Source of the DNA: an uncultured Actinomycetes bacterium | GTDB lineage: Bacteria > Actinomycetota > Thermoleophilia > RBG-16-64-13 | Assembly (NCBI GenBank): GCA_963714175.1 | Contig: CAVQNN010000011.1 | Span: 111,686-175,685 of the forward strand | Direction of reading: 5' to 3' | DNA length: 64,000 nt | Shown here: in pieces, positions 1-64,000 of the stretch | Numbering within the stretch: the first letter of the stretch is position 1 | How the letters are laid out: each line of letters starts with the position of its first letter | Notes under the pieces: model-generated | Database searches by the model: none | What the model was told of the DNA's origin: nothing | Seen by the model: only the letters and a program-made list of their open reading frames with translations | Program-made: the position numbers and the translations under genes

Positions 1-1118
1 TGCATCGTTGTCAAAGCTCTGTGCTTCTTCGATTCCTTGCACGATGGTCCACACGGTTCCCAGGGTTAGGGCATAGTCCCATTGCATCGTCATGCCCTTG
101 GCGTCTGATAGGGCTTTGAGGTCCTTCACCATTTGTGGCATGAGATCACTCGTCACGTCCGCTATCTGCATGGGGAAATCGGTGTCGTATTTTGGATCTA
201 TCAGCTTGGCAATCTGGACAGGGTCACCCCAGTTGGCCGACGTCAGCAGGGGGCCTGCGAAGTCCATCTGACGCATCGATTCCAGAAGGCCCTTGGCATA
301 CGGTGGCGCACCAGCGACGCCCGCGATGGCATCGGGGTTCGTAGCGAGTGCCTTCGTCATCAGCGGATAGAAGTCCTGAACATCGGCTGGGAACTGCTCG
401 TCCAGAGTTATTTCCATCCCCCGGTCGATGAAGTCCTGTTTTGCCCTGCCCACCATGTCCTGGATGCCAGGGTCGTCAAGGGCGACAACGGCGATCTTCT
501 TGATGTTGGGGTAGATCTCGAAAGTCTTGTCGTGAGTGGCCTGCATCCCAACGGCGGGACAGAGACCGGCAAAGCAGTACTTGTTGGGAGGAGCATACTC
601 GGTTAGGTTTGGAGCGGAGGGAACAACACGCAGGATCTTGTTCTCCTCGCAGACTGCGGCGATCGCTGCGTTGTTGGGTATGAATTGCGGGGCAACTATC
701 TGCTTGACCCCTTCTCCAATCAACTTCTTGGCGGCGGCTATCGCGCCGTCTGTCGTCGACATGTCGTCCTCTGCGACCAGCTTGATGTTGTACTGCTGGC
801 CATCTACCGTGAAGCCGCCATTGGAGTTCAGTAGTTCTTCCACAATCGGCAGAGATTCCGTGAAAGCGTTGAACGCGGCTGCCATTACGCCCGACTGCGA
901 AAGGACGAGGCCGATGGTGTAGGTCTTGGCCGGCCCGGCGGCTACGGAAGTCGTCGTTTCCTGACCGGCGACGGAAGTCGTCGTCTCCTGACCGGCGGTA
1001 GAAGTCGTCGTGGCCTGTGCCGCAGTGGTCGTGGTCGCTTCGTCCCCGCCACATGCGGCCAGAAGTGGAAGGAGACACACCACCAAAACTAGAAACAGAA
1101 CCCCAGATGCGAATCTAG
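1..1118 (-). CDS. ABC transporter substrate-binding lipoprotein (periplasmic binding protein type 1, branched-chain amino acid-like). The N-terminal part is present and the C-terminus runs past the window start
   Basis: The reverse frame is open from the ATG at 1116-1118 to the window edge. GGAGGG lies 4 nt upstream. The N-terminus MKATRFASGVLFLVLVVCLLPLLAACGG is a signal peptide plus lipobox, followed by a Thr-rich linker and then YTIGLVLSQSG... PBP-like motifs. It is absent from the ORF track because there is no stop in the window. Confidence 0.8.
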
Positions 1119-1316
1119 TTGCTTTCATTGCGCCCTCCTCATGAGGTCACGTCCTGTGACTGCGCTGCCTTCCCTCAACCTGACCCTTATGCCATCAAGC
1201 TACCTCCCCGGCCGCGATGTCCCCGAGCATACGCGTGAAGATCTCGACCGACGTCGCGCTGCCCATCACCTGCTCGAGCCCGACCAAGCGGGCCACGTCC
1301 GCCCCCCACGCCCACA

Positions 1317-1871
1317 TCATGAGACTTCATGCTGCAAGATTGATATCAGCATCCTCACGGACGCTTCGTCGCGTTTCTCCTGCTCGACGAGGATCGCGAA
1401 GTCCCGAACAAACACGAACTGCCTCTTGGCCAACTCCTGGGTCAACTTGCCTGCGCCGCTGGCCGCGGTGAACTGGAACCAGGAACGAGTGAAGGATTCG
1501 AACACGGACGCTCCCAAAGGCCCAAACTGGCTGCCCATACCCATGAGATGCTCGAAGACCGTGTCGCCCGGTGAGCGGGGGACGACCAACCCCGGAACCC
1601 GCTCGACCAGAAGGTCCAAAGCTGCCTCGAACATCGCGCCCCCGTTGGCGTAGGACTTGTAGAGGGCAGCTCACGACAGCCCCGCCCCCGCGGCTAGGTG
1701 AGAGATGGTTGCGCCGTGGACCCCGTACCGGGCAACCAGTCTCGGTGTCACTTCGGCGATCTGCTCTTGCCTTTCGGCCTTTGTCACCCGCTTACGCCTG
1801 TGTACCGGAACTCCGTGGGCGCTTGCCGTGGAAGAACTCGGGGCTACTGTTGCACCGCCTTCAGGTTTCAC
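1317..1871 (-). pseudogene. TetR/AcrR-family transcriptional regulator interrupted by an in-frame TGA
   Basis: The N-terminal HTH ORF 1671..1871 (…TISHLAAGAGLS*) and the C-terminal ORF 1317..1634 (AALYKSYANGGAMFEAALDLL…) are in the same frame. They are separated only by TGA at 1671-1673, which falls inside the canonical TetR G-x-LY-x-x-F motif. Confidence 0.6.
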
Positions 1872-2377
1872 ACTCTCCCTCCCACAGCAGCACCAATCTC
1901 CGGGGCTCGATCGCCGTCATCGGTAACGCTAGTTCGCAAACGTATCAGAGGCATCAAGATCCTGTCAACAACGGTGAACGAGTGTCCACCGACCTCGCAC
2001 TGCTATCTCCCGTGTGAGCCGAACATCCATGCGATACACGTTCCATAATCCGCAGATGCCGCGGAGGCTCGTGCCGTCGTCCTCAGGTTGATTTCCTCTG
2101 AAGCAGTGGTTGGGACCGGTCCTTGCCTGCCTGTTTGCTGCAGCCGGGGACCAACGAGTAACTCTGGAAGATGGCTCGAGCGAAGAAGCTACGACGGCCA
2201 TGACGACGATCTGGCGCTCGGCAATTGCGGCATATGACTCCCGTCACTGTGTCCGGGTCGGCACGGTCCGCCGTGTGGACATTCGTTCACCCACTTTGAC
2301 AGAACGTGGGCACTGTTCGCTTGGGTAAACGAGCGTTAGCTCCGACACGGTGGTTAGTCCAGCTATCGTTGGAGGGC

Positions 2378-2483
2378 GAAGCTGGGAAACGTCAAACGCC
2401 TCGAGAGCTTGATGGAGCCGGGCAGCATCGGAAGCCTACGCATCAAGAACCGGATCATCAAGACCGGCCGGTACGGGCTATGA
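2378..2483 (+). pseudogene. possible N-terminal remnant of an Old-Yellow-Enzyme/NADH:flavin oxidoreductase gene
   Basis: A short frame AKLGNVKRLESLMEPGSIGSLRIKNRIIKTGRYGL* resembles the OYE N-terminal motif (LFEP-x-IG-x-L-x-LKNRIVM-x-P). It stops after about 35 aa, about 110 bp from the tRNA 3' end. Confidence 0.25.
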
Positions 2484-2591
2484 GAAGGGGACCCCGGCAA
2501 AGAGCTCACCGTGCCGGAGATCCACGATCATCGATATCTTCGAGGCCAAGGCGGTCGACCCGAACTGACCCATATGCAGGTAAAACTTGAA

Positions 2592-2663
2592 TGCCCCCGG
2601 GGCGAATCGAACACCCGCACAAGGTTTAGGAAACCTCTGCTCTATCCCCTGAGCTACGGGGGC
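2592..2663 (-). tRNA. tRNA-Arg (anticodon CCT)
   Basis: The reverse complement GCCCCCGTAGCTCAGGGGATAGAGCAGAGGTTTCCTAAACCTTGTGCGGGTGTTCGATTCGCCCCGGGGGCA folds as a cloverleaf. It has a 7-bp acceptor stem, D-arm GCTC/GAGC, anticodon stem GAGGT/ACCTT with loop TTCCTAA, T-arm GGGTG-TTCGATT-CGCCC and discriminator A. CCA is not encoded. Confidence 0.9.
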
Positions 2664-2874
2664 ACGTGATCGCCGGGTCGGCACCCGGCTCGGACCGACG
2701 CGATGGACGCAGTCTCTGCATCAACGCCCCGCTCGGCCGGCAGATTCTAGCACCCCGGCCGCGCGTGGTCGCATTGAGAATGTGGTAGATATCGCACTAG
2801 GCGCTCGCGCTCGCCGGCCGTGCTCCTTGTATACTGCTCCCCGTCCGATGATTCAGAATTGGAAGTGAGGTTCC

Positions 2875-3474
2875 ATGGAGTTCAGAGACATCGTCAAGAA
2901 CCGGTGCTCGATCCGGAAGTACGAGGCGAGGCCCGTTCCAGAGGAGACCATCAACGAGCTGCTGGAGATGATCAGCCTGTCCGTCTCGGCGATCAACCTC
3001 CAGCCCTGGAAGATCAAGGTCGTCTCGGATCAGGAGACCAAGGAGAAGGCCTTCTCCGCCGCGTTCGGTCAGGAGCAGGTCCGTACCTGCTCTCATCTGC
3101 TGGTCCTGTGCGCCGACGTAGACTACCCAGCCCTCATCGCCAAGCTCGACCGGGCCCAGGCCGCCGCGGGTGTTCCCGACGACATGCGCGAACGCCTGAA
3201 GGCGATGGCCACCGGACTCTCGGAGGGCATGACTCCCGAGCAGAGGCTGGCGTGGTCGCGGGAGCAGGTCCATATCGCTCTGGGAAACGCCGTCAATGGA
3301 GCCTACTCCTTGGGACTGGGCGCCTGCCCGATGACCGCTTTCGATCCGTCCCAACTCGCCCAGGTCCTGGGATTGCCTGAGACTCTGGTTCCGACGGTCA
3401 TTGTGCCGGTGGGATACGCCGCTGAGACCGGAGCGCCGAAGTTGCGCTATCCCGTGAGCGACATAGTCGTCTAG
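2875..3474 (+). CDS. nitroreductase-family protein (NAD(P)H-dependent oxidoreductase)
   Basis: Intact 199-aa ORF. Motifs RCSIRKY…LQPW, GNA…, LGLGACPM are typical of the nitroreductase fold. An RBS-like GGAAGTGAGG lies upstream of the ATG. Confidence 0.9.
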   Translation: MEFRDIVKNRCSIRKYEARPVPEETINELLEMISLSVSAINLQPWKIKVVSDQETKEKAFSAAFGQEQVRTCSHLLVLCADVDYPALIAKLDRAQAAAGVPDDMRERLKAMATGLSEGMTPEQRLAWSREQVHIALGNAVNGAYSLGLGACPMTAFDPSQLAQVLGLPETLVPTVIVPVGYAAETGAPKLRYPVSDIVV

Positions 3475-3585
3475 CACCGAGGCTTCTGGAGGCCACGCGC
3501 GGTCGCGACCGCTGCCGGCGCGGCGCGTAGACGCCCGGAAACACCATTTCGGAGCCCCGGCATCGCGTGCTAGACTCACTGGACC

Positions 3586-4911
3586 ATGGACGTCATCTTC
3601 AACAGCATTTATGCACGGGCTTGCATGGGCGCCGGCTTGGCCGTGCTTACCGGCGTCCGTGCGTTCCTCCCGATCGCCTTCATCGCTCTCTACTCGCGAC
3701 TGGAGTTCGCCAGCGCTCCGATCGTCAACGGCACGCCCTTCGAGTTCCTTGAGAAGACTTGGGTTATCGCGCTCTTGTTCGTCCTCGCCGCAATCGAGCT
3801 CGTGATCGAGAAGGTCTTGATGTTCAACACCACTCTCGACCAGATCATGCGGCCGATCAGGATCGCCCTCGGCGGTTTGGTGTTCGCTATCGCCATGGCC
3901 CCCGACGGCTGGATCGCCACCGGCGTCTCCGCTGCTCTCGGCATGCTCATCGCCGGTCTGGCCGACCACGCGCGGCGCTCGGCACGCCCCAGTAGGAACA
4001 CCGAGACCTCGTCGATCATCCTCATCAGCGTCTACGTGGATCTGGCGGTCTTGATCGGGACACTGCTCTTCGTGCTCGTACCGCTGATCGGAGCGCTCGT
4101 CGCGGCTATGCTCGTACTGATCGCTGTATCGCGTCCGGGTCACGGGCAAGCGCAAACACAAGGGCCTGCGGATTCTGAAGGGGTAGGTCCGGAAGGACTC
4201 GGGTTCAGAGCGATGGGCGCAGATCTGAACGACACCGACTTCGCCCGCCTCAGGCACCGCATGGTGGACGACCAACTGCGCAGGCGCCAGGTCACCGACG
4301 AACGGGTGCTGGCCGCGATGGAGAGAGTTCCCCGCCACCTGTTCGTGCCCTCCGCTCAACGCAGCTTCGCCTACGACGACGGTCCGCTCCCCATAGGCGT
4401 GGGACAGACCATTTCCCAACCCTACATAGTGGCCTGCATGACCGAGGTGCTCCGAGTCGCCCCGACCGACCGCGTTCTGGAGATCGGCACAGGCTCCGGC
4501 TATCAGACCGCCGTGCTGGCCGAACTCGCAGCGGAGGTTTGGAGCATAGAGCGTCATCCCGAGCTGGCTACCCGAGCGCAGGAGTTGCTGACCCGGCTTG
4601 GATACGAGAACGTGCACGTGATCACGGGTGATGGCTCTCTTGGCTTCCCCGAGGCCGCTCCCTTCGACAGGATAGTGGTCACAGCCGCGGCACCTTCCGT
4701 GCCCAAGTCCCTAGTGGAGCAGCTGGTTCCCTATGGCCGGATGGTAATACCAGTGACTTCCGGCCACAGCGAGGATCTCAGACTCGTCGAGAGACTGCCC
4801 GCGCAGGAGACAACGGAACCCGCGGAGACTGCCGCGCCCCCCTTTCGCGAAACGTCCATACTCGGCTGCACTTTCGTCCGGCTCATAGGCGAGCAGGGCT
4901 ACGCGCCATGA
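3586..4911 (+). CDS. pcm: fusion protein: N-terminal multi-pass membrane domain (DUF4126-like) plus C-terminal protein-L-isoaspartate O-methyltransferase
   Basis: Intact 441-aa ORF. Residues 1-190 are hydrophobic helices. The C-terminal half carries PIMT motifs (RHLFVP, GVGQTISQPYIVA, VLEIGTGSGYQTAVLAEL, DRIVVTAA). Confidence 0.85.
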   Translation: MDVIFNSIYARACMGAGLAVLTGVRAFLPIAFIALYSRLEFASAPIVNGTPFEFLEKTWVIALLFVLAAIELVIEKVLMFNTTLDQIMRPIRIALGGLVFAIAMAPDGWIATGVSAALGMLIAGLADHARRSARPSRNTETSSIILISVYVDLAVLIGTLLFVLVPLIGALVAAMLVLIAVSRPGHGQAQTQGPADSEGVGPEGLGFRAMGADLNDTDFARLRHRMVDDQLRRRQVTDERVLAAMERVPRHLFVPSAQRSFAYDDGPLPIGVGQTISQPYIVACMTEVLRVAPTDRVLEIGTGSGYQTAVLAELAAEVWSIERHPELATRAQELLTRLGYENVHVITGDGSLGFPEAAPFDRIVVTAAAPSVPKSLVEQLVPYGRMVIPVTSGHSEDLRLVERLPAQETTEPAETAAPPFRETSILGCTFVRLIGEQGYAP

Positions 4912-5189
4912 ACGCAGGCGCGCCGGTCCGGGTCCACGTTTTCGTCGAAGGCGGGGTGCAGGGGGTTGCGTTCCGCTACAGCACCTGCCAGGAGGCCGCG
5001 CGTCTCGGCGTGTCCGGATGGGTGCGCAACCTCCCCGACGGCCGGGTGGAGGCTGTGTACGAGGGCTCGCGGCCGCTGATCGAGGAGATGCTGGCCTGGA
5101 CCCGCAGAGGCCCGCGGTGGGCAGACGTCCGTGCGGTCGCGGTTCACGACGAGGAACCTAAGGGCGAATGGGGCTTCAGCGTCCGCTGA
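4908..5189 (+). CDS. acyP: acylphosphatase
   Basis: 93-aa ORF with VQGVAFRYST…GWVRNLPDGRVEAVYEG motifs. The start ATG overlaps the pcm stop (ATGA). Confidence 0.85.
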   Translation: MNAGAPVRVHVFVEGGVQGVAFRYSTCQEAARLGVSGWVRNLPDGRVEAVYEGSRPLIEEMLAWTRRGPRWADVRAVAVHDEEPKGEWGFSVR

Positions 5190-5207
5190 CACAGAGGCCC
5201 GACAGCC

Positions 5208-6441
5208 CTACAGATCCGCCGGCCGCTCCTCCAGAGTCACCGTGATCTCCGTGATCGTGCCGCTTCGGTCGAGAGTCACCTGCACGCTGTCGCCGGGCCT
5301 CTTGTCCCTCATGGCGCCCTGCAGATCGCTGCCCTCGGCCATCTCCTCACCGTCGACCTCGACGATGATGTCACCCTGCTGGATGCCCGCCTTGGCCGCC
5401 GGTCCTCCAGTAGTCACCTGTGCCACCAGAAGACCGGACGAGCGAGACAGACTGAACTGCTGCTGCAGATCGGCCGTCACGGCCCGGGTGCCTACGCCCA
5501 TGTACGCGTGGGTAGCCTTGCCGGTGCCGATGATCTCGTCGGCCACCTTGGTCACCACCGACGACGGTATGGCGAATCCGATGTTCTCAGCCTGATCGCT
5601 GCTCACCATGGCGTTGCTTATGCCGATCACCTGCCCGCTCCCATTGGCCAGCGCGCCTCCCGAGTTGCCCCCGCTGATGGGAGTGTCGGTCTGGATGAGA
5701 CCCGTGTAGGTCAGCACCTCGCCGGTCGCCGACTGGATCTCGATGCTGCGGTTCAGCGCAGAGACGATGCCCAAAGTCACCGAGTTCTCGAACCCCAAGG
5801 GACTGCCGATGGCGATGGAATACTCGCCCACGCTAGGATCCTCGATCGCGAAAGTAGCCGCCGGCAACTCCATGCCTGCGTCCACCTTGATGACAGCCAG
5901 GTCGGTGAGTGGGTCGGTCCCCACGACCGTCGCCGGTAGCTTCGTGCCGGTTGCCAGGGTGACCGTCAGATCGTCGTAGGGCTCGCCGAAGTCGTCCGAG
6001 ACCACGTGGTTGTTGGTGATGATCATCCCGTCGGCAGTGTAGATGACCCCGGAACCCCCGCCTTCGCCCGAGAACGCCTGCCCGAACGGTCCCTGACTGC
6101 TGACCGTCATGGTGATGTTGACGACGCTCGGCCCCAGGATCTCGCTCACCGCTTGAGCGGGGCTGGCAAGACCGTCGCCATCCGTCACGATGCCGCCGGA
6201 GGACACGGTCGTGTTCGTGGTCGCCGTGGACGCCGTGGACTCGGTGGGCTGGGTCACAGTGGTTGCCGACTGGGCGGTGGAGTCGGTGCTCTCCCCGAAC
6301 TCGAAGGTGCAGGCCGTGAGGCCGAAGCCGAGCCCCGACCACCAGACAAAGGGCCAGTAGCATCCCGGCCGCCCTCCGCCACTTCCGCCGTGATGCCGGC
6401 CTGACGCTGGTCTTCGCGTCCTCCGTGTTGGTGAGTGTCAT
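5208..6441 (-). CDS. htrA: HtrA/DegP-family trypsin-like serine protease with C-terminal PDZ domain (apparent N-terminal frameshift)
   Basis: ORF 5208..6257 carries the protease motifs (GNSGGAL, HAYMGV) and a PDZ domain. The upstream ORF 5833..6441 (MTLTNTEDAKTSVRPASRRKWRRAAGMLLALCLVVGA…) supplies a signal/lipoprotein-like N-terminus. It sits in another frame, and the frame switch is near 6330-6350. Confidence 0.8.
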
Positions 6442-6738
6442 CCTTGGTTCCTCCCCGCGAATGCTCGTGATATCCGCATTCTACCCGGAGTCCGACCCAT
6501 CGGAACCCCGGTATGTGCACGTGAGCGTGAGGATAGAGGGTGCTCAATAAGAAGGCCGTAAAGTCGGCCCCCCAAGCGTGACACCTCTGCCCCCTTTTTG
6601 CCCCTCTTACGGGCACTTTACGTCCCCGGGCCTACACTCCCCGCGTAGACTACCGGCGAAGCTGCTTCGGTGCGACGGGACAATGCGACAGGGTATCATC
6701 ACTTCAGCGTGGGCCAAGGGCCGGAAATGGGAGAGACA

Positions 6739-7392
6739 ATGCGGATCCTCCTGGTCGAAGACGAAGAGCGGTTGGCCAATACCGTCGCTCGCGGTCTGCG
6801 CCGCGAGGGCATGGCTGTGGACGTAGTGCTCGATGGGCGCGCGGCCCTGAACCACGCGGCCATCAACAACTACGACGTGGTGGTCCTCGACCGCAATCTC
6901 CCCTTGGTCCATGGCGACGATGTCTGCCGCGAGCTGGTCGCCCGTCAGAGCCTGGCCCGCATCCTCATGCTGACTGCGGCAGGCTCCATCCAGGATAGGG
7001 TCACCGGGCTCGACCTGGGAGCCGACGACTACCTGCCCAAGCCATTCGCCCTCAAGGAGTTGGTCGCTCGCATCAGAGCGCTGGGCCGCCGGGCCGCGAC
7101 GCCGGTGCCGCCGATCCTCGCCTCCGGCGATCTCACGCTCGACCCTGCCCGTCACGCCGCCGAGCGTGCCGGTCGAGACCTCTCCCTCACCAAGAAGGAA
7201 TTCGGCTTGCTCGAGGTGCTCTTGTCCGCCGAAGGCCGCGTCGTCAGTGCCGAGGAGTTGCTCGAGAAGGTATGGGACGAGAACGCCGACCCCTTCACCA
7301 ACGTGGTGCGGGTGACCATCATGACGCTGCGACGCAAGATCGGCGATCCCCCACTCATAGAGACGATCCCCGGCGTGGGCTACAAGATATGA
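6739..7392 (+). CDS. OmpR-family two-component response regulator
   Basis: MRILLVEDEERL…DVVLDG…DVVVLDRNLP receiver domain plus a winged-helix C-terminus (…TLRRKIGDPPLIETIPGVGYKI). The start is the internal ATG at 6739 with a GGGAGAG RBS. Confidence 0.9.
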   Translation: MRILLVEDEERLANTVARGLRREGMAVDVVLDGRAALNHAAINNYDVVVLDRNLPLVHGDDVCRELVARQSLARILMLTAAGSIQDRVTGLDLGADDYLPKPFALKELVARIRALGRRAATPVPPILASGDLTLDPARHAAERAGRDLSLTKKEFGLLEVLLSAEGRVVSAEELLEKVWDENADPFTNVVRVTIMTLRRKIGDPPLIETIPGVGYKI

Positions 7393-8707
7393 CCCGAGCG
7401 GACCAGACGCAGGCGCGGCCTCACCATCCGCCTCAAGCTGACTCTCTGGTACGGCGGCCTGTTCATTCTGGCGGGCGTGCTTCTCATCGCCATCAACTTC
7501 TTCATGGTCCGCGACAGTCTTTCCGTAGCGCCCTCGAAGGCCCGTGCCGAGGTGGCCGAGCAATTCGGCATCGATCCGGAGTTGCTGGAGATGGAGCACG
7601 ATTTCGGGGGGCCCGGCTTCCCCGGAGGACCCGGGGGTTACGAGCAGTACATCTACAGCGAGGAGGAAGACCAGTACATCCCCACCTCCCGCCTCATCGC
7701 CGAGGCCCAGCGGGAACTCAAAGAAGAGGCACTCCGCCAGCTCTGGACCAGGTCGTTGCTGGCTCTGTGCATCATGACGGTGATCACCTTTGGCTTGGCC
7801 TGGCTGTTGGCCGGCCGCATGTTGCGACCGCTGCATGCAATAACCGGGACTGCGCGCAGACTGTCGGGATCGACCCTCCACGAGCGCATCGCCCTGAAGG
7901 GCCCACGTGATGAGCTGAAAGAACTGGCCGACACTTTCGACGACATGCTCAGCCGTCTGGACTCGGCCTTCACCGCGCAGAAGGAATTCGTGGCCAACGC
8001 CTCGCACGAGCTTCGGACCCCTCTCACCATCATCCGCACCGAGATCGACGTGGCTCTCAGCGACCCTGACCCCGCCCCCGAGGACCTACAGGAGATGGGG
8101 GCGGCCATTACTGATGCGGTGGACAGAAGCGAGAGACTCATCGACGGCCTGCTGGTGTTGGCCAGCGCGGAGAACTCCCCCACCATGGTCGACGTCGATC
8201 TGGCGGAGATAGCGGAAGGCGAGGTCGGTCGCTCCTCGGCCCAGGCCGAGTCACTGAATCTGCGTCTGGAACTCGACTTGCAGTCCGCGCTGGTGAAAGG
8301 CGAGAAGTCCCTCCTTGAGCGCCTGGTCGGGAATCTGGTGGACAACGCCGTGCGTCACAACTGCCCAGATGGCTGGTTCTCGGTCAAGACCTGGTCTGCC
8401 GCCGACAAGGCCGTCCTGGAGGTGGCCAACGGAGGCCCGGTGGTCCCGCCGAGAGGATCTCGACCGGCTGTTCGACCGCTTCTACCGGCCGGACAAGTCG
8501 CGCAGCCGAAAGACCGGCGGCTTCGGCCTGGGACTGTCCATAGTCAAGTCGGTCGCGGCCGCGCACGGAGGCTCGGTCGATCTCCAGGCTCCCGAGGGCG
8601 GCGGCCTGTGCGTTACCGTCACCCTCCCGGCCGCGCCTAGAAGCCAAGCTCAGGGGCCGGCTGCACCTGCGGCTCCTCCACAGGCTCCGACCCCGGCTGC
8701 TCCGTAG
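7391..8707 (+). CDS. sensor histidine kinase (HAMP + HisKA + HATPase_c) with apparent frameshifts
   Basis: ATG at 7391 overlaps the RR stop (ATGA). It has an N-terminal TM region (GLTIRLKLTLWYGGLFILAG), a HAMP domain, the H-box ASHELRTPL and an N-box LVDNAVRHN. The G-boxes (GGFGLGLSIVK) lie in the shifted frame 8315..8707. Frame switches are near 7400 and 8445. Confidence 0.75.
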
Positions 8708-10034
8708 GCTCCGGTTCCGCAGCGGGCAAATCGAGATAGCGGCTCATGGCCACGGCTACCTGCGCCCTCTGCGCCCCCGCCCAGGGACTGAACGTCGCCG
8801 CCGAATAGCCCGACATCAACCCCAACTCCGCGACCAGCGCCACATCGGCCACCGCGTAGTCGGGAACATCGGCAAAGGTGATCACTGCGGGTGTCTCCCC
8901 GTCGCGAACATAGCCCTTCAACTGTCGAACCATGCGCGCCAGGATCTGCGCGAGTTGGACCCGGCTGATGGCCTCGTTGGGCCTGAACGCCATGGTCCCT
9001 CCAGCGTCCCCGCTCCCCATCACCAGACCGGCGGCGGCCGCTTCTTCGATGTAGTCGAACGGGTAGGGGAGAGGATTGCCGGCTGAGTCGTGCAGCAGGG
9101 CGACATCGGAGAACGTAGGCGCACCGGCCTTCTCTACGACGTTGGTGTGCAGCCCACCCACCGAGGTAGCCACCTTGGCCACCTGGGCTCGGGTGATGGT
9201 GTCGCCGGGGCCGAAGTAGTTGCCGTCGTACCCGCTCATGAAGCCTTCTTGCGCCATCCGGGCGACAGCCCGGCCGGCATCGGAGCCGGCATCCACGTCG
9301 AGGAAGAGACGATCCCCCTTCAACATGGTCGAGACGGTCACGAACTCGTACCCCTTGGCCCGAAGCGCGGACACGATGCTGGGGATGGCTGCAGCGGTGT
9401 TCGGGGCGGAGAGATGCATGACCACGATGGCGCCGTTGTGGGCGTGGCTGATGACGTGGTTCGCTATCGCCGACGCCGAGCCGCCTGCCCAGTCCCGAGG
9501 GTCGATGTCCCACAACACCAGGTACCGGAACCCCTCGCTCCCGGCGACGGCGGCCACCTGCGAGTTGGTGGAACCGTAGGGCGGCCGGAAGAGGGGCACG
9601 GTCCGGGCCCCGGTTGCCGACCGGAAGGCGTCGGTCCCCGCGCCTATCTGATAGGCCATGACCGAGGTGGACAGCCCTGTCAAAACAGGGTGCGACCAGG
9701 AGTGGTCGCCGACCTCGAAGAGCCCCAGCTTCATGCCTTTGACGATCTCGGTGTTGATCGCAGAGGTGCCCGCCACCGAGGAACCGATGAGGAACATGGT
9801 GGCTGGGACTTCGTTCTTCTGGAGGGCTCGCAACACAGCCACGCCGCGGCTGACACTGGTGTTGTCGTCGAAGGTCAGGGCGATCTGCTTGCGCTCGCCC
9901 GACCCCCCGTGGACCACAGAGGCGGAGGCAGCTTCGGCCACCCCCGTCCACATGAGAGAGACCGCCAAGATGGCTGCGACCATCGCGGTCCAGAACCAGG
10001 CCGGCCGCATCAGCTTCCTCGTCTTCTCGCCCAA
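8637..10034 (-). CDS. secreted polysaccharide deacetylase (CE4/NodB) with three C-terminal SLH domains
   Basis: Intact 465-aa ORF with a signal peptide, NodB motifs (LTFDD, HSWSHP) and three SLH-like segments (FSDV…, …RVQLAQILARM, …RAQVAVAMSRYL). Confidence 0.85.
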   Translation of the reverse strand: MGEKTRKLMRPAWFWTAMVAAILAVSLMWTGVAEAASASVVHGGSGERKQIALTFDDNTSVSRGVAVLRALQKNEVPATMFLIGSSVAGTSAINTEIVKGMKLGLFEVGDHSWSHPVLTGLSTSVMAYQIGAGTDAFRSATGARTVPLFRPPYGSTNSQVAAVAGSEGFRYLVLWDIDPRDWAGGSASAIANHVISHAHNGAIVVMHLSAPNTAAAIPSIVSALRAKGYEFVTVSTMLKGDRLFLDVDAGSDAGRAVARMAQEGFMSGYDGNYFGPGDTITRAQVAKVATSVGGLHTNVVEKAGAPTFSDVALLHDSAGNPLPYPFDYIEEAAAAGLVMGSGDAGGTMAFRPNEAISRVQLAQILARMVRQLKGYVRDGETPAVITFADVPDYAVADVALVAELGLMSGYSAATFSPWAGAQRAQVAVAMSRYLDLPAAEPEPTEQPGSEPVEEPQVQPAPELGF

Positions 10035-10044
10035 GGCTTCCTCC

Positions 10045-10866
10045 CTACACAGCGGAGAGCACGATCACCAACAGGCCCAGAAGAACCGTGTAGATGGCGA
10101 ACACCCGAAGCCGATGCTCTTTGAGATAGCGCATGAGAAAGCGTACGGCCAGGAACCCCGATATCCCCGCAGCGATAGCACCCACCGCGTAGGCCCACCC
10201 ACTGGCCCCAGCCAGGCCCTCACCGATATCGGTGAGCTTGAACAGGAAGGCACCGCCGATCGCCGGAATGCTGAGCAAGAAGGAGAACCGCGCTGCCGTG
10301 GGCCGGTCGAAGCCCAGCAACACGCCGGCAGCGATGGTCGAGCCCGAGCGGCTCAGGCCGGGAGCGATGGCAAGCGCCTGGTAGCAGCCGACGATGAAAG
10401 CATCCCAGGCGCGCATCTTCTCGAGTCCGGCCGTCTTGCGTGCGACTCGGTCCAAGGCGAAATCCGAGCCCCAGAGGAGCAGACTGGTGACCACCAGGAA
10501 GATGCCCACCGCCAGAGTGCTGTCGAACAGGCCCTCGAAGAAGTCGGAGAGAAGGAATCCCGCGAACCCGGCAGGGATGGAGCCGATCACCAACCAGACA
10601 AAAAGGCGCCTCCAGTACTTGACCTCCTGGCGACTCTTCAACTGGCGGGGCGCGACTATCGAGAGCACGATGTTGCTCACGTCGCGGAAGAAGTACCCGA
10701 CCACAGCCACGAGAGTGGCCACGTGCACGAGTACGTCGAAGGCCAGCGTGGGCGCGGGGATGTTGAAGAACTCGGGTACCAGCACGAGATGGCCGGAACT
10801 GGACACAGGGAGGAACTCAGTCAGCCCCTGCACTATTCCGAGTATTAGAGCATCGAGGACGGTCAA
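10045..10866 (-). CDS. uppP: undecaprenyl-diphosphate phosphatase
   Basis: Intact 273-aa ORF. BacA/UppP motifs LGIVQGLTEFLPVSSSGH and PGLSRSGSTI are present, and the protein is multi-pass membrane. Confidence 0.9.
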   Translation of the reverse strand: MTVLDALILGIVQGLTEFLPVSSSGHLVLVPEFFNIPAPTLAFDVLVHVATLVAVVGYFFRDVSNIVLSIVAPRQLKSRQEVKYWRRLFVWLVIGSIPAGFAGFLLSDFFEGLFDSTLAVGIFLVVTSLLLWGSDFALDRVARKTAGLEKMRAWDAFIVGCYQALAIAPGLSRSGSTIAAGVLLGFDRPTAARFSFLLSIPAIGGAFLFKLTDIGEGLAGASGWAYAVGAIAAGISGFLAVRFLMRYLKEHRLRVFAIYTVLLGLLVIVLSAV

Positions 10867-10918
10867 GCCCTGGCCCGTTCCCTTTCCTTGCCGCGCATGT
10901 CGGCAGGGAGAATATCAC

Positions 10919-11512
10919 CTAGAAGGGCAGTATCCCCCGGCGAGAGAACCCGCGAGAGCCCAGACGGATGGCTCCCACGGCCACCGCCGCCTTGAGTACA
11001 TCGCCGAGAAGAAACGGGATAGCGCCCGCGATCACGGCCTGTTCCAGTCCTCCGACGTACAGAGCCAACCAGGGCACCCCGACGATGTAGATGGCCGCCT
11101 CGGCCGAAAGCGCCCCGCCCGCCAGCGCGGCCAGGTTCTTCCAGCTTCCGCCCCGTCCACGGACCGTAGTCCTAACGCGACTCGCGACCAGGCCCATCAG
11201 GAACGCCGCGGGCAGGAAGCCCAGCAGGTAGCCACCAGTGGGCCCCGCCAGGACGGCCGGCCCACCCAGTCCACCGTGAAAGATGGGGGCGCCCGTCATC
11301 CCAAGAGCCAGATAGGCCGCCACTGAGGCGACGCCCAGCCTGGGACCAAGGAGGCCGCCCACGAGAAGGACGGCCAGTGTCTGCATGGTCAGCGGCACGG
11401 GATAGAAGGGCACCGACAGCCATGCGCTGGCCGCCAGGATGCCCACGCCGGCCGTCACCAGACTGGCTTCGCGGATCGCCGGCCGGGCCAGAAAGCCGGA
11501 TCGGTTCGGCAA
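10919..11512 (-). CDS. bioY: BioY-family biotin transporter S-component
   Basis: 197-aa hydrophobic ORF with BioY motifs (PVPLTMQTLAVLL, GPTGGYLLGF). Confidence 0.85.
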   Translation of the reverse strand: MPNRSGFLARPAIREASLVTAGVGILAASAWLSVPFYPVPLTMQTLAVLLVGGLLGPRLGVASVAAYLALGMTGAPIFHGGLGGPAVLAGPTGGYLLGFLPAAFLMGLVASRVRTTVRGRGGSWKNLAALAGGALSAEAAIYIVGVPWLALYVGGLEQAVIAGAIPFLLGDVLKAAVAVGAIRLGSRGFSRRGILPF

Positions 11513-11644
11513 CTGCGGTCGATGACGAGATCGCCGTCGCTCTATGACTCCGGTTCATGCCACCGTCCTTTCGCTGCCCAGAGGTTGCCGGGCGCAGTGT
11601 ATCCAGCATCCGCGGGGGCTGTCAACCATGAGCGCCACGCGGGT

Positions 11645-12788
11645 TTACTGCGCCGTCGTTTCCGCGCCCCGCACAGTCACGTCGCCCGCGAAGACCGCGA
11701 CGGTCTCACCCGATGCGTCCCGCACCAGCAACTGCCCCTCGGGGCCGATGCCCAGCACCTCTCCGGCCACCAGCACTTCGTCCCGTGGCGGTCCCGACAG
11801 GACCTCCACCCGCCGCCCGGACAGAACATCACGGCGCCGTATGCCATCGAGAACATCGCGCCCGGCAGCTCCGGTCCAGCGCTCGGTCAAACGAGCCAGC
11901 AGCGCCGCCAGCAGAGGTCCGCGGGGAACCTCGCGGCCGAGATGCTCGCGCAGCGAGATCGGTTGGGGCTTTCCCACCCACTCCGTCCGAGTCTCCGCGG
12001 AGAGTCCGCTAACGAGATCCGCCGGGTCGCTGTTGACATTGAGTCCAATCCCCGCCACCGCCCACTGCAGACGGTCCGCGTCCATGGAACCCTCGAGAAG
12101 GATGCCGCACAGTTTCCTATCGCCCAGCAGAAGGTCGTTCGGCCACTTGATCCCCACCCGGCCCTCGAGACCGGGAATGTTCTCGAGGATCTCGGCCACC
12201 GCGAGGGCGGCCGCGAGGGAGAGCAGATGAGCCTGGGCAGGCGCCAGAGACGGACGGAGAAGGACGGAGAACGTCAGGTCTCTGCCCGCTCGGCTCACCC
12301 AGGTACGGCCCAGGCGTCCCCGGCCGCCGGTCTGTTCGTCGGTCACCACGACCATCCCGGAAGGCGACGAAGGCGCCACCTGCTTCAGAACCCGGTTGGT
12401 CGACTCGCAGCTGCCGAGATGCTCGAAGGGAAGGCCTGCGATCCACGGGGACTCAAGATCGGCCGACTCCAGCAGAAAGGGCAGCACGGCTTCGGCCGCG
12501 ACCAGGTCGGTGAATGGGCTCTCCAGCCGGTAGCCGGCGCCGGCGACCGGCACGATGGCGAATCCCAGCGAGCGCAGATGCTCAACGTGCTTGTGCACCG
12601 CCGCCCGCGACAGACCCAGCCTCTTCGCCAAGACCTCGCCGGAGAGGAGCCCAGCCGGCTCCGAGTCCGGTCCGGGGCAACGTCGCTGCAAGTTCGCCCG
12701 CCAGGGCGACTCTGTGGGCCAGCCCCTTCGCGACAAGGCCGCGCGCCACCGCGTCGTCGAGCCGGTCCAGGGCGTTGGCGCCGGTCAT
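11645..12788 (-). CDS. birA: bifunctional biotin--[acetyl-CoA-carboxylase] ligase / bio-operon repressor BirA (apparent N-terminal frameshift)
   Basis: ORF 11645..12736 has the HTH (LGLSRAAVHKHVEHLRSLG) and ligase core (GRGRLGRTW, KWPNDLL). A likely N-terminus (MTGANALDRLDDAVARGL…) sits in ORF 12582..12788 in another frame. Confidence 0.75.
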
Positions 12789-12909
12789 CGATAGCCGCGT
12801 TTGGAGGACGAAGACAGGCTAATATCGCCGCAAATCGCCATGGAACCTTTTTGGCGCCCACGACATCTGCTATCTTGTCTTGTCTTCAATTCCAGGAGTT
12901 TGACCCTTC

Positions 12910-14747
12910 TTGAACAATCAACGCCTCACGGAGAAACGCAAGCGGCGCCGTAAGCGACTCGCCGTGCTCATCGGCGTGGGGTCCGTCGTGGCCATCGTGG
13001 TGCTGGCTATCGTAATCGACTCCGCTCTCTACTACAACAAAGTCCACACCGGGGTCAAGGTCTCGACCCTGAGCCTCGGCGGCCTCACCCGCGATGAAGC
13101 CACTGCCGCCCTCACAAGGTGGGTCGAGGACGCTCAGGAAAGCCCTGTGGTCCTCACAAGCGGCGATGGCACCTGGCCCGTCATGCCCGAGGATGTGGGC
13201 ACGAAGATCGATATCGAAGGCGCGGTCTCTGCAGCCATGGACGTCAGCCGCAGGAGCAACTTCGTGGTCGACCTCTTCAAGCGCTGCAAGCTGTACTTCT
13301 GCCGACGAGGAGATCGCTCTCGCGGGAACAGTCGACAGCGCCAAGATGGACGAAGTCTTGGGCGCGATCGCCGAGGAGCTCGACATCCCGCCGGTCAACG
13401 CTGGGCTGGCAATCGACGGCGCCAAGATCAAGGTCATCGAAGGGCAGAAGGGCACCGTGGTCGATCAGGACTCCCTGCGCGAATCACTCAAGGCCGTGCT
13501 CTTCACTCTCCACTCCACCGAGCTGGAGATACCGATGACGGTCAAGGAGCCGGAGGTCCAGGCCGACGACACCCAGGCCGCGCGCGAGGCGGCTGAGACC
13601 ATGGTCAGCGCCTCCGTGAAGCTGACCAGCGGTGAGAAGACATGGACGTTGTCTCCTGAGGATATCGCCTTGTACATGGACTTCACGTCTGAGGATCAGG
13701 GCGGCGTGTCTACGCTGGTGCCTTACCTCTCCGCTGAGAAGATGGCTCCTTTCTTCGCCGATATCGCCGATGGAGTAGCGACGGAGCCGATCAGCGCCAC
13801 CTTCGACAGCGACGGGTCGAAGGCCTGGGTCGTACCAGGCGTCGTGGGAAAGAAGCTCGATGCCGAGAACACCGCGGTCGCCCTGACGGCTGCCGCTCTC
13901 GAGGCCACCGGACGAAAGGCCGAGGCGGCGGTGACGACCGCCGAGCCCGAGCTGACCACTGAGGAAGCCAAGGCCATGGGCATCGCGGACAAGCTGAGTG
14001 GCTTCACCACCGAACCGTACGCCGGCACCTCCGACAGGCAGCACAACGTCCGCCTCACCACCAAGCTAGCAAGCGACGTGTTCCTGGCGCCGGGAGAGGT
14101 ATACAACTTCCTTGAGCTGGTCGGGCCACGCACGGCGGAACGTGGATTCAAACAGGCTAAGGGCATCGTCGGGCAAGGTGTGCTGGAGGACGTTCTGGGG
14201 GGCGGCATCTGCCAGGTGTCCACCACCATCTTCAACGCCGCGTTCTTCGCTGGGCTGGAGATAGTAGAGAGATGGAACCACTCGCTCTACATCAGCCACT
14301 ATCCAAAGGGCAGAGATGCCACGGCCACCGGCACCCCCGAAGACGGGAAGAACTTGCGCTTCAGAAACGATACCGACCACTACATCTGGGTCCGAGGGGT
14401 CTCCGACGGAGTCACCACGACCTTCAACATCTACGGCACCTCCGATGGCCGCAAGGTGAGCCATACCACCAGCGACTTCTACGACAATGTGGCCCAGACC
14501 CAGACCAGCGTCACCAACACGTCGCTGGGTCCCGGGACGACCGTCATACAGAGCTCTGGTCAGCCGGGCAGGACGTGCACGGTCAAACGCACGGTCACCT
14601 GGCCGGATGGGACCTCGAAGACCGACAAGTTCGTCAGCAGATTCCCGATGTATCCGAAGGTGATAGAAGTGGGCAGCGGCGACCACAACCACCAGCACGA
14701 CGATCCCGGGCTCGAGCACGAGCACGACGGACTTCATCGAATTCTAG
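12910..14747 (+). CDS. VanW-domain protein with N-terminal membrane anchor (apparent frameshifts; C-terminus uncertain)
   Basis: TTG start at 12910. Basic N-terminus plus a TM helix. The frame switches near 13300 into ORF 13094.., which carries the VanW domain (GICQVSTTIFNAAFFAGLEI…RFRNDT). That frame has no stop until 15268, and a shifted Thr/Ser-rich tail ends at a TAG near 14745-14747. Confidence 0.7.
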
Positions 14748-14773
14748 GGTGTCTCGGGGCGCTCGGCGCCGCC

Positions 14774-15321
14774 TCAGACCTGGTAGTACGCTCCCCGCGC
14801 GCACGCCCGGCACAGGGTCTCACCGTTCTCGACCACCTCGCGCGCGTCCTGCACCTTCTCGCCGCAGCGCTCGCAGGTCACCGTGTGAGACGGGCTACCC
14901 GGTTTGTCTTCCTCGGGGATAGTCATCTTCACCGGAGTGCAGGTGAAGAGCTGTTCGTCGGCCCAGTCCTTCCACAGTTCCAGCGGATCGGTGTCCCGCC
15001 CGGCGTGCGGCACCTCCGGCCTGGGAGCCACTCGAACGGCACGCTCGGTGGCCAGATCGACGAAGGTAGCCGCCATCTTGCCGTAGTCGACCCACTTGAG
15101 ACGCCGCCGCCCGAGGGTCACTCCAGCGACCACGCTCACGGCGTCGCTGGCGCAGCGATCCATCTCGACGTAGACCAACAGGTCACGGTACGACTGGGGG
15201 TCGTCGATCCCCAGTTCGCGACAGCCGTAACGCGCCATGCGCACTCCCATAACCATCCCATGGCATAGGTGACCATGGAAGGCCTGGGCGGCCTCCAGAT
15301 CCTTCTCGAGAGAGCGCATGG
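14774..15321 (-). CDS. FmdE/FwdE-family (formylmethanofuran dehydrogenase subunit E-like) zinc-binding protein
   Basis: An internal ATG at 15321 gives MRSLEKDLEAAQAFHGHLCHGMVMG… plus C-terminal CERCGEKV…CRAC zinc-ribbon cysteines. The upstream part of the listed ORF is a non-coding-looking extension. Confidence 0.75.
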
Positions 15322-15336
15322 GCCGACCTCCTGGGG

Positions 15337-15906
15337 CTACTTGAATTCCAGAGTGATGACGTCCTTGACCCAGATCTTGCTTTCCAAGCCGGGGAGGACC
15401 ACGTTCACCTTGCCGTCGTCGCTGATGGCAAGCAGAGCGTCTGGGCTCCACTGGATGTCCATAAGGGAGATCTCGGTCACGAAACCGTCGGCGTGAGCAG
15501 TCATTGCAAGCCTGGAGGCGTCACTCTGGACGCCGAAGATGGTGAGCAGATCGCTGAAGCGTACGCCTCGATAGTCCTGCTTGCCCAGCGCCGGGTCATC
15601 GATGCTTATGGTAACAGGGCTCAGATCTTCCAGATCGGAGGCAGTCAGAGTCATGGGATTGTCGATCAGTCCCTTCACCTCGACGACGCCGGTCTCGCCC
15701 TCGGGGACCGTGCTGGTCGTGCCATCGCTGACGAGTGGCCCTGCCGCGGAAGCCGTTGTCGGGGTATCCGAACCGGCAGCCGTGGTCGGGGTGCCCGAAG
15801 CAGAGGTCGTGGTGGCCGAACCGTCGCAGGCACAGACAAAGACAGCCAGCCCGGCCAAGAGCAGCACGGCTGCCAGCACGAGATAGCGGGTTTGGCGGAG
15901 TGTCAT
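15337..15906 (-). CDS. lipoprotein with sulfite-oxidase-like molybdopterin-binding (Oxidored_molyb-like) domain
   Basis: 189 aa with a signal peptide and a lipobox LAVFVCAC, then a Thr/Ser-rich linker. The domain VKGLIDNPMTLTASDLEDL…GVRFSDLL…VVLPGLESKIWVKDVITLEF follows. Confidence 0.7.
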   Translation of the reverse strand: MTLRQTRYLVLAAVLLLAGLAVFVCACDGSATTTSASGTPTTAAGSDTPTTASAAGPLVSDGTTSTVPEGETGVVEVKGLIDNPMTLTASDLEDLSPVTISIDDPALGKQDYRGVRFSDLLTIFGVQSDASRLAMTAHADGFVTEISLMDIQWSPDALLAISDDGKVNVVLPGLESKIWVKDVITLEFK

Positions 15907-16099
15907 CCTCGAGTCTCCTTGTCGATCGTGTGCAGAGACGTTGGTCCCGTTGGTCCATAGAGCCCCAAGACTTTAGCATCGATGCTCGAGTCGGGCCGCC
16001 GCGGCCGGGGATACCTTGCGTCCACAACGGCGCACCGGTCACGCAGAAATCGTGGCCCGCACGGGAACCAAGCGCGTCGCAGTATCCGTCACCGTCTGC

Positions 16100-16339
16100 G
16101 GCGTGCCATCTTTGACGGCGTGAAGCCGTGAGTGCGTTCCTCGACACGCGCAGCCCTTGTTTTCGTTGTGTCCGAGGTCGATTGGTTGGTGCTATGCTTG
16201 GGTATATGGTCCTTCGGCACTGGAATGGGATTTCGATGGACGGGGGGGCGTAGACACCGCGCTCAAAGCTTCAAACAATCCGTTTCCAGAGTGGATGTCG
16301 ATTCGCTTTCACTAGTACACGGAATGGGAGGTCGGAAGC
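16100..16339 (+). promoter_or_regulatory. putative promoter and long 5' leader of SLH gene A
   Basis: 433-bp non-coding gap. A TTGACG -35-like hexamer lies at 16112-16117. There is a GGGAGG RBS before the ATG at 16340. S-layer genes typically have long leaders. Confidence 0.3.
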
Positions 16340-19300
16340 ATGAAGAGAAAGACGGTCCTGCTACTGCTGGTTCTGGGGGTTGCGATAGGAGTCCTTGTCG
16401 CCCCAGGGGTGGCCCTGGCGAGTTGGTCGGATATCAGCGACGCTGCCTGGGTCTCGCAATACGGAGTCACCGCGGCTCAGGTGGACACGGTGGCCGATGG
16501 CTACCCAGATGGGACTTTCAAACCAAGTGCTCAGGTGACACGGGGTCAGTTCACGAAGATGGCTGTGAACGGCCTCGGCGTGCCTGTTCTGTCGCCTTTG
16601 ACTCCCACCTTCTCCGACGTGCCGCGCACCCACATCTTCTACACCCACATCGAGGGAGCCAATGCGGCCGGGCTCGTGAACGGCGTTGGCGGGGGCCTCT
16701 TCACTCCGAGCGCGCCTATCTCTCGTCAGCAAGTGGCGACCATTCTGGCCCGCTGGCTTTCGGAAGCGGAACTTGACGCGCTTGGCTACATCGCCGGTCC
16801 GGCAGGTACACAGTACCCGAGTCTGAGCGCCTGGTATGCGGCTCAGGGCGCGACGGCGCTTGCGTCGTTCTTCGACCAAGCGAGCATCGCTACCGTTCAC
16901 AGGCCGGGAGTGGCCTACCTCGCCGCCAGAGGCATAGCTCAGGGCTCCAGCGGCTACTTCACTCCGATGTCTAACATCACGCGGGCGCAGGCCGCCGTGC
17001 TGGTACTGCGCGTTCTGGACGAGTCCGATGACTTCGCCGTTCTCACCCCCACGGTCACCGATGTCAATCCTGACAACGGTCCTGCCACAGGCGGCACCAC
17101 GGTGGTCATAACCGGCACCAACTTCACGGCCGGCGCGACCGTCAAGTTCGGGGCCGTTAGCGCTACCGGTGTGGATGGTCGACAGCGCGACGCAGATCAC
17201 GGCCGTCTCACCCGCCGGCACCGCCGGCACCACGGTGCAGGTCGCGGTAACCACCGGGGCCGGCACCAGTGCCAACACAGCGGCCGACAACTTCACCTAC
17301 AACGACGGCCCAACGGTCACCATCAACCAGGCGGCGTCTCAGGCCGACCCGACTCATACGTCGCCCATCAACTTCACCGTCGTGTTCAGCGAGACAGTCA
17401 CTGACTTCGCCACCGGCGACGTGACTATCACCGGTACCGCTCCCGGGACGTTGGTCGGAACCGTCACGGGTTCCGGCAAGACCTACAACGTGGCCGTCAG
17501 CGGGATGACTGGGAGTGGAACGGTGATCGCCTCGATCGCCGCGGGCAAGGCGCATAACGCAGCCGGCAAGCCAAATGTCGCCTCGACCTCGACCGACCAC
17601 ACCGTCACGTACGACGCCGGCCCAACGGTAACCATCAACCAGGCCTCGGGTCAGGACGACCCGACCCATACGTCGCCCATCGACTTCACCGTGGTCTTCA
17701 GTACGACGGTGACCGACTTCGACGACAAAGCTGACGTGACGATTACCGGCACCGCCGGCGGGACGAAGACGGTGGACCATCACCGGCTCCGGCAAGACCT
17801 ACAACGTGGCCGTGAGTGGGATGACCACGGACGGCACAGTGATCGCCTCGATCCCCGCCGGTGTGGCGAAGGACGCTTCCTCCAACACGAACGCCGCCTC
17901 CACGTCGACCGACCATACGGTTACCTGGACTCAGACCGGCCCGGTCATCACCTCGCTCACTGATTCCGCCGGCGGCGCTACCGAGAACAACACGGTGACT
18001 ATCAAAGGCACCGGCTTCGGCAACGACGAGGACGAAATAACGGTCATGTTCGGTGCCGTTGAGGCCCTGGTAGAGGATGTCAACAGTTCGGGCACGACAC
18101 TCGAGGTGGAAGCTCCCGACGGCGTGAACCACACCGTGGTGGACGTTCGGGTCATCACCGACGAGGGCACGAGCCCCAACACGCAGGCCGACGACTATGC
18201 CTACGGCGAGCCGGTGCTCACCTCTCTGGTACCCGCCTCAGGTGATACGACTGGCGGCAACAAGACGATCATTACCGGCACAGGCTTCACCGCCGACGCG
18301 AGGGTCTACTTCGACGGCGACCAGGTAAGCAGCTCCAAGGTCTCGGTCGACAGTCCTACCAAGATCACGGTGGTGGTACCGGCCGGCACCGGCACCGACC
18401 AAGTCACAGTCAGGAACGATCAAGGCTTGAGCAACGAGCTGGACTACGACTACGACGCCGATGCTCCCTACATCACCTCTCTCAGCAAGAACGCGGGGGT
18501 CGCTGGGGGCGGCAATACGATAACCATCAACGGCGGCAACTTCATAACCGCCGGGCTCGAGGTTTGGTTCGGAAGCGAACAGGTGCCCTCTGGCGACCTG
18601 ACGCGGAACAGCTCCACCAAACTCACCGTGGAAGTGCCGGGTGGTACCGCTGGTACAACGGTGGACGTCCAGGTCGTCACGGATGACGGCACCAGCCCAG
18701 ACACCCCGGCCGACGACTACGCCTACGGCAAGCCGACCATCACGGGACTTGATCCTGATGTCGGCGATCCTCTCGGCGGCACCGTGGTGATCATCACCGG
18801 CACCGGTTTCACCCTCGATTCGACTGTCACCTTCGGTGGCGTTTCGGCCGAGGTCGTGTCGGTCAACGCCACCAACACCCAACTCACGGTGATCGCCCCC
18901 GAGGGCGACGACGGTGACACGGTGGACGTCAGAGGTCACGAACGACGCGGGCACAACACCGACCCAGCGACGACGACTTCACCTATGACGCGGACTACAT
19001 CCGTCCCGACCGTTAGGCCCTCAGACCCGGACAGGGGCCCATGGCAGGCGGCACCGCGGTGACCATCACCGGCACGAACTTCTTCGACGGATCGACGGTC
19101 AAGTTCGGGACGAAGTCGGCCACGAGACGTCGTGGTGGTCAATGAGAACACCATCACCTGCGACGTCGCCGTCCGTACGCGCCGCCACAACATGCAGGTC
19201 AAGGTCACGAACGTCTACGGCTACAGCGTGAACATCTCGGCCGACAACTTCACCTACATCGCCGGCCCGACGGTCACCATCAATCAGGCCGTGGCCCAGG

Positions 19301-20876
19301 CCGATCCGACCGGCTGCGTCGCCGATCAACTTCACCGTGGTCTTCAGCGAGTCGGTGGCCGACTTCGCCACCGGTGACGTGACACTCACCGGCACCGCTG
19401 AGCGCGACCACCGCGACCGTCACGCCGGCTGGTCGCGGCACCACCTACAACGTGGCCGTGAGCGGGATGACCGGAGACGGCACGGTGATCGCTTCGATCG
19501 CCGCGGGTGTGGCGCACAACGGCGCGGCACAGGCGAATGCGGCCTCCACCTCGGACGACCACACCGTTACCTACAACAACGTCGGCCCAACGGTCACCAT
19601 CAATCAGGCCGTGGGGCAAGCTGATCCGACGGCTGGGTCGACTATCAACTTCACCGTGGTGTTCAGCGAGTCGGTACTCGACTTCGCCACCGGTGATGTG
19701 ACACTCAGCGGAGGTGCCGGAGCGACGACCGCGACCGTGACTGGTTCCGGCACCATCTACAACGTAGCCGTGACCGGGATGACCACGGATGGCACGGTCA
19801 TCGCCACGATCGGCGCAGGTGTGGCCCACAACGGAGCCGCGCAGGCCAACGCCGCCTCCTCCTCGACCGACAACACCGTCACCCGCGACACCACCGGTCC
19901 GACGGTCACCATCAATCAGGCTGTGGGCCAGGCCGACCCCACCAGCGCGTCGCCCATCAACTTCACCGTGGTGTTCAACGAGTCGGTGGCCGACTTCGCG
20001 GCGGCTGACGTGACGCTGGGCGGTACCGCCGGAGCGACGACCGCAATAGTCACCGGATCCGGCACTACCTACAACGTGGCCGTGAGTGGGATGGATACCG
20101 ACGGCACGGTCACTGCTTCGATTGCCGCTGGGGTTGCACATGACACCGCCGGCAACGCTAGCGGCGGCTCGACCTCAACCGACAACGAGGTCACCTGGAG
20201 CGACCCCGCTCCTACGGCCACTGTCGACGAAGCGGTGGGCCAACTCGATCCGACCAGCGATCCGGAGATCCTCTTCACAGTGGTCTTCAGTGAACCGGTC
20301 ACGGGCCTTGCTGCCGGCGACTTCAACGTTGGAGGCTCGGCGGCCAGCTCGGTCACAAATGTCGCCGGATCTGGTGCGACATACACGGTCACCGTGACCG
20401 CCACCAGTGCGGGCACCGTGACTCTTGACCTGCCTGGTGGCACGGTGGTTGACCTGGGCGGAAAAGCCAACACGGCTGCGACCCCCATCGACAACAGCGT
20501 CACTGAAATCCTTATGGGCGCTGACGTCGACACCGCCCAGTACAAGCTGGGCAACGCCGGAACCTGGACAGCCTTCCCCGGCGTCCAGACCCAGTTCTCC
20601 GCCACCTACGTCAGCGACACCGACCTGCGTGTGAGAGTGCTGGATCAGTTTGGCGACCCACTCCTCAGCACCAATGTCTCGGCGGTGTTTCCCCGCTATG
20701 AGCGAGCGGAAGTCCTCATTCCCCTCGTGAAGACGGTCATTGCGCCTGACAGCACTACTACCGATGGCGCGGGTTACCTCTACTGGAGCAACCAAGGCAC
20801 CGCCGGCGCCATGTACTACTTCGTCCGGCTGGGCTTGGATCTCGACGGCGTCCTCGGAGTGTTCGATGCCATCTGA
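16340..20876 (+). CDS. giant S-layer/cell-surface protein A: signal peptide, 3 SLH, IPT/TIG domains and about 106-aa Ig-like tandem repeats (about 1500 aa, multiple apparent frameshifts)
   Basis: The chain of ORFs 16340.., 17169.., 17806.., 19132.., 19452..20876 shares one domain logic. The N-terminus is MKRKTVLLLLVLGVAIGVLVAPGVALASWSDISDAAW and the SLH motifs match copy C. There are TIG motifs (TVVITGTNFTAGATVKFG) and repeats GPTVTINQA-x-QADPT…FTVVFSE…YNVAVSGMT-x-DGTVIASIAAGVA. The C-terminal domain is shared with copies B and C. Confidence 0.8.
17290..20530 (+). repeat. coding tandem repeats (period about 318 bp, about 106 aa; at least 6 copies in two blocks) inside SLH gene A
   Basis: Near-identical DNA blocks begin ggcccaacggtcaccatcaa(c/t)cagg… at about 17290, 17626, 19265, 19583, 19899 and 20210. 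They are interrupted by an IPT/TIG block at about 17800-19130. Confidence 0.6.
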
Positions 20877-20981
20877 TCCCTGTCTGAGGAAGCACAGTTA
20901 TCCTGGGGAGGACGCCTGATCCAGCAAGCGTGATCCCGTCAGGGCTCCCAGAAAGCCCTGATCAGGTCGACACCGACCACA

Positions 20982-21013
20982 AAGAGGCCCGCTCCGGCGG
21001 GCCCCTTTCCTTT
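20982..21013 (+). terminator. rho-independent terminator after SLH gene A
   Basis: GAGGCCCGC-TCCG-GCGGGCCCC hairpin followed by a TTTCCTTT tract. Confidence 0.7.
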
Positions 21014-21139
21014 GCCGGGCGTGTCGCGCCGGCGGGTGGCGCGGAACCTCAGGCGGCTTCGCTCTGTCTGAGCCTTGTGCGCCCGGACGCAGGGTTACCC
21101 ATGAGCAGGGCTTTGTGCGCCGGCGTCGAAGCGGTTTTG

Positions 21140-21299
21140 AACGAGGGTCACCGTTCTTGACGCTCGCCTTATGCGCTTCTGCGTAGTGTGACCGGGCGAC
21201 CGTGACCCTATGGTTCTTGCCTGCACAAACCGACGCGATGCGGGAATCGCTGCTGCTACCCGGGTAGCACTGCGGGAAATGGAAGAGGAGGAAGCGAGT
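21140..21299 (+). promoter_or_regulatory. putative promoter/leader of SLH gene B (shares a conserved leader motif with gene C)
   Basis: TTGACG at 21157-21162. The conserved leader ctgcgggaatcgctgctgctacccgggtagcactgcgg contains the palindrome GCTACCCGGGTAGC. A GAGGAGG RBS precedes the ATG. Confidence 0.3.
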
Positions 21300-24200
21300 A
21301 TGAAGAAGAAGTCAATCCTGCTTATGTTAGTTGTGGGAGTCGTGTTCGCACTGTTCGTGGCTCCCAGCGTGGCTCTGGCGAACACATGGACGGACATCAC
21401 CGACGCCCAGTGGGTCGAGATGTACGGAGTCACGGCAGCTCAAGTGGACACGGTCGCCGATGGGTATGGCGACGGGACTTTCGGCCCCGGCAATCAAGTG
21501 ACCCGCGGCCAGTTCACCAAGATGTCCGTCAACGGTCTGGACGTAGCTGCAGAAGACGCCGGCTTCGCCCACCTTCACAGATGTGCCCACGAGCAACATC
21601 TTCTACTCTTACATCGAGGGAGCGGCGGCGGCCGGGCTCGTCAATGGAACCGGCAGCGGCAAGTTCAGCCCAAATTCGGCGATCAGCCGTCAGAACGTGG
21701 CCGCGATCTTGGGCCGCTGGCTCTCGCAAGCCGAATTGGACGCGCGTGGCTACCTGGTCGGTGCCACCGGGACCCACTACGCGAGCATCGACGCCTGGTT
21801 CGCGGCTGAGGGCACGGCGCAGTTGGCGATCTTCACCGACAGAGTCGTCCGTCAGCGAGAAGATGAAGCCCTGGGTGGCCTACCTCGCGTATCTGGGCAT
21901 ATCCAAGGGCTCCAACGGCCTCTTCAGCCCGGCCTCCAACATCACCCGGGCGCAAGCAGCGGTGCTGATTCTGCGCACGCTTGACGTTGGCAAGAGCTTC
22001 GGGGCAACAGTCCCAACTGTCACCTCCATCAACCCGACCACCGGCGCAGCCGCGGGTGGCACCGTGGTGCTCATCACCGGCACCAACTTCACCTCCGACG
22101 CAACGGTCAAGTTCGGCACGAAGGCCGCCACCAATGTGACCTTCAACAGCGCGACCCAGATCAGCGGCGACTTCGCCCGCCGGCACAGCCAACACGACGG
22201 TGCAGGTCTCGGTCACAACCACGGCCGGCACCAGCGCCAACACGGCGGCGGATGACTTCACCTACGGGAGCGCGGTACCGACTGTCACCGCTCTCGGCAA
22301 GAGCGGCGGGGCCCGCCGCGGGTGGCATGAGGTGACCATCACCGGCACCAACTTCACCTCCGACGCAACGGTCAAGTTCGGCACTGTCGCCGCAACCAGC
22401 GTGACCTACACGAGCGCGACCAAACTCACGGCGGTCGCCCCCGCCGGGACCGAAGGCAGCACGGTAGACGTCCTGGTCACTACCCCGGTTGGCACCAGTA
22501 CCAACACCTCCGCAGACAACTACGCCTACGGCAAGCCCGTTGTCAGCTCGATCAGCCCGGTGACCGGACCCGTCGCGGGTGGTACCTCGGTGACCATCAA
22601 CGGCACCGGCTTCACCGATGACGCAACCGTCATGTTCGGCCCAACGAACGTGACGTCGGCCAATGTAACGGTGGACAGCCCCACGAAGATCACGGCGAAG
22701 TCCCCGGTCGGCACTGCCGGCAAGATGGTGCAGGTCTCGGTCACGAACGATGCGGGCACCAGCGCCGACACCACCAATGACAACTTCACCTACGCGGGGA
22801 CCGGTCCCAGCATCTCCTCCCTCACCCCATCCGCGGGCGACTCCGGCGGCGGCGACGAGGTGGTCATCAAGGGCGTCAACTTCCCCACCGACGACGATGA
22901 CGAGCTGACGATCTACTTCGGCACCAAGTTGGTCGACCCCGACGACATCGAGCTCGACACCGCCACGCAGATGACCGTGGAGAGCGCGCCCGCGCCGGTG
23001 GCGGAGTACACGGTGGTCGACGTTTCCATCGTCACCGAGGACGGCACCAGCGCGAACACTTCCGCTGACGACTACAGCTACGGCGAGCCGGTCATCACAT
23101 CGATCAGTCCCGAACTTCGGCGACCCCGCGGGCGGATACAACATGATCATCACCGGCACGGGATTCACCGCCGATGCGAAGGTCTTCTGGGATGGCGACG
23201 CGTTGGCCAGCTGCGCAAGTTCACGGTCAACGGTCCGACTCAGATCACGGTGGTCGTTCCCGCCGGCGACGACGGCGACTCGATCGATGTGATGGTCGAG
23301 AACGACGAGGACGAAAGCAACGAGGAGGAGTTCGAGTACGACGAGGATCTGCCGTATATCACCTCCATCAGCCCAACCGCGGGCGACTCGGATGGCGGCG
23401 ATACGGTGACATCAACGGCACCAACTTCCCCGCGTCGGATGAGGACGACGTGCACGGTCTACTTCGGCACCGAACGGTAGACGAGGACGACTCACCTCGA
23501 CAACTACCACCAAGATCGTGGTCAAGGCGCCCGCACCCGTCGAGGCCGACGACGACACCACCGAGGTGGTCGACGTCACGGTCGAGACCGACGAGGGCGA
23601 AAGCCCGGACACGCCCGCCGACGACTACAGCTACGGCAGGGCCACGAGTCGAATCCATCGAACCGAACACCGGCGATCCCGCCGGCGGCACCGTGGTGAC
23701 CATCACCGGCACCGGCTTCGTGAAGGGCGTCTCGGTCTACTTCGACTCGACTCTGGTGGACACGAGCAATGTCACGGTGGTCAGCCCCACGAGATCCGAG
23801 TGTCGCCCCCGCGGGTGACTGACGGCGACGACGCTGCGAGTCAAGGTCAAGAACGCCGAGGGCACCAGCGCCGACGGTGACAGCGACGACGACGAGTTCA
23901 CCTACGACGACGACTACGACGCCCCGATCGTACGAGCGGATCACTCCCGACGAGCGGTCGTTGCTGCCGGCGGCACGGAGGTGACCATCAGCGGAAGCAA
24001 CTTCACGATCGGCGCCAGACGTCTACTTCGGATCTACCCAGGCGACTGACGTGGACCTACGTCAGCTCCACTGAGCTGACAGGCCATCGCGCCCGTCGGC
24101 ACCGAGGGCAAGAAGGTGCACGTCAAGGTCAAGGTCGGCGACAATACCAGCGACACGGACTACGACACTGACGCCTTCACCTACGTCGCGGATGCTGACC

Positions 24201-24784
24201 CCATCATCCGATCTCGATCGGCGCAGCCCGGCCTACGGTCCGATCAAGCGGTGGCAATACCGTGGTCATCATCGGCACCGGTTTCAGCAGCAAGCCAACG
24301 GTCAAGTATCGGTGCGGCAGGACGGTGTCGTCCGTCGGAAACGTGAAGTCGATAGCACCACGCAGCTCGAGTGATCGTTCCGGCGCTTGCTCCGCGGACC
24401 GCCGAAGACGGGTAACGTCTCCGTCACCAACACCGAGGACACCGACATTCTCGAAGATGACGCTTACACCTACTTCACCGTCAACGTCGAGTACTCGGAC
24501 GGACAACGGCATGAACCTGGACGGAGTTCACGGTGACACCTTGGAGCAGCGGACACGAGATCGATCTCCGGCTCCAAGTGCTCGACGGAGACGGCGACCC
24601 GATCGACCAGCACGAATCTCTCGGCCTGCAATCCCCTGCTCTACTGGTACAAGTCGTCCACGGACAAGTGACACCAAGGCCGCACAAAGCGCTTACGACC
24701 GACTCCGATGGCTACCTCTACTGGAACGATTTCGGCGGGTTCACGGGCAAAACCTACACGGTGTGGGTAGGGTTTGACCTGTGA
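21300..24784 (+). CDS. giant S-layer/cell-surface protein B: signal peptide, 3 SLH, about 10 IPT/TIG domains and the shared C-terminal domain (at least 10 apparent frameshifts)
   Basis: The N-terminus MKKKSILLMLVVGVVFALFVAPSVALANTWTDITDAQW… is nearly identical to copy C. Domain order is co-linear with copy C, but the reading frame hops among ORFs 21210.., 21583.., 21386.., 22200.., 23174.., 23518.. …24533..24784. Confidence 0.75.
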
Positions 24785-24892
24785 ACGACAGCGATACCGC
24801 TCGACCAGCGCCGACTGTCTACGAAGTAAGTCTCTGTGATCTGGGCAGCAGCTAGCGGCACACCGGTCCCAAGCGACCACATAGCAACGACG

Positions 24893-24924
24893 AAAGAGGC
24901 CCGCTCCGGCGGGCCTCTTTGTTT
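24893..24924 (+). terminator. rho-independent terminator after SLH gene B
   Basis: AAAGAGGCCCGC-TCCG-GCGGGCCTCTTT hairpin followed by GTTT. Confidence 0.75.
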
Positions 24925-25039
24925 GCCGGGTCTCCCGGAGCCCGTTCCACACCCTTCCGCACTCCTTCCGCGCTTGCGCCGCGCGAGCCCTTCCGAGACT
25001 CCCCGCCACGTCGAGCCCCTGGCGTCCTTGTACAGGGCT

Positions 25040-25220
25040 TTCCCTCTTGACGTCGAAGCGTTTCTCGAACGGGGTTCGCCGTCTCTGGCGTTCGCTCGCG
25101 CTCTTGTGCGTAGGACGGCCTGGCCGTGGAGCTACACGGCGGTCGTGCTCGCATGCCCATGAACTGCGGGAATCAATGCTGCTTCAGCGGTAGCGCTGCG
25201 TTGAATAGGAGGATTCAGGC
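25040..25220 (+). promoter_or_regulatory. putative promoter/leader of SLH gene C
   Basis: TTGACG at 25047-25052. The conserved leader tgcgggaatcaatgctgcttcagcggtagcgctgcg and an AGGAGG RBS precede the ATG. Confidence 0.3.
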
Positions 25221-28200
25221 ATGAAGAAGAGATCGATCTTGCTGCTGTTGGTCTTGGGAGTGGTCGCTGTACTGCTCGTAGCGCCCAGTGTGGCCCTGGC
25301 GGACACATGGACCGACATAGCCGATGCCCAATGGCAGTCGCTGTATGGAGTCACCGCGGTTCGGGTCGACTCGGTCGCCGACGGCTACCCCGATCACACC
25401 TTCCGTCCGACCAACCAGGTGACCCGTGCCCAGTTCACCAAGATGGCGGTGAACGGCTTGGGGGTAGCTCAGAAGACGCCGGCTGCGCCCACCTTCTCCG
25501 ACGTGCTGAAAAGCAACATCTTCTACTCCTACATCGAGGGTGCGGCAAGCGCCGGGCTCGTCAACGGAACCGGGGCCAACAAGTTCAGCCCCAACTCGGC
25601 CATCACGCGCCAGAACGTAGCCGCTATCCTGGCGCGCTGGTTGTCGGAGACCGAACGGGATGCGCGTGGCTTCATAGCCGGCGCGACCGGGACGCACTAC
25701 GCCAGTTTCGACGCCTGGTATGCAGGTGAAGGCGCGACGGAGTTGGCGGCATTCACCGATTCCTCGTCCATCAGCAGCAAGATGCGTCCCTATGTGGCCT
25801 ATCTCGCCGCCCGCGGCATCGCCAAGGGCTCCGACGGCCGCTTCAGCCCGGGCTCCAACATCACCCGGGCACAGGCCGCCGTGCTGATTCTGCGCACGCT
25901 GGATGCGGGCTCAGGCTTCGAAACGGCGGTTCCCACCGTCACCTCCGTAAACCCGAACACCGGTCCGGCCTCGGGCGGCACATCGGTGGTCATCACCGGC
26001 ACCAATTTCGCAGCCGATGCCACGGTCAAATTCGGGGGCGCGAGCGCCAGCGGCGTGACCGTCAACAGCGCCACGCAGATCACCGCGACCTCGCCTCCCG
26101 GCACCGCCAACGCGAAGGTACAGGTCTCGGTCACTACCTCGGCCGGCACCAGCGCCAATACGGCAGGGGATGACTTCACTTACGGCAGCCCGTTGCCCAC
26201 CGTCACCGCTCTCAGTCCGTCGGCCGGCGCAGCCGCGGGCGGCGAGCTGGTGACCATCACCGGCGCCAATTTCACCTCGGGTGCGACGGTCAAGTTCGGC
26301 ACCACCGCGGTACCAGCCGCCGATGTGACCTACACGAGCGCCACGGAACTCAAGGCCTATGCTCCCGAGGGCACCCCCAACACCACGGTGCAAGTCTCGG
26401 TCACGACCACGGAAGGCACCAGCGCTGACACCTCAGCAGACAACTACGCCTACGGCAAGCCGGTCGTCAGCTCGATCAGCCCCGCGACCGGACCAGCCGC
26501 GGGCGGCACCACGGTGACGATCAACGGCAGCGGTTTCACCGACGACGTCACGGTCAAGTTCGGCCTCACCACGGTGACCGCGGCCAATCTCACTGTGAAC
26601 AGCCCCACCAAGATCACGGCCAAATCGCCGGCCGGTACCGCCGGCACCAAGGTTCAGGTCTCGGTCACGAACGACGAGGGCACCAGCTCCGACACCATCA
26701 ACGACAACTTCACCTACGCGGGGACCGGCCCCAGTATTTCCTCTCTCACCCCGTCCGCCGGACATGCCGGCGGAGGTGACGAGGTGGTCATCCAAGGCAC
26801 CAACTTCCCCACCGATGAGAACGCCGATCTGGCGGTCTACTTCGGAACGGTGAAGGTCGACTCCAGCGACATCACGCTCGACTCCGCCACGCGGATGACG
26901 ATAGAGGGCGCCCCTGCGCAAGCGGCAGGCATCAAGGTGGTCGACGTCTCCATCGCCACTGACGGAGGCAGCAGCCTCAACACCCCTGCTGACGACTACA
27001 GCTACGGCGCCCCGGTCATCACGGCCATCACCCCGGCGGCCGGCCTGCCCGTGGGCGGGTACAAGATGGTCATCACCGGCACCGGATTCACCGCCGACAC
27101 CAAGGTCTACTGGGACCGTGACGCGCTGGCCGCTGCGAAGTTCACAATCGACAACCCCACCCAGATCACGTTGGTCGTTCCCGCGGGCGACGATGATGAC
27201 TCAGTGGAGGTGACCGTCGAGAACGATGAGGGCGAGAGCAACGTCATGGAGTTCGAGTATGACGAGGATCGGCCCTACATCACCTCTATCAGCCCGAACG
27301 CGGGCAACTACCTGGGCGGTGGTTCGGTGACCGTCAAGGGCATCAACTTCCCCACCGAGAAAGAGGATGTGACGGTCAAGTTCGGGACCAAGGCGGTCCC
27401 AACGACGGACATCACGTCGATCACCGCTACTCAGATCGTGGTGAAGGCGCCTGCGCCCCTGCTGGCCAGTGCCGACATCACGGAGGTGGCGGACATCTCG
27501 GTGCAGAGCGACGACGGTACCAGCCCCAACACGCCCGCCGATGACTACAGCTACGGCCGAGCCAGGGTCAAATCGATCGAGCCGAACGCCGGGCATCCCG
27601 AGGGCGGCGCCGTGGTGACCGTTGTCGGTCAGGGCTTCGTGGACGGCGTGTTGGTCCACTTCGGCACCACCCAGGTGCCCTACGGCAACATCACGGTAGT
27701 CAGCCCCACGCAGATCCGCGTGCTCGCACCTCCGGGTGACGACGGCGACAAGGTGCGGGTCAAGGTCACCAACGCCGACGGCGCGAGTATCGAGACCGAG
27801 AGCGTAGACGACGAATACCTCTACGACAGCGAGTACAACGCTCCTGTGGTCACGAGCATATCTCCGGACACCGGCCTGGCCGCCGGTGGCGCGGAGGTCA
27901 CGATCCTCGGGAAGAACTTCACCATCGGCGCCGAGGTCCGCTTTGGAGAGAGTGAGGCGACCGATGTGGAATATGTCGACTCCACCAAGCTCGTCGCGAC
28001 CTCACCGGCCGGCCCCGAGGGCAAGAAGGTGCACGTGGTGGTCGTAGTCGGAAACATGACCAGCGATGCGGAATTCGACACGGACGGCTTCACCTACGCC
28101 GCGGATGGTGATCCCATCATCACGGGTCTCAACGGCTCAGCGGAAGCCTATGGACCCAAGACCGGGGGCAACACTCTGATCATCACCGGCACCGGCTTCA

Positions 28201-28757
28201 GCAGCGAACCGACCGTCAAGATCGGCACCAGGACGGTGGACAGCGACAATGTGACGCTCAACAGCGCCACGCAGCTTTCCGTCATCGTCCCGGGCGTCGC
28301 CACCGTTGCCACCTACGACGTCAAAGTGACGAACACCCAGGACGACTACACCGTCGAGGACGCATACACGTACTTCACCATGGAGGTCGAGTACTTCTAC
28401 GGGACCAGTATCGGGCAGGCCGGGACGTGGCTACCCCTGGCCAACGAGCACTGGGCGCCAGCGGCGGTGACCAACATCCGGCTAAGGGTGGTCGACCAGG
28501 ATGGCGACGCTCTCGGCAACATAGATCTCTCGCACAGCTTCCCCCTGCTCTACTACTACAAGTCGGACTCTGACAAGGGCACGGTGGACCCGATCCAGGA
28601 TAAGACTGACATCCAGGGCTATCTCCACTGGCCCAGCTTCGGTGGGTCGTTCGCGGGCAAGAGCTACAGCCTGTCCCTCGGATTCGATGTGGACAACAAT
28701 GGCACCCTCACCGATGCCGACTACCGCAGAACCGTCTCGTGGGTCTGGGACATCTAG
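25221..28757 (+). CDS. giant S-layer/cell-surface protein C: signal peptide, 3 SLH, about 10 IPT/TIG domains and C-terminal domain (intact, 1178 aa)
   Basis: Single uninterrupted ORF with a signal peptide. SLH motifs: FSDV…IEGAASAGLVNG, …RQNVAAILARWL, …RAQAAVLILRTL. TIG repeats: PxxTSxSPxxGxxxGGTxVTIxGxxF…VxFG. The C-terminal 120 aa are homologous to the A and B tails. Confidence 0.9.
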   Translation: MKKRSILLLLVLGVVAVLLVAPSVALADTWTDIADAQWQSLYGVTAVRVDSVADGYPDHTFRPTNQVTRAQFTKMAVNGLGVAQKTPAAPTFSDVLKSNIFYSYIEGAASAGLVNGTGANKFSPNSAITRQNVAAILARWLSETERDARGFIAGATGTHYASFDAWYAGEGATELAAFTDSSSISSKMRPYVAYLAARGIAKGSDGRFSPGSNITRAQAAVLILRTLDAGSGFETAVPTVTSVNPNTGPASGGTSVVITGTNFAADATVKFGGASASGVTVNSATQITATSPPGTANAKVQVSVTTSAGTSANTAGDDFTYGSPLPTVTALSPSAGAAAGGELVTITGANFTSGATVKFGTTAVPAADVTYTSATELKAYAPEGTPNTTVQVSVTTTEGTSADTSADNYAYGKPVVSSISPATGPAAGGTTVTINGSGFTDDVTVKFGLTTVTAANLTVNSPTKITAKSPAGTAGTKVQVSVTNDEGTSSDTINDNFTYAGTGPSISSLTPSAGHAGGGDEVVIQGTNFPTDENADLAVYFGTVKVDSSDITLDSATRMTIEGAPAQAAGIKVVDVSIATDGGSSLNTPADDYSYGAPVITAITPAAGLPVGGYKMVITGTGFTADTKVYWDRDALAAAKFTIDNPTQITLVVPAGDDDDSVEVTVENDEGESNVMEFEYDEDRPYITSISPNAGNYLGGGSVTVKGINFPTEKEDVTVKFGTKAVPTTDITSITATQIVVKAPAPLLASADITEVADISVQSDDGTSPNTPADDYSYGRARVKSIEPNAGHPEGGAVVTVVGQGFVDGVLVHFGTTQVPYGNITVVSPTQIRVLAPPGDDGDKVRVKVTNADGASIETESVDDEYLYDSEYNAPVVTSISPDTGLAAGGAEVTILGKNFTIGAEVRFGESEATDVEYVDSTKLVATSPAGPEGKKVHVVVVVGNMTSDAEFDTDGFTYAADGDPIITGLNGSAEAYGPKTGGNTLIITGTGFSSEPTVKIGTRTVDSDNVTLNSATQLSVIVPGVATVATYDVKVTNTQDDYTVEDAYTYFTMEVEYFYGTSIGQAGTWLPLANEHWAPAAVTNIRLRVVDQDGDALGNIDLSHSFPLLYYYKSDSDKGTVDPIQDKTDIQGYLHWPSFGGSFAGKSYSLSLGFDVDNNGTLTDADYRRTVSWVWDI

Positions 28758-28789
28758 CAGCGTTCCGGTCTCCGACGACCAGATAGCAG

Positions 28790-28827
28790 AAACCAGAGAG
28801 GCCCGCTTCGGCGGGCCTCTCTGGTTT
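28790..28827. terminator. strong bidirectional hairpin terminator between convergent SLH gene C and the minus-strand cluster
   Basis: Perfect palindrome AAACCAGAGAGGCCCGC-TTCG-GCGGGCCTCTCTGGTTT, followed by T-rich sequence on both strands. Confidence 0.8.
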
Positions 28828-28882
28828 CGTCAGACTCTTGGGGCTGAGGGCTGCTGAAGAAGGAAGTCCCCCAAGGGGTGGT

Positions 28883-29284
28883 TCAGGTATCCGCCGCGTC
28901 GTCCGCTGCGTCGTCCGGGGCGCTATCCGGGGTTTCATCCGGCGCAGGGTCGACCCAACCGGCGAAGTGCCGCTGGAAGACCGCCTCCAGAGTCTCGGCC
29001 ACCTCGGTCGCTACAGCCCGGTAGCGTCCCAGGAGATCTCTGGCCTCCGGGGTCAGGTGCGATCCTCCACCCAGGCTGCCGCCGACGCTCCGGTCGAGTA
29101 GGGCGAAACCCAGACGCTCCTCAGCCGCGTGCAGGATGCGCCACGCCTTGTTGTACGACATACCCAGTTCCTGAGCAGCCTTGCGCAACGACCCCGACTG
29201 CTCCACGCCCTCCAGGAGCCGCGCAGGGCCGTCTCCGAAAGCTCTGCCCCGGTATTCAAGCCATAGTTTGTAGCTCAGTCGCAC
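28883..29284 (-). CDS. ModE-N-terminal-type winged-helix regulator (molybdate/tungstate-responsive-like HTH, no TOBE domain)
   Basis: 133 aa. LLEGVEQSGSLRKAAQELGMSYNKAWRILHAAEERLGFALLDRSVGGSLGGGSHLT resembles the ModE N-domain, including the GGxxGGG(S) loop. Confidence 0.75.
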   Translation of the reverse strand: MRLSYKLWLEYRGRAFGDGPARLLEGVEQSGSLRKAAQELGMSYNKAWRILHAAEERLGFALLDRSVGGSLGGGSHLTPEARDLLGRYRAVATEVAETLEAVFQRHFAGWVDPAPDETPDSAPDDAADDAADT

Positions 29285-29293
29285 TGTGGTGTC

Positions 29294-29974
29294 CTAACTC
29301 TGCGTCGTGCCGCTGTCCGGCGGGGCAGCTTGCGGCGGCACTGCGCCGGTCACTGCATCGGCCGGAGCCGGACTCGGCTGGGCACCCACTGTCGGCGCGC
29401 CGGCAGGCGTTGGCATGTACGGTGGCGGACTGATGGGCGGGCTAGGTGGCGGACTCATGGCGGCTGCAGCCGCAGTCGAGGCCGGGGACAGGTAGGTCTC
29501 GGTGCCGCAGTAAGGGCAGCGGACCAAGCCTTTCCCGGCCAGCTCCACCTGACCGCCGCAGTTGGGGCAGCTACCCTCCTTGATCTGAGCGGCCTCAGCC
29601 GATACCAATTCGCCCTTCTCCCAGTTCACATACCCTCTGAAGAGGTCCTTGCCGATGAGGTCATAGACGTAGGCCTTGACCTGCTCGCGGGTCAGGTTGC
29701 ATTCGATGGCCAGATCGGCGACCCCCACCCGTCCCCGGGTCATCACCGCGTTGAGGATGGTCCGCTCCTTGTCCGCCTCGCTCTCGGCCTTGATCTCTCC
29801 CTTCGAGGCCAACAACAGGTAGAGCCCCACGGCCACGAACGGCAGCGAGAACAACACCAGACCCAGGACATATCCTGCCTTGCTCCCAGTCGCCTCGGTC
29901 AGGCCGACCACCAGCCAGGCGGCGACTCCCAGACCGACGATGATCAGCACGATCCCGAGAATCCTGGTCCGCAT
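29294..29974 (-). CDS. membrane protein with cytoplasmic wHTH-like segment and zinc ribbon; Pro-rich C-terminus
   Basis: 226 aa with two N-terminal TM helices and CPNCGG…CPYCG. Confidence 0.75.
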   Translation of the reverse strand: MRTRILGIVLIIVGLGVAAWLVVGLTEATGSKAGYVLGLVLFSLPFVAVGLYLLLASKGEIKAESEADKERTILNAVMTRGRVGVADLAIECNLTREQVKAYVYDLIGKDLFRGYVNWEKGELVSAEAAQIKEGSCPNCGGQVELAGKGLVRCPYCGTETYLSPASTAAAAAMSPPPSPPISPPPYMPTPAGAPTVGAQPSPAPADAVTGAVPPQAAPPDSGTTQS

Positions 29975-30056
29975 CGTTTCCTCCTGGTTGCTCTGCTATC
30001 GCTACAGCCGACGCCCGGCCCGCGGGGCCGGGCGCCGGTATGGATTCGCTCTCCAC

Positions 30057-31908
30057 CTATCCTGCGCGGAAGCCGCCTCCGCCGCCTCCGCCGGAGAAGC
30101 CTCCCCCGAAACCGCCGCCGCCACCGGAAAATCCGCCGCCACCGAAGGCACCGCGCTTGCCGCCGCCGCTGGACGACGGGACCGAGGTCAGGGCGCTGGA
30201 CATGTTGCTCAGGCTGCTGAACAGACCGTCGGATATGCTCTCGAGGCTGAAGCCTCCTCCAGACGATCCACCGGCATTGGTGAGACCGCCGCCCAGACCT
30301 CCTCCAAGACCGCCCGTGGCGACCGGTCCGGAGCCTCCCGGGAAGGGAATGATCACCGGCGGATGATACCAATCGGGAGAAGAAACGGTCAGGCTTTCGA
30401 AACGCCTCACCCAATCCTTCTCCACGCCGAAAGCGATGGCATAGGGCAGGTACTTCTCGAAGCTCTCCTTCGCCGTCTCCATCTCCTGGAACCGGGTGAG
30501 ATCCTTGAGGTAGTTGCGGAACGCCTCGCACTTGCGCTGCTCCTGGGCGCCTTTGGGCGTCCGCTGCGGCATGCGAGGCGCAAACACCCATACGATGATC
30601 ACAGACACGATCGAACCGAACATGAACCAACCCCACCCGGAGATGTCGGCCATGGCCATGATGACCGTCAGAAGCCCGAGGATGACCGCGACGACGAAAC
30701 CATAGCCTACCCAGCGCTCCCGGGCCTTCTTGGGATTGCTGAAGAACAGCTTGCGACTCGTCACGTCTTCGTAGACCTGATTGACGATCGGCTCGACGTG
30801 CGTGTAGAAGTGGTTCTTCAGTTCGGCGGTCGTGACCTGGTCGGGGTGCTTCGCGTCGAAGAGGGACTCCGCGACCTTCTTCTCGAAGCCCTGCAGATCG
30901 TCGAGCGCCTTCCGGCGCGTGAAGATGGTCACCGCTTTGCGTGCTGCTCCCTCTTTCGCCGTGTCGGTGATCTCGATGTAGCCACGCCGGGCCAGGTCGA
31001 CGATGGTGGCGATCACCTCTTTGGTGTCGACCTTCTCGTCGATGAGCGCTCCGGCCAGACCCGGAGACAGATCCGCGGGAGGCTCGGCTCGCGTACTTGG
31101 CGTAGACCGCCGCCGGCTCATCGCGCCCACGCCGGCGCCAGATCAAGAGCATGCCGAGGAAGAAGAGAATGGGGAGAAGGAACCCTATCTTGGGTATCAG
31201 GAATTCCGCCAGACGCCGCGCCGTCCACGTGAACTTGACCACGCCCTTGGGGAACCCGGTCACGATCCAGAAGTTGGTGTACGGAGGGATGTCTGAGGCC
31301 TGATACACCATGGTGGAGGCGGCCGGCGAGGTGACGTTCGTCTCCACGCCATATCCGGCCTGGACGGCCTGAGTCATGTCTCTCCGAGGGAACCGATCCC
31401 GGCAGCTTGACGGTGGCCTTGACCGCCCCGATGGGCACCGGGGTGTCGGCGTCGAACACGTACCACCTCAGCTCGTCGCCCTCGTCGCAGAACATGACCA
31501 CGTTCTTGGCCCGATAGTGGATGGTCCAGGTCGACGAGGTGTCGGTGAGGTCGAAGTTCATCTGGATGTAGAGAGTGTCGCCCTCTTTGAAGGTGCTGTA
31601 CGTCCCCGGCGAATCACCCTTGGGTAAGGGGGTACCGTTGGCGTCGCGGACTTCGATGTCGGTGATGCCGCCCGTGTTTTCGGTCGGTATGTCGCGGGCG
31701 ACGAAGTGATAGTTGCCCTCGAAGGTGAAGGTGACCATCTCGTCGACGATCACGTCGCCGTTCTCCTGGACGTCGAGTAGCACGTCCATGTTGTCGATGC
31801 GCCAATCCTTGGCCGCGGCCGAGGCCGTCGGACCGGCGACGCAGCGCCAACAGGGCGCAGGCAAGCGGCCAGGAGCGCGAAGCCCCAGAGGTGACGCCGA
31901 TGGCTCAT
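30057..31908 (-). CDS. DUF2207-family membrane protein with Gly-rich C-terminal tail (at least 3 apparent frameshifts)
   Basis: ATG at 31908 gives a signal-like MSHRRHLWGFALLAAC. The extracellular DUF2207 N-domain lies in frame 31118..32884, the TM plus cytoplasmic part in 29944..31377 and 30057..31130 (LSPGLAGALIDEKVD…DLARRGYIEI), and the tail is (GGGF)n. Confidence 0.7.
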
Positions 31909-33042
31909 TGCTTGTCGCCCTCGGGAGCCTCATCGGCCTTCTCGGCTTGCTGCAGCGCGCTCGAGGCTCCGCCGGAGCCGCGGCCGGAGCCGTCAGGTTC
32001 TGACCGCAGTTGGGGCAGAATTTCGAGCCCGCCGGCAGGGTCGCCTTGCACTTCGGGCACGTCACCGTCGCGGCCAGATTCGCGCCGCAGTTCGGGCAGA
32101 ACTTGCTGCCGTAGGGGATGTCCTGGCTGCAGTTGGGGCAGCGCACCTTGGGCTGCGCTCCACCGGCCATGGCCTGCTGCAGCATGCCGGGAATCATCAT
32201 GCCCAGGCCGGCGCCGGCGCCCAGGCCCAGACCGGCCGTGGCCGCCGAGCCGATGTCGGTGCCGCCCCCTCCTCCGCTGCCGCCGCCTCCCTTGGCCAGG
32301 TCGCCGATGGCCTGCGCGGCCTTGTACTGGAAGTAGCGGTCCATGCCGCCGACGGCTTCCATGCCGGAACGCTCGTCGATGCGTTTCTGCACGTCCTCGG
32401 GCGGCGAGATGGCGTTGACCAGAAAGTCGACGATCGCCAGGCCGTACTGGGCGAAGTCGTCCCTGATCCGGGCCTTGAGACCGGCGCCCAACTCGTCGAA
32501 GTAGCGCGGCAGATCGAGCACGGAGTCGAGGCTCTCACCCAGGATGTCCGCGAGCCGCCCGATGATCACGCCCCGCAGGAAGTCCTCGATCTGGGCGTTG
32601 GTGTAGATGCCGCGCGTGCCCACGAGCTTGACCACGAACAGCTTGGGATCGGTGATCTGGAAGGTGTAGATGCCGTTGGAGCGCAGTCGGATCATCTTGA
32701 ACTCGGAGTCGCGGAACAAGATGGGCTCGACGGTGCCCCACTTCAGGTCGGTGAAGGTCCGCTTGCTGACGTAGAAGACCTCGCACCGGAAGGGTGTGTC
32801 GCCGTAGAGAGGCGTGGTGAAGATCGACGGTGAGCAGGGGTATGTTCTGCGTGGCCAGGGTGTGCCGGCCCGCGTCGAAGACATCGTAGGCCTTGCCGTC
32901 TCTGAAGAAGACAGCCCATTGGCTCTCGCGCACGATCAACTGGGAACCGAGCTTGAACTCGCCCGAGCCCTGCTCGGGGATGCGATGGGCCATCTCGTTC
33001 GCCTTGTTCGTCAACGTACTCGATGAGATCCATGAGGGCCAT
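31905..33042 (-). CDS. SPFH/band-7 domain protein of the COG4260 type with C-terminal double zinc ribbon (apparent frameshifts)
   Basis: The start MALMDLIEYVDEQ (ORF 32743..33042) shifts to LIVRESQWAVFFRDGKAYDVF (ORF 32535..33014) and then to the 588-aa frame (…RCPNCSQDIPYGSKFCPNCGANL…CPKCKATLPAGSKFCPNCGQNL). The stop TGA overlaps the DUF2207 ATG. Confidence 0.7.
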
Positions 33043-33137
33043 CGATTACCTCCCAGCTCCGGTGATGAGGTTTTCCCGCTCGGAGAAGCGGGCGTCCAAT
33101 GCTTCGATCCGATCGTCCAGGATACCGATGTCGGCGC

Positions 33138-33563
33138 TCAGCGACGGGCTGCCGACGGCGAGCGCCGCGGCGAGGTCGCGTATGCCCTATCGCTTCTGTC
33201 TCGAGCCCCTGGTCGAACGCGCTGCAGCTCGTCGATCTTCTGCGCGCCCACCTTGGTGGTGTCGAACAGGCCGGCATAGCCGTAGTCGGCGAACTGTATG
33301 CGGTCCCGCACCTTGCGCACTTTGCGCATGATGACGTCGACTTCTCCCAATCCCTCCAGGTTGCCGCTCTTCATGAGGTCGAGCTTCAGTTCGTCCAGCG
33401 TGCCCAGGCAAGAATCGACGTACTCGGCCACGTACACCCGCTCGATCTTGTCGGCCTCCCGCCCCAGTTCCTTCTCCTTGTAGCCCTTGTAGCCGGGGAT
33501 CTTCTCCATCATCCGCTCGAACCAGTTCTTGCTCTCCTCTACCCTGTCATCGATCCCAGCCAT
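33138..33563 (-). CDS. hypothetical charged/coiled cytoplasmic protein
   Basis: 141-aa ORF MAGIDDRVEESKNWFERMMEKIPGYKGYKEKELGREADKIERVYVAEY… It is co-oriented and lies immediately upstream of the SPFH gene. The C-terminus may be frameshifted. Confidence 0.55.
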   Translation of the reverse strand: MAGIDDRVEESKNWFERMMEKIPGYKGYKEKELGREADKIERVYVAEYVDSCLGTLDELKLDLMKSGNLEGLGEVDVIMRKVRKVRDRIQFADYGYAGLFDTTKVGAQKIDELQRVRPGARDRSDRAYATSPRRSPSAARR

Positions 33564-33618
33564 GATCTCCCCTTTGCTCTATGTGACCGATCGAGCCCGC
33601 GCGTCGGGACTTCGGACT

Positions 33619-34306
33619 CTACGCTACCAGACCATCGAACTCGCGCAGCAGCAACCTCCAGTTGGACTCGTGTATGTAGCGAGGATCCCAGACGGCGGGA
33701 ATGAACAGCAGCTCCTCGCCGACCGCCTCGAGCTCGTAGTCGACAGACCGCAGGTCTTTGGCCTCGTGCGATTCGACCGCCAGATAGACGAAGTGTGCCA
33801 GTATCCGGGCATCCCGTCTGCCCACCACCACGGGAGAGAAGGTGCCGAAGCCGGGTCCGGCTGCGTCGCCACTCGATTCGACTCCAAGCCGGCCCCCACG
33901 CAGCATCGGTCTCTGCGCCGCGGCAGGGCCGCTACGAGCCCCGGGGAGAGCTCCAGCATCGGCTGCGCCTCGCGTCAGACTCACCCCCAACCGCTGCACC
34001 ACCGGACGCATCAGCGAGAAGGCGGGGACGTAGAGATAGGCAGGCTCCGGGCGCAGCGACCTTGCGGATGCGCTCCCAGGCGGAGTCGGAGGCCGCGGTC
34101 ACGGAGACAGCCAGACGCCACACCGCCAGATAGTGTACCCCTCCGGCCACGGCCAGCTCAGTGGTCGCTGAAGCGGTCAGGGGGGAGAACGCGGTGAATC
34201 CGTCTTCGCTCGGCTCATGTACCGACCCGCAGTTCGGGCAGATGAAGAGGGCGGCATCGTCACCGCCCTCAAGGGCAAGCCCACAGTTGTCGCAGAGCAG
34301 CGGCAC
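33619..34306 (-). CDS. hypothetical protein with N-terminal zinc ribbon (apparent frameshift)
   Basis: ORF 33932..34306 (MPLLCDNCGLALEGGDDAALFICPNCGSVHEPSEDG…) continues into ORF 33619..34011 in another frame. Confidence 0.55.
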
Positions 34307-34310
34307 CAGA

Positions 34311-35347
34311 TCAGCCGGAGAAAGGTTCGTGGTATTCCACCTCCCCCACCGCGCGGAATCGCCAGATCGACAGTATGCCTATCACAGACACTATCACGGC
34401 TGCGGCCACCATTGAAACGCGGCCCGTCTCCCGGGTGACGGCGAGCAACACGAGAAGGGCGACCACGATGGCCATGGCGACCACCTGCAGCGCCAGAAGC
34501 TGGATGCGCCGCGAGTTGTCGGCCGGAGCGACGGCCGAGTTCACGCTTCCGTCGCGGCCGTTCACCACTACGCGACAGATACGATTCCCGCGATCTGTAG
34601 CGAACCACCCACAGGGGATAGTAGAGGAGCGCGAGTGGATTCCCGGAAGGCGAACAGATGACTGTCGGGAGACGACGCCCCCGAGAGCGGCTGCAAGCGC
34701 CGCCGCCCGCCCTGTCGCCGTTACTTCGCTCGCCGGACCCTTCGGCCTCCAGGACGGTCGCCGCCGGGTCCAGTTCGCCGGCCAGCAGGGGCAACAGAAG
34801 CTCCCGGCCGGTGAAGCGAGGGCGTGTCGCGCCCAGGGCCTCCAGGTCGGTGGCCGCCTGGTAGAAGCGGCGTTCCTGAAGGCGCGGCTCCTTGATCCCC
34901 TTCTTGACCAGCCTGAGTTCCAACCGGCCGCCGCCTTCTTCCTCGTCGAACATCGAGCCAGCCGACCGAGATGCTCGGACGGACAACCTCGGTCTCGGTC
35001 CGCAGGATGTGGCCGAACTCCCACCCCGCCAGCAGCGCCTTGTGCTCCCAGATGGGAGCGAAGATCAGACGGGCATCGACGAAACGCGCGTCACGCGCCC
35101 GCTTGGCGATGCCAGGGTAGTCGCGAAGCCAGGCGGCCCCAGCAGCAGCGGCTTTGAGCCGGTTCACACGCGGGGGAAAGTACCAGCGGGAGAAACCTCC
35201 GTGCTCCTTCACCGCCACGCGCACCCCACAGTGGCGGCAGACGAGGATGCGCCGACCTTCTCGAACGCTCAAAGGACCGGCGCACTGCGAACACTGGACC
35301 GAGTGAAGCACCTCCTCTTCCGGAGCGGACACAGCCTGGGCCGTCAT
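34311..35347 (-). CDS. hypothetical protein with zinc ribbon and C-terminal TM helix (apparent frameshifts)
   Basis: Pieces from three frames: MTAQAVSAPEEEVLHSVQCSQCAGPLSV…CRHCG (34721..35527), MFDEEEGGGRLELRLVKKGIKEPRLQERRFYQAATDLEAL (34177..34986), and the tail …VAAAVIVSVIGILSIWRF…* (34311..35024). Confidence 0.5.
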
Positions 35348-35527
35348 CCTCCAGAGCCGGAAGCGACCGGGGCCGCGTCGTCTCGGGCCCCCAGCTCCCG
35401 CTCTCGGGTCAGAGTCGACCCGCAGAACGCACAGACAGCCGCGTCGGCATACCCGGGCATGACCACCGGGGCTCCGCACTGCGGGCAACTGATCTCGGTC
35501 GTGTTGTTGGTCGTCGTGTAGCATCAT
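35344..35527 (-). CDS. small zinc-ribbon protein (about 60 aa)
   Basis: Frame …ISCPQCGAPVVMPGYADAAVCAFCGSTL…* ends with TGA overlapping the ATG of the next gene (ATGA). The N-terminus is uncertain. Confidence 0.35.
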
Positions 35528-35644
35528 CCTGATAGTCTATCGCCGCGACCAGGTCTGACCTTGAATCCATCGCCTTGCGCCGACAGCGGCTTCCATGCCA
35601 GTCGCGGCGTCGGATACCGTCTGCGAGTCAGCCGAGGAGAATGG

Positions 35645-37100
35645 CTACGCGTAGCGCAAGACGCCGGCTACGCCGCCGAGCTCGTCCAACGCCGGGTATG
35701 TTCTCTCCGACCTCCACCTGTCCGTTCTGCGATGATCGCCAAGCCGGACGATCTCGCCCACGGCGTCGGCTATGGGCACGATGGCACCGCCGCATACCGG
35801 GCAACGCTCGGTCGCGACCAGGCCGACCCAGCCGCAGTCCACACAGCGCCAGCCCGGCACCCGATAGTTGCGATCGACGAGCAGGGTCTGCACCTGGTGG
35901 CGGCCCACCGCGCTGAGCACGTCGTCAAAGCCGGAGACCCCCCGGCCGCCGTGACCCAGGCCCTCTTTGATGCGCGCGGCCAGCGCGACCATCTCCTCGT
36001 GCCGGGCCTCTTCCACGGCCTGCCGGGCGCTGACCACCATCTGAGCCGTGGTGGCCGCTGCGTCAAGAGGTATCTCCGCCACTATCTTGGCCGCCACGCT
36101 GGCCGGCAGCGTGCGCCGGAAGCCGCTGGCGATATCGTGCTGGGCGCAGAGTGCCACCCGTCTCACGCCAGAAGTCTCGAGCAACTTGGCCAGTGAGGCC
36201 CCGACCTCCTTGAAGTGCAGATCGACCAGGCTGTCCTGACGAGCAGCCGCGTAGTACTCCTTGATGGACAGCTCGCCGCGTCTCTCGGTCGCTGCTCCGC
36301 AGCCACGGCCCGTCGAGATCGTCCTCGTGGGCCACTCCCCACTCGTCCACCAGGAACAGGGTCGATTCGTCCCGGCTCACGCGCGCCACCACGAAGGGCT
36401 CCAGAAGCGAGAGGGCGTGCGCCACCGGACGGATATAGGGCGAGGGTTCGATCACGACACGGTTGACCAGTCGGAAGGGCAGTTCGATCCGCTCGTAGAA
36501 GCCGCCGCCCCGTCGGCGAACACGGCCAGACCCTGGGTGGCCGGAGTCACGTCGTACATGAGCACGTCGAGCACATGGTCCAGATCGGTCTGTAGAAGGC
36601 GTTTGTTCTCCTTGGATACTCCGCTCTCCTTGGTGATGCGGTTGAACTCGCTGTGGAGGAATGCGGGAGCAAACAGCCGCCAATCGTCGAGGCGGCTGGT
36701 GGACAGAGTGACGGTCAGGAATGCGGCACCTGACGCCTTGGCTGCAGCAAGAGCTTTCAACTTGTCCTTGACCCCGGCCGCGCTGTCGATCATGAATCGC
36801 CGCCTTCCACCTGGCCCTTCGACTCCGCCGGCTCACCTGCCTCGGCGGTTCCTTGCTCATCCTGCTCGGCCCGGGGGTACCTGCTCGGGTGGCGGCACGG
36901 ATTCTCGATCGTGAAGGGCCTGCTCTCTGCGCCACCTGCTCCTCTCGCTCACGGAACTTGTCCACCAGGGCAGACTTGCCCTTGTCGTGGGCTGGCTCGG
37001 CCATGTTGACGTTGCCTGTGTCGGAAAGCGCGGACCTCATCTTCTGCACGGGGGTGAGGGGGCGCTCTCTGCCAGAGCGTTCGACCTTCTTGTCGGCCAT
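35645..37100 (-). CDS. bacterial eRF1/Pelota-like (baeRF-family) protein with C-terminal zinc ribbon (apparent frameshifts)
   Basis: The C-terminal ORF 35645..36184 has an eRF1-domain-3-like segment (GRGVSGFDDVLSAVGRHQVQTLLVDRNY) followed by CVDCG…CPVCGG. The middle and N-terminal pieces lie in ORFs 36452..36793 and 36063..37100. Confidence 0.55.
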
Positions 37101-37266
37101 CTTGTCCCCTTTCGGTTCTTAGGAGGTAAGGCCTGTGGTCGCCGAACGTGTAGTTGACTTACTACCCAGCGCCGGGCGGACCTAACACGCCCGGTTTGTG
37201 TCTTTCACACCGTTGGGCATATTGTGGAGACTGCCGGGGCCTCACTGTCTGGAGGAGCTTTGCTCC

Positions 37267-39853
37267 ATGGACGACTTCGAGAAGCAGGGCGCGTTCTACC
37301 TTGGCCGCGAGTACGAGCTATCAACGAAGCAGAGCGGCGGACCTCTTCTCTATGACTCGAAAGACCTGGTCACCCACGGCGTCTGTGTGGGCATGACAGG
37401 CAGCGGCAAGACCGGGCTCTGCGTGGGTCTGCTCGAGGAAGCCGCCCTGGACGGGATACCCTCCATCGTCATCGATCCCAAGGGCGACCTGAGCAACCTG
37501 ATGCTCACCTTCCCCGGCCTCACGGCCGAGGACTTCCTCCCCTGGGTGAGCCAGGAGGAGGCCGGCAAACAGGGCCTGACTCCCGAGGCTTTCGCCCAGC
37601 AGCAGGCCGAGATGTGGAAGAAGGGGCTGGCCGACTGGGGGCAGGATCCGGCTCGTATCCAGCGCCTGAAGGATGCCGCGGACTTCGCCATCTACACGCC
37701 CGGCTCCAACGCCGGTCTCCCGGTGAGCATCCTCAAGTCCTTCGCTGCGCCCGCCCCTGCCGTACGCGACGACTCCGAGGCGCTCCGTGACCGCATCAAC
37801 ACGGCCGCCACGAGCATCCTGGGCTTGGTGGGCGTGACGGCCGATCCCATCCAGAGCCGGGAGCACATCCTTCTCTCCAGCCTGTTCGACTCCGCTTGGT
37901 CGAAAGGCCAGGATCTCGACCTCGCCGGCCTCATCAGGCAGATCCAAGCGCCGCCGTTCCAGCAGGTCGGCGTGCTCAGTCTGGAGTCCTTCTACCCGGC
38001 CAAGGACCGAGCCGCACTGGCCATGCTGCTCAACAACCTGCTGGCCGCGCCCACCTTCCAGTCCTGGTTGGAAGGAGAGCCGCTCGACATCGGGGAGATG
38101 CTGTTCACGAGAGACAAGAAGCCCCGGGTGACGATCTTCTCCATCGCCCACCTCTCCGACGCGGAACGCATGTTCTTCGTCTCGCTTCTGCTCAACGAGG
38201 TGCTGGGCTGGGTCCGGGCTCAGCCGGGAACGGGAAGCCTGCGCGCCATCATCTACATGGACGAGATCTTCGGCTTCTTCCCTCCGGTGGCCGAGCCTCC
38301 ATCCAAGCGGCCGCTCCTGACCCTGCTCAAGCAGGCTCGAGCGTTCGGAGTGGGCATCCTCCTGGCCACGCAGAACCCCGTCGACTTGGACTACAAAGGC
38401 CTCGCCAACGCGGGCACCTGGTTCATCGGCCGTCTGCAGACCGAGCGCGACAAGGACCGCCTCCTCGAGGGCCTGGAGGGAGTGGCCGCCGGCACCGAGG
38501 CCAAGTTCGACCGGCAGAAGATGGAGGAGACCCTGGCCGGCCTGGGCAAGCGGGTCTTCCTCCTCTACAACGTGCACGAGGACGCCCCCGTGACCTTCCA
38601 GACCCGCTGGACCATGTCGTACCTGGCCGGCCCACTCACGCGGAGTCAGATCAAGACCCTGATGGATCCACGCCGGCCGCCGGCCGCCGCACGGCAACCT
38701 GCACCGGCCGCGGCTGGAACAGCAGGCGGGGCCGCGGCGTTCGGAGCGGCGCCAGCCGTCGTCACAGGCGTGGCCATCGGGGGAGCGAACGCCGCGATAA
38801 CTGGTGTCGCGACAGCGGGCATCGACATGACGAGCGCCGGAGCACCGGGAGCGCCGGGCGGGAGCATGAACTCCACGTCGACCGCGTTTGCCGCGACCAC
38901 GCTGCCGCCGGAAGTCCCCGCGGAGATACCTCAGTACTACCTGCCGCTCCGTGGCGACGACCCCCGCCGGACCCAGCCTTGTCTACCGGGCAGGGGTGTT
39001 GGCCGCCGCGACGGTCAACTTCGTCAGCACCGGGACTGGGGCCAGCTCGTCCAAGCGGATCCGCCGCATCGCCGAGGCGCCCGAGAGCGCCCTGGCTCTC
39101 AACTGGGAGAAGGCCACCGACCTCGAAGCGACCCTGGAGGATCTCGACCGTCAACCCTATCCCGGGGCGACCTTCGCCCCCATGCCGGCGGCCATGACCA
39201 AGGTCGCCTCGTATCGGTCTTGGGGGTCGGACTTCTCGGATTGGGCGTTCCGTACGCAGACGGCCGAAGTGTTCAAGAGCGCAGGGTTCAAGCTGAGCTC
39301 CGACCCGGGGGAGACCGAGGACGACTTCCGGCGCCGGCTCGAGCGAAGCGCGAAGGCCGAGCGCGATGAGCAGGAAGAGAAGCTCACGAAGCAGTTCGCC
39401 ACCAAGAAGGCGGCTCTCGAGCAGAGGGTGCTCAAGGCGGAGCATGCCAAGGAACGCGAGGCCGAGCAATCCAAGGGTCGCAAGATGCAGACCGCCATCT
39501 CCTTCGGGGCCACGCTTCTGAGCATGTTCACGGGCAAGAAGAAGCTCAGCAGCACCACTCTCGGCAAGGCCACGACCGCCATGCGCGACGTGGGTCGCAG
39601 CATCGACGAGGGAGGCGACGTCAAACGAGCCGAGGAGTCTCTCGAGGTCCTCAGACAGAAGCTGGCCGATCTCGAGACCGAGCAGCAGGAAGCTATCGAC
39701 GCTCTGGAGTCGCAGATCGACCCAGCGGCCGAAACGCTCGAAACGGTGCTGATGCGGCCTCGCAAGAGCGACATCACGGTGGATTCCCTGGGGCTCGTAT
39801 GGATGCCCTACTGGCAGGACGACACAGGCGCGTTGATGGGCGCGTGGGGATGA
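37267..39853 (+). CDS. HerA/FtsK-like P-loop ATPase of the YjgR (DUF853) type with long coiled-coil C-terminal extension (about 860 aa, one apparent frameshift)
   Basis: ATG at 37267 with a [54 protein letters not shown] parallels the YjgR Walker A/KGDL region. [27 protein letters not shown] is also conserved. The frame switches near 38950 into ORF 38888..39853. Confidence 0.75.
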
Positions 39854-39901
39854 GAGAGGAGCAGTAGGGGTGGCAACATTCGACCAAAGGAGAGATAGGG
39901 G

Positions 39902-40354
39902 ATGCTAAAGGACTTCAAGGCGTTCATCGACAGAGGCAACCTTCTGCAGTTGGCCGTGGCCTTCATCTTGGGCGTCGCGTTCGCCGCGGTTGTGACCTCG
40001 TTGGTGAACGACATCATCATGCCGGCTGTGGGTCTCGGGCTCGGAGGGGTCGACTTCACCAACCTGTTCGCGGTGATCAAGGATGCCCCGACGGGCCCCG
40101 CCGATTTTGCGAACCTCCAGGCGGCCAAGGATGCCGGCGCCGTCACCATCAACTACGGTGTGTTCATCAATGCCATCATAGTGTTCATCATCGTGGCGCT
40201 TGTGCTGTTCTTCATCATGAAGGCCTACATGAAGACGCAGAAGCCCGCCGAGGCGACCACTCGCGACTGCCCGTTCTGCGCCACCGCCGTTCCGATCGCG
40301 GCCACCCGTTGCCCGCATTGCACCTCGGAACTGCCGGCCGTGGTCAAGACCTGA
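39902..40354 (+). CDS. mscL: large-conductance mechanosensitive channel MscL with C-terminal zinc-ribbon extension
   Basis: MLKDFKAFIDRGNLLQLAVAFILGVAFAAVVTSLVNDIIMP is the canonical MscL TM1. The C-terminus is DCPFCAT…CPHCTS. Confidence 0.9.
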   Translation: MLKDFKAFIDRGNLLQLAVAFILGVAFAAVVTSLVNDIIMPAVGLGLGGVDFTNLFAVIKDAPTGPADFANLQAAKDAGAVTINYGVFINAIIVFIIVALVLFFIMKAYMKTQKPAEATTRDCPFCATAVPIAATRCPHCTSELPAVVKT

Positions 40355-40385
40355 CAGGACTTCCCTGATAGCACGCAGCGACCGT

Positions 40386-40420
40386 CCGGCGGGGCGGGGC
40401 GCGAAGCGCCCCGCCCCGCC
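40386..40420 (+). terminator. GC-rich hairpin terminator after mscL
   Basis: CCGGCGGGGCGGGGCGC-GAAG-CGCCCCGCCCCGCCG followed by TCTTGT. Confidence 0.55.
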
Positions 40421-40539
40421 GTCTTGTCGCCCGCCTCCACCCACCCGCACCCGCACCGCTTGGCGATCGGCGACGCTCCCGAGGAGGCTGCTAGGCGCGC
40501 GCCTTCTATCCACGCCCTGAGGCTATACTCTCCGTCACC

Positions 40540-42885
40540 ATGCCAAACCACCCCCGAGACGATGAGCAGGGCTTCTTCGCCACCTGTCCGCGCAACACGG
40601 AGGGGTTGCTGCTGGACGAGCTTCGCTCCCTGGGGGCCACCGACGCCACAGAGACACGCGCCGGCGTCTCCTTCTCTGGGCCCCTGTCGTTGGCCTACCG
40701 AGTCTGCCTCTGGTCCCGCGTGGCCAGCCGGGTCCTCCTGAGGTTGGCGTCGTTTCCGGCGGCCTCGAGCCCTGACGACCTCTACGAGGCAGTCCACTCC
40801 ATGCCCTGGGAAGATCATCTGAGCGCGTCCGGCACCCTGGCGGTGGAAGTGACCTCCACCGTCAGGCAGGGGCCTTTGGCGACCCTCAATACCCACTTCG
40901 CCGAGCAGCGTGTCGAAGGACGCGGTCGTCGATCGTTTTCGCGCGAACACGGGGACACGCCCGGGTGTCGACCTGGCCCGCCCCGACATCCGCATCAACC
41001 TCCACCTCACTCCGATCGAGACCGGGGTCAGTCTGGACCTGTCCGGCGACGGCCTGCATCGCCGCGGGTACCGCCTCGAGGGCGGTGAGGCGCCGCTCAA
41101 GGAGAACCTGGCCGTCGCCATCCTCATGAGAGCCGGCTGGCTCCGCATCGCCGCGGCCGGCGGGGCGCTGGTCGATCCCATGTGCGGCTCGGGCACGCTC
41201 CTGATCGAGGGGGCGCTGATGGCCGCCGACGTCGCTCCGGGGTTCCTGCGCGACTACTATGGTTTTCTCGGATGGAAGGGCCATCGATGCTCAATCCTGG
41301 CGCGAACTGGTGACGGAGGCTGAAGAGCGTCGCAGACAGGGTTTGAAGCAACTGCCGGTGCTTCAAGGCTTCGACATCGAGCAGCGCGCCATCGGCACAG
41401 CGAGAGCCAACGCAAGGAGAGCCGGGCTGGCCGGCCGCATCGTCTTCGAACGGCGCCCTCTGGCCGCCCTCGTCGCCCCGACGCTGAGCGGTACCTCCGA
41501 GACAGATGGGGCCGCAGTGCCCCCTTCGGTGGCCGGCGGCCTCGTGGTCACCAACCCGCCCTACGGCAAGCGCCTGGGCGAAGTAGAGGAACTCGTCGAG
41601 GTCTACGAGACTCTGGGCGAAAGGCTGAAGGCCGGCTTCTCCGGTTGGGAGGCGGCCGTCTTCACCGGCAATCCCCAGCTGGGCGCTCATCTCGGCCTCC
41701 GAGCGCACCGTGTCAACGTGCTGTACAACGGCCCTCTCGAATGCAGGCTGCTTCTCTTCCATATCGGTGAGCGCGCCGGGGGCGCTATCCCCGCTCCAGC
41801 TGCGCGAGAAACCCCTTCGCGACTCTTCCGCGGGGACAGCGCCCCCGGCGCGGACCACTCATTTGGAGTCCCTTCTGGCAGCCATGATTTGGCCAGTCGT
41901 CTCGGCGACGCTCGCGTTCAGAACCCGCTCGCTGCTGGCGCGGTCATGTTCTCGAATCGGCTCTCCAAGAACCTCAAGCACCTGCGTCGCTGGGCCGCTC
42001 GCGAAGGCGTCCACTGCTACCGTGTCTACGATGCCGATCTGCCCGAGTACGCGGTCGCCGTCGATCTCTACGACGACTGGGCGCACGTGCAGGAGTATGC
42101 GCCTCCCGGCACCGTGGACCCGGTGCGCGCCCGGCGGCGTCTCAAGGAGGTCGTGGCCGTCGTGCCTGAGGCCCTGGAGATCCCGCCTGGGCACGTGGTG
42201 CTCAAGGTACGTCGTCCACAGAGGGGCGCGGACCAGTACCAGAGGTTGGGCGAGGAGGGCCGATTCCTCGAGGTGGCAGAGGGGGGTCTTCGCTTTCAGG
42301 TGAACCTCACCGACTACCTCGACACCGGTCTCTTCCTCGACCATCGGCCCACTCGGCAGCTGATCCGCGAACTCGCTCCCGGGCGACGGTTCCTGAATCT
42401 CTTTGCCTACACCGGCTCGGCGACGGTCTATGCGGCCGCGGGAGGTGCGCCCTCCACTACTACCGTGGACATGTCGTCCACGTATCTGGACTGGGCCCGC
42501 CGCAATCTGTCTCTCAACGGCTTCTCCGGCATCGAGCCACGGCTTCGTCCAGGCCGACTGCCTCGAGTGGCTGGAGCGGGCCGCCGCCGGCAAAGGGGCC
42601 GGCGCCTACGACCTCATCTTCTTGGATGCCCCCACCTTCTCCAACTCCAAGAGCATGACCACCACACTCGATATCCAGCGTGATCACGCCGGACTCATCC
42701 GCACGACCGCCCGCCTCCTCTCACCCGAGGGGGTCTTGCTCTTCTCCACCAATTTCCGCCGTTTCAAGCTCGATCCGGCGCTGACTGAGGACTTTGCGGT
42801 GGCCGACATCACCAAGCAGACGATTCCCCCGGATTTCGCCCGCACTCCCCGTATCCACTCCTGCTTCCGCATCCATGGCGGCTGA
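40540..42885 (+). CDS. rlmL: bifunctional 23S rRNA (G2445-N2/G2069-N7)-methyltransferase RlmKL (THUMP plus two MTase domains; at least 3 apparent frameshifts)
   Basis: ORFs 40540.., 40910.., 41259.. and 42403..42885 are co-linear with RlmKL ([47 protein letters not shown]). Confidence 0.75.
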
Positions 42886-44657
42886 AGCGGCCCCCATCCC
42901 GTCGAACTCCGAACTGGCGGCGCTGTTCCAGTCGATTGCCGACTACCTTGCCCTGGCTGGGGAGTCCACCTACCGGATTCTGGCCTACGAGAAGGCCGCC
43001 GCCCTGTTCGGGGAGCACCCGGTCTCAATCGCCGACATGGCTGCGCGCGGTGAACTGCGCGAACTGCCCGGTGTGGGGCAGGCCATCGAGGCGAAAGTCC
43101 TCGAACTCATGGCCGGCGGGGAGATCGCGTTTCTCGAGAGCCTCCGCGAGCGCTATCCGGAAGGACTGCTCACCGTCATGCACCTGCCCGGGGTGGGACC
43201 CAAGAAGACCCGGCTGCTGTGGGAAGCGGCGGGTATCGTAGACATCAGGTCTCTCGAGCGCGCCTGCCGGGAGGGCCGCATCCGCGAGATCCCCGGCATG
43301 GGAGAGAAGACCGAGGCGAAGATCCTCCACGCCATCGAGGCCTGGATGGCCCAGGCTGCCGGGAGTGGCGGTCTTCGCCGTCTCCGTGCGGTGGTCGAGC
43401 CTCAGGCGGTCCGGCTGGTGGAGGCCTTGCGCGCCCTGCCTGAAGTGGTCGCCGCCGACTACGCCGGCAGCCTGCGCCGCCTCCGGTCCACGGTGCGCGA
43501 CATCGACCTTGTGGCCGCCTCGTCCACGCCGGCCGCAGTCATGGACGCCTTCTCCGCCCTCCCCGAACTGGCCCGGATCGACGAGCGCGGCGACACCAAG
43601 CTGGTGGCCAAGACCCACACCGATCTGGGAGTCGACCTGCGCATCGTCCCCCCGGAGTCCTACGGCAGACCTTCTGCAGCACTTCACCGGCAGCGCCGAC
43701 CACAACGTGGCCCTGCGCGGCCACGCCCAGCGCCGAGGCTACAAGATCAGCGAGTACAGCGTGGAGCATCTCGAGTCCGGCCGGTTGTTCACGTGCGCGA
43801 CGGAGACCGAGGTGTACGAGCTGGTTGGTCTGACCTTCATACCTCCAGAGCTCCGCGAGAACCAGGGAGAGATCGAGGCGGCTGAGGCAGGATCGCTCCC
43901 GGACCTGATCGAGCTACCCGATCTGCGCGGTGACCTGCATGTGCACTCCGACTGGACCGACGGCCGCGCCACCATGGAACAGATGGCCGTTGCCGCCCGC
44001 GGGAGGGGACTGGACTACATCTGCTTCTGCGACCACTCCCAGTCGCTGGCCATGACCGGTGGACTGACCCCCGAGCGTCTGCTGGCCCAGATCGAGGCCA
44101 TCCGCGAGCTTGACGCCCGCATAGAAGGCATCCGTCTCCTGGCCGGCATCGAGGTGGACATCCTGGCCGACGGACGCCTCGACCTACCCGACGACGTCTT
44201 GGCGCGGCTGGACTTCGTCACCGCCAGCATCCATTCCGGGTTCGGCCAGCCGCAGGAGAAGATCATGGAGCGACTCACCGGCGCCATGCGCAATCCACAC
44301 GTGCGTTCCATCGGCCACCCCAGCGGCCGCCTCCTGGGGCGCCGCGACCCCTACGACATCGATGTCGACATGTTGGCGCGAGTGGCGGCCGAGACGGGCA
44401 CCTATCTGGAGATCAACGGCTCCCCCGACCGGCTCGACCTCACCGCGGCGGCTGCGCGCCGGGCGGTGGCCCTGGGCGTCACGGTGGTCGTCTGCAGTGA
44501 CGCTCACGACCCCGGTGACTTCGAGAACCTGCGCTACGGAGTGGGAGAGGCGCGGCGCGGTTGGCTGCGCGCCGCCGATGTGGCCAACGCGAGACCGTGG
44601 AGTGTCGTAGGTAAGGGCCTCAGCCTCCGGCTGCCAGAGCCTCGTCCCCTGCCATGA
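42875..44657 (+). CDS. polX: family-X DNA polymerase with C-terminal PHP phosphoesterase domain (one apparent frameshift)
   Basis: [27 protein letters not shown]…GVGPKKTRLLWE (HhH/polX) continues in ORF 43365..44657 with PHP motifs (DLHVHSDWTDG, VTASIHSGF, CSDAHD). The frame switches near 43680. Confidence 0.75.
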
Positions 44658-44841
44658 TGGCTCCTACCAGCCGCGTGACTCTCCCGTCGGTGAGCCTGGC
44701 CACCCAACAGCCGCACAGCGCCTGCGCCAACTGGTCGAGACACCGCTCGCCCGCTCGCCCGTCGACAGCCTCGTAGTCGGCCGGCAGGTCGACGATCTTG
44801 CCGCAACCAGGACATTTCCAGGTGTTGGGGGTGTCTGTCAC
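44620..44841 (-). CDS. possible small zinc-ribbon protein (73 aa)
   Basis: GTG-start ORF with WKCPGCGKIV…CGC. There is no clear RBS and it overlaps the polX 3' end convergently. Confidence 0.25.
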   Translation of the reverse strand: MTDTPNTWKCPGCGKIVDLPADYEAVDGRAGERCLDQLAQALCGCWVARLTDGRVTRLVGAIMAGDEALAAGG

Positions 44842-44937
44842 TGCCTGGAGAAGAGGCCTTTCGATGGTCGCCGATGGAATCCCGCTGAGACGAATATCGG
44901 CCGAAAGGGTTCAGCTCATGAGCAAAGAGCGGTTCGG

Positions 44938-46668
44938 CTATTGGTCACCGAAGCAGTAGAAGTAGCCGTCGCGACAGCCCAGGAAGATGTTGCCCTTCCA
45001 GACGGCAGGCGTTGATTCCAAGGCGCTTCCGCTCGGCACCTTGAGTTCCCAGACCACGGGCGGGTCGATCCGGGTGTTGCTCACGTCCCAGGCGTGCAGC
45101 ACCCCGTAGGTGTCGCCCACGATCAGAGTCCCGTCGACGACTACGCAACTCGCCCACGCGTGCTCGGTGAGGGTCTTCTGCCAGACTATCTCGCCGGTGG
45201 CCCGGTCGAGGCCCAGCAGGGCGCCGCCGTGTGTGGGGACGTAGACCATGTCTTTGTAGATGCAGGGCGTCGCCCAGACTCCGGAGTTTCCGCCCGACTG
45301 CTTGGTGACCTCCTGCGACCAGACCAGAGGATTCTCGCCCTCGCCACTCTTGCGCGGGTCTATCTTCATGATCTGCCCCACTTCCGCTTGGCGCGCTTTG
45401 GAAGCGCTCGACCGACCGTAGTCGTTGTCGGAATGCTGGCACACGTACAGATAGCCCTCTTCGTCGGCGACTATGGTCGCGTCGGTGTCACCGCCGGTCC
45501 AGTAGTGGAACACCTTCGGGTACGCGTCCTCGCCGGTGGGCGGCGCCTCGTCCGCGGGCAGTTCTTCCAGGGTCGCGCTGACGTCGAGTCCCTGGATGAG
45601 GCCGCCGGAATTGGAGAAGTAGACGGTGTCACCGACAAGGCAGGGAGAGTTCTCGACGCCCACGTCCTTGCTGCCGTTCTTGTCGACCAACGTCTGGGTC
45701 CAGGCGGGGTAGTCCAGCACGATCTCGGGCGCCACGGTCACCTTGCCGCCGGCGTCGTAGCCACGGTTGAGCTTGAGGATGTAGAAGTGGCCGTTCTCGC
45801 CGCCTTCGAACGCGTAGTCGTTACGGATGACCACGCTCGAGTCCCAGTCGTCGTTCCAGATCTGGCGCGGCAACTCGTCGGCATCGAGATTGAACAGCTC
45901 TGTGGGCTCGTCCCCATCGATGGCGATGATGCGCCACTTGTTGTCCCGGCAGCCCATGTAGATGAGGGGGTACCCGTCGGGATCCGCCACGACCGAGCCC
46001 TTGAAGATGTCGCCGCCCTTGAAGGGGGGCAGTAGTTCCTCGCCGGTGGCGGCGTCGAGGAAGTGGATCTTGTAGTCGTAGGCCCCGAACACCACCCAGG
46101 TCTTGCCGTCTTTCTCGAACACGCAGGGCTGGCCGGTCCAGCCGGTGCCGGTCCAGTTCGAGGTATTCGCCCCATCGGTCGAGCTACCCGACATCGGACC
46201 GAACTTCCACAGGATCTGGGGGTTGGTCGGGACGGGGCCCTCGCCGTAGTAGGTGCGGGACGCGTTCCCACGGAACATGATGAGTCCCTCGAACTCGGTC
46301 TGGATGGGGCCGTAGAAACTGCCGGCTTTGCGCGTGTCGCCCGGTTCGTCAGGGTCTCCCTCGCCCGGGGCCACCGTGGTGTTGGGGCTGGAAGGGTTGA
46401 TCAGTTCGGAGATGTCGAGGCCGCCGGTGGTGGTCGTGGTCTCTGAACCTTCCGTGCTCGTCGTCTGCCCGGAACTCTCGGAAGTGGTTGTGGTGGTGGT
46501 CGTGGTCCCGTCGGCGCCAGTCGGGTCGTCGCCACAGCCGCGCACGGCTATCAGCACGACCAGCAGGACGATCGCGACGCAGGCCAGCAGAACGAGCCAC
46601 CGCAGAAGGAGGCGACGGCGCCGTTCACGTCGGCGACGCTCGCTGGTCGCCCTATCGGTCCTTCTCAT
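44938..46668 (-). CDS. secreted/membrane-anchored PQQ-like beta-propeller repeat protein
   Basis: Intact ORF. The likely start is MRRTDRATSERRRRERRRRLLLRWLVLLACVAIVLLVVLIAV (ATG near 46668), followed by a Thr-rich linker and WxG-rich propeller repeats. Confidence 0.8.
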   Translation of the reverse strand: MRRTDRATSERRRRERRRRLLLRWLVLLACVAIVLLVVLIAVRGCGDDPTGADGTTTTTTTTSESSGQTTSTEGSETTTTTGGLDISELINPSSPNTTVAPGEGDPDEPGDTRKAGSFYGPIQTEFEGLIMFRGNASRTYYGEGPVPTNPQILWKFGPMSGSSTDGANTSNWTGTGWTGQPCVFEKDGKTWVVFGAYDYKIHFLDAATGEELLPPFKGGDIFKGSVVADPDGYPLIYMGCRDNKWRIIAIDGDEPTELFNLDADELPRQIWNDDWDSSVVIRNDYAFEGGENGHFYILKLNRGYDAGGKVTVAPEIVLDYPAWTQTLVDKNGSKDVGVENSPCLVGDTVYFSNSGGLIQGLDVSATLEELPADEAPPTGEDAYPKVFHYWTGGDTDATIVADEEGYLYVCQHSDNDYGRSSASKARQAEVGQIMKIDPRKSGEGENPLVWSQEVTKQSGGNSGVWATPCIYKDMVYVPTHGGALLGLDRATGEIVWQKTLTEHAWASCVVVDGTLIVGDTYGVLHAWDVSNTRIDPPVVWELKVPSGSALESTPAVWKGNIFLGCRDGYFYCFGDQ

Positions 46669-46681
46669 CTCCACTCGGCTG

Positions 46682-47194
46682 CTATGTCTCCAGTTCGAGC
46701 ATCTCGCGACCGAAGACCCCCGTCGCGTTGTCGGTGAAGGCCGCCCGATACGGGACCACTCGGTAGACACCGACGTCCCTCATCAGATCAGCGTGAATAG
46801 GTTGGGACAGCAGATCTCGCGCGAAGGGGAAGCGCGCTAGATAGAGCGCGAGCGCCGCTGCTTTGGAGCCGCCGCTGAGGAGACTGGCGTCGCCCCATAG
46901 CTGCACTCCCTGGATCTTCTCCCACTCCGCATACACCTCGGTCACGGTCACCGCCACCGGAGTCCCCTCCTCGATATGCGAACCGTGGACGCTATCCGTC
47001 TTGCTGAGAAAGGTCAGACGAAGAGTCCCGTCCACGGCGTAGAAGACGGTGGCAGCGTGAGGCGTGTCGCCGACCGGGCCGGTCGTCGCGATCGTCATGG
47101 TGTGGTGCGCACGCAGGTAGTCTGCGACCCGATGATGTAGGCCGTCGCTCTCAGACAATCCTGGGACCCCCTTGCCAGCGTCGGAAAAGGTCAT
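46682..47194 (-). CDS. pyridoxamine 5'-phosphate oxidase-like FMN-binding split-barrel protein
   Basis: HRVADYLRAHHTMTIATTGPVGDTPHAATVFYAVDGTLRLTFLSKTDSVHG pattern. The start is uncertain. Confidence 0.65.
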   Translation of the reverse strand: MTFSDAGKGVPGLSESDGLHHRVADYLRAHHTMTIATTGPVGDTPHAATVFYAVDGTLRLTFLSKTDSVHGSHIEEGTPVAVTVTEVYAEWEKIQGVQLWGDASLLSGGSKAAALALYLARFPFARDLLSQPIHADLMRDVGVYRVVPYRAAFTDNATGVFGREMLELET

Positions 47195-47753
47195 GTTCCA
47201 GTCCGAATTGGTCGAGAATCTTGCCCACCGTATGTTCGACGATGTCGTCGATGGTCCTGGGTTCGTGGTAGAAACCAGGTACGGGAGGCAGCACCACCGC
47301 GCCGTACTCGGTCACCTCGGTCATCAGGCGCAGATGGCCGAGGTGCAGGGGGGTCTCGCGCACGACCAGCACCAGCTTGCGCCTCTCCTTGAGGACCACG
47401 TCGGCCGCCCGAGCCATCAGAGTGTCGCTGGCGCAGCGGGCTATGCTCGACAGGCTCTTGATGGAGCAGGGGGCGATGATCATCCCCATGGTCAGGAAAG
47501 AACCCGAAGAGATGGGGGCATCGAGTCTCGGCGTTGCCATACGAGACGTCCGCCAGGGCTTCGAGCTGCCCCGGCGCGTATCCGGCCTCCAGCTCGGCCA
47601 CTCGCTTGGCCGCGTCGCTGACCACCAGATGGGTCTCGACCGGTGTCTCGCGGAGTACCTCCAGAAGCCGTGCCCCATACACCGTACCGGATGCTCCGGT
47701 GATGCCGATGACCAGTCGCCGCGGAACAGAGATGCCGATGTTACTCCTCCGGC
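47151..47753 (-). CDS. ubiX: flavin prenyltransferase UbiX (prFMN synthase); N-terminus and start uncertain, apparent frameshift
   Basis: RRLVIGITGASGTVYGARLLEVLRETPVETHLVVSDAAKRV (ORF 47191..47997) plus the C-terminal …VVRETPLHLGHLRLMTEVTEYGAVVLPPVPGFYH (ORF 47151..47678). A GGAGGA lies upstream but no canonical start codon is evident. Confidence 0.7.
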   Translation of the reverse strand, partial: AGGVTSASLFRGDWSSASPEHPVRCMGHGFWRYSARHRSRPIWWSATRPSEWPSWRPDTRRGSSKPWRTSRMATPRLDAPISSGSFLTMGMIIAPCSIKSLSSIARCASDTLMARAADVVLKERRKLVLVVRETPLHLGHLRLMTEVTEYGAVVLPPVPGFYHEPRTIDDIVEHTVGKILDQFGLEHDLFRRWQGGPRIV

Positions 47754-47789
47754 TTGTCGACCGAATCCCAGGGACTCCGCATTGTACAG

Positions 47790-48062
47790 CTATCCCTCCC
47801 GCGATGGGCGGGAGAAGTCGGATCTCGTCACCGTCGCTGCAGCGGCGTGTCCAGCCCTCCGACCTGCCGGATGTTGCGGCCGTTGACGAAGACTCCCACC
47901 CATACGCTCCCATCCTCGCGGAAGATGCGAGTCTCCAGCGGCGGTCTCGCGGGCTACGCAATCGGCCAGGGCCTCCGCCACGGTCCGGCCCTCGCATTCC
48001 ATGCAGGCCGGTCCCTCGGTGCCGGCGATTCCCACGGGCAGTCTGATGATGGCCTTGGCCAC
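47790..48062 (-). CDS. MoaD/ThiS-like small sulfur-carrier protein (likely frameshifted)
   Basis: N-terminus MAKAIIRLPVGIAGTEGPACMECEGRTVAEALADCVARE (ORF 47790..48062). A C-terminal …DGDEIRLLPPIAGG is visible in another frame. Confidence 0.45.
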   Translation of the reverse strand: MAKAIIRLPVGIAGTEGPACMECEGRTVAEALADCVARETAAGDSHLPRGWERMGGSLRQRPQHPAGRRAGHAAAATVTRSDFSRPSREG

Positions 48063-48072
48063 GGCTGTCCCT

Positions 48073-48585
48073 TCACCGAAGCTCCGCCGCGGACCGAACT
48101 CCGGGTTCTACGCAGGCGTCGACGCCTTCTCGACCTCGCTCAGACGCACGTCGACGGCCGAGCACGTGCGGATTCTGGCAGAAGGCCACGCACTGCGGCG
48201 TGCCGTCGCACAGGTCGCACTTGAAGGCCACCGCCCGGTCGGGATGCTCGTGGATGACCCCCTGGGGGCAGACGTCGTAGCACGTGCCGCAGTTGGTGCA
48301 CAGGTCCTCGTTGACCTTGAGCACGCAGCCTTCGACCGGGTCCAAGCCCACGGCCTCGACCCTGATGGGCTGTCGTTCGATGGCGCCTACCGGGACAGGC
48401 CTCTTCGCACTTGGCGCAGGCGTCTGCAGGCAGGTGTGCCCCTTGACGGCGGTGGTCGTGGGATCGACGTCAACCCGCAGGCGAGCGACCGACGGACGGT
48501 ACGCGCCCTCGTGCCAGGCGGAGCAGGCCAGCTCGCACATGTGGCAGCCGGTGCACTTCTTGCTGCTTATCATCACGTGAGGCAT
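48073..48585 (-). CDS. 4Fe-4S dicluster ferredoxin (AOR-associated type)
   Basis: CTGCHMCELAC…CTNCGTCYDVCP…CDLCDG…C cysteine patterns. Confidence 0.75.
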   Translation of the reverse strand: MPHVMISSKKCTGCHMCELACSAWHEGAYRPSVARLRVDVDPTTTAVKGHTCLQTPAPSAKRPVPVGAIERQPIRVEAVGLDPVEGCVLKVNEDLCTNCGTCYDVCPQGVIHEHPDRAVAFKCDLCDGTPQCVAFCQNPHVLGRRRASERGREGVDACVEPGVRSAAELR

Positions 48586-48618
48586 CGAGCGTCCTTTCTC
48601 CGAGGCAGAGACCGGCGG

Positions 48619-50436
48619 CTACAGCCGGACGTCGACACCGACCTCGGCCAACTTGGCCTCGGTGGGCACCCCGGTCTCGTCCCAGCCGCGCAGACGGTAG
48701 TACTCCTGGATGAGCGTCCTCCAGGGCCTGCTCGCCGATGGCCTTGCCGGCCGACGGTCCCTCGGCGAACGCGTACCTCGTCCTCGTAGAGCTTCCGAGG
48801 CAGGGCGTTCGGTCTCGACGCCTTCGCGCAGGTTCAGCAGCCGTCCCAGATTCCAGATGCGCTCGCCGATGAGCATGATCTCGTCGTCGGTGAACTCCCG
48901 CTTCCAGACGTGCTTGAACATCTGGCAAAGCTGGTCGGGGTTGACCGCCCAGAAGTCACACCAGATGCCGCTGAACTTGATCGAACTGAAGTTCTGCCCG
49001 ATGAAGCCGTTGTCGACGTTGCCCTTGATGATCTGTTCGGCCTTGCCCTCCAGGCTGTCCGCGGGCCGAGTGCCCTCGAGCACCTCGTCGGCTATGGGGT
49101 AGGCCCGCATGTGGCAGCCGCCTCGGTCGGAGGTCGCGTAGGCCACGCTCATGCCGAAGGCGCCCCGGGGATCGTACCCGGGCAGTTCCAGGTTCTTGAC
49201 CTCCATGGCCATCTCGGCTGACCCCGTACTTCGCAGCCAAGCGCCGGGCGCCGAGCGCAAGCTCGGCGCCGACACCCTCCCGCTTGGCGATCAGGGCAGG
49301 CGCGGCAACGTAGCCGTCGACCTCGCCGAAGCGAAGCCCGAAATCGACGATGCCCTGCTCGGTCATGTCCATGGCCAGCGCCACCACCGAGCCCGCTGGA
49401 GATGGTGTCGAGACCCCACTCGTCGCACTCGTGGTTGAACCGCATCAGAGCCTCGATGTCGCCGACCCCGCAGTTCGCGCCGCAGAGGGCGATGGTCTCG
49501 TACTCCGGCCCCTCGCCCTTCACTCCGCCCGGCCTCGTGCACCTGCCGGCACCCGAGAGCGCACTGGTAGCAGGCGCGGTTCCCCACCTTGACCTTTTGG
49601 AAGGCCTCCGAGTTGATCCCCCCGACGCCGTCGAAACTCCCCTGCGACCAGTTTCGGGTGGGAAGCGCTCCGGCGCCGTTGACCGGGTCGACCAGGATGG
49701 GAGTGCCCTCTTCGTTGGCCCACAGGTTGAAGTCGGTGAGCACGTGCTCCTCGTGGATGCGGGCGATGTCGGCCAGGAACTCGCGGGCATCGCCCACCTG
49801 CACGGAGCCGGTACCGCGGACGGCGACGGCCTTGAGGTTCTTCGAGCCGAAGAGAGCGCCGTGCCCGCCTCGTCCCGCCTTGTGGAACTGGTCGGTGCTC
49901 AGACAGGCCCAGGGACGAGGTTCTCACCCGCCGGCCGATGGAGAGCACTTTGGCGTCTCTGGTCGAGGTCGGCGCGGAGGGCCGCCTCGATCGCGGAGGT
50001 CTTCAGGCCCCAGTACTTCTCTTCAGCGGGGACGAACTCGCACCTCGCCGTCCTTGATCCACAGCACGGTCGGACGCGGCGCCTTCCCGGTGATGATGAT
50101 GAGGTCGTAGCCGGCGAACTTCATCTCCGGAGCGAACGAGCCGCCCACGTAGCTGTCGTTCAGGATGCCGGTGGCCGGGCTCTTCGCTCCCACCACCAGG
50201 CGCGAGGCAGTGCTCACGTTGGTGCCGGCGAACGGTCCGGTGACCAGAAACATCGGGGTTGTCGGCGAGCCCAGGGATCGACGTGAGGTGGGACGTACTC
50301 CCACATGTAGCGGAGCAGCAGGCCTTTGCCGCCGATGTAGCGCTCGGCCCACTCCATATTGAGCGGCTCAGTCACGGCGGTGCCGGCACTGAGATCGACC
50401 CGCAGGACTCTGCCTGTAGAAGTCCAGCAAGCCCAT
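48619..50436 (-). CDS. tungsten-containing aldehyde:ferredoxin oxidoreductase (AOR family), heavily frameshifted
   Basis: Fragments in at least 6 frames are co-linear with AOR. These include the start MGLLDFY-GRVLRVDLSAGT…, the N-domain (…GGSFAPEMKFAGYDLIIITGKA), the middle (GEGPEYETIALCGANCGV, DEWGLDTISSG) and the C-terminus (…EYYRLRGWDETGVPTEAKLAEVGV). Confidence 0.75.
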
Positions 50437-50470
50437 TGTTGGCAAGCATATCGTATGATGCAAGCAGACG

Positions 50471-51193
50471 ATGGTAGAGGAGCGTGAGCAACAAGCATGG
50501 CGAGCGAACGCAGTACGGCGCGGGACAAGACAGCCTGCCGCGAGGCAGGCCCAGGCGCTGGAGGTCATAGCTCGCCTGCGGGACGACTATCCTGACGCAG
50601 GGATAGTGCTCGACTTCGGCAACAACTGGGAACTGCTTGTCGCCGTCATCCTCTCCGCGCAGTGCACCGACAAGATGGTCAACCAGGTCACGACCTCGCT
50701 CTTCAAGAAGTACCGCACCATCGAAGACTACGCCTCCGCCGATCCGGTCGACCTTCGAGGTCGATATCAGGCCCACCGGCTTCTTCCGCAACAAGACCAA
50801 GCACATCATCGGCTCGGCTCAGAAGATACTGTCCGACTACGGAGGGGAGGTCCCTTCCAGCATGGCCGAACTGCTCACGCTGCCCGGTGTGGCTCGCAAG
50901 ACCGCCAACGTCGTCCTCGGCAACGCCTACCCGGAGTCGTATTCGCGTCCGACCCGGACGCGGGCATCGCGGTGGACACCCACGTCAACCGGCTCAGCCA
51001 GAGGCTGGGACTGGCCGCCTCCAACGACTCCGACAAGATCGAGCGAGAACTCATGGAGATCGTCCCACGGGATGATTGGTTCCGGCTCACCTATCTGCTG
51101 ATCGAGCACGGCCGCGCCGTTTGCACAGCGAAACGCCCAAGGTGTGGTGAGTGCCTGCTACAAGACATCTGCCCCTCAGCGTTCAAGGCGTAG
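50471..51193 (+). CDS. nth: endonuclease III (DNA glycosylase/AP lyase), apparent internal frameshifts
   Basis: N-terminus …ILSAQCTDKMVNQVT and C-terminal FeS loop CTAKRPRCGECLLQDIC. The middle HhH-GPD part (LPGVARKTANVVLGNAY) is read in ORF 50637..51101. Confidence 0.8.
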   Translation: MVEEREQQAWRANAVRRGTRQPAARQAQALEVIARLRDDYPDAGIVLDFGNNWELLVAVILSAQCTDKMVNQVTTSLFKKYRTIEDYASADPVDLRGRYQAHRLLPQQDQAHHRLGSEDTVRLRRGGPFQHGRTAHAARCGSQDRQRRPRQRLPGVVFASDPDAGIAVDTHVNRLSQRLGLAASNDSDKIERELMEIVPRDDWFRLTYLLIEHGRAVCTAKRPRCGECLLQDICPSAFKA

Positions 51194-51216
51194 ATCGCCG
51201 TGTAGATGACAGGCGA

Positions 51217-51285
51217 GCGGCGCATGGCCTCTGCGGAAAGCGTCGTGAGACCTTGAACGCCAGCTGCAGCAGAGGCCATGCGCCG
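51217..51285 (+). promoter_or_regulatory. 18-bp perfect inverted repeat (33-nt spacer) between nth and paaK; terminator- or operator-like
   Basis: GCGGCGCATGGCCTCTGC … GCAGAGGCCATGCGCCGC. It is followed by TTGACG(51293)-N17-TATACC, a plausible paaK promoter. Confidence 0.4.
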
Positions 51286-51371
51286 CGAGCCCGGTTGACG
51301 GTTGAGCGCGCTGCCTATACCATCGCACGGCAGCGCAAACGAATTGCAGGAACAGTAGAAGGGGAACTCAC

Positions 51372-52733
51372 ATGATCTTCGACCGCGAACACGAGTGCAT
51401 GAGCCGGGAGGACCTCAGGCAGCTTCAGGGACAACGCCTGGGTGCCCTGGTGAAGATGGTCTACGATCGGGTCCCCTTCTACCGAGACCTCCTCGACAAG
51501 ACCGGAGTAGCGCCGGAACAGGTGCGCGGGCTCGACGACCTCGAGCGTCTTCCCATGACCAGGAAGTACAACCTCCGGGACGAGTACCCCTTCGGGCTCT
51601 TCGCAAGGCCACTGAAGGAAGTGGTCCGCATCCACGCCTCATCGGGCACCACCGGCAAGCCCACCACCGTGGGCTACACCCGCGAACGACATCGCCATGT
51701 GGGCCCAGGTCATGGCCCGCTCTCTGGCCGTGCGCCGGCACCACCGACGACGACATCGTCCAAGTCGCCTACGGCTACGGTCTCTTCACGGGCGGATTGG
51801 GCGCTCACTACGGCGCGGAACTGCTGGGCTCCTCCGTGATTCCCATCTCGGGCAGCAACACCCAGCGGCAGCTGATGCTGATGCAGGACTTCGGCACCAC
51901 CGTGCTGTGCTGCACGCCCAGCTTCGCCCTCTATCTGTGGGACGTTGCCCAGCATCTCGATCTCGACGTCACCAAGTTCCCCTTGAGGGTGGGGGTCTTT
52001 GGCGCAGAGCCCTGGTCGGAGAACATGCGCCGCGACATCGAGCTCAAATGGAACATCAAAGCCTGCGACATCTACGGTCTCTCTGAGATCATCGGACCGG
52101 GAGTCTCGTGCGAGTGCGTCGAGGCCCAGTCGGGACTGCACATCAACGACGACCACTTCCTGCCCGAGATCATCGACCCGGAGACCGGCGAGGTCCTTCC
52201 CGAGGGCGAATCCGGCGAGTTGGTCATCACCACCCTCACCAAGGAGGCCTTCCCCCTCATCCGCTACCGCACCGGCGACATCACCCGGCTCAACACCGAG
52301 CCCTGCATCTGCGGGCGTACCAACACCCGCATGGACCGCATCTCCGGCCGCTCGGACGACATGCTCATCATCCGCGGCGTGAACGTGTTCCCGAGCCAGG
52401 TGGAATCGGTGCTCCTCATGTCTCCTCAGGTGGAGCCGCACTACCTATTGATCGTGAGCCGCAAGGGCGCGATGGACAGCCTGGAGGTCCAGGTGGAGAT
52501 CAAGCCGGCGCTCTACAACGAAGTCGCCGAGGCCATCCTCTCTCTGGACGACGTCACCACTTTCACCGAGCACGATCTACTGCTCGATCTCAAGGACGCA
52601 CATCCAGAAGAACATCAAGGACATCATCGGTGTCAACACGAAGGTGACCTTCAAGGAACCGGGCTCTATCGAGCGAAGTGAGGGAAAGGCTCAGCGCGTG
52701 ATCGATCTGCGCAAGGAGCAAGGCGGTTCGTAA
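51372..52733 (+). CDS. paaK: phenylacetate--CoA ligase (PaaK family), about 3 apparent frameshifts
   Basis: [39 protein letters not shown]…[12 protein letters not shown] then ORF 51395..52681 (…[15 protein letters not shown]…RYRTGD…) and the tail …[23 protein letters not shown] ending at TAA 52731-52733. Confidence 0.8.
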
Positions 52734-52791
52734 GGAGCGGGACTGATGCAGGAGCGAAGGCGCGAGCGAAGAGACTCTCCGGAGAGTCCCG

Positions 52792-53710
52792 TTGGCCCCG
52801 ACGGCCTTCCCCTCGGCGGAGGAGGACCATCGGCACGCCGATCTCGACCCGGAGACGCCGCAGACCAGGTCGCCTGCCTACCGCCTGGGCTACGCCGACC
52901 CCGAATTCCTGCTGCGCGACGAGTTGCGCGCCACCCGGCTGCAGCTGGAGTTCCTGAAGCCGGAGATACACCAACGCGATCGCGGCATCACTGCCACAGT
53001 GGTCATGTTCGGGAGCGCTCGTATCCCGTCCCCTGAGGACGCCGCCGGGTGTCTCGAGGAGGCAGAACGGACAGCCGAGGAGAACCCGGACGACCCTCGG
53101 GCGGCCCAGAGAGTGCGGGCTGTGAGGGCCCTCGTCAACAAGGGACGATTCTATGAGGAAGCCCGTCGATTGGCGCAGATCATCTCGGGAACAGCGGGCG
53201 AGGGGGCGGAACCCAATGCCTGCAAGCCGCCTCATGGCCCTTACAGGGCCGTGGTGGTCACCGGCGGTGGTCCGGGCATCATGGAGGCGGCCAATCGCGG
53301 CGCCAACGATGTGTGCGCGGAGACCATCGGACTCAACATCGTCCTTCCGTTCGAGCAGAAGCCCAACGACTACATCACCCCCCATCTTTGCTTCAACTTC
53401 CACTACTTCGCAATCAGGAAGATGCACTTCATGATGCGGGCCGTGGCTCTTGTCGTATTCCCTGGGGGCTTCGGCACCCTGGATGAGTTGTTCGAAGTGC
53501 TGACCCTCATCCAGACCCACAAGATCAAACCGATTCCGGTTCTGCTTGTTCGACAGAAAGTACTGGGAGCGGATCATCGACTTCAACGCCTTGGTCGAGG
53601 AGGGCGTCATCAACCCCCGCGACCTGGAGATCTTCTCCTACGTGGAGACAGCCGAGGAGGCCTGGCAGTTGCTCGAGCCCGTGCTGCAGGCGAACGCCCG
53701 ACGACGCTGA
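52792..53710 (+). CDS. LOG-family (TIGR00730 Rossmann-fold nucleotide-binding, PpnN/YgdH-like) protein, C-terminal apparent frameshift
   Basis: VVMFGSARIP…VVTGGGPGIMEAANRGA…VVFPGGFGTLDELFEVLTLIQT; the frame switches near 53555. Confidence 0.7.
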
Positions 53711-53831
53711 CCGTCCGCCGCCGGGGCGGCGCCGTCCCTTATGCTATGCTTGCTGATAGCGAAATGGATACGCTCGACGATCCCCGCATTCTCCGCCTTC
53801 ACCCATTGCCCGGTTTCCGGGTGAGCCGCCG

Positions 53832-55162
53832 ATGAATACCACCGCGCTCCAGATCATCGGCGTCGTTCGTACTGGTCTTGGTCAACGCCTTCTTCGTCTT
53901 GGCCGAGTTCGCCATCGTGAAGGTGCGCGACACCCGGATGGCCGAGCTGGCCGCCGCGGGCAGCAGACGCGCTCGGGTGGCGAACCACATCGTCAATCAT
54001 CTCGACGCCTATCTCTCGGCCACTCAACTCGGAGTCACGGTGGCCAGCATGGGCCTGGGTTGGTTGGGAGCCGAGGCCTTCTCGGATGTGTTCGGCATGG
54101 CGATGAATCCGGTAGCGGCCGCCGCGGTGGCTTTCGTCCTGGTGACCTTCATCACCATCATCTTCGGCGAGCTGGTGCCCAAGTCGGTCGCCATCCGCAA
54201 GGCTGAGCGGTCGGCCCTCATCGTGTCCCTTCCCCTCCGCTGGTTCTACCTGATCACGCAGACCGATCACCTGGCTCATGTACATCTCCGCGGCCGGCGT
54301 GCTGAAGATCTTCCACATCAAGCCGGCGTCCGAACGCGAGCTGGCCCACTCCGAGGAAGAGCTGCGCATGATCCTGGAGGCCAGCCAGGAGGTCGGCCAC
54401 ATCGACGAGGTCGAGCAGACCCTCATGCGACGCGCTCTCACCTTCGGCGACCAGACGGTGACCGACATCATGGTGCCCCGCACCGAGATGGCCGCCCTTC
54501 CCACCTCGTTCACCGTGACCGAGGCCATCGACGAGATCGCCGAGACCAACCACACCCGCTACCCGGCCTACGAGGAGGATGTCGACAACATCGTCGGCTA
54601 CGTGCATGTGAAGGACCTGTATCGGGCGCCGCGCGACGCCACCTTGCGTCGCCTGCTGCGCCCGGTGGGCTTCATAGCCGAGACGTCGAACATCGAGATC
54701 GCGCTGCAGCGCTTCCAGAGCACGCGCACGCCGCTCGCCATCGTGGTCGACGAGCACGGGGGCACGGCCGGCATCGTCACGATCCAGGATGTGGTCGAGG
54801 AACTCATCGGCGAGGTGCAGGATGAGTTCGACCTCGAGGCCCCGCTGATCGAAGACCGCGACGACGGTAGCTATTCGGTCGACGGCGCGGCTCGCGTCGA
54901 CTTCCTGGAGGAGTCCTTGGGGCTGCACGTGCCCGAGGAGGGCTTCCCCACCCTCGGGGGCCGAGTATTCGAGCAGTTGCAGCGCCGTCCCCGTGTGGGT
55001 GACGAGGCCCAGGTGGGCAACTTCCAGGCCCAGGTACTCGAGGTGGACGGCATGCGCATCTGCCGGGTCCTCCTCACTCGACTCGATCTTGAGGCGGGGG
55101 AGGAGGGCGAATTGGAGGAGGCCGAGAGCACCGAGCGCGGAGACGGCGGACGGGACGACTGA
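53832..55162 (+). CDS. CNNM/TlyC-family transporter-associated protein (DUF21 TM domain + CBS pair + CorC_HlyC), apparent frameshifts
   Basis: The ATG at 53832 shifts to VNAFFVLAEFAIVKV (53878..) and then to ORF 54278..55162, which has CBS and CorC_HlyC motifs. Confidence 0.75.
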
Positions 55163-58100
55163 TGGATCCCATCGAGATACCGGTCGACTCCGACGCCCTC
55201 CGAGCCAATCTCCCCGGAACCGCCCAGACCGTGGTCATCCCCGAACGCTACCTGCCCCTCCTGGAGGCTGTGGAGGGTTATCACGGCGTCAAGACTCCCT
55301 TGGCCGAGACCCTGGCCGAGTACTTCCACGGCTACCGGAACGTGGACCTCCTCGTCGACGGCTTCCAGACCATACTCCTGCGCAACTGGACCTATTTCGA
55401 GCGCTCCGAAGACCGCGCGAGAGCCTTCGCGCTCCTCTCCGAGCTGATCCTCGACCTGCTCGACACGGCACTCTCGGCGCAACAGGCATCGCTCCTACTC
55501 CGACAGCTCCTCACCTGGTGTTCGGCCGCTCTGGGCGGGGCTCATTCCGACGAGTACGACGAGCCCCTCCAGAACGTGGCCGCCTGCTTGTCCCGCTTCG
55601 TTTCCCGCCAGTCGCTTGCCTCCCTGGAGCGGGACACGCTCCTTCACGGCCTGGTGCAACTCGCCGCTCGACGGCCGGCCCTCGAACCGGTCTTCTCGGA
55701 GTTGTACCGGTCGGTCCTGCTTCTCGGATATCACCGTGTGGAGGAGCGACTGCCCATCCCCGAATGGGCCACCTCGGGTGACGCCGAACTGACCGATCCT
55801 CAGTCCGTGGCAGCGGGTTTCGCCGACCTGGCTCCCAAACGAGTGCAGGAGCTGATCGCCAAGGCGGAGACCGCGACGACGGTCGACCTCCTGTCGGCCG
55901 AGCTGCCCACCTTCTCCGCCGTTCTCGACCAGTCCATCGACCAGGTGTTCCGGATCGACAATGTCGAGGACCGCTTCGCCGTCTGCCTGTACTTCCTCAA
56001 GGACGACACCCTCGGCTACCGGCAGAACGAGGTCATGGTCGACCTGTTGGCGGTCGTCCGGCAGCTGATGAAGCCCGAGAGCCACATGGACGTCGACCGT
56101 ATCCTCAGCCGCCTCACCCGCTTCTTCCGAGCCCGCGAGAATCAGTTCTTGCTCATGCGCTTCTAGTGCTACGAGGCCATCGGCGTGGCCATCGGCGAAG
56201 CCGGCAACGTGGCCGGCGCCGACCACCTGATCGAGGACGTGCTCTCCTGGCGCTTCCAGTACCCGGAGATCCAGGGAGCGACCGACGAATGGGAGACGGT
56301 GGTCAACCCCTTCCACCTGCCCAAGATCCGCTGCTGGATGCACATCATCGAGTCCAACCCGGCGCTGTACGAGCGTCTGGCGGCGGCACTGAACGTGCAA
56401 CTGCGCCTGGGCGGCGTCTACATCGCCGACACCGATCTGTTCCAGCGCGATGTGACGCGCTTCTTGAACGCCGACATCCGCCCCATCTACTTCGTCGCCA
56501 AGCAACTGCTACGAGCGTTCCCGGTCTACTTCAACGACGTGGGAGCTGAGGGTGAGCTTCGGGCGGTCTCCACCGAACTCGACGAGATCTGCGGGCGCCA
56601 TGACACGCTGATGCATTTCCTGCGCAAGCAATCCCACGCCGAGTCGTCCAACCGTCTGGTGGCCTTCGCCCGCGCCGTGCTCACCTACTGGATCACCCTC
56701 GACACCTCCGGTCTGACACCGTATCTGTCGGCCAACACCCTGGCTGCGGTGCTGCGCGAAGGGGACTGGGCCGAAGAGCCGCACGAGGTGCTTGTTGCCC
56801 TCCGAGCGAAGCTGACCGATCCGGCGCCCGTCGCGACGACTGCGCAGCCGTCGTCGCCGACCGACACGGAGGCGTTTCTCGATCGCCTGGTCCAGCTATC
56901 GCCGGCGGCCCTCGAGGAACTGCTGGCCGGGCTTCCCACGTGCGCAGGGCGCGGATCCGCACGGCGCCCGGCGGGTGGCCCTCATGCTCCGCACCCATCA
57001 ACTGCTCGCGCAGAAGTACTCGCTGTCGGCCGATGGCATCGGACCGGCGGTGAGCCACCATCTGCGACTCGATCCCGCGACCCGCGCCGGATTCGCCAGA
57101 GACCCTGAGCGCGTGGCAGAAGAGGCCCACCGCGGCCAACCGGGAACGCCTGCTCGACGTCGCCCTGACCGTTCTGGAGCGTCTTCAGGCGATCATCCTG
57201 AGCCCGGCCCCTCCGACCGCCGTGGAGAACATCTACCAGAAACGCCACATCGCGGCCGGGATCCCTTCGATGTACGGCACGTACACCGAGCCCAAGTTCG
57301 ACGCTCTGGGACTGTCTTTCCGAGTGGAGAACCTGGTGGCCCGTCTGCTCGAAGACCTGGTCGCGGAGAGCGCCGACTCCTACGTGACCCGGGATTCGCT
57401 CCGACGCATGGCCGCGACGATCCGGCGCTTCGAACGTGCCCTGTCCGCCGACGGGGTCGACTCCCGCAGTCTGGCGGCCAACCTGCGTCTGCTCGAGTCC
57501 GGCTTCGGCAGCCACAACTTCACCTTCCACCAGTACCAGAACGTGTTCCAGTTCATCGTCGGTTCGGTCACCGAGCTCTCCCGCACCTCCATCCTCAGCC
57601 ACGACCAGGTGCTGCACACCGTGCTCGAGCACGATCCCCGGCAGTGCGAGGCCCGGTGCATGTCGCTGGACGCGGTCGCCGAGATGGTGCTTCGCGAGGT
57701 CCTGGTGTCGGCGCTGGGGATGCAGGCCCTCGACCGCTACGTCTCCGCCGTGCTTGCGCCAGATCTCGACCCTCACCGGCCGGCTGAGCAACCACGCTCT
57801 CACGCGCATGATGAACTACGACCCGGAACGCCTGGTCTCGCCGATCCACGAAGCCCGACCCGGCGTCGACGACCAGATGACGCTTGGCTTCAAGGGACTG
57901 GGACTGAAGCAGATGGCCTCGTACGGCCACCAGGTCCCGCAGGGCTTCATCCTGTCCACCGAGTTCTTCAGCGCCATGCCCGCGATGGCCTACCGTCCTC
58001 TGTTCGACGACACTCTCGACCGCATCCGCGCCGCCGTCGTCCGCTTGCAGAAGCAGACCGGCCTGTACTTGGGCGACCCCGCCCGTCTGCTCACACTCTC

Positions 58101-59365
58101 GGTCCGCTCCGGGGCCGCCATCTCCATGCCCGGGCTCATGTCCACCTTCATGGACGTGGGACTCAACGACAGGTTGGCCGAGGCCCTCTCCCGCAAGCCG
58201 GGCTTCGAGTGGGCGGCCTGGGACTCCTACCGCCGCTTCCTCCAGTCGTGGGCCATGTCCTCGGGCATCGACCGGGACTTCTTCGACGCGATCATGACCG
58301 AGTTCAAGACCCGCTACGGGATCGAGCGCAAGCTCGACTTCCCTCCCGAGCGCATGCGCGAACTTGCGCTGACGTACAAGGCGCGTTCGCGGGAGCTGGG
58401 CGTGAGGTTCACCGACGATCCCTTCCGCCAGGTGGTCGGGTGCGTGCGCAAGGTCCTGGAATCGTGGGATTCCCCCGAGGCCAAGCTCTATCGTCGCTAT
58501 CTGGGAGTCGCTCCGGAATGGGGCACGGCGGTAGTGGTGCAGCGCATGGTCTTCGGCAACCTGAGCCGCGAGTCGGGCTCGGGAGTGACCTTCACCCGCA
58601 ACCCCCTGGAGCCGTACAGCAGCCAGGTGCGTCTGTTCGGCGACTTCACCGCCCGCAGCCAGGGAGAGGACCTGGTGGGCGGCCTGGTCTTCCCGTGGCC
58701 GATCTCCGAGGCCCAGCGCCTGGGCAGTCCCACGTACCAGGGGATCGAGCATTCTCTGGAAAAGGACTACCCCGGGGTCTACCAGGCCTTGCTTGACGGT
58801 GGCGCGCGACCTGGTCGGCAAGCGGGAGCACGATCCGCAAGAGATCGAGTTCACCTTCGAGTCGGCCTCCGGCGAGGATCTGTACATCCTGCAGAAGCGG
58901 GCCATGGTGCACGAGCAGAGGGACGACGCGCCGTTCTTCGATACCTCGTCACCGAACTTCGGTCCTCCCGCCGCGGTTGGGATGGGGGTGGCAGGCGGAG
59001 CCTATTCAGGCCGGGTGGCCATCGACATGGGTCAGATAGACCGTCTGCTGGCCGAGGGCCCGGACGACGAGATCGTGCTATTGCGGCCGGATACCGTCCC
59101 CGAAGACATCGCCATGATCACCCGGGTATCCGGCCTGCTGACCGCCAGGGGCGGGGCGACGTCACACGCCGCCGTCACCGCCAAGCGCCTGGGCAAGACG
59201 GCCGTGGTGGATTGCCGGGCCCTGGAGGTGCTGGAGCACCAAGGGACGGCGCGACTGGCCGGAACCGAGCTGAAGGCAGGCGATTGGCTGTCGATAGACG
59301 GCCGCACCGGCAACATCTTCCTGGGACGAGTTCCCAGTGGGGCACGTGCATCCCATCCGCTGTAG
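55162..59365 (+). CDS. giant (about 1400 aa) multidomain protein: about 650-aa uncharacterised N-terminal region + PPDK-type ATP-grasp nucleotide-binding domain + PEP-utilising phosphohistidine swivel domain. Contains an in-frame TAG and several apparent frameshifts
   Basis: Co-linear pieces in 55162..56166, 56185..57108 (same frame, separated by TAG 56164-56166), 56975.., 57222.., 57436.. and 58793..59365. PPDK_N-like motifs: VVQRMVFGNLSRESGSGVTFTRNP, QGEDLVGG. Swivel motif: GGATSHAAVTAKRLGKTAVVDC. The start overlaps the CNNM stop (TGATG). Confidence 0.7.
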
Positions 59366-59413
59366 CGGTGAGACCCGTAAACAACCCAAAGAGACAGGAA
59401 AGGGGACACAACG

Positions 59414-60628
59414 ATGAGCGCTCCGAGGACGCTGGGGATCAATGGCCTGGGCCGGATCGGCAAGCTGACCCTGTGGTACCACTTGGGCCACGACGATTTC
59501 GACCGTTTCGTGGTCAATGTAGGCCGTCCCGTGGGCAAATCCCTCCAGTCCATCGTCGAGTACGTGGGCAAGGACAGCACCTACGGACCGCTTCATCGTT
59601 ACCTCGAAGGCTGCAGCGCGCGGCCCGACATCAGGGTCGTCGATGAAGCGGCCGGCCTGATCCAGGCCCACGGCAAGGAGATCGTCTTCCTGAGGGAAGC
59701 CCGCAATCCGAAGGACATCCCCTGGCGCGATCAAGGGGTGTCGGTGGTGGTGGACTGCACGGGCAAGTTCAGCGACCCACACGCCGAAGCCGACGACCCC
59801 AAGGGGGCGCTCCGGGGCCACCTGGCCGCCGGAGCGCGTGCGGTGGTACAGAGCTCCCCGTTCAAGAGCAAGCTGAAAGGTGTCCCGCTGCCCGAGGACT
59901 CGGCCATGCTTATCCACGGGATCAACCACCTCGACTATGATCCCGGCAAACACAAGCTGGTCTCCGCAGCCTCCTGCACCACCACGGCCCTCGCGCACAT
60001 GATGCGCCCGCTGCTGGCGCGGGATCTCACCCGCAACATGATCACCGCCGGCATGAGCACCGTCCATGCGGTCACGAACAGCCAACCCGTCCTCGACGCC
60101 GTCCCGAGTTCCGGAGCCAGCGATCTCCGCAAGACCCGTTCGGGCATGAACAACGTGATAATCACGTCCACCAACGCCGCCAAGGCGCTCGAGATGGTCA
60201 TGCCCGAGATCGCCGATATCGGCTTCATGGCCGACTCGGTCCGCATCCCCACGGCCACCGTCAGCCTCATCATCCTCAACGTCACCTTCCAGACCGAGGC
60301 GTTGCCTGATGGCACCGTCTCTGTGGACCGCGACGAGATCAACGCCATCTACAAGGAAGCGGCGGAGGGCGAGGCACGCGGGCTGATCCAGTACAGCGAA
60401 GAACAGAACGTGTCGGCCGACATGGTCGGTGAAGACGCCGCCGTGGTCATCGAGGCGATCGAGACTCACACCCGTACCGGGTTTGTCGATCTGAAGCTGC
60501 CCGGCGGTTGCGGCGAACATCGCATACCGCTGACCCACGTGAAGGTGTTCGGCTGGTACGACAACGAGATGGGCAGCTACACGAACCGGCTGGGTGAACT
60601 CACTGCCCACGTGGCCCGGAGTCTGTAG
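59414..60628 (+). CDS. divergent glyceraldehyde-3-phosphate dehydrogenase-family protein (404 aa)
   Basis: Intact ORF. LGINGLGRIGKL (NAD-binding) and ASCTTTALAHM (catalytic Cys) are present. It is unusually long compared with GapA. Confidence 0.85.
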   Translation: MSAPRTLGINGLGRIGKLTLWYHLGHDDFDRFVVNVGRPVGKSLQSIVEYVGKDSTYGPLHRYLEGCSARPDIRVVDEAAGLIQAHGKEIVFLREARNPKDIPWRDQGVSVVVDCTGKFSDPHAEADDPKGALRGHLAAGARAVVQSSPFKSKLKGVPLPEDSAMLIHGINHLDYDPGKHKLVSAASCTTTALAHMMRPLLARDLTRNMITAGMSTVHAVTNSQPVLDAVPSSGASDLRKTRSGMNNVIITSTNAAKALEMVMPEIADIGFMADSVRIPTATVSLIILNVTFQTEALPDGTVSVDRDEINAIYKEAAEGEARGLIQYSEEQNVSADMVGEDAAVVIEAIETHTRTGFVDLKLPGGCGEHRIPLTHVKVFGWYDNEMGSYTNRLGELTAHVARSL

Positions 60629-60640
60629 ACAGGAGACCGG

Positions 60641-61176
60641 CTACTCCTCGCTCGCGACTATCAGTATCTCGGCCCGCAGTTGAGCGTGAGTACGAGGCTC
60701 GATCGTCGAGGCTGGAAGGATGGTGAGGCGCGCGACGGTACGTGGACGGCCATAGCGCCGCGGCCCTGCGGAACCGGGGTTCAGGTGCAACACACCGTCG
60801 CGCGTCTCCTTAGCCGCCATGTGGCTGTGGCCCGTGATCACCGCTGCGAAGCGGGCGCTGTCGTCCCGCCCGGCGGGATTGACTTTCGCGCGCGGACCAG
60901 CGGCGATGTGGCCCACCAGGATACGGACGCCGCCGAGTTCCACCTCAGCCCTTGCCGGTAGAGCCCGGGCCCAGGTGTCGATGTCGCAGTTGCCACGCAC
61001 GGCCGTGACAGGCGCCAGGGTCTTCAACTCGGCCAACACCTGGGCGGAACCCACGTCGCCGGCGTGGACGATGTGGTCGACGCCCATCAGCAACTGCTTG
61101 ACCCGCGGGTAGAGATGCCCGTGGGTATCGGACAGCACCCCCACGGTGACGGTCTTCGCGTCTCTCTCGGGCCTGT
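60641..61176 (-). CDS. YfcE-like metallophosphoesterase
   Basis: A TTG start at 61176 lies 7 nt after GGAGG. VGVLSDTHGH…VHAGDV…GHSH motifs. The longer listed ORF is an upstream extension. Confidence 0.7.
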
Positions 61177-61196
61177 CCGTTTCCAATCCCAGCCTC

Positions 61197-62342
61197 CTAG
61201 TCGTCGAACAGGTCGTCATCCGCGCCATTCCCCGGCGGAAGCTGCCCGTGCTCTTGCGCGTAGCGAGCCAGCACTTCACTCTCACGCTGGGTGTAGAGCG
61301 GATCGACCTCCACCCGGAAGTAGGCGGCATCCGGACAGTCGGAGTCCGCGAGGGCCTGAGCAAGACCGCGCCGCAGATCGGCGACTCCGCTTATCCGCAG
61401 CACCTGCCCGTTCTGGTCGATGAGTTGAAACACGCCGGCCTCCTGCGGGACATCCTCCATACCGGCCGGCGTGAACGCCTTCTTCTCCTCTGGTGGAAGC
61501 ATGGGGGCCGCGAGTCCACTCTTCTCTCGCCGCCTCGCGAGCCATTCGGCGCCCGCTGGCCCGGGAGCGGTCAGCGCGCCTGCAGGGCACACCAGCACGC
61601 ACCGTCCGCAGAACGTGCAGCCAGACGCGCGAAGGGTCCCCTGCTTCGGCCGCGCCACGCCGCCGGAGCCCATCGCGTCCGTCATCTCCAGGACCCGGCC
61701 CGCGTTCGGCGACGTCGCGCACACGCGCACGCACCGTCCGCATCCAATGCAAAGCCCGGGCTCACGTCGAATGCGTCCTTCAGTGAACGCGTCACGAGGG
61801 ACTGTCACCGGCCTGCGCGCCAGCTTGAGGTCGGCGTCCACGAACCCCACCAACCTGCCCAGCTCACAACGGCCCAACTCGGCGCAGCAGCGAGCCTCCG
61901 GCGGATTCCCGTAGGTGCAGTCATCTCGAGCGCAGCCGTCACGGTCGGGACAGGTCAGGCAGATGTGTGGGTGTCGGGCCAGAACGAGTGCGAGGCGCTG
62001 CAGCCGAAGCTCCCGTAGCCCTGGGTCGCTGGTCGTGATATCCATCCCGGGAGTGGCTTGGGTGGCGCACGCAAGCGCCACAGAGCCGTCTCCGAGTCTC
62101 ACCGCGCAGAGGCCACACCCGCCGGACGGCGCGGACTGATCGCCGACCACGGTATCGTCATCGCAGGCACAGTCGTGGCAGCCCAGACCGGGGTAGTAGC
62201 ACAGGCGCGGCAGGTAGCGTCCGGAGGCATCACACGCGTCGAGGACGGTCGCGTCCACGCCGACCGCGACGCACTGACCGTCGACCTCGACGGTCACACG
62301 GTCACCGTCGACCCGCTCTTCCTCAGCCCGGGACGGCTCCAC
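61197..62342 (-). CDS. Fe-S protein: N-terminal 2Fe-2S ferredoxin-like domain + 4Fe-4S clusters + uncharacterised C-terminal region
   Basis: A GTG start at 62342 lies 5 nt after the upstream stop. VTVEVDGQCV…CGLCAV (2Fe-2S); CLTCPDRDGC, CIGCGRCVRVC, CTFCGRCVLVCP. Confidence 0.75.
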   Translation of the reverse strand: MEPSRAEEERVDGDRVTVEVDGQCVAVGVDATVLDACDASGRYLPRLCYYPGLGCHDCACDDDTVVGDQSAPSGGCGLCAVRLGDGSVALACATQATPGMDITTSDPGLRELRLQRLALVLARHPHICLTCPDRDGCARDDCTYGNPPEARCCAELGRCELGRLVGFVDADLKLARRPVTVPRDAFTEGRIRREPGLCIGCGRCVRVCATSPNAGRVLEMTDAMGSGGVARPKQGTLRASGCTFCGRCVLVCPAGALTAPGPAGAEWLARRREKSGLAAPMLPPEEKKAFTPAGMEDVPQEAGVFQLIDQNGQVLRISGVADLRRGLAQALADSDCPDAAYFRVEVDPLYTQRESEVLARYAQEHGQLPPGNGADDDLFDD

Positions 62343-62347
62343 CGCCG

Positions 62348-62641
62348 TTACCAGCTGTGCTGCAGCGCACCGGCGGAGCAGGCGCTCGTGCAGGGCAGCT
62401 TGCGCTGAGTCCCTGCGCCTCCGTTCTGGCCCTTGCAGGAGGAGCACAGCTCGCGGAGACGCTTTCTCGCGCCCTCGGCCACCACGGCGACAAAGTCATC
62501 GTAGTCGTCCATCTCCACCGCGTACACGCTCTGGGGACATGCGGCGAGACAGCGGTGATGGTCGCATTTCGCGCATATGTCACCGTCGATGGTGATGTAG
62601 TAGAAGCCGGAACCGTCTTCGTAGCCGTAGTTGGCGATCAT
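62348..62641 (-). CDS. small ferredoxin-like Cys-rich protein
   Basis: 97 aa. CAKCDHHRCLAACP…CSSC…CTSAC. Its ATG overlaps the activase stop (ATGA). Confidence 0.6.
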   Translation of the reverse strand: MIANYGYEDGSGFYYITIDGDICAKCDHHRCLAACPQSVYAVEMDDYDDFVAVVAEGARKRLRELCSSCKGQNGGAGTQRKLPCTSACSAGALQHSW

Positions 62642-63603
62642 GGTAACCTACTCGGTCGCGCCGCCGGCGCCCGCGGCCGTCCCGGCGGCCCCAGCAGCTG
62701 CCCGTCCGCGGCGGCCTTCTCCTTCTCTGCCTTGCGATGCAGCGAGTGGGCGAAGAGAGCCGCCCCCAGAGCTCCGGCGATCTGCGGATCAAGCACCGAG
62801 TCCTCGGCGAGCCTGATGGCCTCTACTCCGATGAGCCGCTCGATGCGCCGGGTCACACCAATATTCTTGCCGATGCCGCCCGTGATGAAGAACTCGCGTT
62901 CCACCTCCATACGCGCTATGAGCCCGGCTACCCGCTGCGCCATGGCCCCGCAATAGGCCGCGAGCACCCGGTCGATGCTCCACCCCGCCCGCAACAGAGA
63001 GGTCGCCTCCGACTTGGCGAACACGGTGCAGACATTGCTGACCGGCGGCGGCTCCTCGTCGATCTCGAAAGAGCGCCGTCCGATATCCTCGATGGGCACG
63101 GAGAGCACATCGGCGATGACCTCCATGCCGCGTCCCGTGCCGGCCGCGCACTTGTCGTTCATGATGAAGTTGAGCACTCGACCCCGCTCGTCGCACCGAA
63201 TGACTTTGCAGTCCTGTCCGCCCATGTCCAGGATGGTGCGCACGCTGGGCCCGGCCATGAAGTTGGCCCCCCGGGCGTGACAGGCGATCTCGGTCATGGT
63301 CCGGTCGGCGAAGGGTACGTTGACCCTTCCGTACCCTGTGCCGACGGCATAGGCCACGTCGTCCAGCGTGATGTCCAGGGGCGTACTCGCGCCCTTGAAA
63401 GCCCTTACGGCACTGTCGGGGCTCGAGGAGCCTGTGCGTGTGGAGAAGAAGGAAAGGAGCTTGCCGTCTGCGAGGAGAACTGCCTGAGAGCTGACCGAAC
63501 CGACATCGATACCCACAGTCACGGCCGCGGCAGTCCGCCAGTCGAGGTCAGGAGCCTGCCAGGATTTCTCGCTCCACCTCCAGAATTCTCTCTGCTCCAC
63601 CAT
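62638..63603 (-). CDS. BadF/BadG/BcrA/BcrD/HgdC-type ATPase (CoA-substrate-specific enzyme activase)
   Basis: A start at the internal ATG 63603 gives MVEQREFW…VTVGIDVGSVSSQAVLL…GVDVGST-like. The family motifs DMGGQDCKVI and ITGGIGKN are present. Confidence 0.8.
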   Translation of the reverse strand: MVEQREFWRWSEKSWQAPDLDWRTAAAVTVGIDVGSVSSQAVLLADGKLLSFFSTRTGSSSPDSAVRAFKGASTPLDITLDDVAYAVGTGYGRVNVPFADRTMTEIACHARGANFMAGPSVRTILDMGGQDCKVIRCDERGRVLNFIMNDKCAAGTGRGMEVIADVLSVPIEDIGRRSFEIDEEPPPVSNVCTVFAKSEATSLLRAGWSIDRVLAAYCGAMAQRVAGLIARMEVEREFFITGGIGKNIGVTRRIERLIGVEAIRLAEDSVLDPQIAGALGAALFAHSLHRKAEKEKAAADGQLLGPPGRPRAPAARPSRLP

Positions 63604-63607
63604 GCTC

Positions 63608-64000
63608 CTACTGATATCCGTATCCGTAGTTGTAGCCGCGCCCACGGTAGAGACGGCTCTTGGGTTTGACCCCTGTGGCGACCACGCCTATGGCGCGGAC
63701 TCCGGCCCTGGTCAGCAGGCTGCGGACCTCTTCCATCTCTTCTCTCGTACTGGAGTGCAGCCTTGCGCACAGGATCACCGCATCTGCCTGGGGAGCCAGG
63801 GTGAACGCATCGGAGACCGGCAGCACCGGAGGCGTGTCGATCAGCAGGTAGTCGGCTGTGTGCTTCAGCTCGGAGACGACGTAGGCCATCTTGGCAGAGC
63901 CCAGCAACTCGGCCGGGTTCGGCGGGACGGGCCCCGCTGTCATGCAATACAGGTTCTTCTCGAGTACCGTCTCGCCCGACTCCCTTGGCTCCCTGTGAGC
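63608..64000 (-). CDS. BY-kinase (CpsD/CapB/Wzc-type tyrosine autokinase) C-terminal part; the gene continues beyond the window end
   Basis: …TAGPVPPNPAELLGS…LLIDTPPVLPVSDA…ADAVILCAR… and a Tyr-rich tail RGRGYNYGYGYQ*. The listed Met is internal. Confidence 0.7.
   Translation of the reverse strand, partial: AHREPRESGETVLEKNLYCMTAGPVPPNPAELLGSAKMAYVVSELKHTADYLLIDTPPVLPVSDAFTLAPQADAVILCARLHSSTREEMEEVRSLLTRAGVRAIGVVATGVKPKSRLYRGRGYNYGYGYQ

Follow-up and report, generated by a model that had tools for sequence, protein, structure and literature searches.

In the window, 64,000 nt of DNA from an uncultured high-GC actinobacterium (Thermoleophilia/Gaiellales-like), three related genes that encode wall-anchored surface proteins with Ig-like repeats lie side by side, and this array is real. 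The best reading is that the genes, here called A, B and C, encode functional, separately transcribed SLH-anchored surface proteins that may be S-layer-like or fibrillar. The three appear to be old tandem duplicates that are probably all intact in the organism, with the frameshifts seen in A and B likely being errors of a patchily inaccurate assembly.

Domain architecture of the three genes

The preliminary description placed three homologous, co-oriented genes of 4.5, 3.5 and 3.5 kb in this region, and both tblastn and a DNA alignment of B with C (74% identity) agreed. The coordinates of the genes and of the features around them are listed in Table 1.

Table 1. Features of the array, with positions counted from the first base of the window
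Feature	Coordinates	Strand	Details
Lipoprotein-like gene, divergent, adjoining the A upstream region	15337-15906	minus	
A upstream non-coding region	15907-16339	+	TTGACG 16112; ribosome-binding site GGGAGG 16326
Gene A	16340-20876	+	corrected product 1509 aa; 11 frameshifts in window
Intrinsic-terminator hairpin 3' of A	20981-21013	+	AAAGAGGCCCGC-TCCG-GCGGGCCCCTTTCCTTT; -20.9 kcal/mol
B leader	21014-21299	+	TTGACG 21157; ribosome-binding site GAGGAGG 21287
Gene B	21300-24855	+	corrected product ~1176 aa; ~27-28 frameshifts in window
Intrinsic-terminator hairpin 3' of B	24893-24925	+	AAAGAGGCCCGC-TCCG-GCGGGCCTCTTTGTTT; -27.6 kcal/mol, z = -4.3
C leader	24926-25220	+	TTGACG 25047; ribosome-binding site AGGAGG 25208
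Gene C	25221-28757	+	intact ORF, 1178 aa
Terminator hairpin 3' of C	28789-28828	+	GAAACCAGAGAGGCCCGC-TTCG-GCGGGCCTCTCTGGTTTC; 18-bp perfect stem; -40 kcal/mol, z = -8.4

C is the only uninterrupted ORF of the three. Its product starts with a signal peptide (residues 1-27), followed by three SLH domains (~30-225), nine TIG domains (~237-1040) and a C-terminal Ig-like beta-sandwich (~1045-1178), the model of which has a pLDDT of 84. After frame correction, B reads from N- to C-terminus as signal peptide, three SLH, nine TIG and C-terminal Ig-like domain. Corrected A has a signal peptide, three SLH, one TIG, two Big_12-like, five TIG and four Big_12-like domains before its C-terminal Ig-like domain. 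This matches the deviating architecture described for A, in which Ig-like (Big_12) repeats separate the TIG blocks.

The shared parts of the proteins are also as had been proposed. All three begin with a common signal peptide, MKK(R/K)SILL...VALA, and end in a common Ig-like domain of ~130 aa, the A copy of which is homologous to the C copy (34% identity, E=1e-11). The Pfam search suggested in the preliminary description found three SLH domains (PF00395, E 1e-24 to 1e-27) and TIG domains in each protein, in B and A after frame correction. TIG (PF01833) scored above the gathering threshold with 370 bits in nine stretches for C, 349 bits in nine for corrected B and 207 bits in six for corrected A. 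The proteins were called giant, which is generous: at 1178-1509 aa they are mid-sized for the family, with homologs of 1700-2060 aa.

In each protein the three tandem SLH motifs adjoin the signal peptide. The TRAE-like motif of each SLH repeat reads TRGQ, SRQQ and TRAQ in A and TRAQ, TRQN and TRAQ in C. The SLH region of C also matches structures of the SLH domains of Bacillus anthracis Sap (3pyw and 6bt4, E 2e-6 to 7e-6). The distal C-terminal domain is a plain, generic Ig-like sandwich; among its matches are filamin and three S-layer proteins, SbsB, SbsC and Haloferax csg. No adhesive tip domain of a recognised family was found. No PS_pyruv_trans (csaB) gene was seen among the ~50 ORFs scanned within the window. 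This domain content supports the assignment of A, B and C as paralogous SLH-IPT/TIG cell-surface proteins.

Expression signals and strain comparison

As had been claimed, the copies form separate units: none shares its leader, ribosome-binding site, signal peptide or terminator with another. The ribosome-binding sites are indeed strong, being of the GGAGG type and lying 6-9 nt 5' of every ATG. The terminators are strong hairpins and nearly identical, as described: the window has exactly three copies of the pattern GAGGCCCGC-N4-GCGGGCC, one behind each gene, where 0.34 are expected. The preferred reading is that the genes are transcribed separately: in each unit a leader and a strong ribosome-binding site come first, and a Rho-independent terminator closes it.

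The TTGACG hexamers reported in the leaders are present, but the hexamer is common (41 in the window against 29.5 expected), and a promoter call based on it is therefore not supported. A sigma-70 scan gave no promoter at any of the three TTGACG sites. A shared TTGACG promoter was rejected since the hexamers of B and C lie at non-homologous positions in the aligned leaders. Homologs of the B leader are the C leader and, on the independent 146-kb contig L001, the leaders of B' and C'. The A leader is ~90% conserved with the orthologous leader of L001 and has no clear alignment to the B and C leaders. An Rfam search of the leaders returned nothing credible. Folding of the B and C leaders gave nothing above shuffled controls, and the A leader was marginal (z -2.1).

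The array was compared with related contigs. L001 has the same three-gene order, and the B-C junction is found on two more contigs, L002 and L080. L001 carries an intact B-type gene, P0004 (1165 aa), and L002, from the independent Logan assembly of run ERR11571143, agrees with the 3' 2.2 kb of P0004 at every base. The B-type ORF on L080 is open for at least 965 aa. C is 93% identical to its L001 ortholog P0001 with zero indels. DNA identity between strains is 92.5% for C and C' compared to 79% for B and B', and the C-terminal domain of A is replaced in L001. As judged from three metagenomic strains only, C is conserved, and B together with the middle and end of A appears hypervariable. Such hypervariability would fit exposed surface proteins, through either diversifying selection or allele replacement.

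Related Gaiellales/Thermoleophilia metagenome-assembled genomes commonly carry tandem SLH genes. A scan of genome contigs with C alone gave no match, and in a genome-contig scan with the alignment all relatives were distant, with no more than 62% identity over the best segment, and all were metagenome-assembled Actinomycetota. The corrected B protein was also scanned against metagenome contigs, and no relative turned up.

These data bear on two other explanations of the array. The three copies could be a duplicated or collapsed repeat, given that the domains are repetitive and that the assembly is evidently imperfect at the base level. A, B and C are too divergent for this, with a longest shared exact run of 26 nt. 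The copies differ by ~26% in DNA and also in architecture, and the gene order and B-C junction recur on the contigs described above. The chance of an artefact is negligible on this evidence, and this reading appears to be effectively refuted already. The other explanation is antigenic or phase variation, in which C is the expression copy and A and B are silent, frameshift-tolerant archives from which gene conversion supplies segments, in the manner of vls, pilS or Campylobacter fetus sap. Tandem, co-oriented surface-protein paralogs of which one is intact and two are interrupted would suit such a system, and so would an A that is mosaic between strains and a hypervariable B. Cassette-type variation relies on long near-identical tracts, though, and at ~74% DNA identity these paralogs have none; no sign of recent gene conversion was seen among them. 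The idea that they form a recombinable cassette set is therefore not borne out. Each copy also keeps a start codon and signal peptide in addition to its own expression signals, other strains have intact B-type copies, and codon-level constraint (see below) implies that B is translated. Neither an invertible segment nor a recombinase was seen beside the array. We consider a variation system very improbable.

Frameshifts in A and B

A and B together have ~40 frameshifts, mostly of a single base. Those in A are at ~17174, 17770, 18931, 18965, 18999, 19016, 19125, 19162, 19194, 19315 and 19400. When the nine inserted bases are removed and the two deletions padded, A contains zero internal stops. 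For B, a protein-guided alignment gave 22 insertions and 5 deletions. The earliest three events are +1 insertions at 21549, 21841-21844 and 22164-22166, and there is a dense stretch from 23109 to 24847. The TAG stop codon of B (24853) comes into frame only once a 2-nt insertion at 24846 is removed.

Corrected B has at most one or two internal stops. DNA-guided correction left two, in the poorly aligned C-terminal part, and the protein-guided alignment left one instead, beside the frameshift near 23480. Simulation of 200-300 neutral substitutions predicts 5-7 stops. Third-codon-position GC is 0.853 in corrected B and 0.842 in intact C. We also calculated substitutions per codon position on the branches of three strains. 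The B branch of the window, which is shorter than the other two B branches, gave 0.065, 0.053 and 0.171 for positions 1, 2 and 3, or ratios to position 3 of 0.38 and 0.31. The same two ratios are 0.39 and 0.37 for the intact allele B'' and 0.29-0.40 for C-type branches. Since the ratios of the window's B resemble those of intact alleles, its lineage is equally constrained. This three-strain test took the place of a B vs B' comparison polarised by C as outgroup, which was judged unreliable (third positions are saturated and conversion bias is possible). Noise prevented strand calls from a sliding-window plot of third-position GC phase across the 64,000 nt, and the phase-only version served as a guide only.

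The indels themselves are biased toward insertions, with 22:5 in B, 9:2 in A and 31:7 overall. Bacterial pseudogenes show a deletion bias, the opposite direction. Sixteen of the 19 single-base insertions have no adjoining identical base, and the indels are not in homopolymers. The same type of break occurs in unrelated genes of the window, namely those for AOR (aldehyde ferredoxin oxidoreductase), PolX, a histidine kinase, HerA, a DUF2207 protein and a flavoprotein. The 6-kb downstream flank has ~64 small indel events relative to L001, mostly of 1 nt. Substitutions there favour third codon positions (0.20 vs 0.06-0.08), a pattern of purifying selection.

Taken together, the most likely explanation of the frameshifts is sequence error, and the assembly is probably a long-read metagenomic one. 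Another possible explanation is that A and B are genuine decaying pseudogenes, that C alone is functional here, and that the other broken genes of the window reflect real genome degradation. Several observations point that way and weigh against error. The breaks are very patchy: next to the 11 and ~27 frameshifts of A and B there are none in the 3.5 kb of C, the copy so close to its ortholog, and none in 16340-17173 or 19401-20850. Selection would yield such patchiness. The indels also show no homopolymer association, which is atypical of common sequencing-error profiles. The small-indel density in the leaders relative to L001, ~1 per 100 nt, resembles that of the broken coding patches, so the breaks are as dense as in non-coding spacers. 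A' of L001 has two frameshifts as well. However, decay would require ~40 indels in a sliver of time, almost without substitutions. The codon-position pattern of B indicates no relaxed constraint, third-position GC is undiminished, hardly any nonsense substitutions have accumulated and insertions prevail, none of which fits neutral decay. The broken flank genes likewise still change mainly at third positions, and the B-type genes of two other strains are intact. Decay is thus unlikely, and errors in genes that are intact in the organism remain our preferred reading.

Proposed function and comparison with known systems

From their domain families, the proteins would be exported via the Sec signal peptide and held on the cell wall by the N-terminal SLH triplet. 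In characterised systems, SLH triplets bind pyruvylated secondary cell-wall polymer. A chain of ~10-16 Ig-like beta-sandwich domains would project from this anchor, with nine TIG in B and C and six TIG plus six Big_12-like domains in A, and would terminate in the common ~130-aa filamin/macroglobulin-like Ig domain. The chain could pack into an S-layer-like coat or serve as a fibrillar spacer or adhesin.

If this reading is true, the array is one more case of tandem SLH-anchored Ig-repeat surface proteins, which is ordinary and unsurprising. Little is known about the uncultured actinobacterial lineage behind it, in which such arrays are common, and the array could help genome annotation and thinking about the cell envelope there. 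There is also a lesson in data quality. The ~40 frameshifts in A and B, and many more across the window, bear the signature of sequence error, and automated annotation would miscall A and B as pseudogenes or fragments. The contrast between strains, with C conserved, B hypervariable and the end of A swapped, offers a modest lead on diversifying selection in environmental Actinomycetota.

In SbsB and SbsC of Geobacillus stearothermophilus, an anchoring module is followed by a chain of Ig-like domains, and SbsB has an SLH triplet. The array proteins are like SbsB in having a signal peptide and N-terminal SLH triplet followed only by consecutive Ig-like beta-sandwich domains. They differ from both in that the repeats are IPT/TIG (PF01833) and Big_12 and number 10-16 rather than 6-9, that they belong to a high-GC actinobacterium, and that sequence similarity is confined to the SLH part. 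The array also resembles sap-eag of B. anthracis, where the SLH-anchored surface proteins are encoded by adjacent paralogs with separate expression signals and a growth-phase switch operates between Sap and EA1. Unlike sap-eag, the array has three copies, and the crystallisation domains are different.

The strain pattern recalls the S-layer cassette types of Clostridioides difficile (slpA), where one surface locus is far more strain-divergent than its surroundings, as B is relative to C here and as the swapped end of A is. C. difficile anchors by CWB2 and the array by SLH, and variability of the array comes from three metagenomic strains only. C. fetus sap, Borrelia vls and Neisseria pilS share with the array several tandem surface-protein homologs. 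In those systems the silent copies lack promoters, expression takes place from one site only, and long tracts are conserved, in contrast to the short common tracts and individually equipped copies of the array. Finally, Paenibacillus CmoA is an extracellular IPT/TIG-repeat protein with a vWFA domain and eight TIG (PMC5072692). Like CmoA and stalk proteins of the fibrillar adhesin type, the array proteins would be secreted, carry a long tandem TIG run and act outside the cell; unlike them, CmoA has a vWFA head and lacks an SLH anchor.

Organisation of the array and its expression signals

Three homologous genes in the same orientation were found between 16.3 and 28.8 kb of the window, which has a G+C content of 63-67%. 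With C as the tblastn query, two more collinear copies were recovered, A from 16340 and B from 21300, and B aligned with C over its full length at 74% DNA identity. By Pfam, C contains a triplet of SLH motifs (E 8.5e-27) together with nine IPT/TIG domains (E 3e-113), while the fragments of A and B matched SLH and TIG, with Big_12 additionally for A. All three genes encode a Sec signal peptide of one type, MKK(R/K)SILLLLVLGV...VALA, and the C-terminal domains of A and C are homologous (34% identity, E 1e-11). A GGAGG-type ribosome-binding site lies upstream of each ATG. A GAGGCCCGC-N4-GCGGGCC hairpin lies 3' of each gene, and these three are the only occurrences in 64 kb, where 0.34 would be expected. 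The folding energies are -20.9, -27.6 and -40 kcal/mol after A, B and C, respectively. Given the Pfam domains, the signal peptides, the ribosome-binding sites and the three window-unique hairpins, the preliminary description was largely right about the anatomy of the array (three co-oriented homologs, each with a ribosome-binding site before it and a hairpin after it) and right in its SLH and IPT/TIG domain calls. The array is an ordinary, though nicely organised, tandem of SLH-anchored surface-protein paralogs of an uncultured actinobacterium.

Features of the array and of the surrounding window
Feature	Position	Strand	Description
DUF4126/methyltransferase ORF	3586-4911		One ORF with DUF4126 (residues 13-181) and protein-L-isoaspartate O-methyltransferase (residues 226-405)
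Polysaccharide deacetylase	8637-10034	minus	Has its own three SLH motifs
UppP/BacA	10045-10866	minus	
BirA-like ligase/repressor	11645-12736	minus	
VanW + PG_binding_4 + G5 protein	13094 onward (ORF 13094-15268)	plus	
FmdE/zf-dksA gene	14774-15451	minus	
A	16340-20876	plus	Corrected: 1509 aa, 0 internal stops; signal peptide, 3 SLH, TIG, 2 Big_12-like, 5 TIG, 4 Big_12-like, C-terminal domain
B	21300-24855	plus	Corrected: ~1176 aa; signal peptide, 3 SLH, 9 TIG, C-terminal domain (the plan of C)
C	25221-28757	plus	1178 aa; sole long ORF of the array
Insertion	28846-28876		31 nt (GAGGGCTGCTGAAGAAGGAAGTCCCCCAAGG) relative to the related contig L001, immediately downstream of the C terminator
Other broken genes	7477-8640, 30057-32884, 37198-39369, 42794-44657, 47191-47997, 48619-49790		Unrelated to the array, with the kind of breaks found in A and B

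The non-coding leaders of B and C show clear homology with one another and with the leaders of their orthologs B' and C' on L001, so gene and leader were duplicated together. In A the leader is unlike those of B and C, and it is conserved with the leader of the ortholog A'. The TTGACG hexamers noted earlier in the leaders are present. A promoter role for them is not supported. The window contains 41 such hexamers against 29.5 expected, and those of B and C occupy non-homologous positions in the leader alignment. No acceptable -10 element was found downstream of the hexamers, and a sigma-70 scan at these sites returned nothing. An Rfam search of the leaders matched no family, and folding gave the B and C leaders no more stability than their shuffled controls. 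Each gene has its own terminator, ribosome-binding site and leader, which supports its transcription as a monocistronic unit.

Frameshifts in A and B

The three genes are homologous copies, as had been claimed; what that account underplayed is that only C is intact in this sequence. In the ORF map, C alone is open, and A and B are fragmented across all three frames. Frames were corrected by protein-guided, frameshift-aware alignment, with the ortholog P0004 as the guide for B. This took 27 corrections in B (22 insertions and 5 deletions), and a second, independent guide from a third strain gave essentially identical sites. Removal of a further 2-nt insertion at 24846 puts the TAG at 24853 in frame. 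In A, 11 were required, for 9 insertions and 2 deletions, bringing the insertion to deletion ratio in the two genes to 31:7. C, 16340-17173 and 19401-20850 are free of frameshifts.

An ortholog of C (P0001, 93% identity) is on L001, a 146-kb ENA metagenome contig with the same array of three genes: A' (861 + 614 aa), an intact B' of 1165 aa (P0004) and an intact C' of 1178 aa. Compared with L001, the window has no indels over C (3.5 kb) and about 45 events in B. None of the B indels falls within a homopolymer of at least three bases, and 16 of 19 single-base insertions have no adjoining identical base. A' was called as two genes because of two frameshifts of L001's own, at most ~100 nt apart (L001 3800-3960), so this reference assembly is not free of errors either. 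L001 is accurate in C' and in the 3'-terminal 2.2 kb of B', since it matches L002, an independently built contig (run ERR11571143) of the Logan assemblies, which are made from public sequencing runs, at 99.95% without gaps over that part of B' and the whole of C'. A third strain from a JGI metagenome (L080) has a B-type gene, B'', that keeps an open frame of 965 aa or more and precedes an intact C-type gene of 1173 aa (P0003).

Pseudogene decay or sequence error

Several independent tests agree in making neutral decay of A and B into pseudogenes very unlikely. Random substitution at the level that accompanies so many indels should have left ~5-7 stop codons, whereas there are none in corrected A and no more than one or two in corrected B. 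With DNA-guided correction of B, both stops lie within the poorly aligned C-terminal part, and with protein-guided alignment there is a single stop, adjoining a frameshift near 23480. Third-codon-position GC is undiminished in corrected B (0.853, compared to 0.842 in intact C). Branch lengths were also calculated per codon position from the B, B' and B'' alleles of the three strains. The window's B branch, the shortest of the three, has lengths of 0.065/0.053/0.171 at positions 1/2/3, with ratios of 0.38 and 0.31. The ratios are 0.39/0.37 on the intact B'' branch and 0.29-0.40 on intact C-type branches. This likeness to intact alleles indicates that B evolved as a translated gene over the whole branch. 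Bacterial pseudogenes typically show a deletion bias, the opposite of the insertion bias in A and B.

The breaks also extend to unrelated genes. Many other ORFs in the window have partial Pfam domains or successive domains in different frames. An aldehyde ferredoxin oxidoreductase is broken into at least three pieces, the HHH part of PolX is split from its thumb/PHP part, HATPase_c is cut at position 52 of 111, HerA matches only 60/502 profile positions, the N and C domains of DUF2207 are in different frames, and a flavoprotein match covers 2-45 of 162. Patchy frameshifts thus run through the whole window. Downstream of the array, a 6-kb stretch (29459-35588, against L001 14102-20230) has 88% identity and ~64 small indel events, almost all of them single-base. 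In its indel-free blocks, substitutions fall mainly at the high-GC third-position phase (0.20 compared to 0.06-0.08), which points to purifying selection. Since these genes are under selection, the indels are most likely technical in one assembly or both. Judged from the sequences, the remaining explanation is that the ~40 frameshifts in A and B would be patchy base-level assembly error, which also affects L001 in places. Their strong patchiness and non-homopolymer context would be unusual in an ordinary error profile. The chief new finding of use is a negative one: the ~40 frameshifts in two of the three genes, like those in many genes of the window, bear the marks of sequence error rather than of biology.

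Divergence of the array and comparison with known surface proteins

The three copies had been proposed as a recombining cassette set, which the comparison among them does not bear out. The longest exact match is 26 nt (B/C), with 23 nt for A/B, within the terminator, and identity is at most 84% in every 300-nt window. These values show no trace of recent gene conversion, for which they also leave scant substrate. Between strains, DNA identity is 92.5% for C and C' and 79% for B and B', with third-position differences of 14.6% and 31%, respectively, suggesting that the B alleles predate the separation of the strains. Relative to A', A has a rearranged middle, and its last ~450 nt (20500-20956) cannot be aligned with L001 5388-5789. 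The end domain of A is of the B/C type in the window and an unrelated Ig-like domain in A', a strain-level domain swap. The locus is plastic on an evolutionary scale.

The more distant SLH-TIG relatives, none of them close, are all from metagenome-assembled Actinomycetota labelled Gaiellales, Thermoleophilia or Actinomycetes. Many of their loci have two or three co-oriented SLH genes with a spacing of 3-5 kb (L005, L011, L012, L037, L043, L049, L050, L051, L063 and L067, all in Gaiellales/Thermoleophilia-type genomes). This recurrence suggests that tandem SLH surface-protein arrays are habitual in the lineage, and they seem to be typical of this clade. Frequent occurrence of SLH domains in Actinobacteria has been described before (PMC6801904).

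The neighbourhood upstream of the array (8637-15268) is envelope-related. The VanW ORF stays open for ~500 nt beyond its last Pfam domain, antisense to the FmdE/zf-dksA gene. The phase of third-position GC over this extension agrees with the minus-strand gene. The ORF is probably over-extended, or its stop codon has been lost. Further upstream, the DUF4126/methyltransferase ORF may be two genes joined by sequence error or a real fusion.

The SLH triplets have TRAE-like motifs (TRAQ, TRGQ, SRQQ and TRQN), and the SLH region matches the SLH structures of B. anthracis Sap. On this basis, the proteins consist of an SLH anchor and only 10-16 Ig-like domains. Anchoring to a pyruvylated wall polymer, lattice formation and the relative expression of the proteins are properties that we infer. 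A fibrillar, spacer-like surface protein is as compatible with these data as an S-layer-type plan. Among known systems, the closest plan is that of the SbsB-type S-layer proteins, in which an anchor is likewise followed by a chain of Ig-like domains.

Follow-up and report, generated by a model that had tools for sequence, protein, structure and literature searches.

Tandem surface-protein paralogs of which apparently only one is intact are found in the antigen variation systems of Neisseria (pilE/pilS), Borrelia (vlsE/vls) and Anaplasma (msp2), and also at the locus described here. In those systems the donors are truncated, lack promoters, and have long flanks identical to those of the expression site, whereas the copies of the present locus are complete and 64–77% identical, and the one that appears “broken” is intact elsewhere. 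Bacterial pseudogenes carry deletion-biased indels, and the classical errors of nanopore sequencing are homopolymer deletions. A second comparison is with the indel errors of long-read (especially nanopore-only) MAGs, which, as here, occur at ∼1 per kb in conserved genes, are absent from independent assemblies, and have a density that tracks local support, in line with the coverage dependence of residual indels in nanopore assemblies (PMC9262707). The likeness is incomplete: in contrast to the classical type, most of the present errors are insertions of a single G or C that lie outside homopolymers, and error density is extremely uneven.

The locus lies in a 64,000-nucleotide stretch of DNA (the window) from an uncultured Gaiellales/Thermoleophilia-like actinobacterium, many close relatives of which come from a nanopore project that employed Flye and one round of Medaka (PMC12313526).

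Results

Anatomy of the Three Copies

On their sequence, copies A, B, and C (all on the + strand) are three separate genes, each predicted to be transcribed and translated on its own, for predicted SLH-anchored IPT/TIG surface proteins. Each retains its own hairpin terminator, a leader of ∼300 nt, a GGAGG ribosome-binding site, an ATG, and a signal peptide. Copy C (25221–28757) is an intact 1178-aa gene with a signal peptide (a hydrophobic N terminus is visible in the translation), three SLH stretches (Pfam, 8.5e-27), nine tandem TIG stretches (3.2e-113), and a C-terminal domain. Copy B consists of a 5′ part (21300–22880), which encodes the signal peptide, three SLH, and the first TIG domains, and a 3′ part (22920–24855, stop TAG at 24853–24855), which encodes the distal TIG domains and the C-terminal domain. 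Copy A (16340–20876) encodes a signal peptide, three SLH, IPT/TIG, Big_12 repeats, and a C-terminal domain, with the Big_12 repeats forming a tandem array of a 312-nt unit (19256–20258, + strand). A hairpin resembling a terminator, GGCCCGCTCCGGCGGGCC with a T-rich tail after it, lies 3′ of copy A (20986–21003), and the same hairpin recurs 3′ of copy B (24898–24915) and copy C (28800–28817), likewise on the + strand. TIG repeat units are common to all three copies.

The SLH region of these proteins matches that of Bacillus anthracis Sap (PDB 3pyw and 6bt4), and the TIG region matches the IPT domains of plexin/Met. The C-terminal domain (∼130 aa) of copy C and of the intact copy B ortholog P0121 gave no Pfam match; P0121 otherwise has, like copy C, a signal peptide, three SLH domains, and nine TIG stretches. 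Searches of the conserved A/B/C leaders against Rfam returned nothing, the sole match being a tRNA at 2592–2663.

Frame Disruptions in Each Copy and across the Window

Frameshifts were counted from frameshift-aware protein-to-DNA alignments, which called none on four intact control pairs at 64–71% identity; a plain global DNA alignment of copies B and C (∼77% identity) was dropped because it produced dozens of spurious gaps. Copy C is a single open reading frame with no frameshift and no gap relative to its ortholog in L104 (93% aa identity), a syntenic relative of 85–92% nucleotide identity, and the DNA alignment with L104 shows no indel event over 25356–28555. Copy B has 26 frameshifts relative to copy C, 31 relative to P0121, and 27 relative to L104 B. 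Copy A has 9 relative to L104 A, nearly all of them +1 insertions; a codon-usage frame model gives 6 net switches for this copy. The first-pass annotation, made from the letters alone, had described copy C as free of disruptions and had put at least 10 frame switches in B and at least 5 in A; the first and last of these hold, and the counts for B are higher than its minimum. Its estimate of roughly 1 disruption per kb elsewhere also agrees with the reference-based background (∼12 frameshifts in 12.4 kb), though this background is strongly uneven along the window.

At 1 per kb, the frameshift excess in copy B is real (P of at least 27 given a mean of 3.55, 2e-15). The values for copy A (P of at least 9 given 4.55, 0.04) and copy C (P of 0 given 3.5, 0.03) are far less extreme, and the absence of errors in copy C is unremarkable for the longest gap between errors among some 50. 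Within copy B the disruptions are concentrated toward the 3′ end: 21300–22900 contains three net shifts, which are private insertions of one nucleotide (C at 21550, G at 21842 and 22166), together with one compensated pair at 22305 (+G) and 22328 (−1), while 22900–24855 contains ∼28 shifts (∼14 per kb). The five example switch points named in the first-pass annotation fall within ∼10 nt of the three private insertions and of shifts at 23112 and 23409.

Frameshifts of the same kind are present in conserved genes of the same contig. RlmKL has at least three and PolX at least one, with PDB matches running across the frame junctions; BirA has one and VanW two; and the gene for a PEP-utilising enzyme has four, all +1, relative to the intact ortholog in MAG RBG_16_64_13. 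The AOR gene (2.2 kb), which is not repetitive, has at least nine frame switches (∼4 per kb), and the 29.5–35 kb region shows 89 indel events relative to L104. Background frame steps in the codon-usage frame model comprise 35 of the +1 type versus 10 of the +2 type. Local error density thus ranges from 0 over 3.5 kb (copy C) to ∼14 per kb (3′ half of copy B).

Indel Signature of Copy B

Relative to P0121, 25 of 31 shifts in copy B are of the insertion type and involve 1–2 nt. The inserted base is G or C in 33 of the 38 one-nucleotide insertions. Homopolymer context, which the first-pass annotation had proposed to count, is lacking at 29 of the 38, a result that rules out homopolymer slippage or phase variation. 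After frame correction, no in-frame stop is found in codons matched to P0121 and L104 B, and nonsense substitutions are absent from them; the mixed-size, deletion-biased indels of a pseudogene are likewise not seen in copy B. Mutagenesis by a diversity-generating retroelement is ruled out: all bases are substituted, with 114 transitions versus 96 transversions and no adenine specificity. The merged translations of the window also show no apparent reverse transcriptase.

Copies in Other Assemblies

P0121 (JGI sample 3300075153) is an intact ortholog of copy B of 1177 aa and falls in the same 90% cluster as fragments of L001, a second assembly in which the P0121 allele recurs at 98.6% aa identity. 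L104 carries intact copies of B (1165 aa) and C (1178 aa) and a copy of A that is broken once. The first-pass annotation had regarded the recovery of single long reading frames as the mark of an artefact, and for copy B such frames are provided by P0121 and L104. An intact ortholog of copy A was also sought, and the sole find was the L104 copy, split into 861 and 614 aa.

Over the 5′ part of copy B the window and L001 differ at 1–2.4% of DNA positions, and neither has the indels of the other; the window insertions at 21550, 21842, 22166, and 22305 are all absent from L001, as are those at 19162, 19173, 19310, and 19400 in copy A. L001 copy B has nine frameshifts of its own, seven of them in the 3′ half, at sites that differ from those of the window, so that lesions are not shared between the two.

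Exact look-ups of the copy C product and of the copy B open reading frame P0001 returned no contig on record. A scan of genome contigs with copy C found no relative, and a scan of metagenome contigs with P0121 found distant relatives only (38–60% identity).

An Allele Boundary within Copy B

Divergence of copy B from the L001/P0121 allele rises from ∼2% to 12–14% at 22860–22920 (+ strand), and the step in error density coincides with this boundary. At the protein level, the window copy is 98–99% identical to P0121 over residues 1–500 and 70–89% identical in the 3′ half. Codon differences between the window and L001 in the 3′ half number 76, 59, and 141 at codon positions 1, 2, and 3, respectively. 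This enrichment at third positions suggests a real allele under selection, with errors superimposed on it, rather than neutral decay. The same comparison gives 94 synonymous and 94 nonsynonymous codons, the latter count being inflated by misalignment near indels, although some of these differences could instead reflect relaxed constraint. Between relatives, copy B evolves fast (71–74% aa identity), in contrast to the conserved copy C (93%). When an undisrupted version of the window-type 3′ allele was sought, the nearest protein was 64% identical.

Discussion

The disruptions in copies B and A are very probably not mutations but heterogeneous long-read consensus errors, worst where coexisting strains differ. 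That they are a sequencing artefact and not pseudogene cassettes is indicated by the intact copies of B in other assemblies. A single error process would act across the whole window at ∼1 per kb, with local densities between 0 and >10 per kb. The 14-fold local excess over background would call for an additional cause, probably strain mixture or low depth, acting on reads from what was presumably a long-read platform. The 3′ half of copy B, which has the highest error density, would be a strain-variable segment whose allele in the window is ∼12% divergent from the one carried by two further assemblies. Over such a stretch, the consensus would be built either from the thin share of strain-specific reads alone or from a mixture of reads of both alleles, and both situations may leave indels in it; copy C, as a conserved paralog, would obtain a clean consensus. 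Among the three causes that the first-pass annotation had entertained, strain heterogeneity collapsed in the assembly therefore appears the best supported, since the errors in B jump where the alleles diverge and those of L001 also fall mostly there.

The consensus of repeats, another of those causes, does not seem to drive the excess. If reads of paralogs C or A had been drawn onto B during consensus building and had corrupted it, sharing of TIG units across the three copies would provide the opportunity, and of the sites at which the window and L001 differ in the 3′ half of B, the window agrees with copy C at 145 and L001 does so at 97. Yet the supposed partner C is error free, the 5′ half of B is as repetitive as the 3′ half and far cleaner, and B and C, with ∼77% DNA identity and exact matches of at most 26 nt, are too dissimilar for long-read mis-mapping. 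Repeats are unlikely to be the main cause because copy C is clean and the non-repetitive AOR gene is error dense, and we regard this explanation as very improbable. The remaining cause, decaying cassettes acting as silent donors, fares worse still. Recombination of A and B into an expressed copy C, generating surface antigen variation as in pilS/pilE or vls, would fit three adjoining tandem surface-protein paralogs with a single intact member in this assembly, as well as an inter-strain recombination boundary inside B. Silent donors would be expected to lack expression signals and a 5′ end, but A and B are full length and each has the complete set from leader to signal peptide, with its own terminator. 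Long identical segments and mosaic forms of the expressed gene are also missing: exact matches to C do not exceed 26 nt in B or 20 nt in A, and C diverges from its L104 ortholog uniformly by 6–8%, without mosaic blocks or indels. With copy B intact in P0121 and L104, and the window indels private, such a role is extremely unlikely.

Decay of copy B need not involve donor function. At least its 3′ half might be a true pseudogene in this strain, a divergent allele gained by recombination and now decaying, with C as the working gene. The ∼14 frameshifts per kb in 22920–24855 against a background of ∼1 per kb, the low identity to P0121 in the 3′ half, the nonsynonymous half of its codon differences, the fast evolution of B between relatives compared with C, and the failure to find an intact window-type allele are all compatible with this reading. 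Against it, the insertion bias matches that of the errors in conserved genes of the window and runs counter to the deletion bias seen in bacterial pseudogenes, nonsense substitutions are absent from matched codons, and differences are concentrated at third positions. Moreover, the 5′ half has five private indels despite 98–99% identity to an intact ortholog, L001 has artefactual frameshifts in the same segment, and stretches of comparable error density occur in AOR and at 29.5–35 kb. We consider a pseudogene quite unlikely. It is also unlikely, if a little less so, that the 3′ half of B is a truly strain-specific allele either inactivated in this strain or too polymorphic in the population for one consensus.

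If consensus error accounts for the disruptions, the underlying biology would be ordinary: a conserved three-gene cluster for SLH/TIG surface proteins, with one conserved member and two fast-evolving ones. The case then urges caution, as what look like “pseudogene cassettes” in long-read MAGs can turn out to be consensus errors concentrated in strain-variable surface-protein genes, and claims of gene decay, phase variation, or antigenic variation from such assemblies require read-level support. Were the 3′ half of B truly strain specific, the locus would instead be a hotspot at which uncultured Gaiellales-like actinobacteria diversify their surface proteins, with the wall anchor and the first TIG domains conserved, the distal domains swappable, and a conserved copy C beside fast-evolving copies A and B. 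The C-terminal architecture of copy A, which is different in another strain, would be a further feature of such a hotspot.

Gene Architecture and Frameshift Counts

The three surface-protein paralogs lie in tandem on the plus strand of the window (GC content ~65%), as copy A (16340-20876), copy B (21300-24855), and copy C (25221-28757). Copy C is a single ORF of 1178 aa, with a product comprising a hydrophobic signal peptide, three SLH domains, nine IPT/TIG stretches, and a C-terminal domain; copy A also encodes Big_12 Ig-like repeats, among them a 312-nt tandem array (19256-20258). Upstream of each copy lies a ~300-nt leader that carries a conserved motif, a GGAGG ribosome-binding site, and ATGAAGAAG; downstream, each is followed by the same GC-rich hairpin with a T-rich tail (20986-21003, 24898-24915, and 28800-28817, respectively, plus strand). 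Since each has its own hairpin, leader, GGAGG, and start, A, B, and C are three complete, separate genes. The leader block shared by all three (GCGGGAATC..TGCTGC, ~45-70 nt 5' of the GGAGG site; leaders at 16240-16340, 21200-21300, and 25120-25220, plus strand) matches no Rfam family and may be a common regulatory element; the only gathering-level Rfam match within the window is a tRNA gene (2592-2663, minus strand). A ~130-aa C-terminal stretch common to the three proteins (..VEY...LRVxDxxGD...GYLYW..; 28350-28757 in C, with equivalents ending A and B) forms a conserved domain at their distal tip and has no match in Pfam.

Frame corrections were counted with a purpose-written, frameshift-aware protein-to-DNA aligner, which gave no frameshifts over four intact control pairs of 64-71% identity. 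The first-pass annotation, which described C as undisrupted and A and B as needing at least five and ten frame switches, was borne out, and its example coordinates in B were right to within ~10 nt: copy C required no corrections and has no indel event across 3.2 kb relative to the DNA of L104, the corresponding syntenic stretch in a related organism; copy A required 9; and copy B required 26 against C, 31 against P0121 (an intact B ortholog), and 27 against the L104 ortholog. At an expectation of 1 per kb, the P values are 2e-15 for the count in B, 0.04 for A, and 0.03 for the zero in C, which is unremarkable as the longest among ~50 error-free intervals. The excess in B is localized, with three net shifts and one compensated pair in 21300-22900 and ~28 shifts in 22900-24855.

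A codon-usage frame model applied to the whole window broke it into many short same-strand segments; frame steps at 50 close junctions outside A-C included 35 of +1 and 10 of +2, a surplus that indicates one-base insertions. PDB matches spanning frame junctions revealed at least three frameshifts in RlmKL and at least one in PolX; comparison with the MAG RBG_16_64_13 revealed four, all +1, in a PEP-utilising enzyme with an intact ortholog there and none in the neighbouring GAPDH-like gene; and comparison with L104 revealed one in BirA and two in VanW. The resulting ~12 frameshifts per 12.4 kb of conserved genes agree with the previously proposed background of roughly 1 per kb. Local rates vary widely. 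The aldehyde:ferredoxin oxidoreductase gene (48183-50408, minus strand), a non-repeat metabolic gene that aligns over its full length with PDB 9mqx_D (residues 8-595), comprises 10 frame segments with 9 junctions, i.e. ~4 switches per kb. On the 3' side of C, 5.5 kb of the window (29459-34983) differs from L104 (17965-23493) by 89 indel events, mostly of 1 nt, at 90% identity, with one-nucleotide extras evenly divided between the two assemblies (45 versus 46).

Independent Versions of Copy B

Searching with the B ORF at 22200-23480 identified a 91%-identical fragment on a 4.8-kb ENA contig (L001), orthologous to window 20982-24627. The 90% cluster of this fragment also includes P0121, which is intact at 1177 aa, comes from a JGI metagenome, and has the SLH/TIG architecture of the window copies; L001 and P0121 are 98.6% identical once frame-corrected. 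L001 has nine frameshifts of its own in B, seven of them in the 3' half. Residues 1-500 of window B share 98-99% identity with P0121, and the DNA here differs from L001 by 1-2.4%; L001 lacks the extra bases that the window has at 21550 (C), 21842 (G), 22166 (G), and 22305 (G), and none of the L001-specific indels in this part occurs in the window. The L104 locus (85-92% nucleotide identity, from a related uncultured actinobacterium) conserves the gene order of window 11122-35000 (BioY-BirA-VanW-FmdE-A-B-C-HTH_1-...-DUF2207-Band_7), with B (1165 aa) and C (1178 aa) intact and A broken only once. The intact B of P0121 and L104, together with the lack of the window indels in L001, imply that the disruptions are private to the window assembly.

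Within B, identity to L001 drops sharply at 22860-22920: the sequence on the 5' side is ~98-99% identical, and that on the 3' side is 12-14% divergent. The boundary resembles a breakpoint of inter-strain recombination that separates the wall-proximal portion of the protein from the distal one. Differences in the 3' half number 76/59/141 at codon positions 1/2/3, and synonymous changes make up half of the altered codons, where we estimate that about a quarter would be expected under a neutral or error process. This third-position skew and synonymous share point to a genuine divergent allele, probably under selection, to which the indels have been added. Insertions account for 25 of the 31 shifts in B. 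Compared with L001, the window has 38 one-nucleotide insertions, 33 of which add a G or C, and a check of homopolymer context, as the first-pass annotation had proposed, placed 29 of the 38 outside homopolymers. No stop codons were found among the matched codons of B after frame correction.

Origin of the Frame Disruptions

The frame disruptions are thus confirmed in the sequence. Counting all variants of this reading together, we consider an artefact very probable: a single process, residual consensus errors in a long-read metagenome assembly, would account for them, with error density set by local read support and worst where co-existing strains differ. The earlier suggestion of collapsed strain heterogeneity corresponds to this account. 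The indel-density step in window B coincides with the allele boundary and the L001 errors cluster in the same 3' segment; strain or depth as the cause is what we infer. Residual nanopore indels are coverage dependent (PMC9262707), many GTDB relatives of the organism come from a nanopore-only project using Flye and one round of Medaka (PMC12313526), and the contig names of L001 and L104 are Flye-style; a long-read, presumably nanopore, platform is likewise suggested for the window itself.

That B is a true pseudogene in this strain is disfavoured. Bacterial pseudogenes have deletion-biased indels, opposite to the insertion bias in B, which matches that of the background; nonsense substitutions are absent, the third-codon-position signal persists, and intact orthologs exist. 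The private indels, intact B orthologs, and complete gene anatomy likewise speak against A and B as decaying cassettes. As silent donors they fail on both anatomy and identity: no exact match to C exceeds 26 nt, and no mosaicism was found in C. Errors arising from repeat-driven cross-talk between the paralogs would find some support in a mild excess of sites at which the window matches C (145, versus 97 at which L001 does). The clean state of C and the error density of non-repeat genes nevertheless make such cross-talk unlikely, and on the same grounds a consensus simply worse in repeats is rejected as the main cause.

Copy C is indel-free in both the window and L104, with error-dense flanks on both sides in both assemblies. 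Between the two organisms, C is 93% identical at the amino acid level, B 74%, and A 67-69%, a pattern that marks C as the conserved paralog and A and B as fast-evolving; the clean state of C may stem from its being the conserved, probably monomorphic, member.

The C-terminal architecture of copy A varies by strain (window 19137-20876 versus L001 1-1189): the window copy ends in ~3 tandem 312-nt Big_12 repeats and a C-like C-terminal domain, whereas that of L001 has one 312-nt-type repeat followed by two unrelated ~110-aa repeats (ASVTTPVDTTIY...). A polysaccharide-deacetylase-like protein with C-terminal SLH domains (8642-9899, minus strand; tblastn match of the C SLH region at 8730-9233) is a putative second SLH-anchored protein near the A-B-C cluster.

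Follow-up and report, generated by a model that had tools for sequence, protein, structure and literature searches.

The minus strand of the window (the whole 64,000-nucleotide stretch that was analysed) carries, between positions 28883 and 35527, a tight co-directional run of seven genes, named here B to H. By analogy with known systems, the cluster is probably a phage-shock-type envelope-stress scaffold or sensor organized around a soluble SPFH protein, E. With the same confidence, we regard it as a PspA-less variant of the YdjGHI/SamGHI membrane-stress system, unlike the Bacillus operon in gene content. Genes B-C-D-E-F-G are likely to form a single operon, of which H would be a passenger. 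The seven genes are as follows:

Gene B, 34311–35527, minus strand: about 400 aa once the frames are corrected, with two Zn ribbons at the N-terminus, two YpeB/PepSY-like helix-and-sheet units and a C-terminal TM hairpin.
Gene C, 33619–34306, minus strand: about 225 aa, with a single Zn ribbon at the N-terminus plus a soluble domain that is conserved but whose fold is uncharacterised.
Gene D, 33046–33563, minus strand: 171 aa, an uncharacterised four-helix protein.
Gene E, 31905–33042, minus strand: 377 aa, a soluble SPFH protein (Band_7_1) with a Gly/Ala-rich linker and a C-terminal double Zn ribbon.
Gene F, 30057–31908, minus strand: about 615 aa, a DUF2207 membrane protein.
Gene G, 29294–29974, minus strand: 226 aa, unbroken, with a pair of TM helices, what is probably a winged helix, a Zn ribbon and a Pro-rich tail.
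Gene H, 28883–29284, minus strand: 133 aa, unbroken, an HTH protein of the ModE N-terminal type, encoded at the end of the run.

Alignment to the related locus L002 located approximately 16 frame-breaking indels across B–F. Most of them were a single extra base in the window, outside homopolymers; no single-base deletion was present in B–F, and G and H had zero frame-breaking indels. Because a contig encoding a 99%-identical SPFH protein carries all the genes unbroken (399, 225, 171, 377, 615, 226 and 133 aa), the breaks are, on comparison of the sequences, assembly errors and not pseudogenes. Orthologous operons, with housekeeping genes alongside, are also unbroken in all the clade genomes. 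The rival explanation, to which we give almost no credence, is a decaying, pseudogenised operon having no present function in the source organism; it would draw on the accumulation of about 16 breaks in B–F while the adjoining 3.5-kb SLH gene, G and H are unbroken. Natural decay does not fit because the single-base-insertion pattern, to which nearly all the events conform, is combined with 99% identity between the stitched frames of E and the unbroken protein P0001. The same type of break was moreover found in other genes of the window (x96, HerA-like and RlmL) and in the long-read contig L004.

Frame correction modified the gene count. The sequence-only reading had described a co-oriented minus-strand cluster, which is real, but had divided it into eight genes, among them four zinc-ribbon proteins in addition to the SPFH protein; seven genes are left, with three Zn-ribbon proteins (B, C and G) and the SPFH protein. 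What had been taken for a separate small Zn-ribbon protein (35527–35347) is the first Zn ribbon of B, as the unbroken relatives P0395 (402 aa), P0396 (399 aa) and L002 (409 aa) run straight through '...CGSTLTRERELGA...ALKETAQAVSAPEEEVLHSVQCSQCAG'. The window sequence crosses three frames inside the B linker, and therefore the ATGA at 35344–35347, one of two overlaps interpreted as translational coupling, is not a gene junction but an internal Met codon of B exposed by an inserted base. The other, at 31905–31908, is a true overlap between the E stop and the F start, conserved as ATGA or GTGA in 13 of 19 clade loci. Single-base insertions also interrupt C (two), F (four) and D (two), the last having split the 171-aa protein into the 'charged 141-aa protein' initially described. 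Small ORFs and apparent 'translational coupling' in this window can thus arise from insertion errors. In a promoter and terminator scan, sites were no commoner than expected by chance, and no RNA element was found by Rfam near the cluster.

The Pfam matches of E to Band_7_1 (5.7e-58) and DZR (4.7e-12) bore out its first description as an SPFH protein with a double Zn ribbon. No TM segment was found by hydropathy, and E is of the YdjI/SamI type. From the N- to the C-terminus, the hydropathy profile of F corresponded to a signal/TM segment followed by an N-domain on the outside and one TM helix; after a cytoplasmic stretch come two further TM helices, the C-domain and the (GGGF)n tail, which is cytoplasmic. 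Both of its Pfam domains, DUF2207 on the N-terminal side (1.6e-21) and DUF2207_C (4.5e-50), exceeded the gathering scores, and F also matched TIGR04222; its identification as a DUF2207 protein with a (GGGF)n tail was thus confirmed. The proposal that SPFH and DUF2207 constitute the core pair was not: Anaerolineae and the actinobacterial clade are the only groups where an E-type SPFH protein comes with DUF2207, and the near-universal partner is D. The architecture of B, with its two Zn ribbons, YpeB/PepSY-like fold and TM hairpin, is of the YdjG/SamG type. Gene C is conserved across the clade, and in Desulfobacterota it is joined to B-like proteins as a fusion; no Pfam family other than the Zn ribbon was found in it. 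The possibility that B and C are paralogues was rejected, the Zn ribbon alone being in common (hhalign).

A total of 160 related loci (80 genome loci and 80 metagenome loci) was gathered. D is a near-obligate partner of the SPFH subfamily of E: the two genes were adjacent in 74 of the 84 loci anchored on E and in all 25 informative loci anchored on D. Conservation of the gene neighbourhood was thus observed for D–E across more than 12 bacterial lineages and in Hadarchaeota (L022), an archaeal carrier of the module. The gap of 3 nt between the D stop and the E start is conserved, and D possesses two invariant motifs, PGYxGYxxKExRRxxDK and RFAxYGYAGxFD. Around this pair, B/C or F+G are lineage-specific additions, and most D–E loci are without G and H. 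In eight loci of Chloroflexia/Thermomicrobiales, a PspA_IM30 gene (3.8e-50) sits between D and E, and there D is fused to DUF4178, a PSP-associated domain (PMC11237479). In 12 loci, from Acidobacteriota and Clostridia, the intervening gene encodes a ZnR-Toastrack (DUF4097) protein. D itself displayed no profile-level homology to PspA_IM30 (hhalign probability of 0.2%) and no detectable relation to any solved fold family, and sequence searches of the PDB with D and with E found nothing. Its assignment as PspAA was rejected, as the PspAA partner in PMC11237479 is an alpha/beta domain whereas D is all-helical. For the D-family-like LIMLP_15305, the literature mentions a small-RNA neighbour and gives no function.

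Gene G, which has a pair of TM helices at its N-terminus and a ribbon of the form CxxC...CxxC, is highly conserved alongside D–E in Chloroflexota and also in Actinomycetota; its Pro-rich tail is clade-specific. The cytoplasmic part showed sub-threshold matches to the Z-alpha, DDRGK1 and AsnC winged helices (E 0.016–0.6), so that from the original description of a two-TM wHTH/Zn-ribbon protein the TM helices and the ribbon are retained while the wHTH is weakly supported. A relationship between G and the cytoplasmic part of DUF2207 was rejected, with no signal in hhalign. H matched HTH_1 (2.9e-10) and ModE_repress (2.2e-16), the latter at 59.7 bits, below the curated cut-off of 98.5; no Mop (molybdate-binding) domains were found in H, which consists of the HTH part alone. 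Judged by its sequence, H is ModE-N-like and not a full ModE. H was found only in the closest clade, and in relatives it is usually followed by DUF364/FecCD/ABC/FmdE genes (in L001, L002 and L004, genes for metal transport and FmdE), which suit a ModE-type regulator better than the module does. H is probably a neighbour and not a module member; the ModE-N-domain assignment is kept, but not the role of dedicated regulator.

The parallel with Bacillus YdjGHI rests on Pfam family, architecture and fold. The present cluster and B. subtilis pspA-ydjGHI (samGHI) are both tight operons (PMC8581546; bioRxiv 10.64898/2026.02.06.704340; PMC11237479). E and YdjI/SamI are both soluble Band-7/SPFH proteins with C-terminal Zn ribbon(s) (PMC8581546), and B and YdjG/SamG both carry two Zn ribbons, a YpeB-like domain of NTF2/PepSY-like fold and TM helices (PMC11237479). 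Each operon further encodes another membrane protein, with one domain on the outside and a Gly-rich tail in the cytoplasm, which is the DUF2207 protein F here and the TPM-domain YdjH/SamH in B. subtilis; no TPM-domain protein was found in the cluster (Pfam) or in the flanks of related loci. Unlike the B. subtilis operon, the present one is without pspA: neither a pspA nor a Toastrack gene was found in the operon or, by tblastn (a weak test), in the 64-kb window. The link to PspA is common to both, in-operon for Bacillus and via the Chloroflexia relatives for the present module. C, D and G are additional conserved genes, unreported for the Bacillus operon, and the carrier here is an uncultured actinobacterial lineage. 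The matching E and B architectures and the position of the SPFH subfamily next to PspA or Toastrack elsewhere favour the membrane-associated stress module suggested by the sequence-only reading (PMC8581546, PMC11237479).

Other known systems share part of this organization. Modularity of the same kind is seen in the PspA-free PSP variants with Toastrack/PspC of Ravi et al. 2024 (PMC11237479), where the partner domains Toastrack, DUF4178, Band-7 and Zn ribbons recombine with or without pspA; relatives of the present module likewise contain ZnR-Toastrack, or D-DUF4178 with PspA. DUF2207 has no occurrence in the text of PMC11237479, and the passages of it that were searched contain no counterpart of the D family. 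The S. mutans protein SMU.243 belongs to the same Pfam family as F (DUF2207), and its mutant is sensitive to acid and oxidants and impaired in biofilm formation, which by analogy would fit a stress role for DUF2207; its neighbours are mecA and uppP, and an SPFH partner is not reported (PMC10457818). In archaeal ESCRT ('Meth_adaptin') loci, SPFH-coiled-coil-Zn-ribbon proteins are linked to ESCRT-III/PspA-family genes (PMC11188069). These loci have in common with the present module a Zn-ribbon SPFH protein and an archaeal occurrence (Hadarchaeota here), but their partners are adaptin-appendage, GOLD and Vps4, and none of D, B, F and G is reported (PMC11188069).

We propose, by analogy with B. 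subtilis PspA-YdjGHI/SamGHI, a model in which all protein contacts, the stress signal and the output are inferred. In this model, B, F and G would be membrane anchors recruiting the cytosolic E to the inner membrane face. B would present its cytoplasmic Zn ribbons and PepSY-like domains on the TM hairpin, and F, with the DUF2207 domain outside and the Gly-rich tail in the cytoplasm, would stand in for the TPM protein YdjH/SamH. E would assemble at the membrane with its constant partner D, and might then curb the signalling of the membrane sensors or bring in effectors, for instance a PspA encoded elsewhere. A wider proposal, which we put forward tentatively and at less than even odds, is that D and E, the SPFH protein with Zn ribbons, are the ancient core, made of two proteins, of an unnamed PSP-type envelope-stress system present in more than 12 bacterial lineages and one or more archaeal lineages. 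D would act as an adaptor, linking the SPFH scaffold to swappable partners (PspA/ESCRT-III, Toastrack, YdjG-like Zn-ribbon anchors or DUF2207+G); this role of D is a guess.

Other functions can be imagined for the same genes. The module could carry out membrane-to-transcription signalling independently of PSP, F sensing the outside, E and D gating, and the membrane-tethered G and/or H giving the transcriptional output. The strong conservation of G with D–E, the weak winged-helix matches of its cytoplasmic part, the predicted DNA-binding-type HTH protein H that closes the run, and the restraint of SamGH signalling by SamI in B. subtilis (bioRxiv 10.64898/2026.02.06.704340) all point in this direction. 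We nevertheless consider it unlikely, as G and H are missing from most D–E loci, the closest of the sub-threshold G matches are protein- or Z-DNA-binding winged helices and not classic regulators, and the context of H in relatives is one of metal-transport genes. SPFH proteins often scaffold proteases (see the discussion in bioRxiv 10.64898/2026.02.06.704340), and we also considered a classical SPFH scaffold like HflK/C or SPFH-NfeD, a cage or a quality-control device, that would be unrelated to PSP and would regulate a membrane protease or channel. E has in common with SPFH-NfeD operons and HflK/C cages (QmcA-YbbJ, YqiK-YqiJ, FloA/T) the SPFH domain and, as proposed for E, a role as a scaffold close to the membrane, and MscL is located approximately 4.4 kb upstream. 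E differs from them by having no TM or hairpin anchor, no flotillin region or long coiled-coil lid and no NfeD partner. No NfeD, FtsH or other protease was found in or beside the module across 84 loci, or in the flanks of 62 loci, and MscL is on the opposite strand, with a linkage limited to the clade, which makes this explanation quite unlikely.

The idea of a defence module, raised by the sequence-only reading, would make the cluster an anti-phage (abortive-infection) system whose SPFH and Zn-ribbon proteins sense infection at the membrane. This appears very improbable. PADLOC gave no match to a core protein, the sole match being that of an N-terminal fragment of B to PDC-S64, a weak Zn-ribbon match (E 6e-4), and viral contigs contained no relatives of the module. 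In every clade genome, the module is fixed at one chromosomal site, between RlmL/MscL and housekeeping genes, and its eRF1-like neighbour matches ribosome-hibernation-factor families. No defence-island context was seen either: in the flanks of 62 other loci the genes were housekeeping ones unrelated to the module, and none was a defence gene.

As factors of membrane maintenance, SPFH proteins and PspA/ESCRT-III are universal and, to our knowledge, a connection between the two was known from one Bacillus operon only. This locus and the 160 related ones show that D, a helical protein not yet characterised, is constantly partnered with the YdjI-type SPFH protein, and that the proteins around the D–E pair (PspA, Toastrack, YdjG-like, DUF2207) are exchanged from phylum to phylum. 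This provides a first testable context for two large uncharacterised families, DUF2207 and the LIMLP_15305-like D family, and cultured Chloroflexia or Leptospira are possible places for testing the SPFH–PspA link. If the D–E pair is indeed the core of the system, Bacillus YdjGHI would be a single derived branch within a far larger family, and a defined functional context would be available for DUF2207 for the first time.

Six-frame translation of positions 28800–35700 revealed a minus-strand run of conserved reading frames that repeatedly switched frame. After correction, the run comprised the following genes:

34311–35527, minus strand: B, two Zn ribbons, a YpeB/PepSY-like domain and a TM hairpin
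33619–34306, minus strand: C, soluble Zn-ribbon protein
33046–33563, minus strand: D, 171-aa four-helix protein
31905–33042, minus strand: E, SPFH protein
30057–31908, minus strand: F, DUF2207 protein
29294–29974, minus strand: G, membrane protein with a probable winged helix
28883–29284, minus strand: H, ModE-N-type HTH protein

The sequence-only reading had counted eight genes. Its separate small Zn-ribbon protein corresponded to the first ribbon of B: in the intact relatives P0395 and P0396 and in B of locus L002, the protein was uninterrupted from ribbon 1 to ribbon 2 across a disordered linker, which in the window was spread over all three frames. At 35344–35347, the ATGA taken for a gene overlap was an internal Met codon of B exposed by an inserted G. 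Since both belong inside B, the cluster holds seven genes. The second proposed overlap, between E and F, was genuine, with ATGA or GTGA in 13 of the 19 loci of the closest actinobacterial relatives (the clade); in the remaining ones F started a few bases past the E stop. The gap from the D stop to the E start was 3 nt in the window and in the relatives L001 and L002.

The SPFH protein stitched from the window pieces was 99% identical to P0001, an intact 377-aa protein from a 15-kb JGI contig with co-directional genes of 399, 225, 171, 377 (SPFH), 615 (DUF2207), 226 and 133 (HTH_1) aa. This order recurred on L001 (a 1.77-Mb contig), L002/L003 and a 200-kb contig. Base-level alignment with L002 revealed that approximately 16 indels break the frame between 30057 and 35527, nearly all of them single extra bases in the window outside homopolymers, and no single-base deletion. 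Because the corrected proteins were almost identical to intact relatives and the long-read contig L004 was broken in the same manner, we read the frame breaks as assembly errors. Pseudogenisation of the operon is disfavoured by the error pattern, namely inserted bases and the near identity of the stitched SPFH protein to P0001. Other single-base insertions were located in the gene of a 96-aa protein (two, 36793–37100), a HerA-like gene (one) and RlmL (three, 40561–42879), and none broke the frame in G, H, the adjoining 3.5-kb SLH/TIG gene (25221–28757), MscL or FmdE. This very uneven distribution across 25221–42879 suggests a long-read assembly whose consensus is locally poor.

In E, a Band_7_1 domain (Pfam, 5.7e-58) was joined by a Gly/Ala-rich linker to a double Zn ribbon, and no hydrophobic segment was found. 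F carried DUF2207 N and DUF2207_C domains (Pfam), and had a signal/TM segment followed by three more TM helices, an arrangement which would make the N-domain extracellular and the (GGGF)n tail cytoplasmic. B and C had only the ribbon in common; C consisted of one ribbon and a conserved soluble domain without any family match. G combined two TM helices with a ribbon and a stretch that matched winged helices weakly. The 133-aa H was devoid of Mop domains.

H had been proposed as a dedicated regulator of the module, which is unlikely as it precedes metal-transport/FmdE genes in relatives. There (L001 14241–18634, L002 and L004), H was directly followed by DUF364, FecCD, ABC, Peripla_BP_2 and FmdE genes, whereas the window FmdE homologue (14777–15319, minus strand; 81% identity to the L001 copy) lay 14 kb from H. 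These positions hint at regulation of those genes by H and at a rearrangement of the locus in this genome. The SLH/TIG gene (plus strand, convergent with H) encodes an intact 1178-aa surface protein with three SLH domains and nine IPT/TIG repeats; in relatives its position was held by the metal-transport and FmdE genes. Upstream of and co-directional with the cluster were the 96-aa protein and a 381-aa baeRF_family10 (eRF1-like) protein (35645–37100, minus strand), the latter with weak matches to NCBIfam ribosome-hibernation-factor families (Rv2629, MSMEG_1130; E 1e-9 to 5e-12). This pair was kept only in the actinobacterial clade, and some relatives had a HAD hydrolase gene between the pair and B. 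A P-loop protein of ~830 aa (in 37198–40351, plus strand), which matched HerA/DUF87 faintly and whose C-terminal half is a long coiled coil, was followed by MscL and then RlmL, a block whose synteny with the SPFH operon extended to all close relatives. Rfam matched nothing in the window except a tRNA gene (2592–2663, minus strand).

An exhaustive search provided diverse SPFH representatives, and a five-sequence alignment of these, used as locus query, retrieved 80 loci from species-representative genomes of Actinomycetota, Chloroflexota, Acidobacteriota, Desulfobacterota, Vulcanimicrobiota, Clostridia, Armatimonadota, Aminicenantes, Ignavibacteria, several candidate phyla and one Hadarchaeota archaeon. 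Their arrangements were established by iterative HMM searches of six-frame ORFs from all loci.

Table. Gene arrangements in the locus census.
D-E alone: 20 loci; various phyla
B-C-D-E-F-G(-H): 16 loci; all actinobacterial clade
D-E then B/C-like ribbon proteins: 10 loci; Desulfobacterota, Hadarchaeota
D-[ZnR-Toastrack]-E: 9 loci, plus 3 truncated; Acidobacteriota, Clostridia, one Sphingomonadales MAG
G-D-PspA-E: 7 loci, plus one PspA-E locus truncated upstream; Chloroflexia, Thermomicrobiales
F-G-D-E or G-D-E: 6 loci; Anaerolineae

Pfam confirmed PspA_IM30 (3.8e-50), DUF4097/Toastrack (4.4e-16) and the D-DUF4178 fusion. Among loci with sufficient upstream sequence, only three lacked D and, when loci were conversely retrieved from metagenome contigs with D as the anchor, E was downstream on the same strand in all 25 informative ones. 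Conserved synteny across many phyla was seen for D-E; the B-C-D-E-F-G(-H) set was confined to the actinobacterial clade. We read D as a constant partner (cofactor) of the SPFH protein. In Chloroflexia and Thermomicrobiales (L056 8100–9152, L040, L064, L068, L082, L083), D was fused C-terminally to DUF4178, a domain familiar from PspA-polyamine operons, with PspA and then the SPFH gene next. A ~450-aa protein without Pfam match lay between D and E in Vulcanimicrobiota (L030 8589–9941; L028; L041), where other phyla have PspA or ZnR-Toastrack. In two more distant actinobacterial loci (L017 13437–15605; L019 13458–15620), a second DUF2207 gene followed G, replacing H.

The closest studied system is pspA-ydjGHI/samGHI of B. 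subtilis. [quoted passage not shown] According to Ravi et al. (PMC11237479), YdjG carries a YpeB-related domain along with two Zn ribbons and a TM segment, and YdjH a TPM domain and a low-complexity tail. E and B match the architectures of YdjI and YdjG, respectively, whereas F is not a TPM protein and resembles YdjH in its layout of outside domain, TM segments and Gly-rich tail. PspA, Toastrack and DUF4178, all associated with the phage-shock protein (PSP) response, each interrupt the D-E pair or are fused to it in other phyla. On these grounds we read the window operon, by analogy, as a putative PspA-less variant of a YdjGHI-type envelope-stress module, carrying DUF2207; the protein contacts, signal and output of such a module are inferred.

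A signalling role through G is possible and would fit the SamGHI model. The lack of an anchor in E and the absence of NfeD or protease, both in the operon and in the flanks of 62 loci, disfavour a classical SPFH-NfeD or protease cage. A defence role, one of the options suggested from the sequence alone, is likewise disfavoured: the core proteins had no PADLOC match, a search for viral relatives was negative, the chromosomal position was fixed in the clade, and the flanks in 62 non-actinobacterial loci were unrelated housekeeping genes. Only in the actinobacterial clade was the module accompanied by H, MscL, the HerA-like ATPase and the genes of the eRF1-like and 96-aa proteins.

That Zn-ribbon SPFH proteins are linked in general to PspA/ESCRT-III is already known (PMC11237479, PMC11188069). 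No account of the D family, of a D-SPFH pair or of an SPFH-DUF2207-G arrangement came up in the searchable literature. The main value lies in the cross-phylum D-E core and in a first context for DUF2207.

Follow-up and report, generated by a model that had tools for sequence, protein, structure and literature searches.

A zinc-ribbon bacterial eRF1 homologue related by sequence to the hibernation factor Balon, its small upstream partner gene and a divergent HerA/FtsK-fold ATPase in an uncultured actinomycete

Within a window of 64,000 nucleotides from an uncultured Actinomycetes bacterium, the region between positions 35645 and 39853 holds two gene units that stand back to back, and we consider it somewhat probable (about 0.58) that these units are independent of one another and that the minus-strand unit encodes a stress-induced, non-catalytic factor of the ribosomal A site. 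Judged by sequence and predicted fold, the aeRF1/Pelota-like (baeRF) protein of this unit shows genuine if distant kinship to the ribosome hibernation factor Balon; ribosome binding, hibernation, induction under stress and a part for the small protein encoded upstream are what we infer for it. In the proposed scheme, the minus-strand unit is a two-gene operon in which translation of a small ORF is coupled to that of a 381-aa baeRF-1 protein, itself a member of the zinc-ribbon group corresponding to Pfam family 10 that has lost the glutamine of GGxSQ. A SigF/SigB-type general-stress promoter would drive this operon, and under stress the tRNA-shaped baeRF protein would enter the ribosomal A site, like Balon or Dom34, to hold the ribosome inactive and protected, or to mark it, without hydrolysing peptidyl-tRNA, with the small basic/acidic protein as its clade-specific partner. 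The plus-strand unit begins with a HerA/FtsK-fold ATPase, first in the same-strand run ATPase, MscL, RlmL, PolX, and no functional tie between it and the minus-strand unit is demonstrable. If true, this scheme would mean that bacterial eRF1 homologues with a zinc ribbon and GGxSQ gave rise to non-catalytic A-site factors by a second route as well, one that retains the ancestral zinc ribbon, as opposed to the EF-Tu hairpin of Balon, and adds a private small partner.

After frame correction, positions 35645-39853 resolve into three separate genes, namely baeRF, the small ORF and the ATPase (Table 1). An earlier, sequence-only reading had treated 35645-37100 as one product, but the ORF at 36063..37100 is an out-of-frame chimera, and the baeRF gene starts at the ATG at 36793. 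The same reading gave baeRF and the ATPase a shared 100-bp intergenic region. Since the ATPase starts at the ATG at 37267 instead of the GTG at 37198, the divergent intergenic region measures 166 bp, and it separates the ATPase from the small ORF, not from baeRF. Frameshifts, noted earlier near 36200-36450, are not restricted to that stretch: baeRF has them at four places, the ATPase carries one indel near 38956, and in the small ORF there is one near 36938 with further ones in the tail. Thus reconstructed, the baeRF product shares 97% of its residues with an intact 381-aa metagenomic orthologue (P0001), and the ATPase aligns without gaps, at 97% identity, to an intact 861-aa orthologue (P0510).

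Table 1. Features of the divergent locus, in window coordinates
Feature	Position	Strand	Details and basis
baeRF-1 (aeRF1-like) gene	35645..36793	-	381 aa after frame correction; three-frame translation and reconstruction
baeRF indel corrections	near 36504 (-1), 36281 (+1), 35739 (+2), 35696 (+1)	-	orthologue comparison
Zinc ribbon CxxC-N10-CxxC	35792..35845	-	inserted in the Pelota/eRF1_3-like C-terminal domain; invariant Cys
Middle-domain loop R-E-T-G-E-L-S-I-K-E-Y-Y	36251..36290	-	counterpart of the aeRF1 GGQ and relatives' GGWSQ loops
Small ORF (MADKKVERSGRERPLTP...)	36790..37100	-	~100 aa; stop overlaps baeRF start by 4 bp (ATGA)
Divergent intergenic region, small ORF/ATPase	37101..37266		gene starts and alignment
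SigF/SigB-type promoter-like motif GTGT-N17-GGGTA	37163..37188	-	conserved block in the intergenic alignment
Conserved block CATATTGTG	37218..37226	+	~43 nt ahead of the ATPase ATG
HerA/FtsK-superfamily P-loop ATPase	37267..39853	+	861 aa; 1-nt insertion near 38956 removed
ATPase motifs	Walker A 37390-37416; Walker B (YMDE) near 38254-38265	+	sequence
ATPase C-terminal beta domain with helical hairpin	from about 38957	+	preceded by an Ala/Gly/Pro-rich linker

The release-factor-like gene that had been read on the minus strand is indeed present, with its motif GRGVSGFDDVLSAVGRHQVQTLLV at about 35876-35947, and an HMM search against the baeRF families, which had been proposed as a check, bears out the assignment. 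The product matches Pfam baeRF_family10 (PF18854) over residues 119-257, reaching 47.7 bits where the gathering score is 27.1 (E=2.5e-12), and the same domain is found in every close homologue. Among solved structures, Balon is the best match in both sequence and fold. The baeRF profile matches Balon MSMEG_1130 (8v9j_z) over residues 85-380 (E=6e-7), and the leading Foldseek matches of the model are Balon Msmeg1130, aRF1, P. urativorans Balon and Rv2629 (best 8v9l_z, E=1.9e-10), with eRF1 and Pelota also retrieved. The AF2 model is weak in the N-terminal and middle domains (pLDDT <50 for residues 1-39 and 96-190), so the fold match depends mainly on the C-terminal half. Alignment with GGWSQ-type relatives of family 10 by hhalign extends over the full length (probability 100%, E=1.4e-60, 363 columns). 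The clade is set far apart: two full-length representatives of 50%-identity clusters exceed 500 bits, after which scores drop to 160 bits or less among the next relatives.

The C-terminal four-Cys zinc ribbon, likewise predicted earlier, is confirmed: C317, C320, C331 and C334 are invariant in the clade alignment, a profile search aligns the ribbon with its counterpart in the C-domain of aRF1 (3ir9), and it occurs in 118 of 128 sequences, a set made up of 125 distant relatives and three clade members. Family 10 (PF18854) has the same three-domain layout and zinc ribbon as the protein studied here, but is noted for the Gln of GGWSQ, which the clade protein lacks; furthermore, the upstream small ORF is found in the clade only, with none across 80 other family 10 loci. 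With aRF1/eRF1 and Pelota/Dom34 the protein shares its fold, with aRF1 (3ir9) also the position of the zinc ribbon, and with Dom34 the lack of the catalytic Gln. In contrast to these factors, it is bacterial, and neither of the classical aeRF1 release-factor motifs, NIKS (stop codon) and GGQ (peptidyl hydrolase), was found in the clade alignment; moreover, no eRF3/Hbs1-type GTPase gene lies near it.

Balon (P. urativorans AOC03_06830, MSMEG_1130, Rv2629) is likewise a bacterial, three-domain member of the aeRF1 superfamily without NIKS and GGQ; it is a stress-associated A-site binder encoded in stress operons (PMC10901736), and the gene beside MSMEG_1130 is given as SigF-dependent (PMC4694148). 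A Balon-type function would comprise A-site binding on idle or translating ribosomes, together with slowed recovery or ribosome protection. The two proteins differ in several respects. Where Balon has an EF-Tu(GDP)-binding beta-hairpin, the baeRF protein keeps its four-Cys zinc ribbon, and the MSMEG_1130 segment aligned to the ribbon contains no Cys; ribbon and hairpin are alternatives at one C-domain insertion site (PMC6514570). Balon has RaiA/HPF or Hsp20 as partners, whereas baeRF is paired with a new small ORF. All three Balon-type families of NCBIfam match baeRF weakly, far below their curated cut-offs (NF052287, 53.6 of 330 bits; NF052289, 41.2 of 320; NF052288, 38.9 of 480). Additionally, the HP motif with which the N-domain of Balon contacts the decoding centre was not found in the N-domain here, which is unalignable to Balon and modelled with pLDDT <50; the first 120 residues of the clade alignment contain no invariant or nearly invariant His, and hence no conserved His-Pro.

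The low scores against the Balon families, the unalignable N-terminal domain and the new small partner could also be expected of a protein that acts away from the A site, binding RNA or another partner as a stress-granule-like or RNA-quality factor, with its similarity to Balon reflecting ancestry only. We regard this as improbable, given that the characterised full-length superfamily members among the structure matches and in the papers cited here (aRF1/eRF1, Pelota/Dom34 and Balon) all act in the A site. Moreover, Burroughs and Aravind took basic residues conserved in the helix that follows the catalytic loop as a sign that large-subunit rRNA is contacted (PMC6514570), and the clade keeps an invariant Arg (AAAR, R185) in this helix.

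That the A-site factor would be non-catalytic is suggested by the state of its middle-domain loop. The sequence-only reading had suggested looking for a degenerate GGQ-like loop after frame correction, and a counterpart was located, but there is no Gln in it. The G-G-W-S-Q of the relatives is paired by hhalign with G-E-L-S-I in the clade (consensus G-E-(L/V)-S-(I/V)): the Gln position is Ile or Val in 19/19 aligned clade sequences as well as in the window protein, and the second Gly is replaced by Glu, so that the catalytic glutamine is absent from the baeRF protein. Other loop residues (G173, E174, S176 and Y180) are invariant in 20 aligned clade sequences, and the invariant Glu174 might serve catalysis or something else.

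Burroughs and Aravind suggested peptidyl-tRNA hydrolysis for family 10, highlighting the conserved Gln of the GGWSQ loop and marking the family out as potentially active (PMC6514570). The sequence-only reading cited such a role for baeRF families in general, within conflict or quality-control systems; for the present protein it is weakened by the Ile/Val aligned with that Gln, and the reading overlooked ribosome hibernation, the known role of the nearest solved relatives (Balon, PMC10901736). A catalytic release or rescue factor, hydrolysing peptidyl-tRNA on stalled ribosomes with the help of other residues such as Glu174, would suit a member of a family that often retains GGWSQ and has been singled out as potentially active, and would also suit a loop so strongly conserved within the clade. 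Yet with Ile/Val at the Gln position, Glu for the second Gly, and the Gln-less superfamily members Dom34 and Balon described as non-catalytic (PMC6514570, PMC10901736), we doubt that this enzyme activity exists here. Comparison with the GGWSQ relatives would bear directly on the question posed in 2019 of whether any baeRF-1 is a true bacterial peptidyl-tRNA hydrolase, and on what separates baeRF-1 hydrolases from hibernation factors.

The constant partner of baeRF is the small ORF, not the ATPase. By tblastn, 28 of 29 loci have an orthologue of the small ORF immediately upstream of baeRF; in locus L030 one was recognised by eye. The N-terminal 65 aa of its product are conserved and basic, and the tail is acidic and variable. 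In pairwise comparisons, variability is 0.155 at the first codon position, 0.104 at the second and 0.441 at the third, a substitution pattern by which the small ORF is under purifying selection. It has no match in Pfam, NCBIfam or PADLOC, and its family comprises 397 matches, none usefully named and none with a Pfam domain. In eukaryotes, CCDC124/Lso2, a small, charged, largely helical protein, joins an eRF1-type protein on idle or hibernating 80S ribosomes. A structure of this system (PDB 6zme) is among the Foldseek matches of the baeRF model; the likeness of CCDC124/Lso2 to the small ORF would be one of analogy only. More tentatively, the Gln-less zinc-ribbon baeRF may form, with the product of the small ORF, an undescribed two-protein ribosome-silencing module under a general-stress sigma factor. 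Here the small basic/acidic protein, alongside the A-site protein, would attach to the ribosome or to baeRF itself and so take the place of the RaiA/HPF or EF-Tu partnerships of Balon; we hold this to be possible, at odds well short of even. That the HerA-like ATPase also belongs to such a module is very improbable.

The link to stress comes from the intergenic region, in which no Rfam match and no sigma-70 consensus site were found between 37101 and 37266. The SigF/SigB-type motif lies ~65-90 nt upstream of the small ORF and reads GTTT-N17-GGGTA in most relatives. A motif of this type is present between -78 and -107 in 22/29 loci, whereas the background frequency is 0.06 per kb, and it is kept in the divergent loci L030 and L035 too, while the spacer varies. 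The SigF consensus, GTTT-N14-19-GGGTA, is mycobacterial (PMC4694148). From this resemblance, we infer that the motif probably serves as a general-stress promoter of the baeRF operon. On the ATPase side, the block at 37218..37226 is conserved in most loci of the intergenic alignment, as CACAATAT on the opposite strand, and may be a candidate -10 element (TATTGT) for the ATPase.

The divergent P-loop ATPase of about 860 aa that had been read on the plus strand was recovered at 861 aa, its GMTGSGKTG and IIYMDE motifs are invariant among aligned homologues, and the long coiled-coil tail attributed to it corresponds to a long helical hairpin in the C-terminal part. Its HerA-like identity also holds, with a HerA/FtsK fold indicated by sequence, AF2 model and Foldseek: profile comparison with the PDB retrieves HerA (8wiv, E=2.3e-7) and YjgR (11kk, E=3.5e-5), and the model matches HerA (7wrx_B, E=1.5e-5), VirB4 and TrwB. 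The HMM check proposed for HerA/DUF853 succeeded in part, as Pfam HerA_C (PF05872) scores 26.5 bits, above its gathering score of 22, but only over profile positions 6-65 of 502, the match being confined to residues 20-79 around Walker A. HerA equivalog cut-offs are not reached (NCBIfam NF040819, 15.7 of 970 bits; NF042943, 21.7 of 800). Walker A and B are common to this ATPase and to HerA-NurA, Sir2-HerA, HerA-DUF4297, YjgR (DUF853), VirB4 and TrwB; unlike these known HerA/FtsK ATPases, it has a unique conserved C-terminal beta and helical-hairpin domain after a disordered linker. Five homologues outside the clade, two of them named Nitrospirota and Pyrinomonadaceae, are 56-60% identical (57-60% across those that were aligned), and the ATPase has no conserved neighbour across phyla. 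This ATPase family is large, present in several phyla, strongly conserved and uncharacterised, and merits study of its own.

The juxtaposition of baeRF and ATPase had been put forward as a possible undescribed two-gene system. Adjacency is found in 26/29 loci, all from one clade of Actinomycetota metagenome-assembled genomes (MAGs). Over the same 29 loci, the ATPase is present in 26, MscL in 25, Band7 in 25 and PolX in 24; the whole 17-kb block is equally syntenic, and adjacency is therefore no commoner than shared gene order explains. It is lost in L021, which has no ATPase and where MscL adjoins the operon, and in L030 and L035; in L001 and L033, rpiB interrupts the pair. In all these loci the small ORF and baeRF remain intact. 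Across the wider family 10, an ATPase homologue occurs in 0/80 loci (552 kb), and baeRF occurs within 10 kb of out-of-clade ATPase homologues in 0/5 loci. The neighbourhood analysis thus upheld co-occurrence within the clade and found none in the 80 family 10 or five ATPase loci, and the proposed system is not supported, its pairing being confined to one clade whose whole block is equally kept and not seen elsewhere. The ATPase looks like a neighbour kept by shared ancestry, so the pair is not a new two-gene system; a release-factor-like gene beside a HerA-like ATPase reflects here a gene order passed on by descent and read from a noisy MAG assembly, and no new conflict system.

The retained divergent adjacency, the part played by HerA-type ATPases as motors of several defence systems (among the PDB matches) and a weak PADLOC mad8 match (39.8 bits) might still recommend a single conflict or quality-control unit in this clade, in which the HerA-like motor is coupled to the baeRF operon as a ribosome-directed effector. 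We think this most unlikely. Besides the conserved block, the broken and split pairs and the reciprocal absences at the 80 family 10 and five ATPase loci, ATPase identity is high across phyla, unlike that of fast-evolving defence genes, and the two sides bear different promoter-like elements. No nuclease, NurA, Sir2 or DUF4297 partner of HerA was found in the window or in the relatives' loci. In PADLOC-DB 2.0, the ATPase matches generic mad8/HerA models only (39.8 bits at most), with no other system genes, and neither baeRF nor the small ORF has a match.

Finally, the frameshifts bear on whether the locus is functional at all. Compared with orthologues, the reading frame changes at least 18 times over the 15.7 kb between 28.9 and 44.6 kb of the window, and the fragmentary genes annotated on the deposited contig (929,563 bp) carry identical frameshifted residues, so that the indels belong to the public assembly. 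Since baeRF has four or more indels, the small ORF two or more and the ATPase one, and since the deposited gene calls are fragments, the locus could be taken for a pseudogene cluster genuinely decaying in its host. This is hardly credible in view of an indel density of ~1 per 0.9 kb that affects almost all genes of the 15.7-kb block (PolX, RlmL and DUF2207 among them), the absence of in-frame stops from all frame-corrected products, and the gap-free, 97% identity of the corrected proteins to intact orthologues. Indels throughout the block, together with intact corrected proteins, are the signature of an error-prone long-read assembly.

The bacterial eRF1-like (baeRF) protein encoded here is best described as new in being a glutamine-less, zinc-ribbon variant of bacterial eRF1-like factors with a private small partner, and that partner is the small ORF directly upstream of its gene rather than the divergent ATPase. 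It is a three-domain family-10 protein of the aeRF1 fold with a zinc ribbon and no catalytic glutamine. As the sequence-only reading had proposed, the minus-strand gene matches a baeRF family, scoring 47.7 bits against Pfam baeRF_family10 (gathering score 27.1), and the eRF1/Pelota fold, set beforehand as the point on which that reading could fail, is borne out by Pfam, profile and Foldseek matches alike. A profile of the protein's clade, a group of Actinomycetota MAGs, aligns over residues 85-380 with Balon MSMEG_1130 (PDB 8v9j; E=6e-7); a second match is to the aRF1 C-domain (3ir9), where both CxxC pairs align to the aRF1 zinc ribbon. The best PDB matches of the AlphaFold model in Foldseek are Balon Msmeg1130, aRF1, P. 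urativorans Balon, Rv2629, eRF1 and Pelota; this model is good in the C-terminal half only, and the poorly modelled N-terminal and middle domains make it uninformative on the decoding-site and PTC-facing loops. Balon is the closest protein in predicted mode of action, although the baeRF protein falls outside the curated Balon families: its NCBIfam matches, all three to Balon-type ‘ribosome hibernation factor’ families (AOC03_06830, Rv2629 and MSMEG_1130), are weak, at 39-54 bits against cut-offs of 320-480. Moreover, a zinc ribbon takes the place of Balon's EF-Tu-binding hairpin, and Balon's HP motif was not found in it. When 1.84 billion cluster representatives were searched with the clade, 2,607 matched at E <= 0.001; two full-length representatives exceeded 500 bits and the next relatives reached at most 160 bits, a gap that marks the clade as narrow.

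All 36 distant relatives sampled belong to Pfam family 10, which was singled out as possibly catalytic for its conserved glutamine (Burroughs and Aravind, PMC6514570). A [KQ]GGWSQxR[YF]xR loop is found in many distant relatives (strict GGx[SAGT]Q in 49/125), and a zinc ribbon of the baeRF type is present in 118 of 128 sequences, comprising 125 distant relatives and three from the clade. Profile-profile comparison of the clade with its GGWSQ relatives (probability 100%, E=1.4e-60, 363 columns) places G-G-W-S-Q opposite G-E-L-S-I, the second glycine being replaced in the clade by an invariant glutamate and the glutamine by isoleucine or valine. This settles the point on a degenerate GGQ-like loop raised beforehand. 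The protein is a member of family 10 by score, yet without the glutamine for which the family was noted. While that family-level suggestion would speak for a catalytic rescue factor, one of the two main rivals, the loop argues against the peptidyl-tRNA hydrolysis raised in the sequence-only reading, and we consider this rival unlikely. Judged by sequence, the loop instead argues for a putative non-catalytic A-site role like that of Dom34 and Balon (PMC10901736). The NIKS motif is absent from the clade alignment; the other main rival, that the protein acts away from the A site, has a similarly small chance of being right.

Every related locus has the small ORF (75-117 aa) immediately before baeRF, to which it is translationally coupled, the junction being an ATGA overlap in most loci and a short gap in the divergent loci L030 and L035. 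It was detected by tblastn in 28 of 29 loci, and a diverged copy can be seen by eye in L030, where baeRF is 48% identical. The N-terminal 65 residues (MADKKVERSGRERPLTPTQKM...HDKGKSALVDKFREREERWRREQ) are conserved and the acidic tail is variable. Variability is three to four times higher at third codon positions (0.441) than at first (0.155) and second (0.104) positions, indicating that the ORF is protein-coding. Its family counts 397 database members, none with a Pfam domain and a few bearing stray automatic labels; the ORF itself has zero matches in Pfam, NCBIfam and PADLOC, and none of 80 wider family-10 loci contains it. Published accounts give HPF/RaiA as the partner for other baeRF and Balon genes (PMC6514570, PMC10901736), whereas the small ORF of this clade is not HPF/RaiA.

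A conserved SigF/SigB-like motif precedes the operon. In an intergenic alignment of 18 loci and the window, the small ORF is preceded, at a distance of about 80-90 nt, by a conserved block, GTTTAGGTC-N-GGGTAGTAA. The pattern G[TG]T[TG]-N14-19-GGGTA, outside which the GTGT copy of the window falls, occurs at -78 to -107 in 22/29 loci against a background of 0.06 matches per kb, including L030 and L035, whose spacer sequence differs; the form in most related loci is GTTT-N17-GGGTA. The putative promoter fits the SigF consensus GTTT-N14-19-GGGTA, which is mycobacterial, and the GTGT variant is among the listed SigF-dependent promoters (PMC4694148). MSMEG_1131, adjoining the Balon gene MSMEG_1130 in M. 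smegmatis, is itself listed as SigF-dependent, with GTGT-N16-GGGTA (PMC4694148). On the ATPase side, a different conserved block, CATATTGTG, may be a -10 element, and given the different blocks on the two sides the divergent units seem to be served by separate promoters that differ in type. A sigma-70 promoter scan of 35.4-40 kb found none, a terminator scan of the same interval gave one terminator-like site, inside the baeRF gene and not above chance, and Rfam gave zero matches on 33-41 kb at E up to 0.1.

We propose that stress would induce the small ORF-baeRF operon, and that the baeRF factor would then enter the ribosomal A site as a tRNA mimic, holding the ribosome inactive in a Balon-like manner with the nascent chain not released. 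As the zinc ribbon occupies the site of Balon's EF-Tu-binding hairpin, it may mediate contact with a GTPase or the stalk, and the small protein could assist the factor, perhaps on the ribosome. We put the probability that this predicted function is broadly right as a whole at about 0.58.

The sequence-only reading had presented baeRF and the ATPase as a divergent pair not known as a described system. A scan with the baeRF alignment, taking one genome per species, yielded 28 loci, all in Actinomycetota MAGs with labels such as Thermoleophilia and Gaiellales. In 26 of 29 compared loci the operon has the ATPase upstream of it in divergent orientation, so homologues of the two do co-occur elsewhere, but only as inherited gene order: MscL (25), Band7 (25), PolX (24) and RlmL (24) recur in the same 29 loci, and the whole 17-kb block is conserved to the same degree as the pair. 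One strand of this block carries PolX, RlmL, MscL and the ATPase, and the other carries the small ORF, baeRF, several zinc-ribbon proteins, Band7, DUF2207 and HTH_1; a HAD hydrolase is found on the opposite strand within the block in some loci, and in two (L001, L033) rpiB is inserted between the ATPase and operon units. Where synteny breaks, the operon is kept and the ATPase is gone, the small ORF being abutted by MscL in L021 and by PolX in L030, with unrelated genes upstream of the operon in L035. Furthermore, no ATPase homologue was found in 80 metagenomic GGWSQ-type family-10 loci (552 kb), scanned with a 12-sequence subset of a 36-sequence alignment, no baeRF lies within 10 kb of five out-of-clade ATPase homologues, and these five loci share no common neighbour. 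With the block equally conserved, the pair lost at synteny breaks and absent from the out-of-clade loci compared, a functional module of ATPase and baeRF operon is very improbable despite its recurrence, and the ATPase is an ordinary neighbour. The headline pairing claim fails, and what is left is modest but open to testing: a variant of the eRF1-like hibernation factors of bacteria.

A defence-island reading was likewise rejected, because mobile-element, restriction and toxin genes are lacking around the two genes and because the ATPase varies too little between phyla; PADLOC gave zero matches for baeRF and the small ORF and generic ATPase matches only for the ATPase. In the wider family 10, raw clustering of ORFs gave recurrent neighbours that, judged by eye from examples, resemble RmuC, thioredoxin reductase, DUF488 and an ABC ATPase; they probably reflect lineage synteny and offer no functional clue.

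The ATPase has invariant Walker A and Walker B motifs among aligned homologues. Sequence searches match HerA (8wiv, 7f6d), YjgR (11kk) and DotL, and Foldseek matches HerA, VirB4 and TrwB. Pfam HerA_C (DUF853) scores above its gathering score with a match limited to the Walker A region, and NCBIfam HerA models fall far under their cut-offs; the earlier DUF853/HerA-like label thus holds as a HerA/FtsK-fold ATPase, while membership of the YjgR family is not established. In its AlphaFold model the ATPase domain spans residues 1-434 and is followed by a disordered linker rich in Ala, Gly and Pro (435-528) and by a confident C-terminal beta domain that includes a ~130-residue helical hairpin. For this C-terminal domain NCBIfam returned nothing above threshold and only a sub-threshold CcmI coiled-coil match. 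The family (~830 aa), noted in the window and in L004, L006, L007, L116 and L117, has this architecture of HerA/FtsK-like domain, linker and conserved C-domain. The family is very large (at least 8,000 candidates, every scored one significant), and out-of-clade homologues, including Nitrospirota and Pyrinomonadaceae (Acidobacteriota), are 57-60% identical over the full length. No characterised member was found; this widespread family merits separate study.

These gene models rest on frame correction in a window of about 65% G+C. A coherent baeRF protein is readable only by splicing three frames, with indels placed by frameshift-aware alignment near 36504 (-1), 36281 (+1), 35739 (+2) and 35696 (+1); the spliced product of 381 aa is as long as about 100 database homologues and 97% identical to an intact orthologue (P0001). 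The ORF 36063..37100, read earlier as N-terminal sequence of the baeRF protein, proved an out-of-frame artefact, its codons 1-54 (from 37100 downward) being part of the separate small gene. The ATPase starts at ATG 37267, as in homologues, and a single 1-nt correction near 38956 restores an 861-aa protein 97% identical, with zero gaps, to an intact orthologue (P0510). Indels are not confined to these genes: frame changes relative to orthologues number one in PolX, three in RlmL, two each in g305 and DUF2207, and one each in g189, g170 and Band7, with at least 18 in total over 15.7 kb. On both strands of 28900-44650, almost every gene has 1-4 frameshifts. Fragment gene calls on the deposited 929,563-bp contig (NCBI/ENA; P0195, 700 aa; P0511, 141 aa; P0514, 173 aa) carry the frameshifted residues exactly, so the window comes from a deposited assembly that is prone to errors, and many sister loci are in MAGs with contig names in long-read style. 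We treat the indels as sequencing errors of an indel-rich long-read MAG assembly; real pseudogenes, which the frameshifts alone might suggest, are scarcely credible.

Features at and around the baeRF locus (window positions)
Feature	Position	Strand	Remarks
Downstream block	28916-35527	-	downstream of baeRF; conserved clade-wide
DUF2207 membrane protein	~30060-31831	-	within downstream block
SPFH/Band_7 protein	~31976-33014	-	double zinc ribbon; within downstream block
baeRF gene	36793-35645	-	
Small ORF	37100-36790	-	
SigF/SigB-type promoter-like motif	37188-37163	-	GTGT-N17-GGGTA; upstream of small ORF-baeRF operon
Conserved block CATATTGTG	37218-37226	+	~43 nt upstream of ATPase start
ATPase	37267-39853	+	
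MscL homologue	39902-40354	+	C-terminal CPFC...CPHC zinc-ribbon extension
610-aa protein	44938-46770	-	Thr/Ser-rich N-terminal region

The downstream block also encodes three to four uncharacterised zinc-ribbon proteins (g253, g305, g189), a 170-aa protein that weakly matches the LIMLP_15305 family, one further protein with a zinc ribbon and an HTH_1 regulator, and looks like a putative membrane-associated SPFH module. Zinc ribbons are strikingly frequent among proteins around baeRF and the ATPase, and an extension of this kind is probably unusual for MscL. The 610-aa protein is apparently secreted or membrane-anchored, and its counterpart in the related locus L003 has PQQ_2 and Beta-prop_ACSF4 domains.
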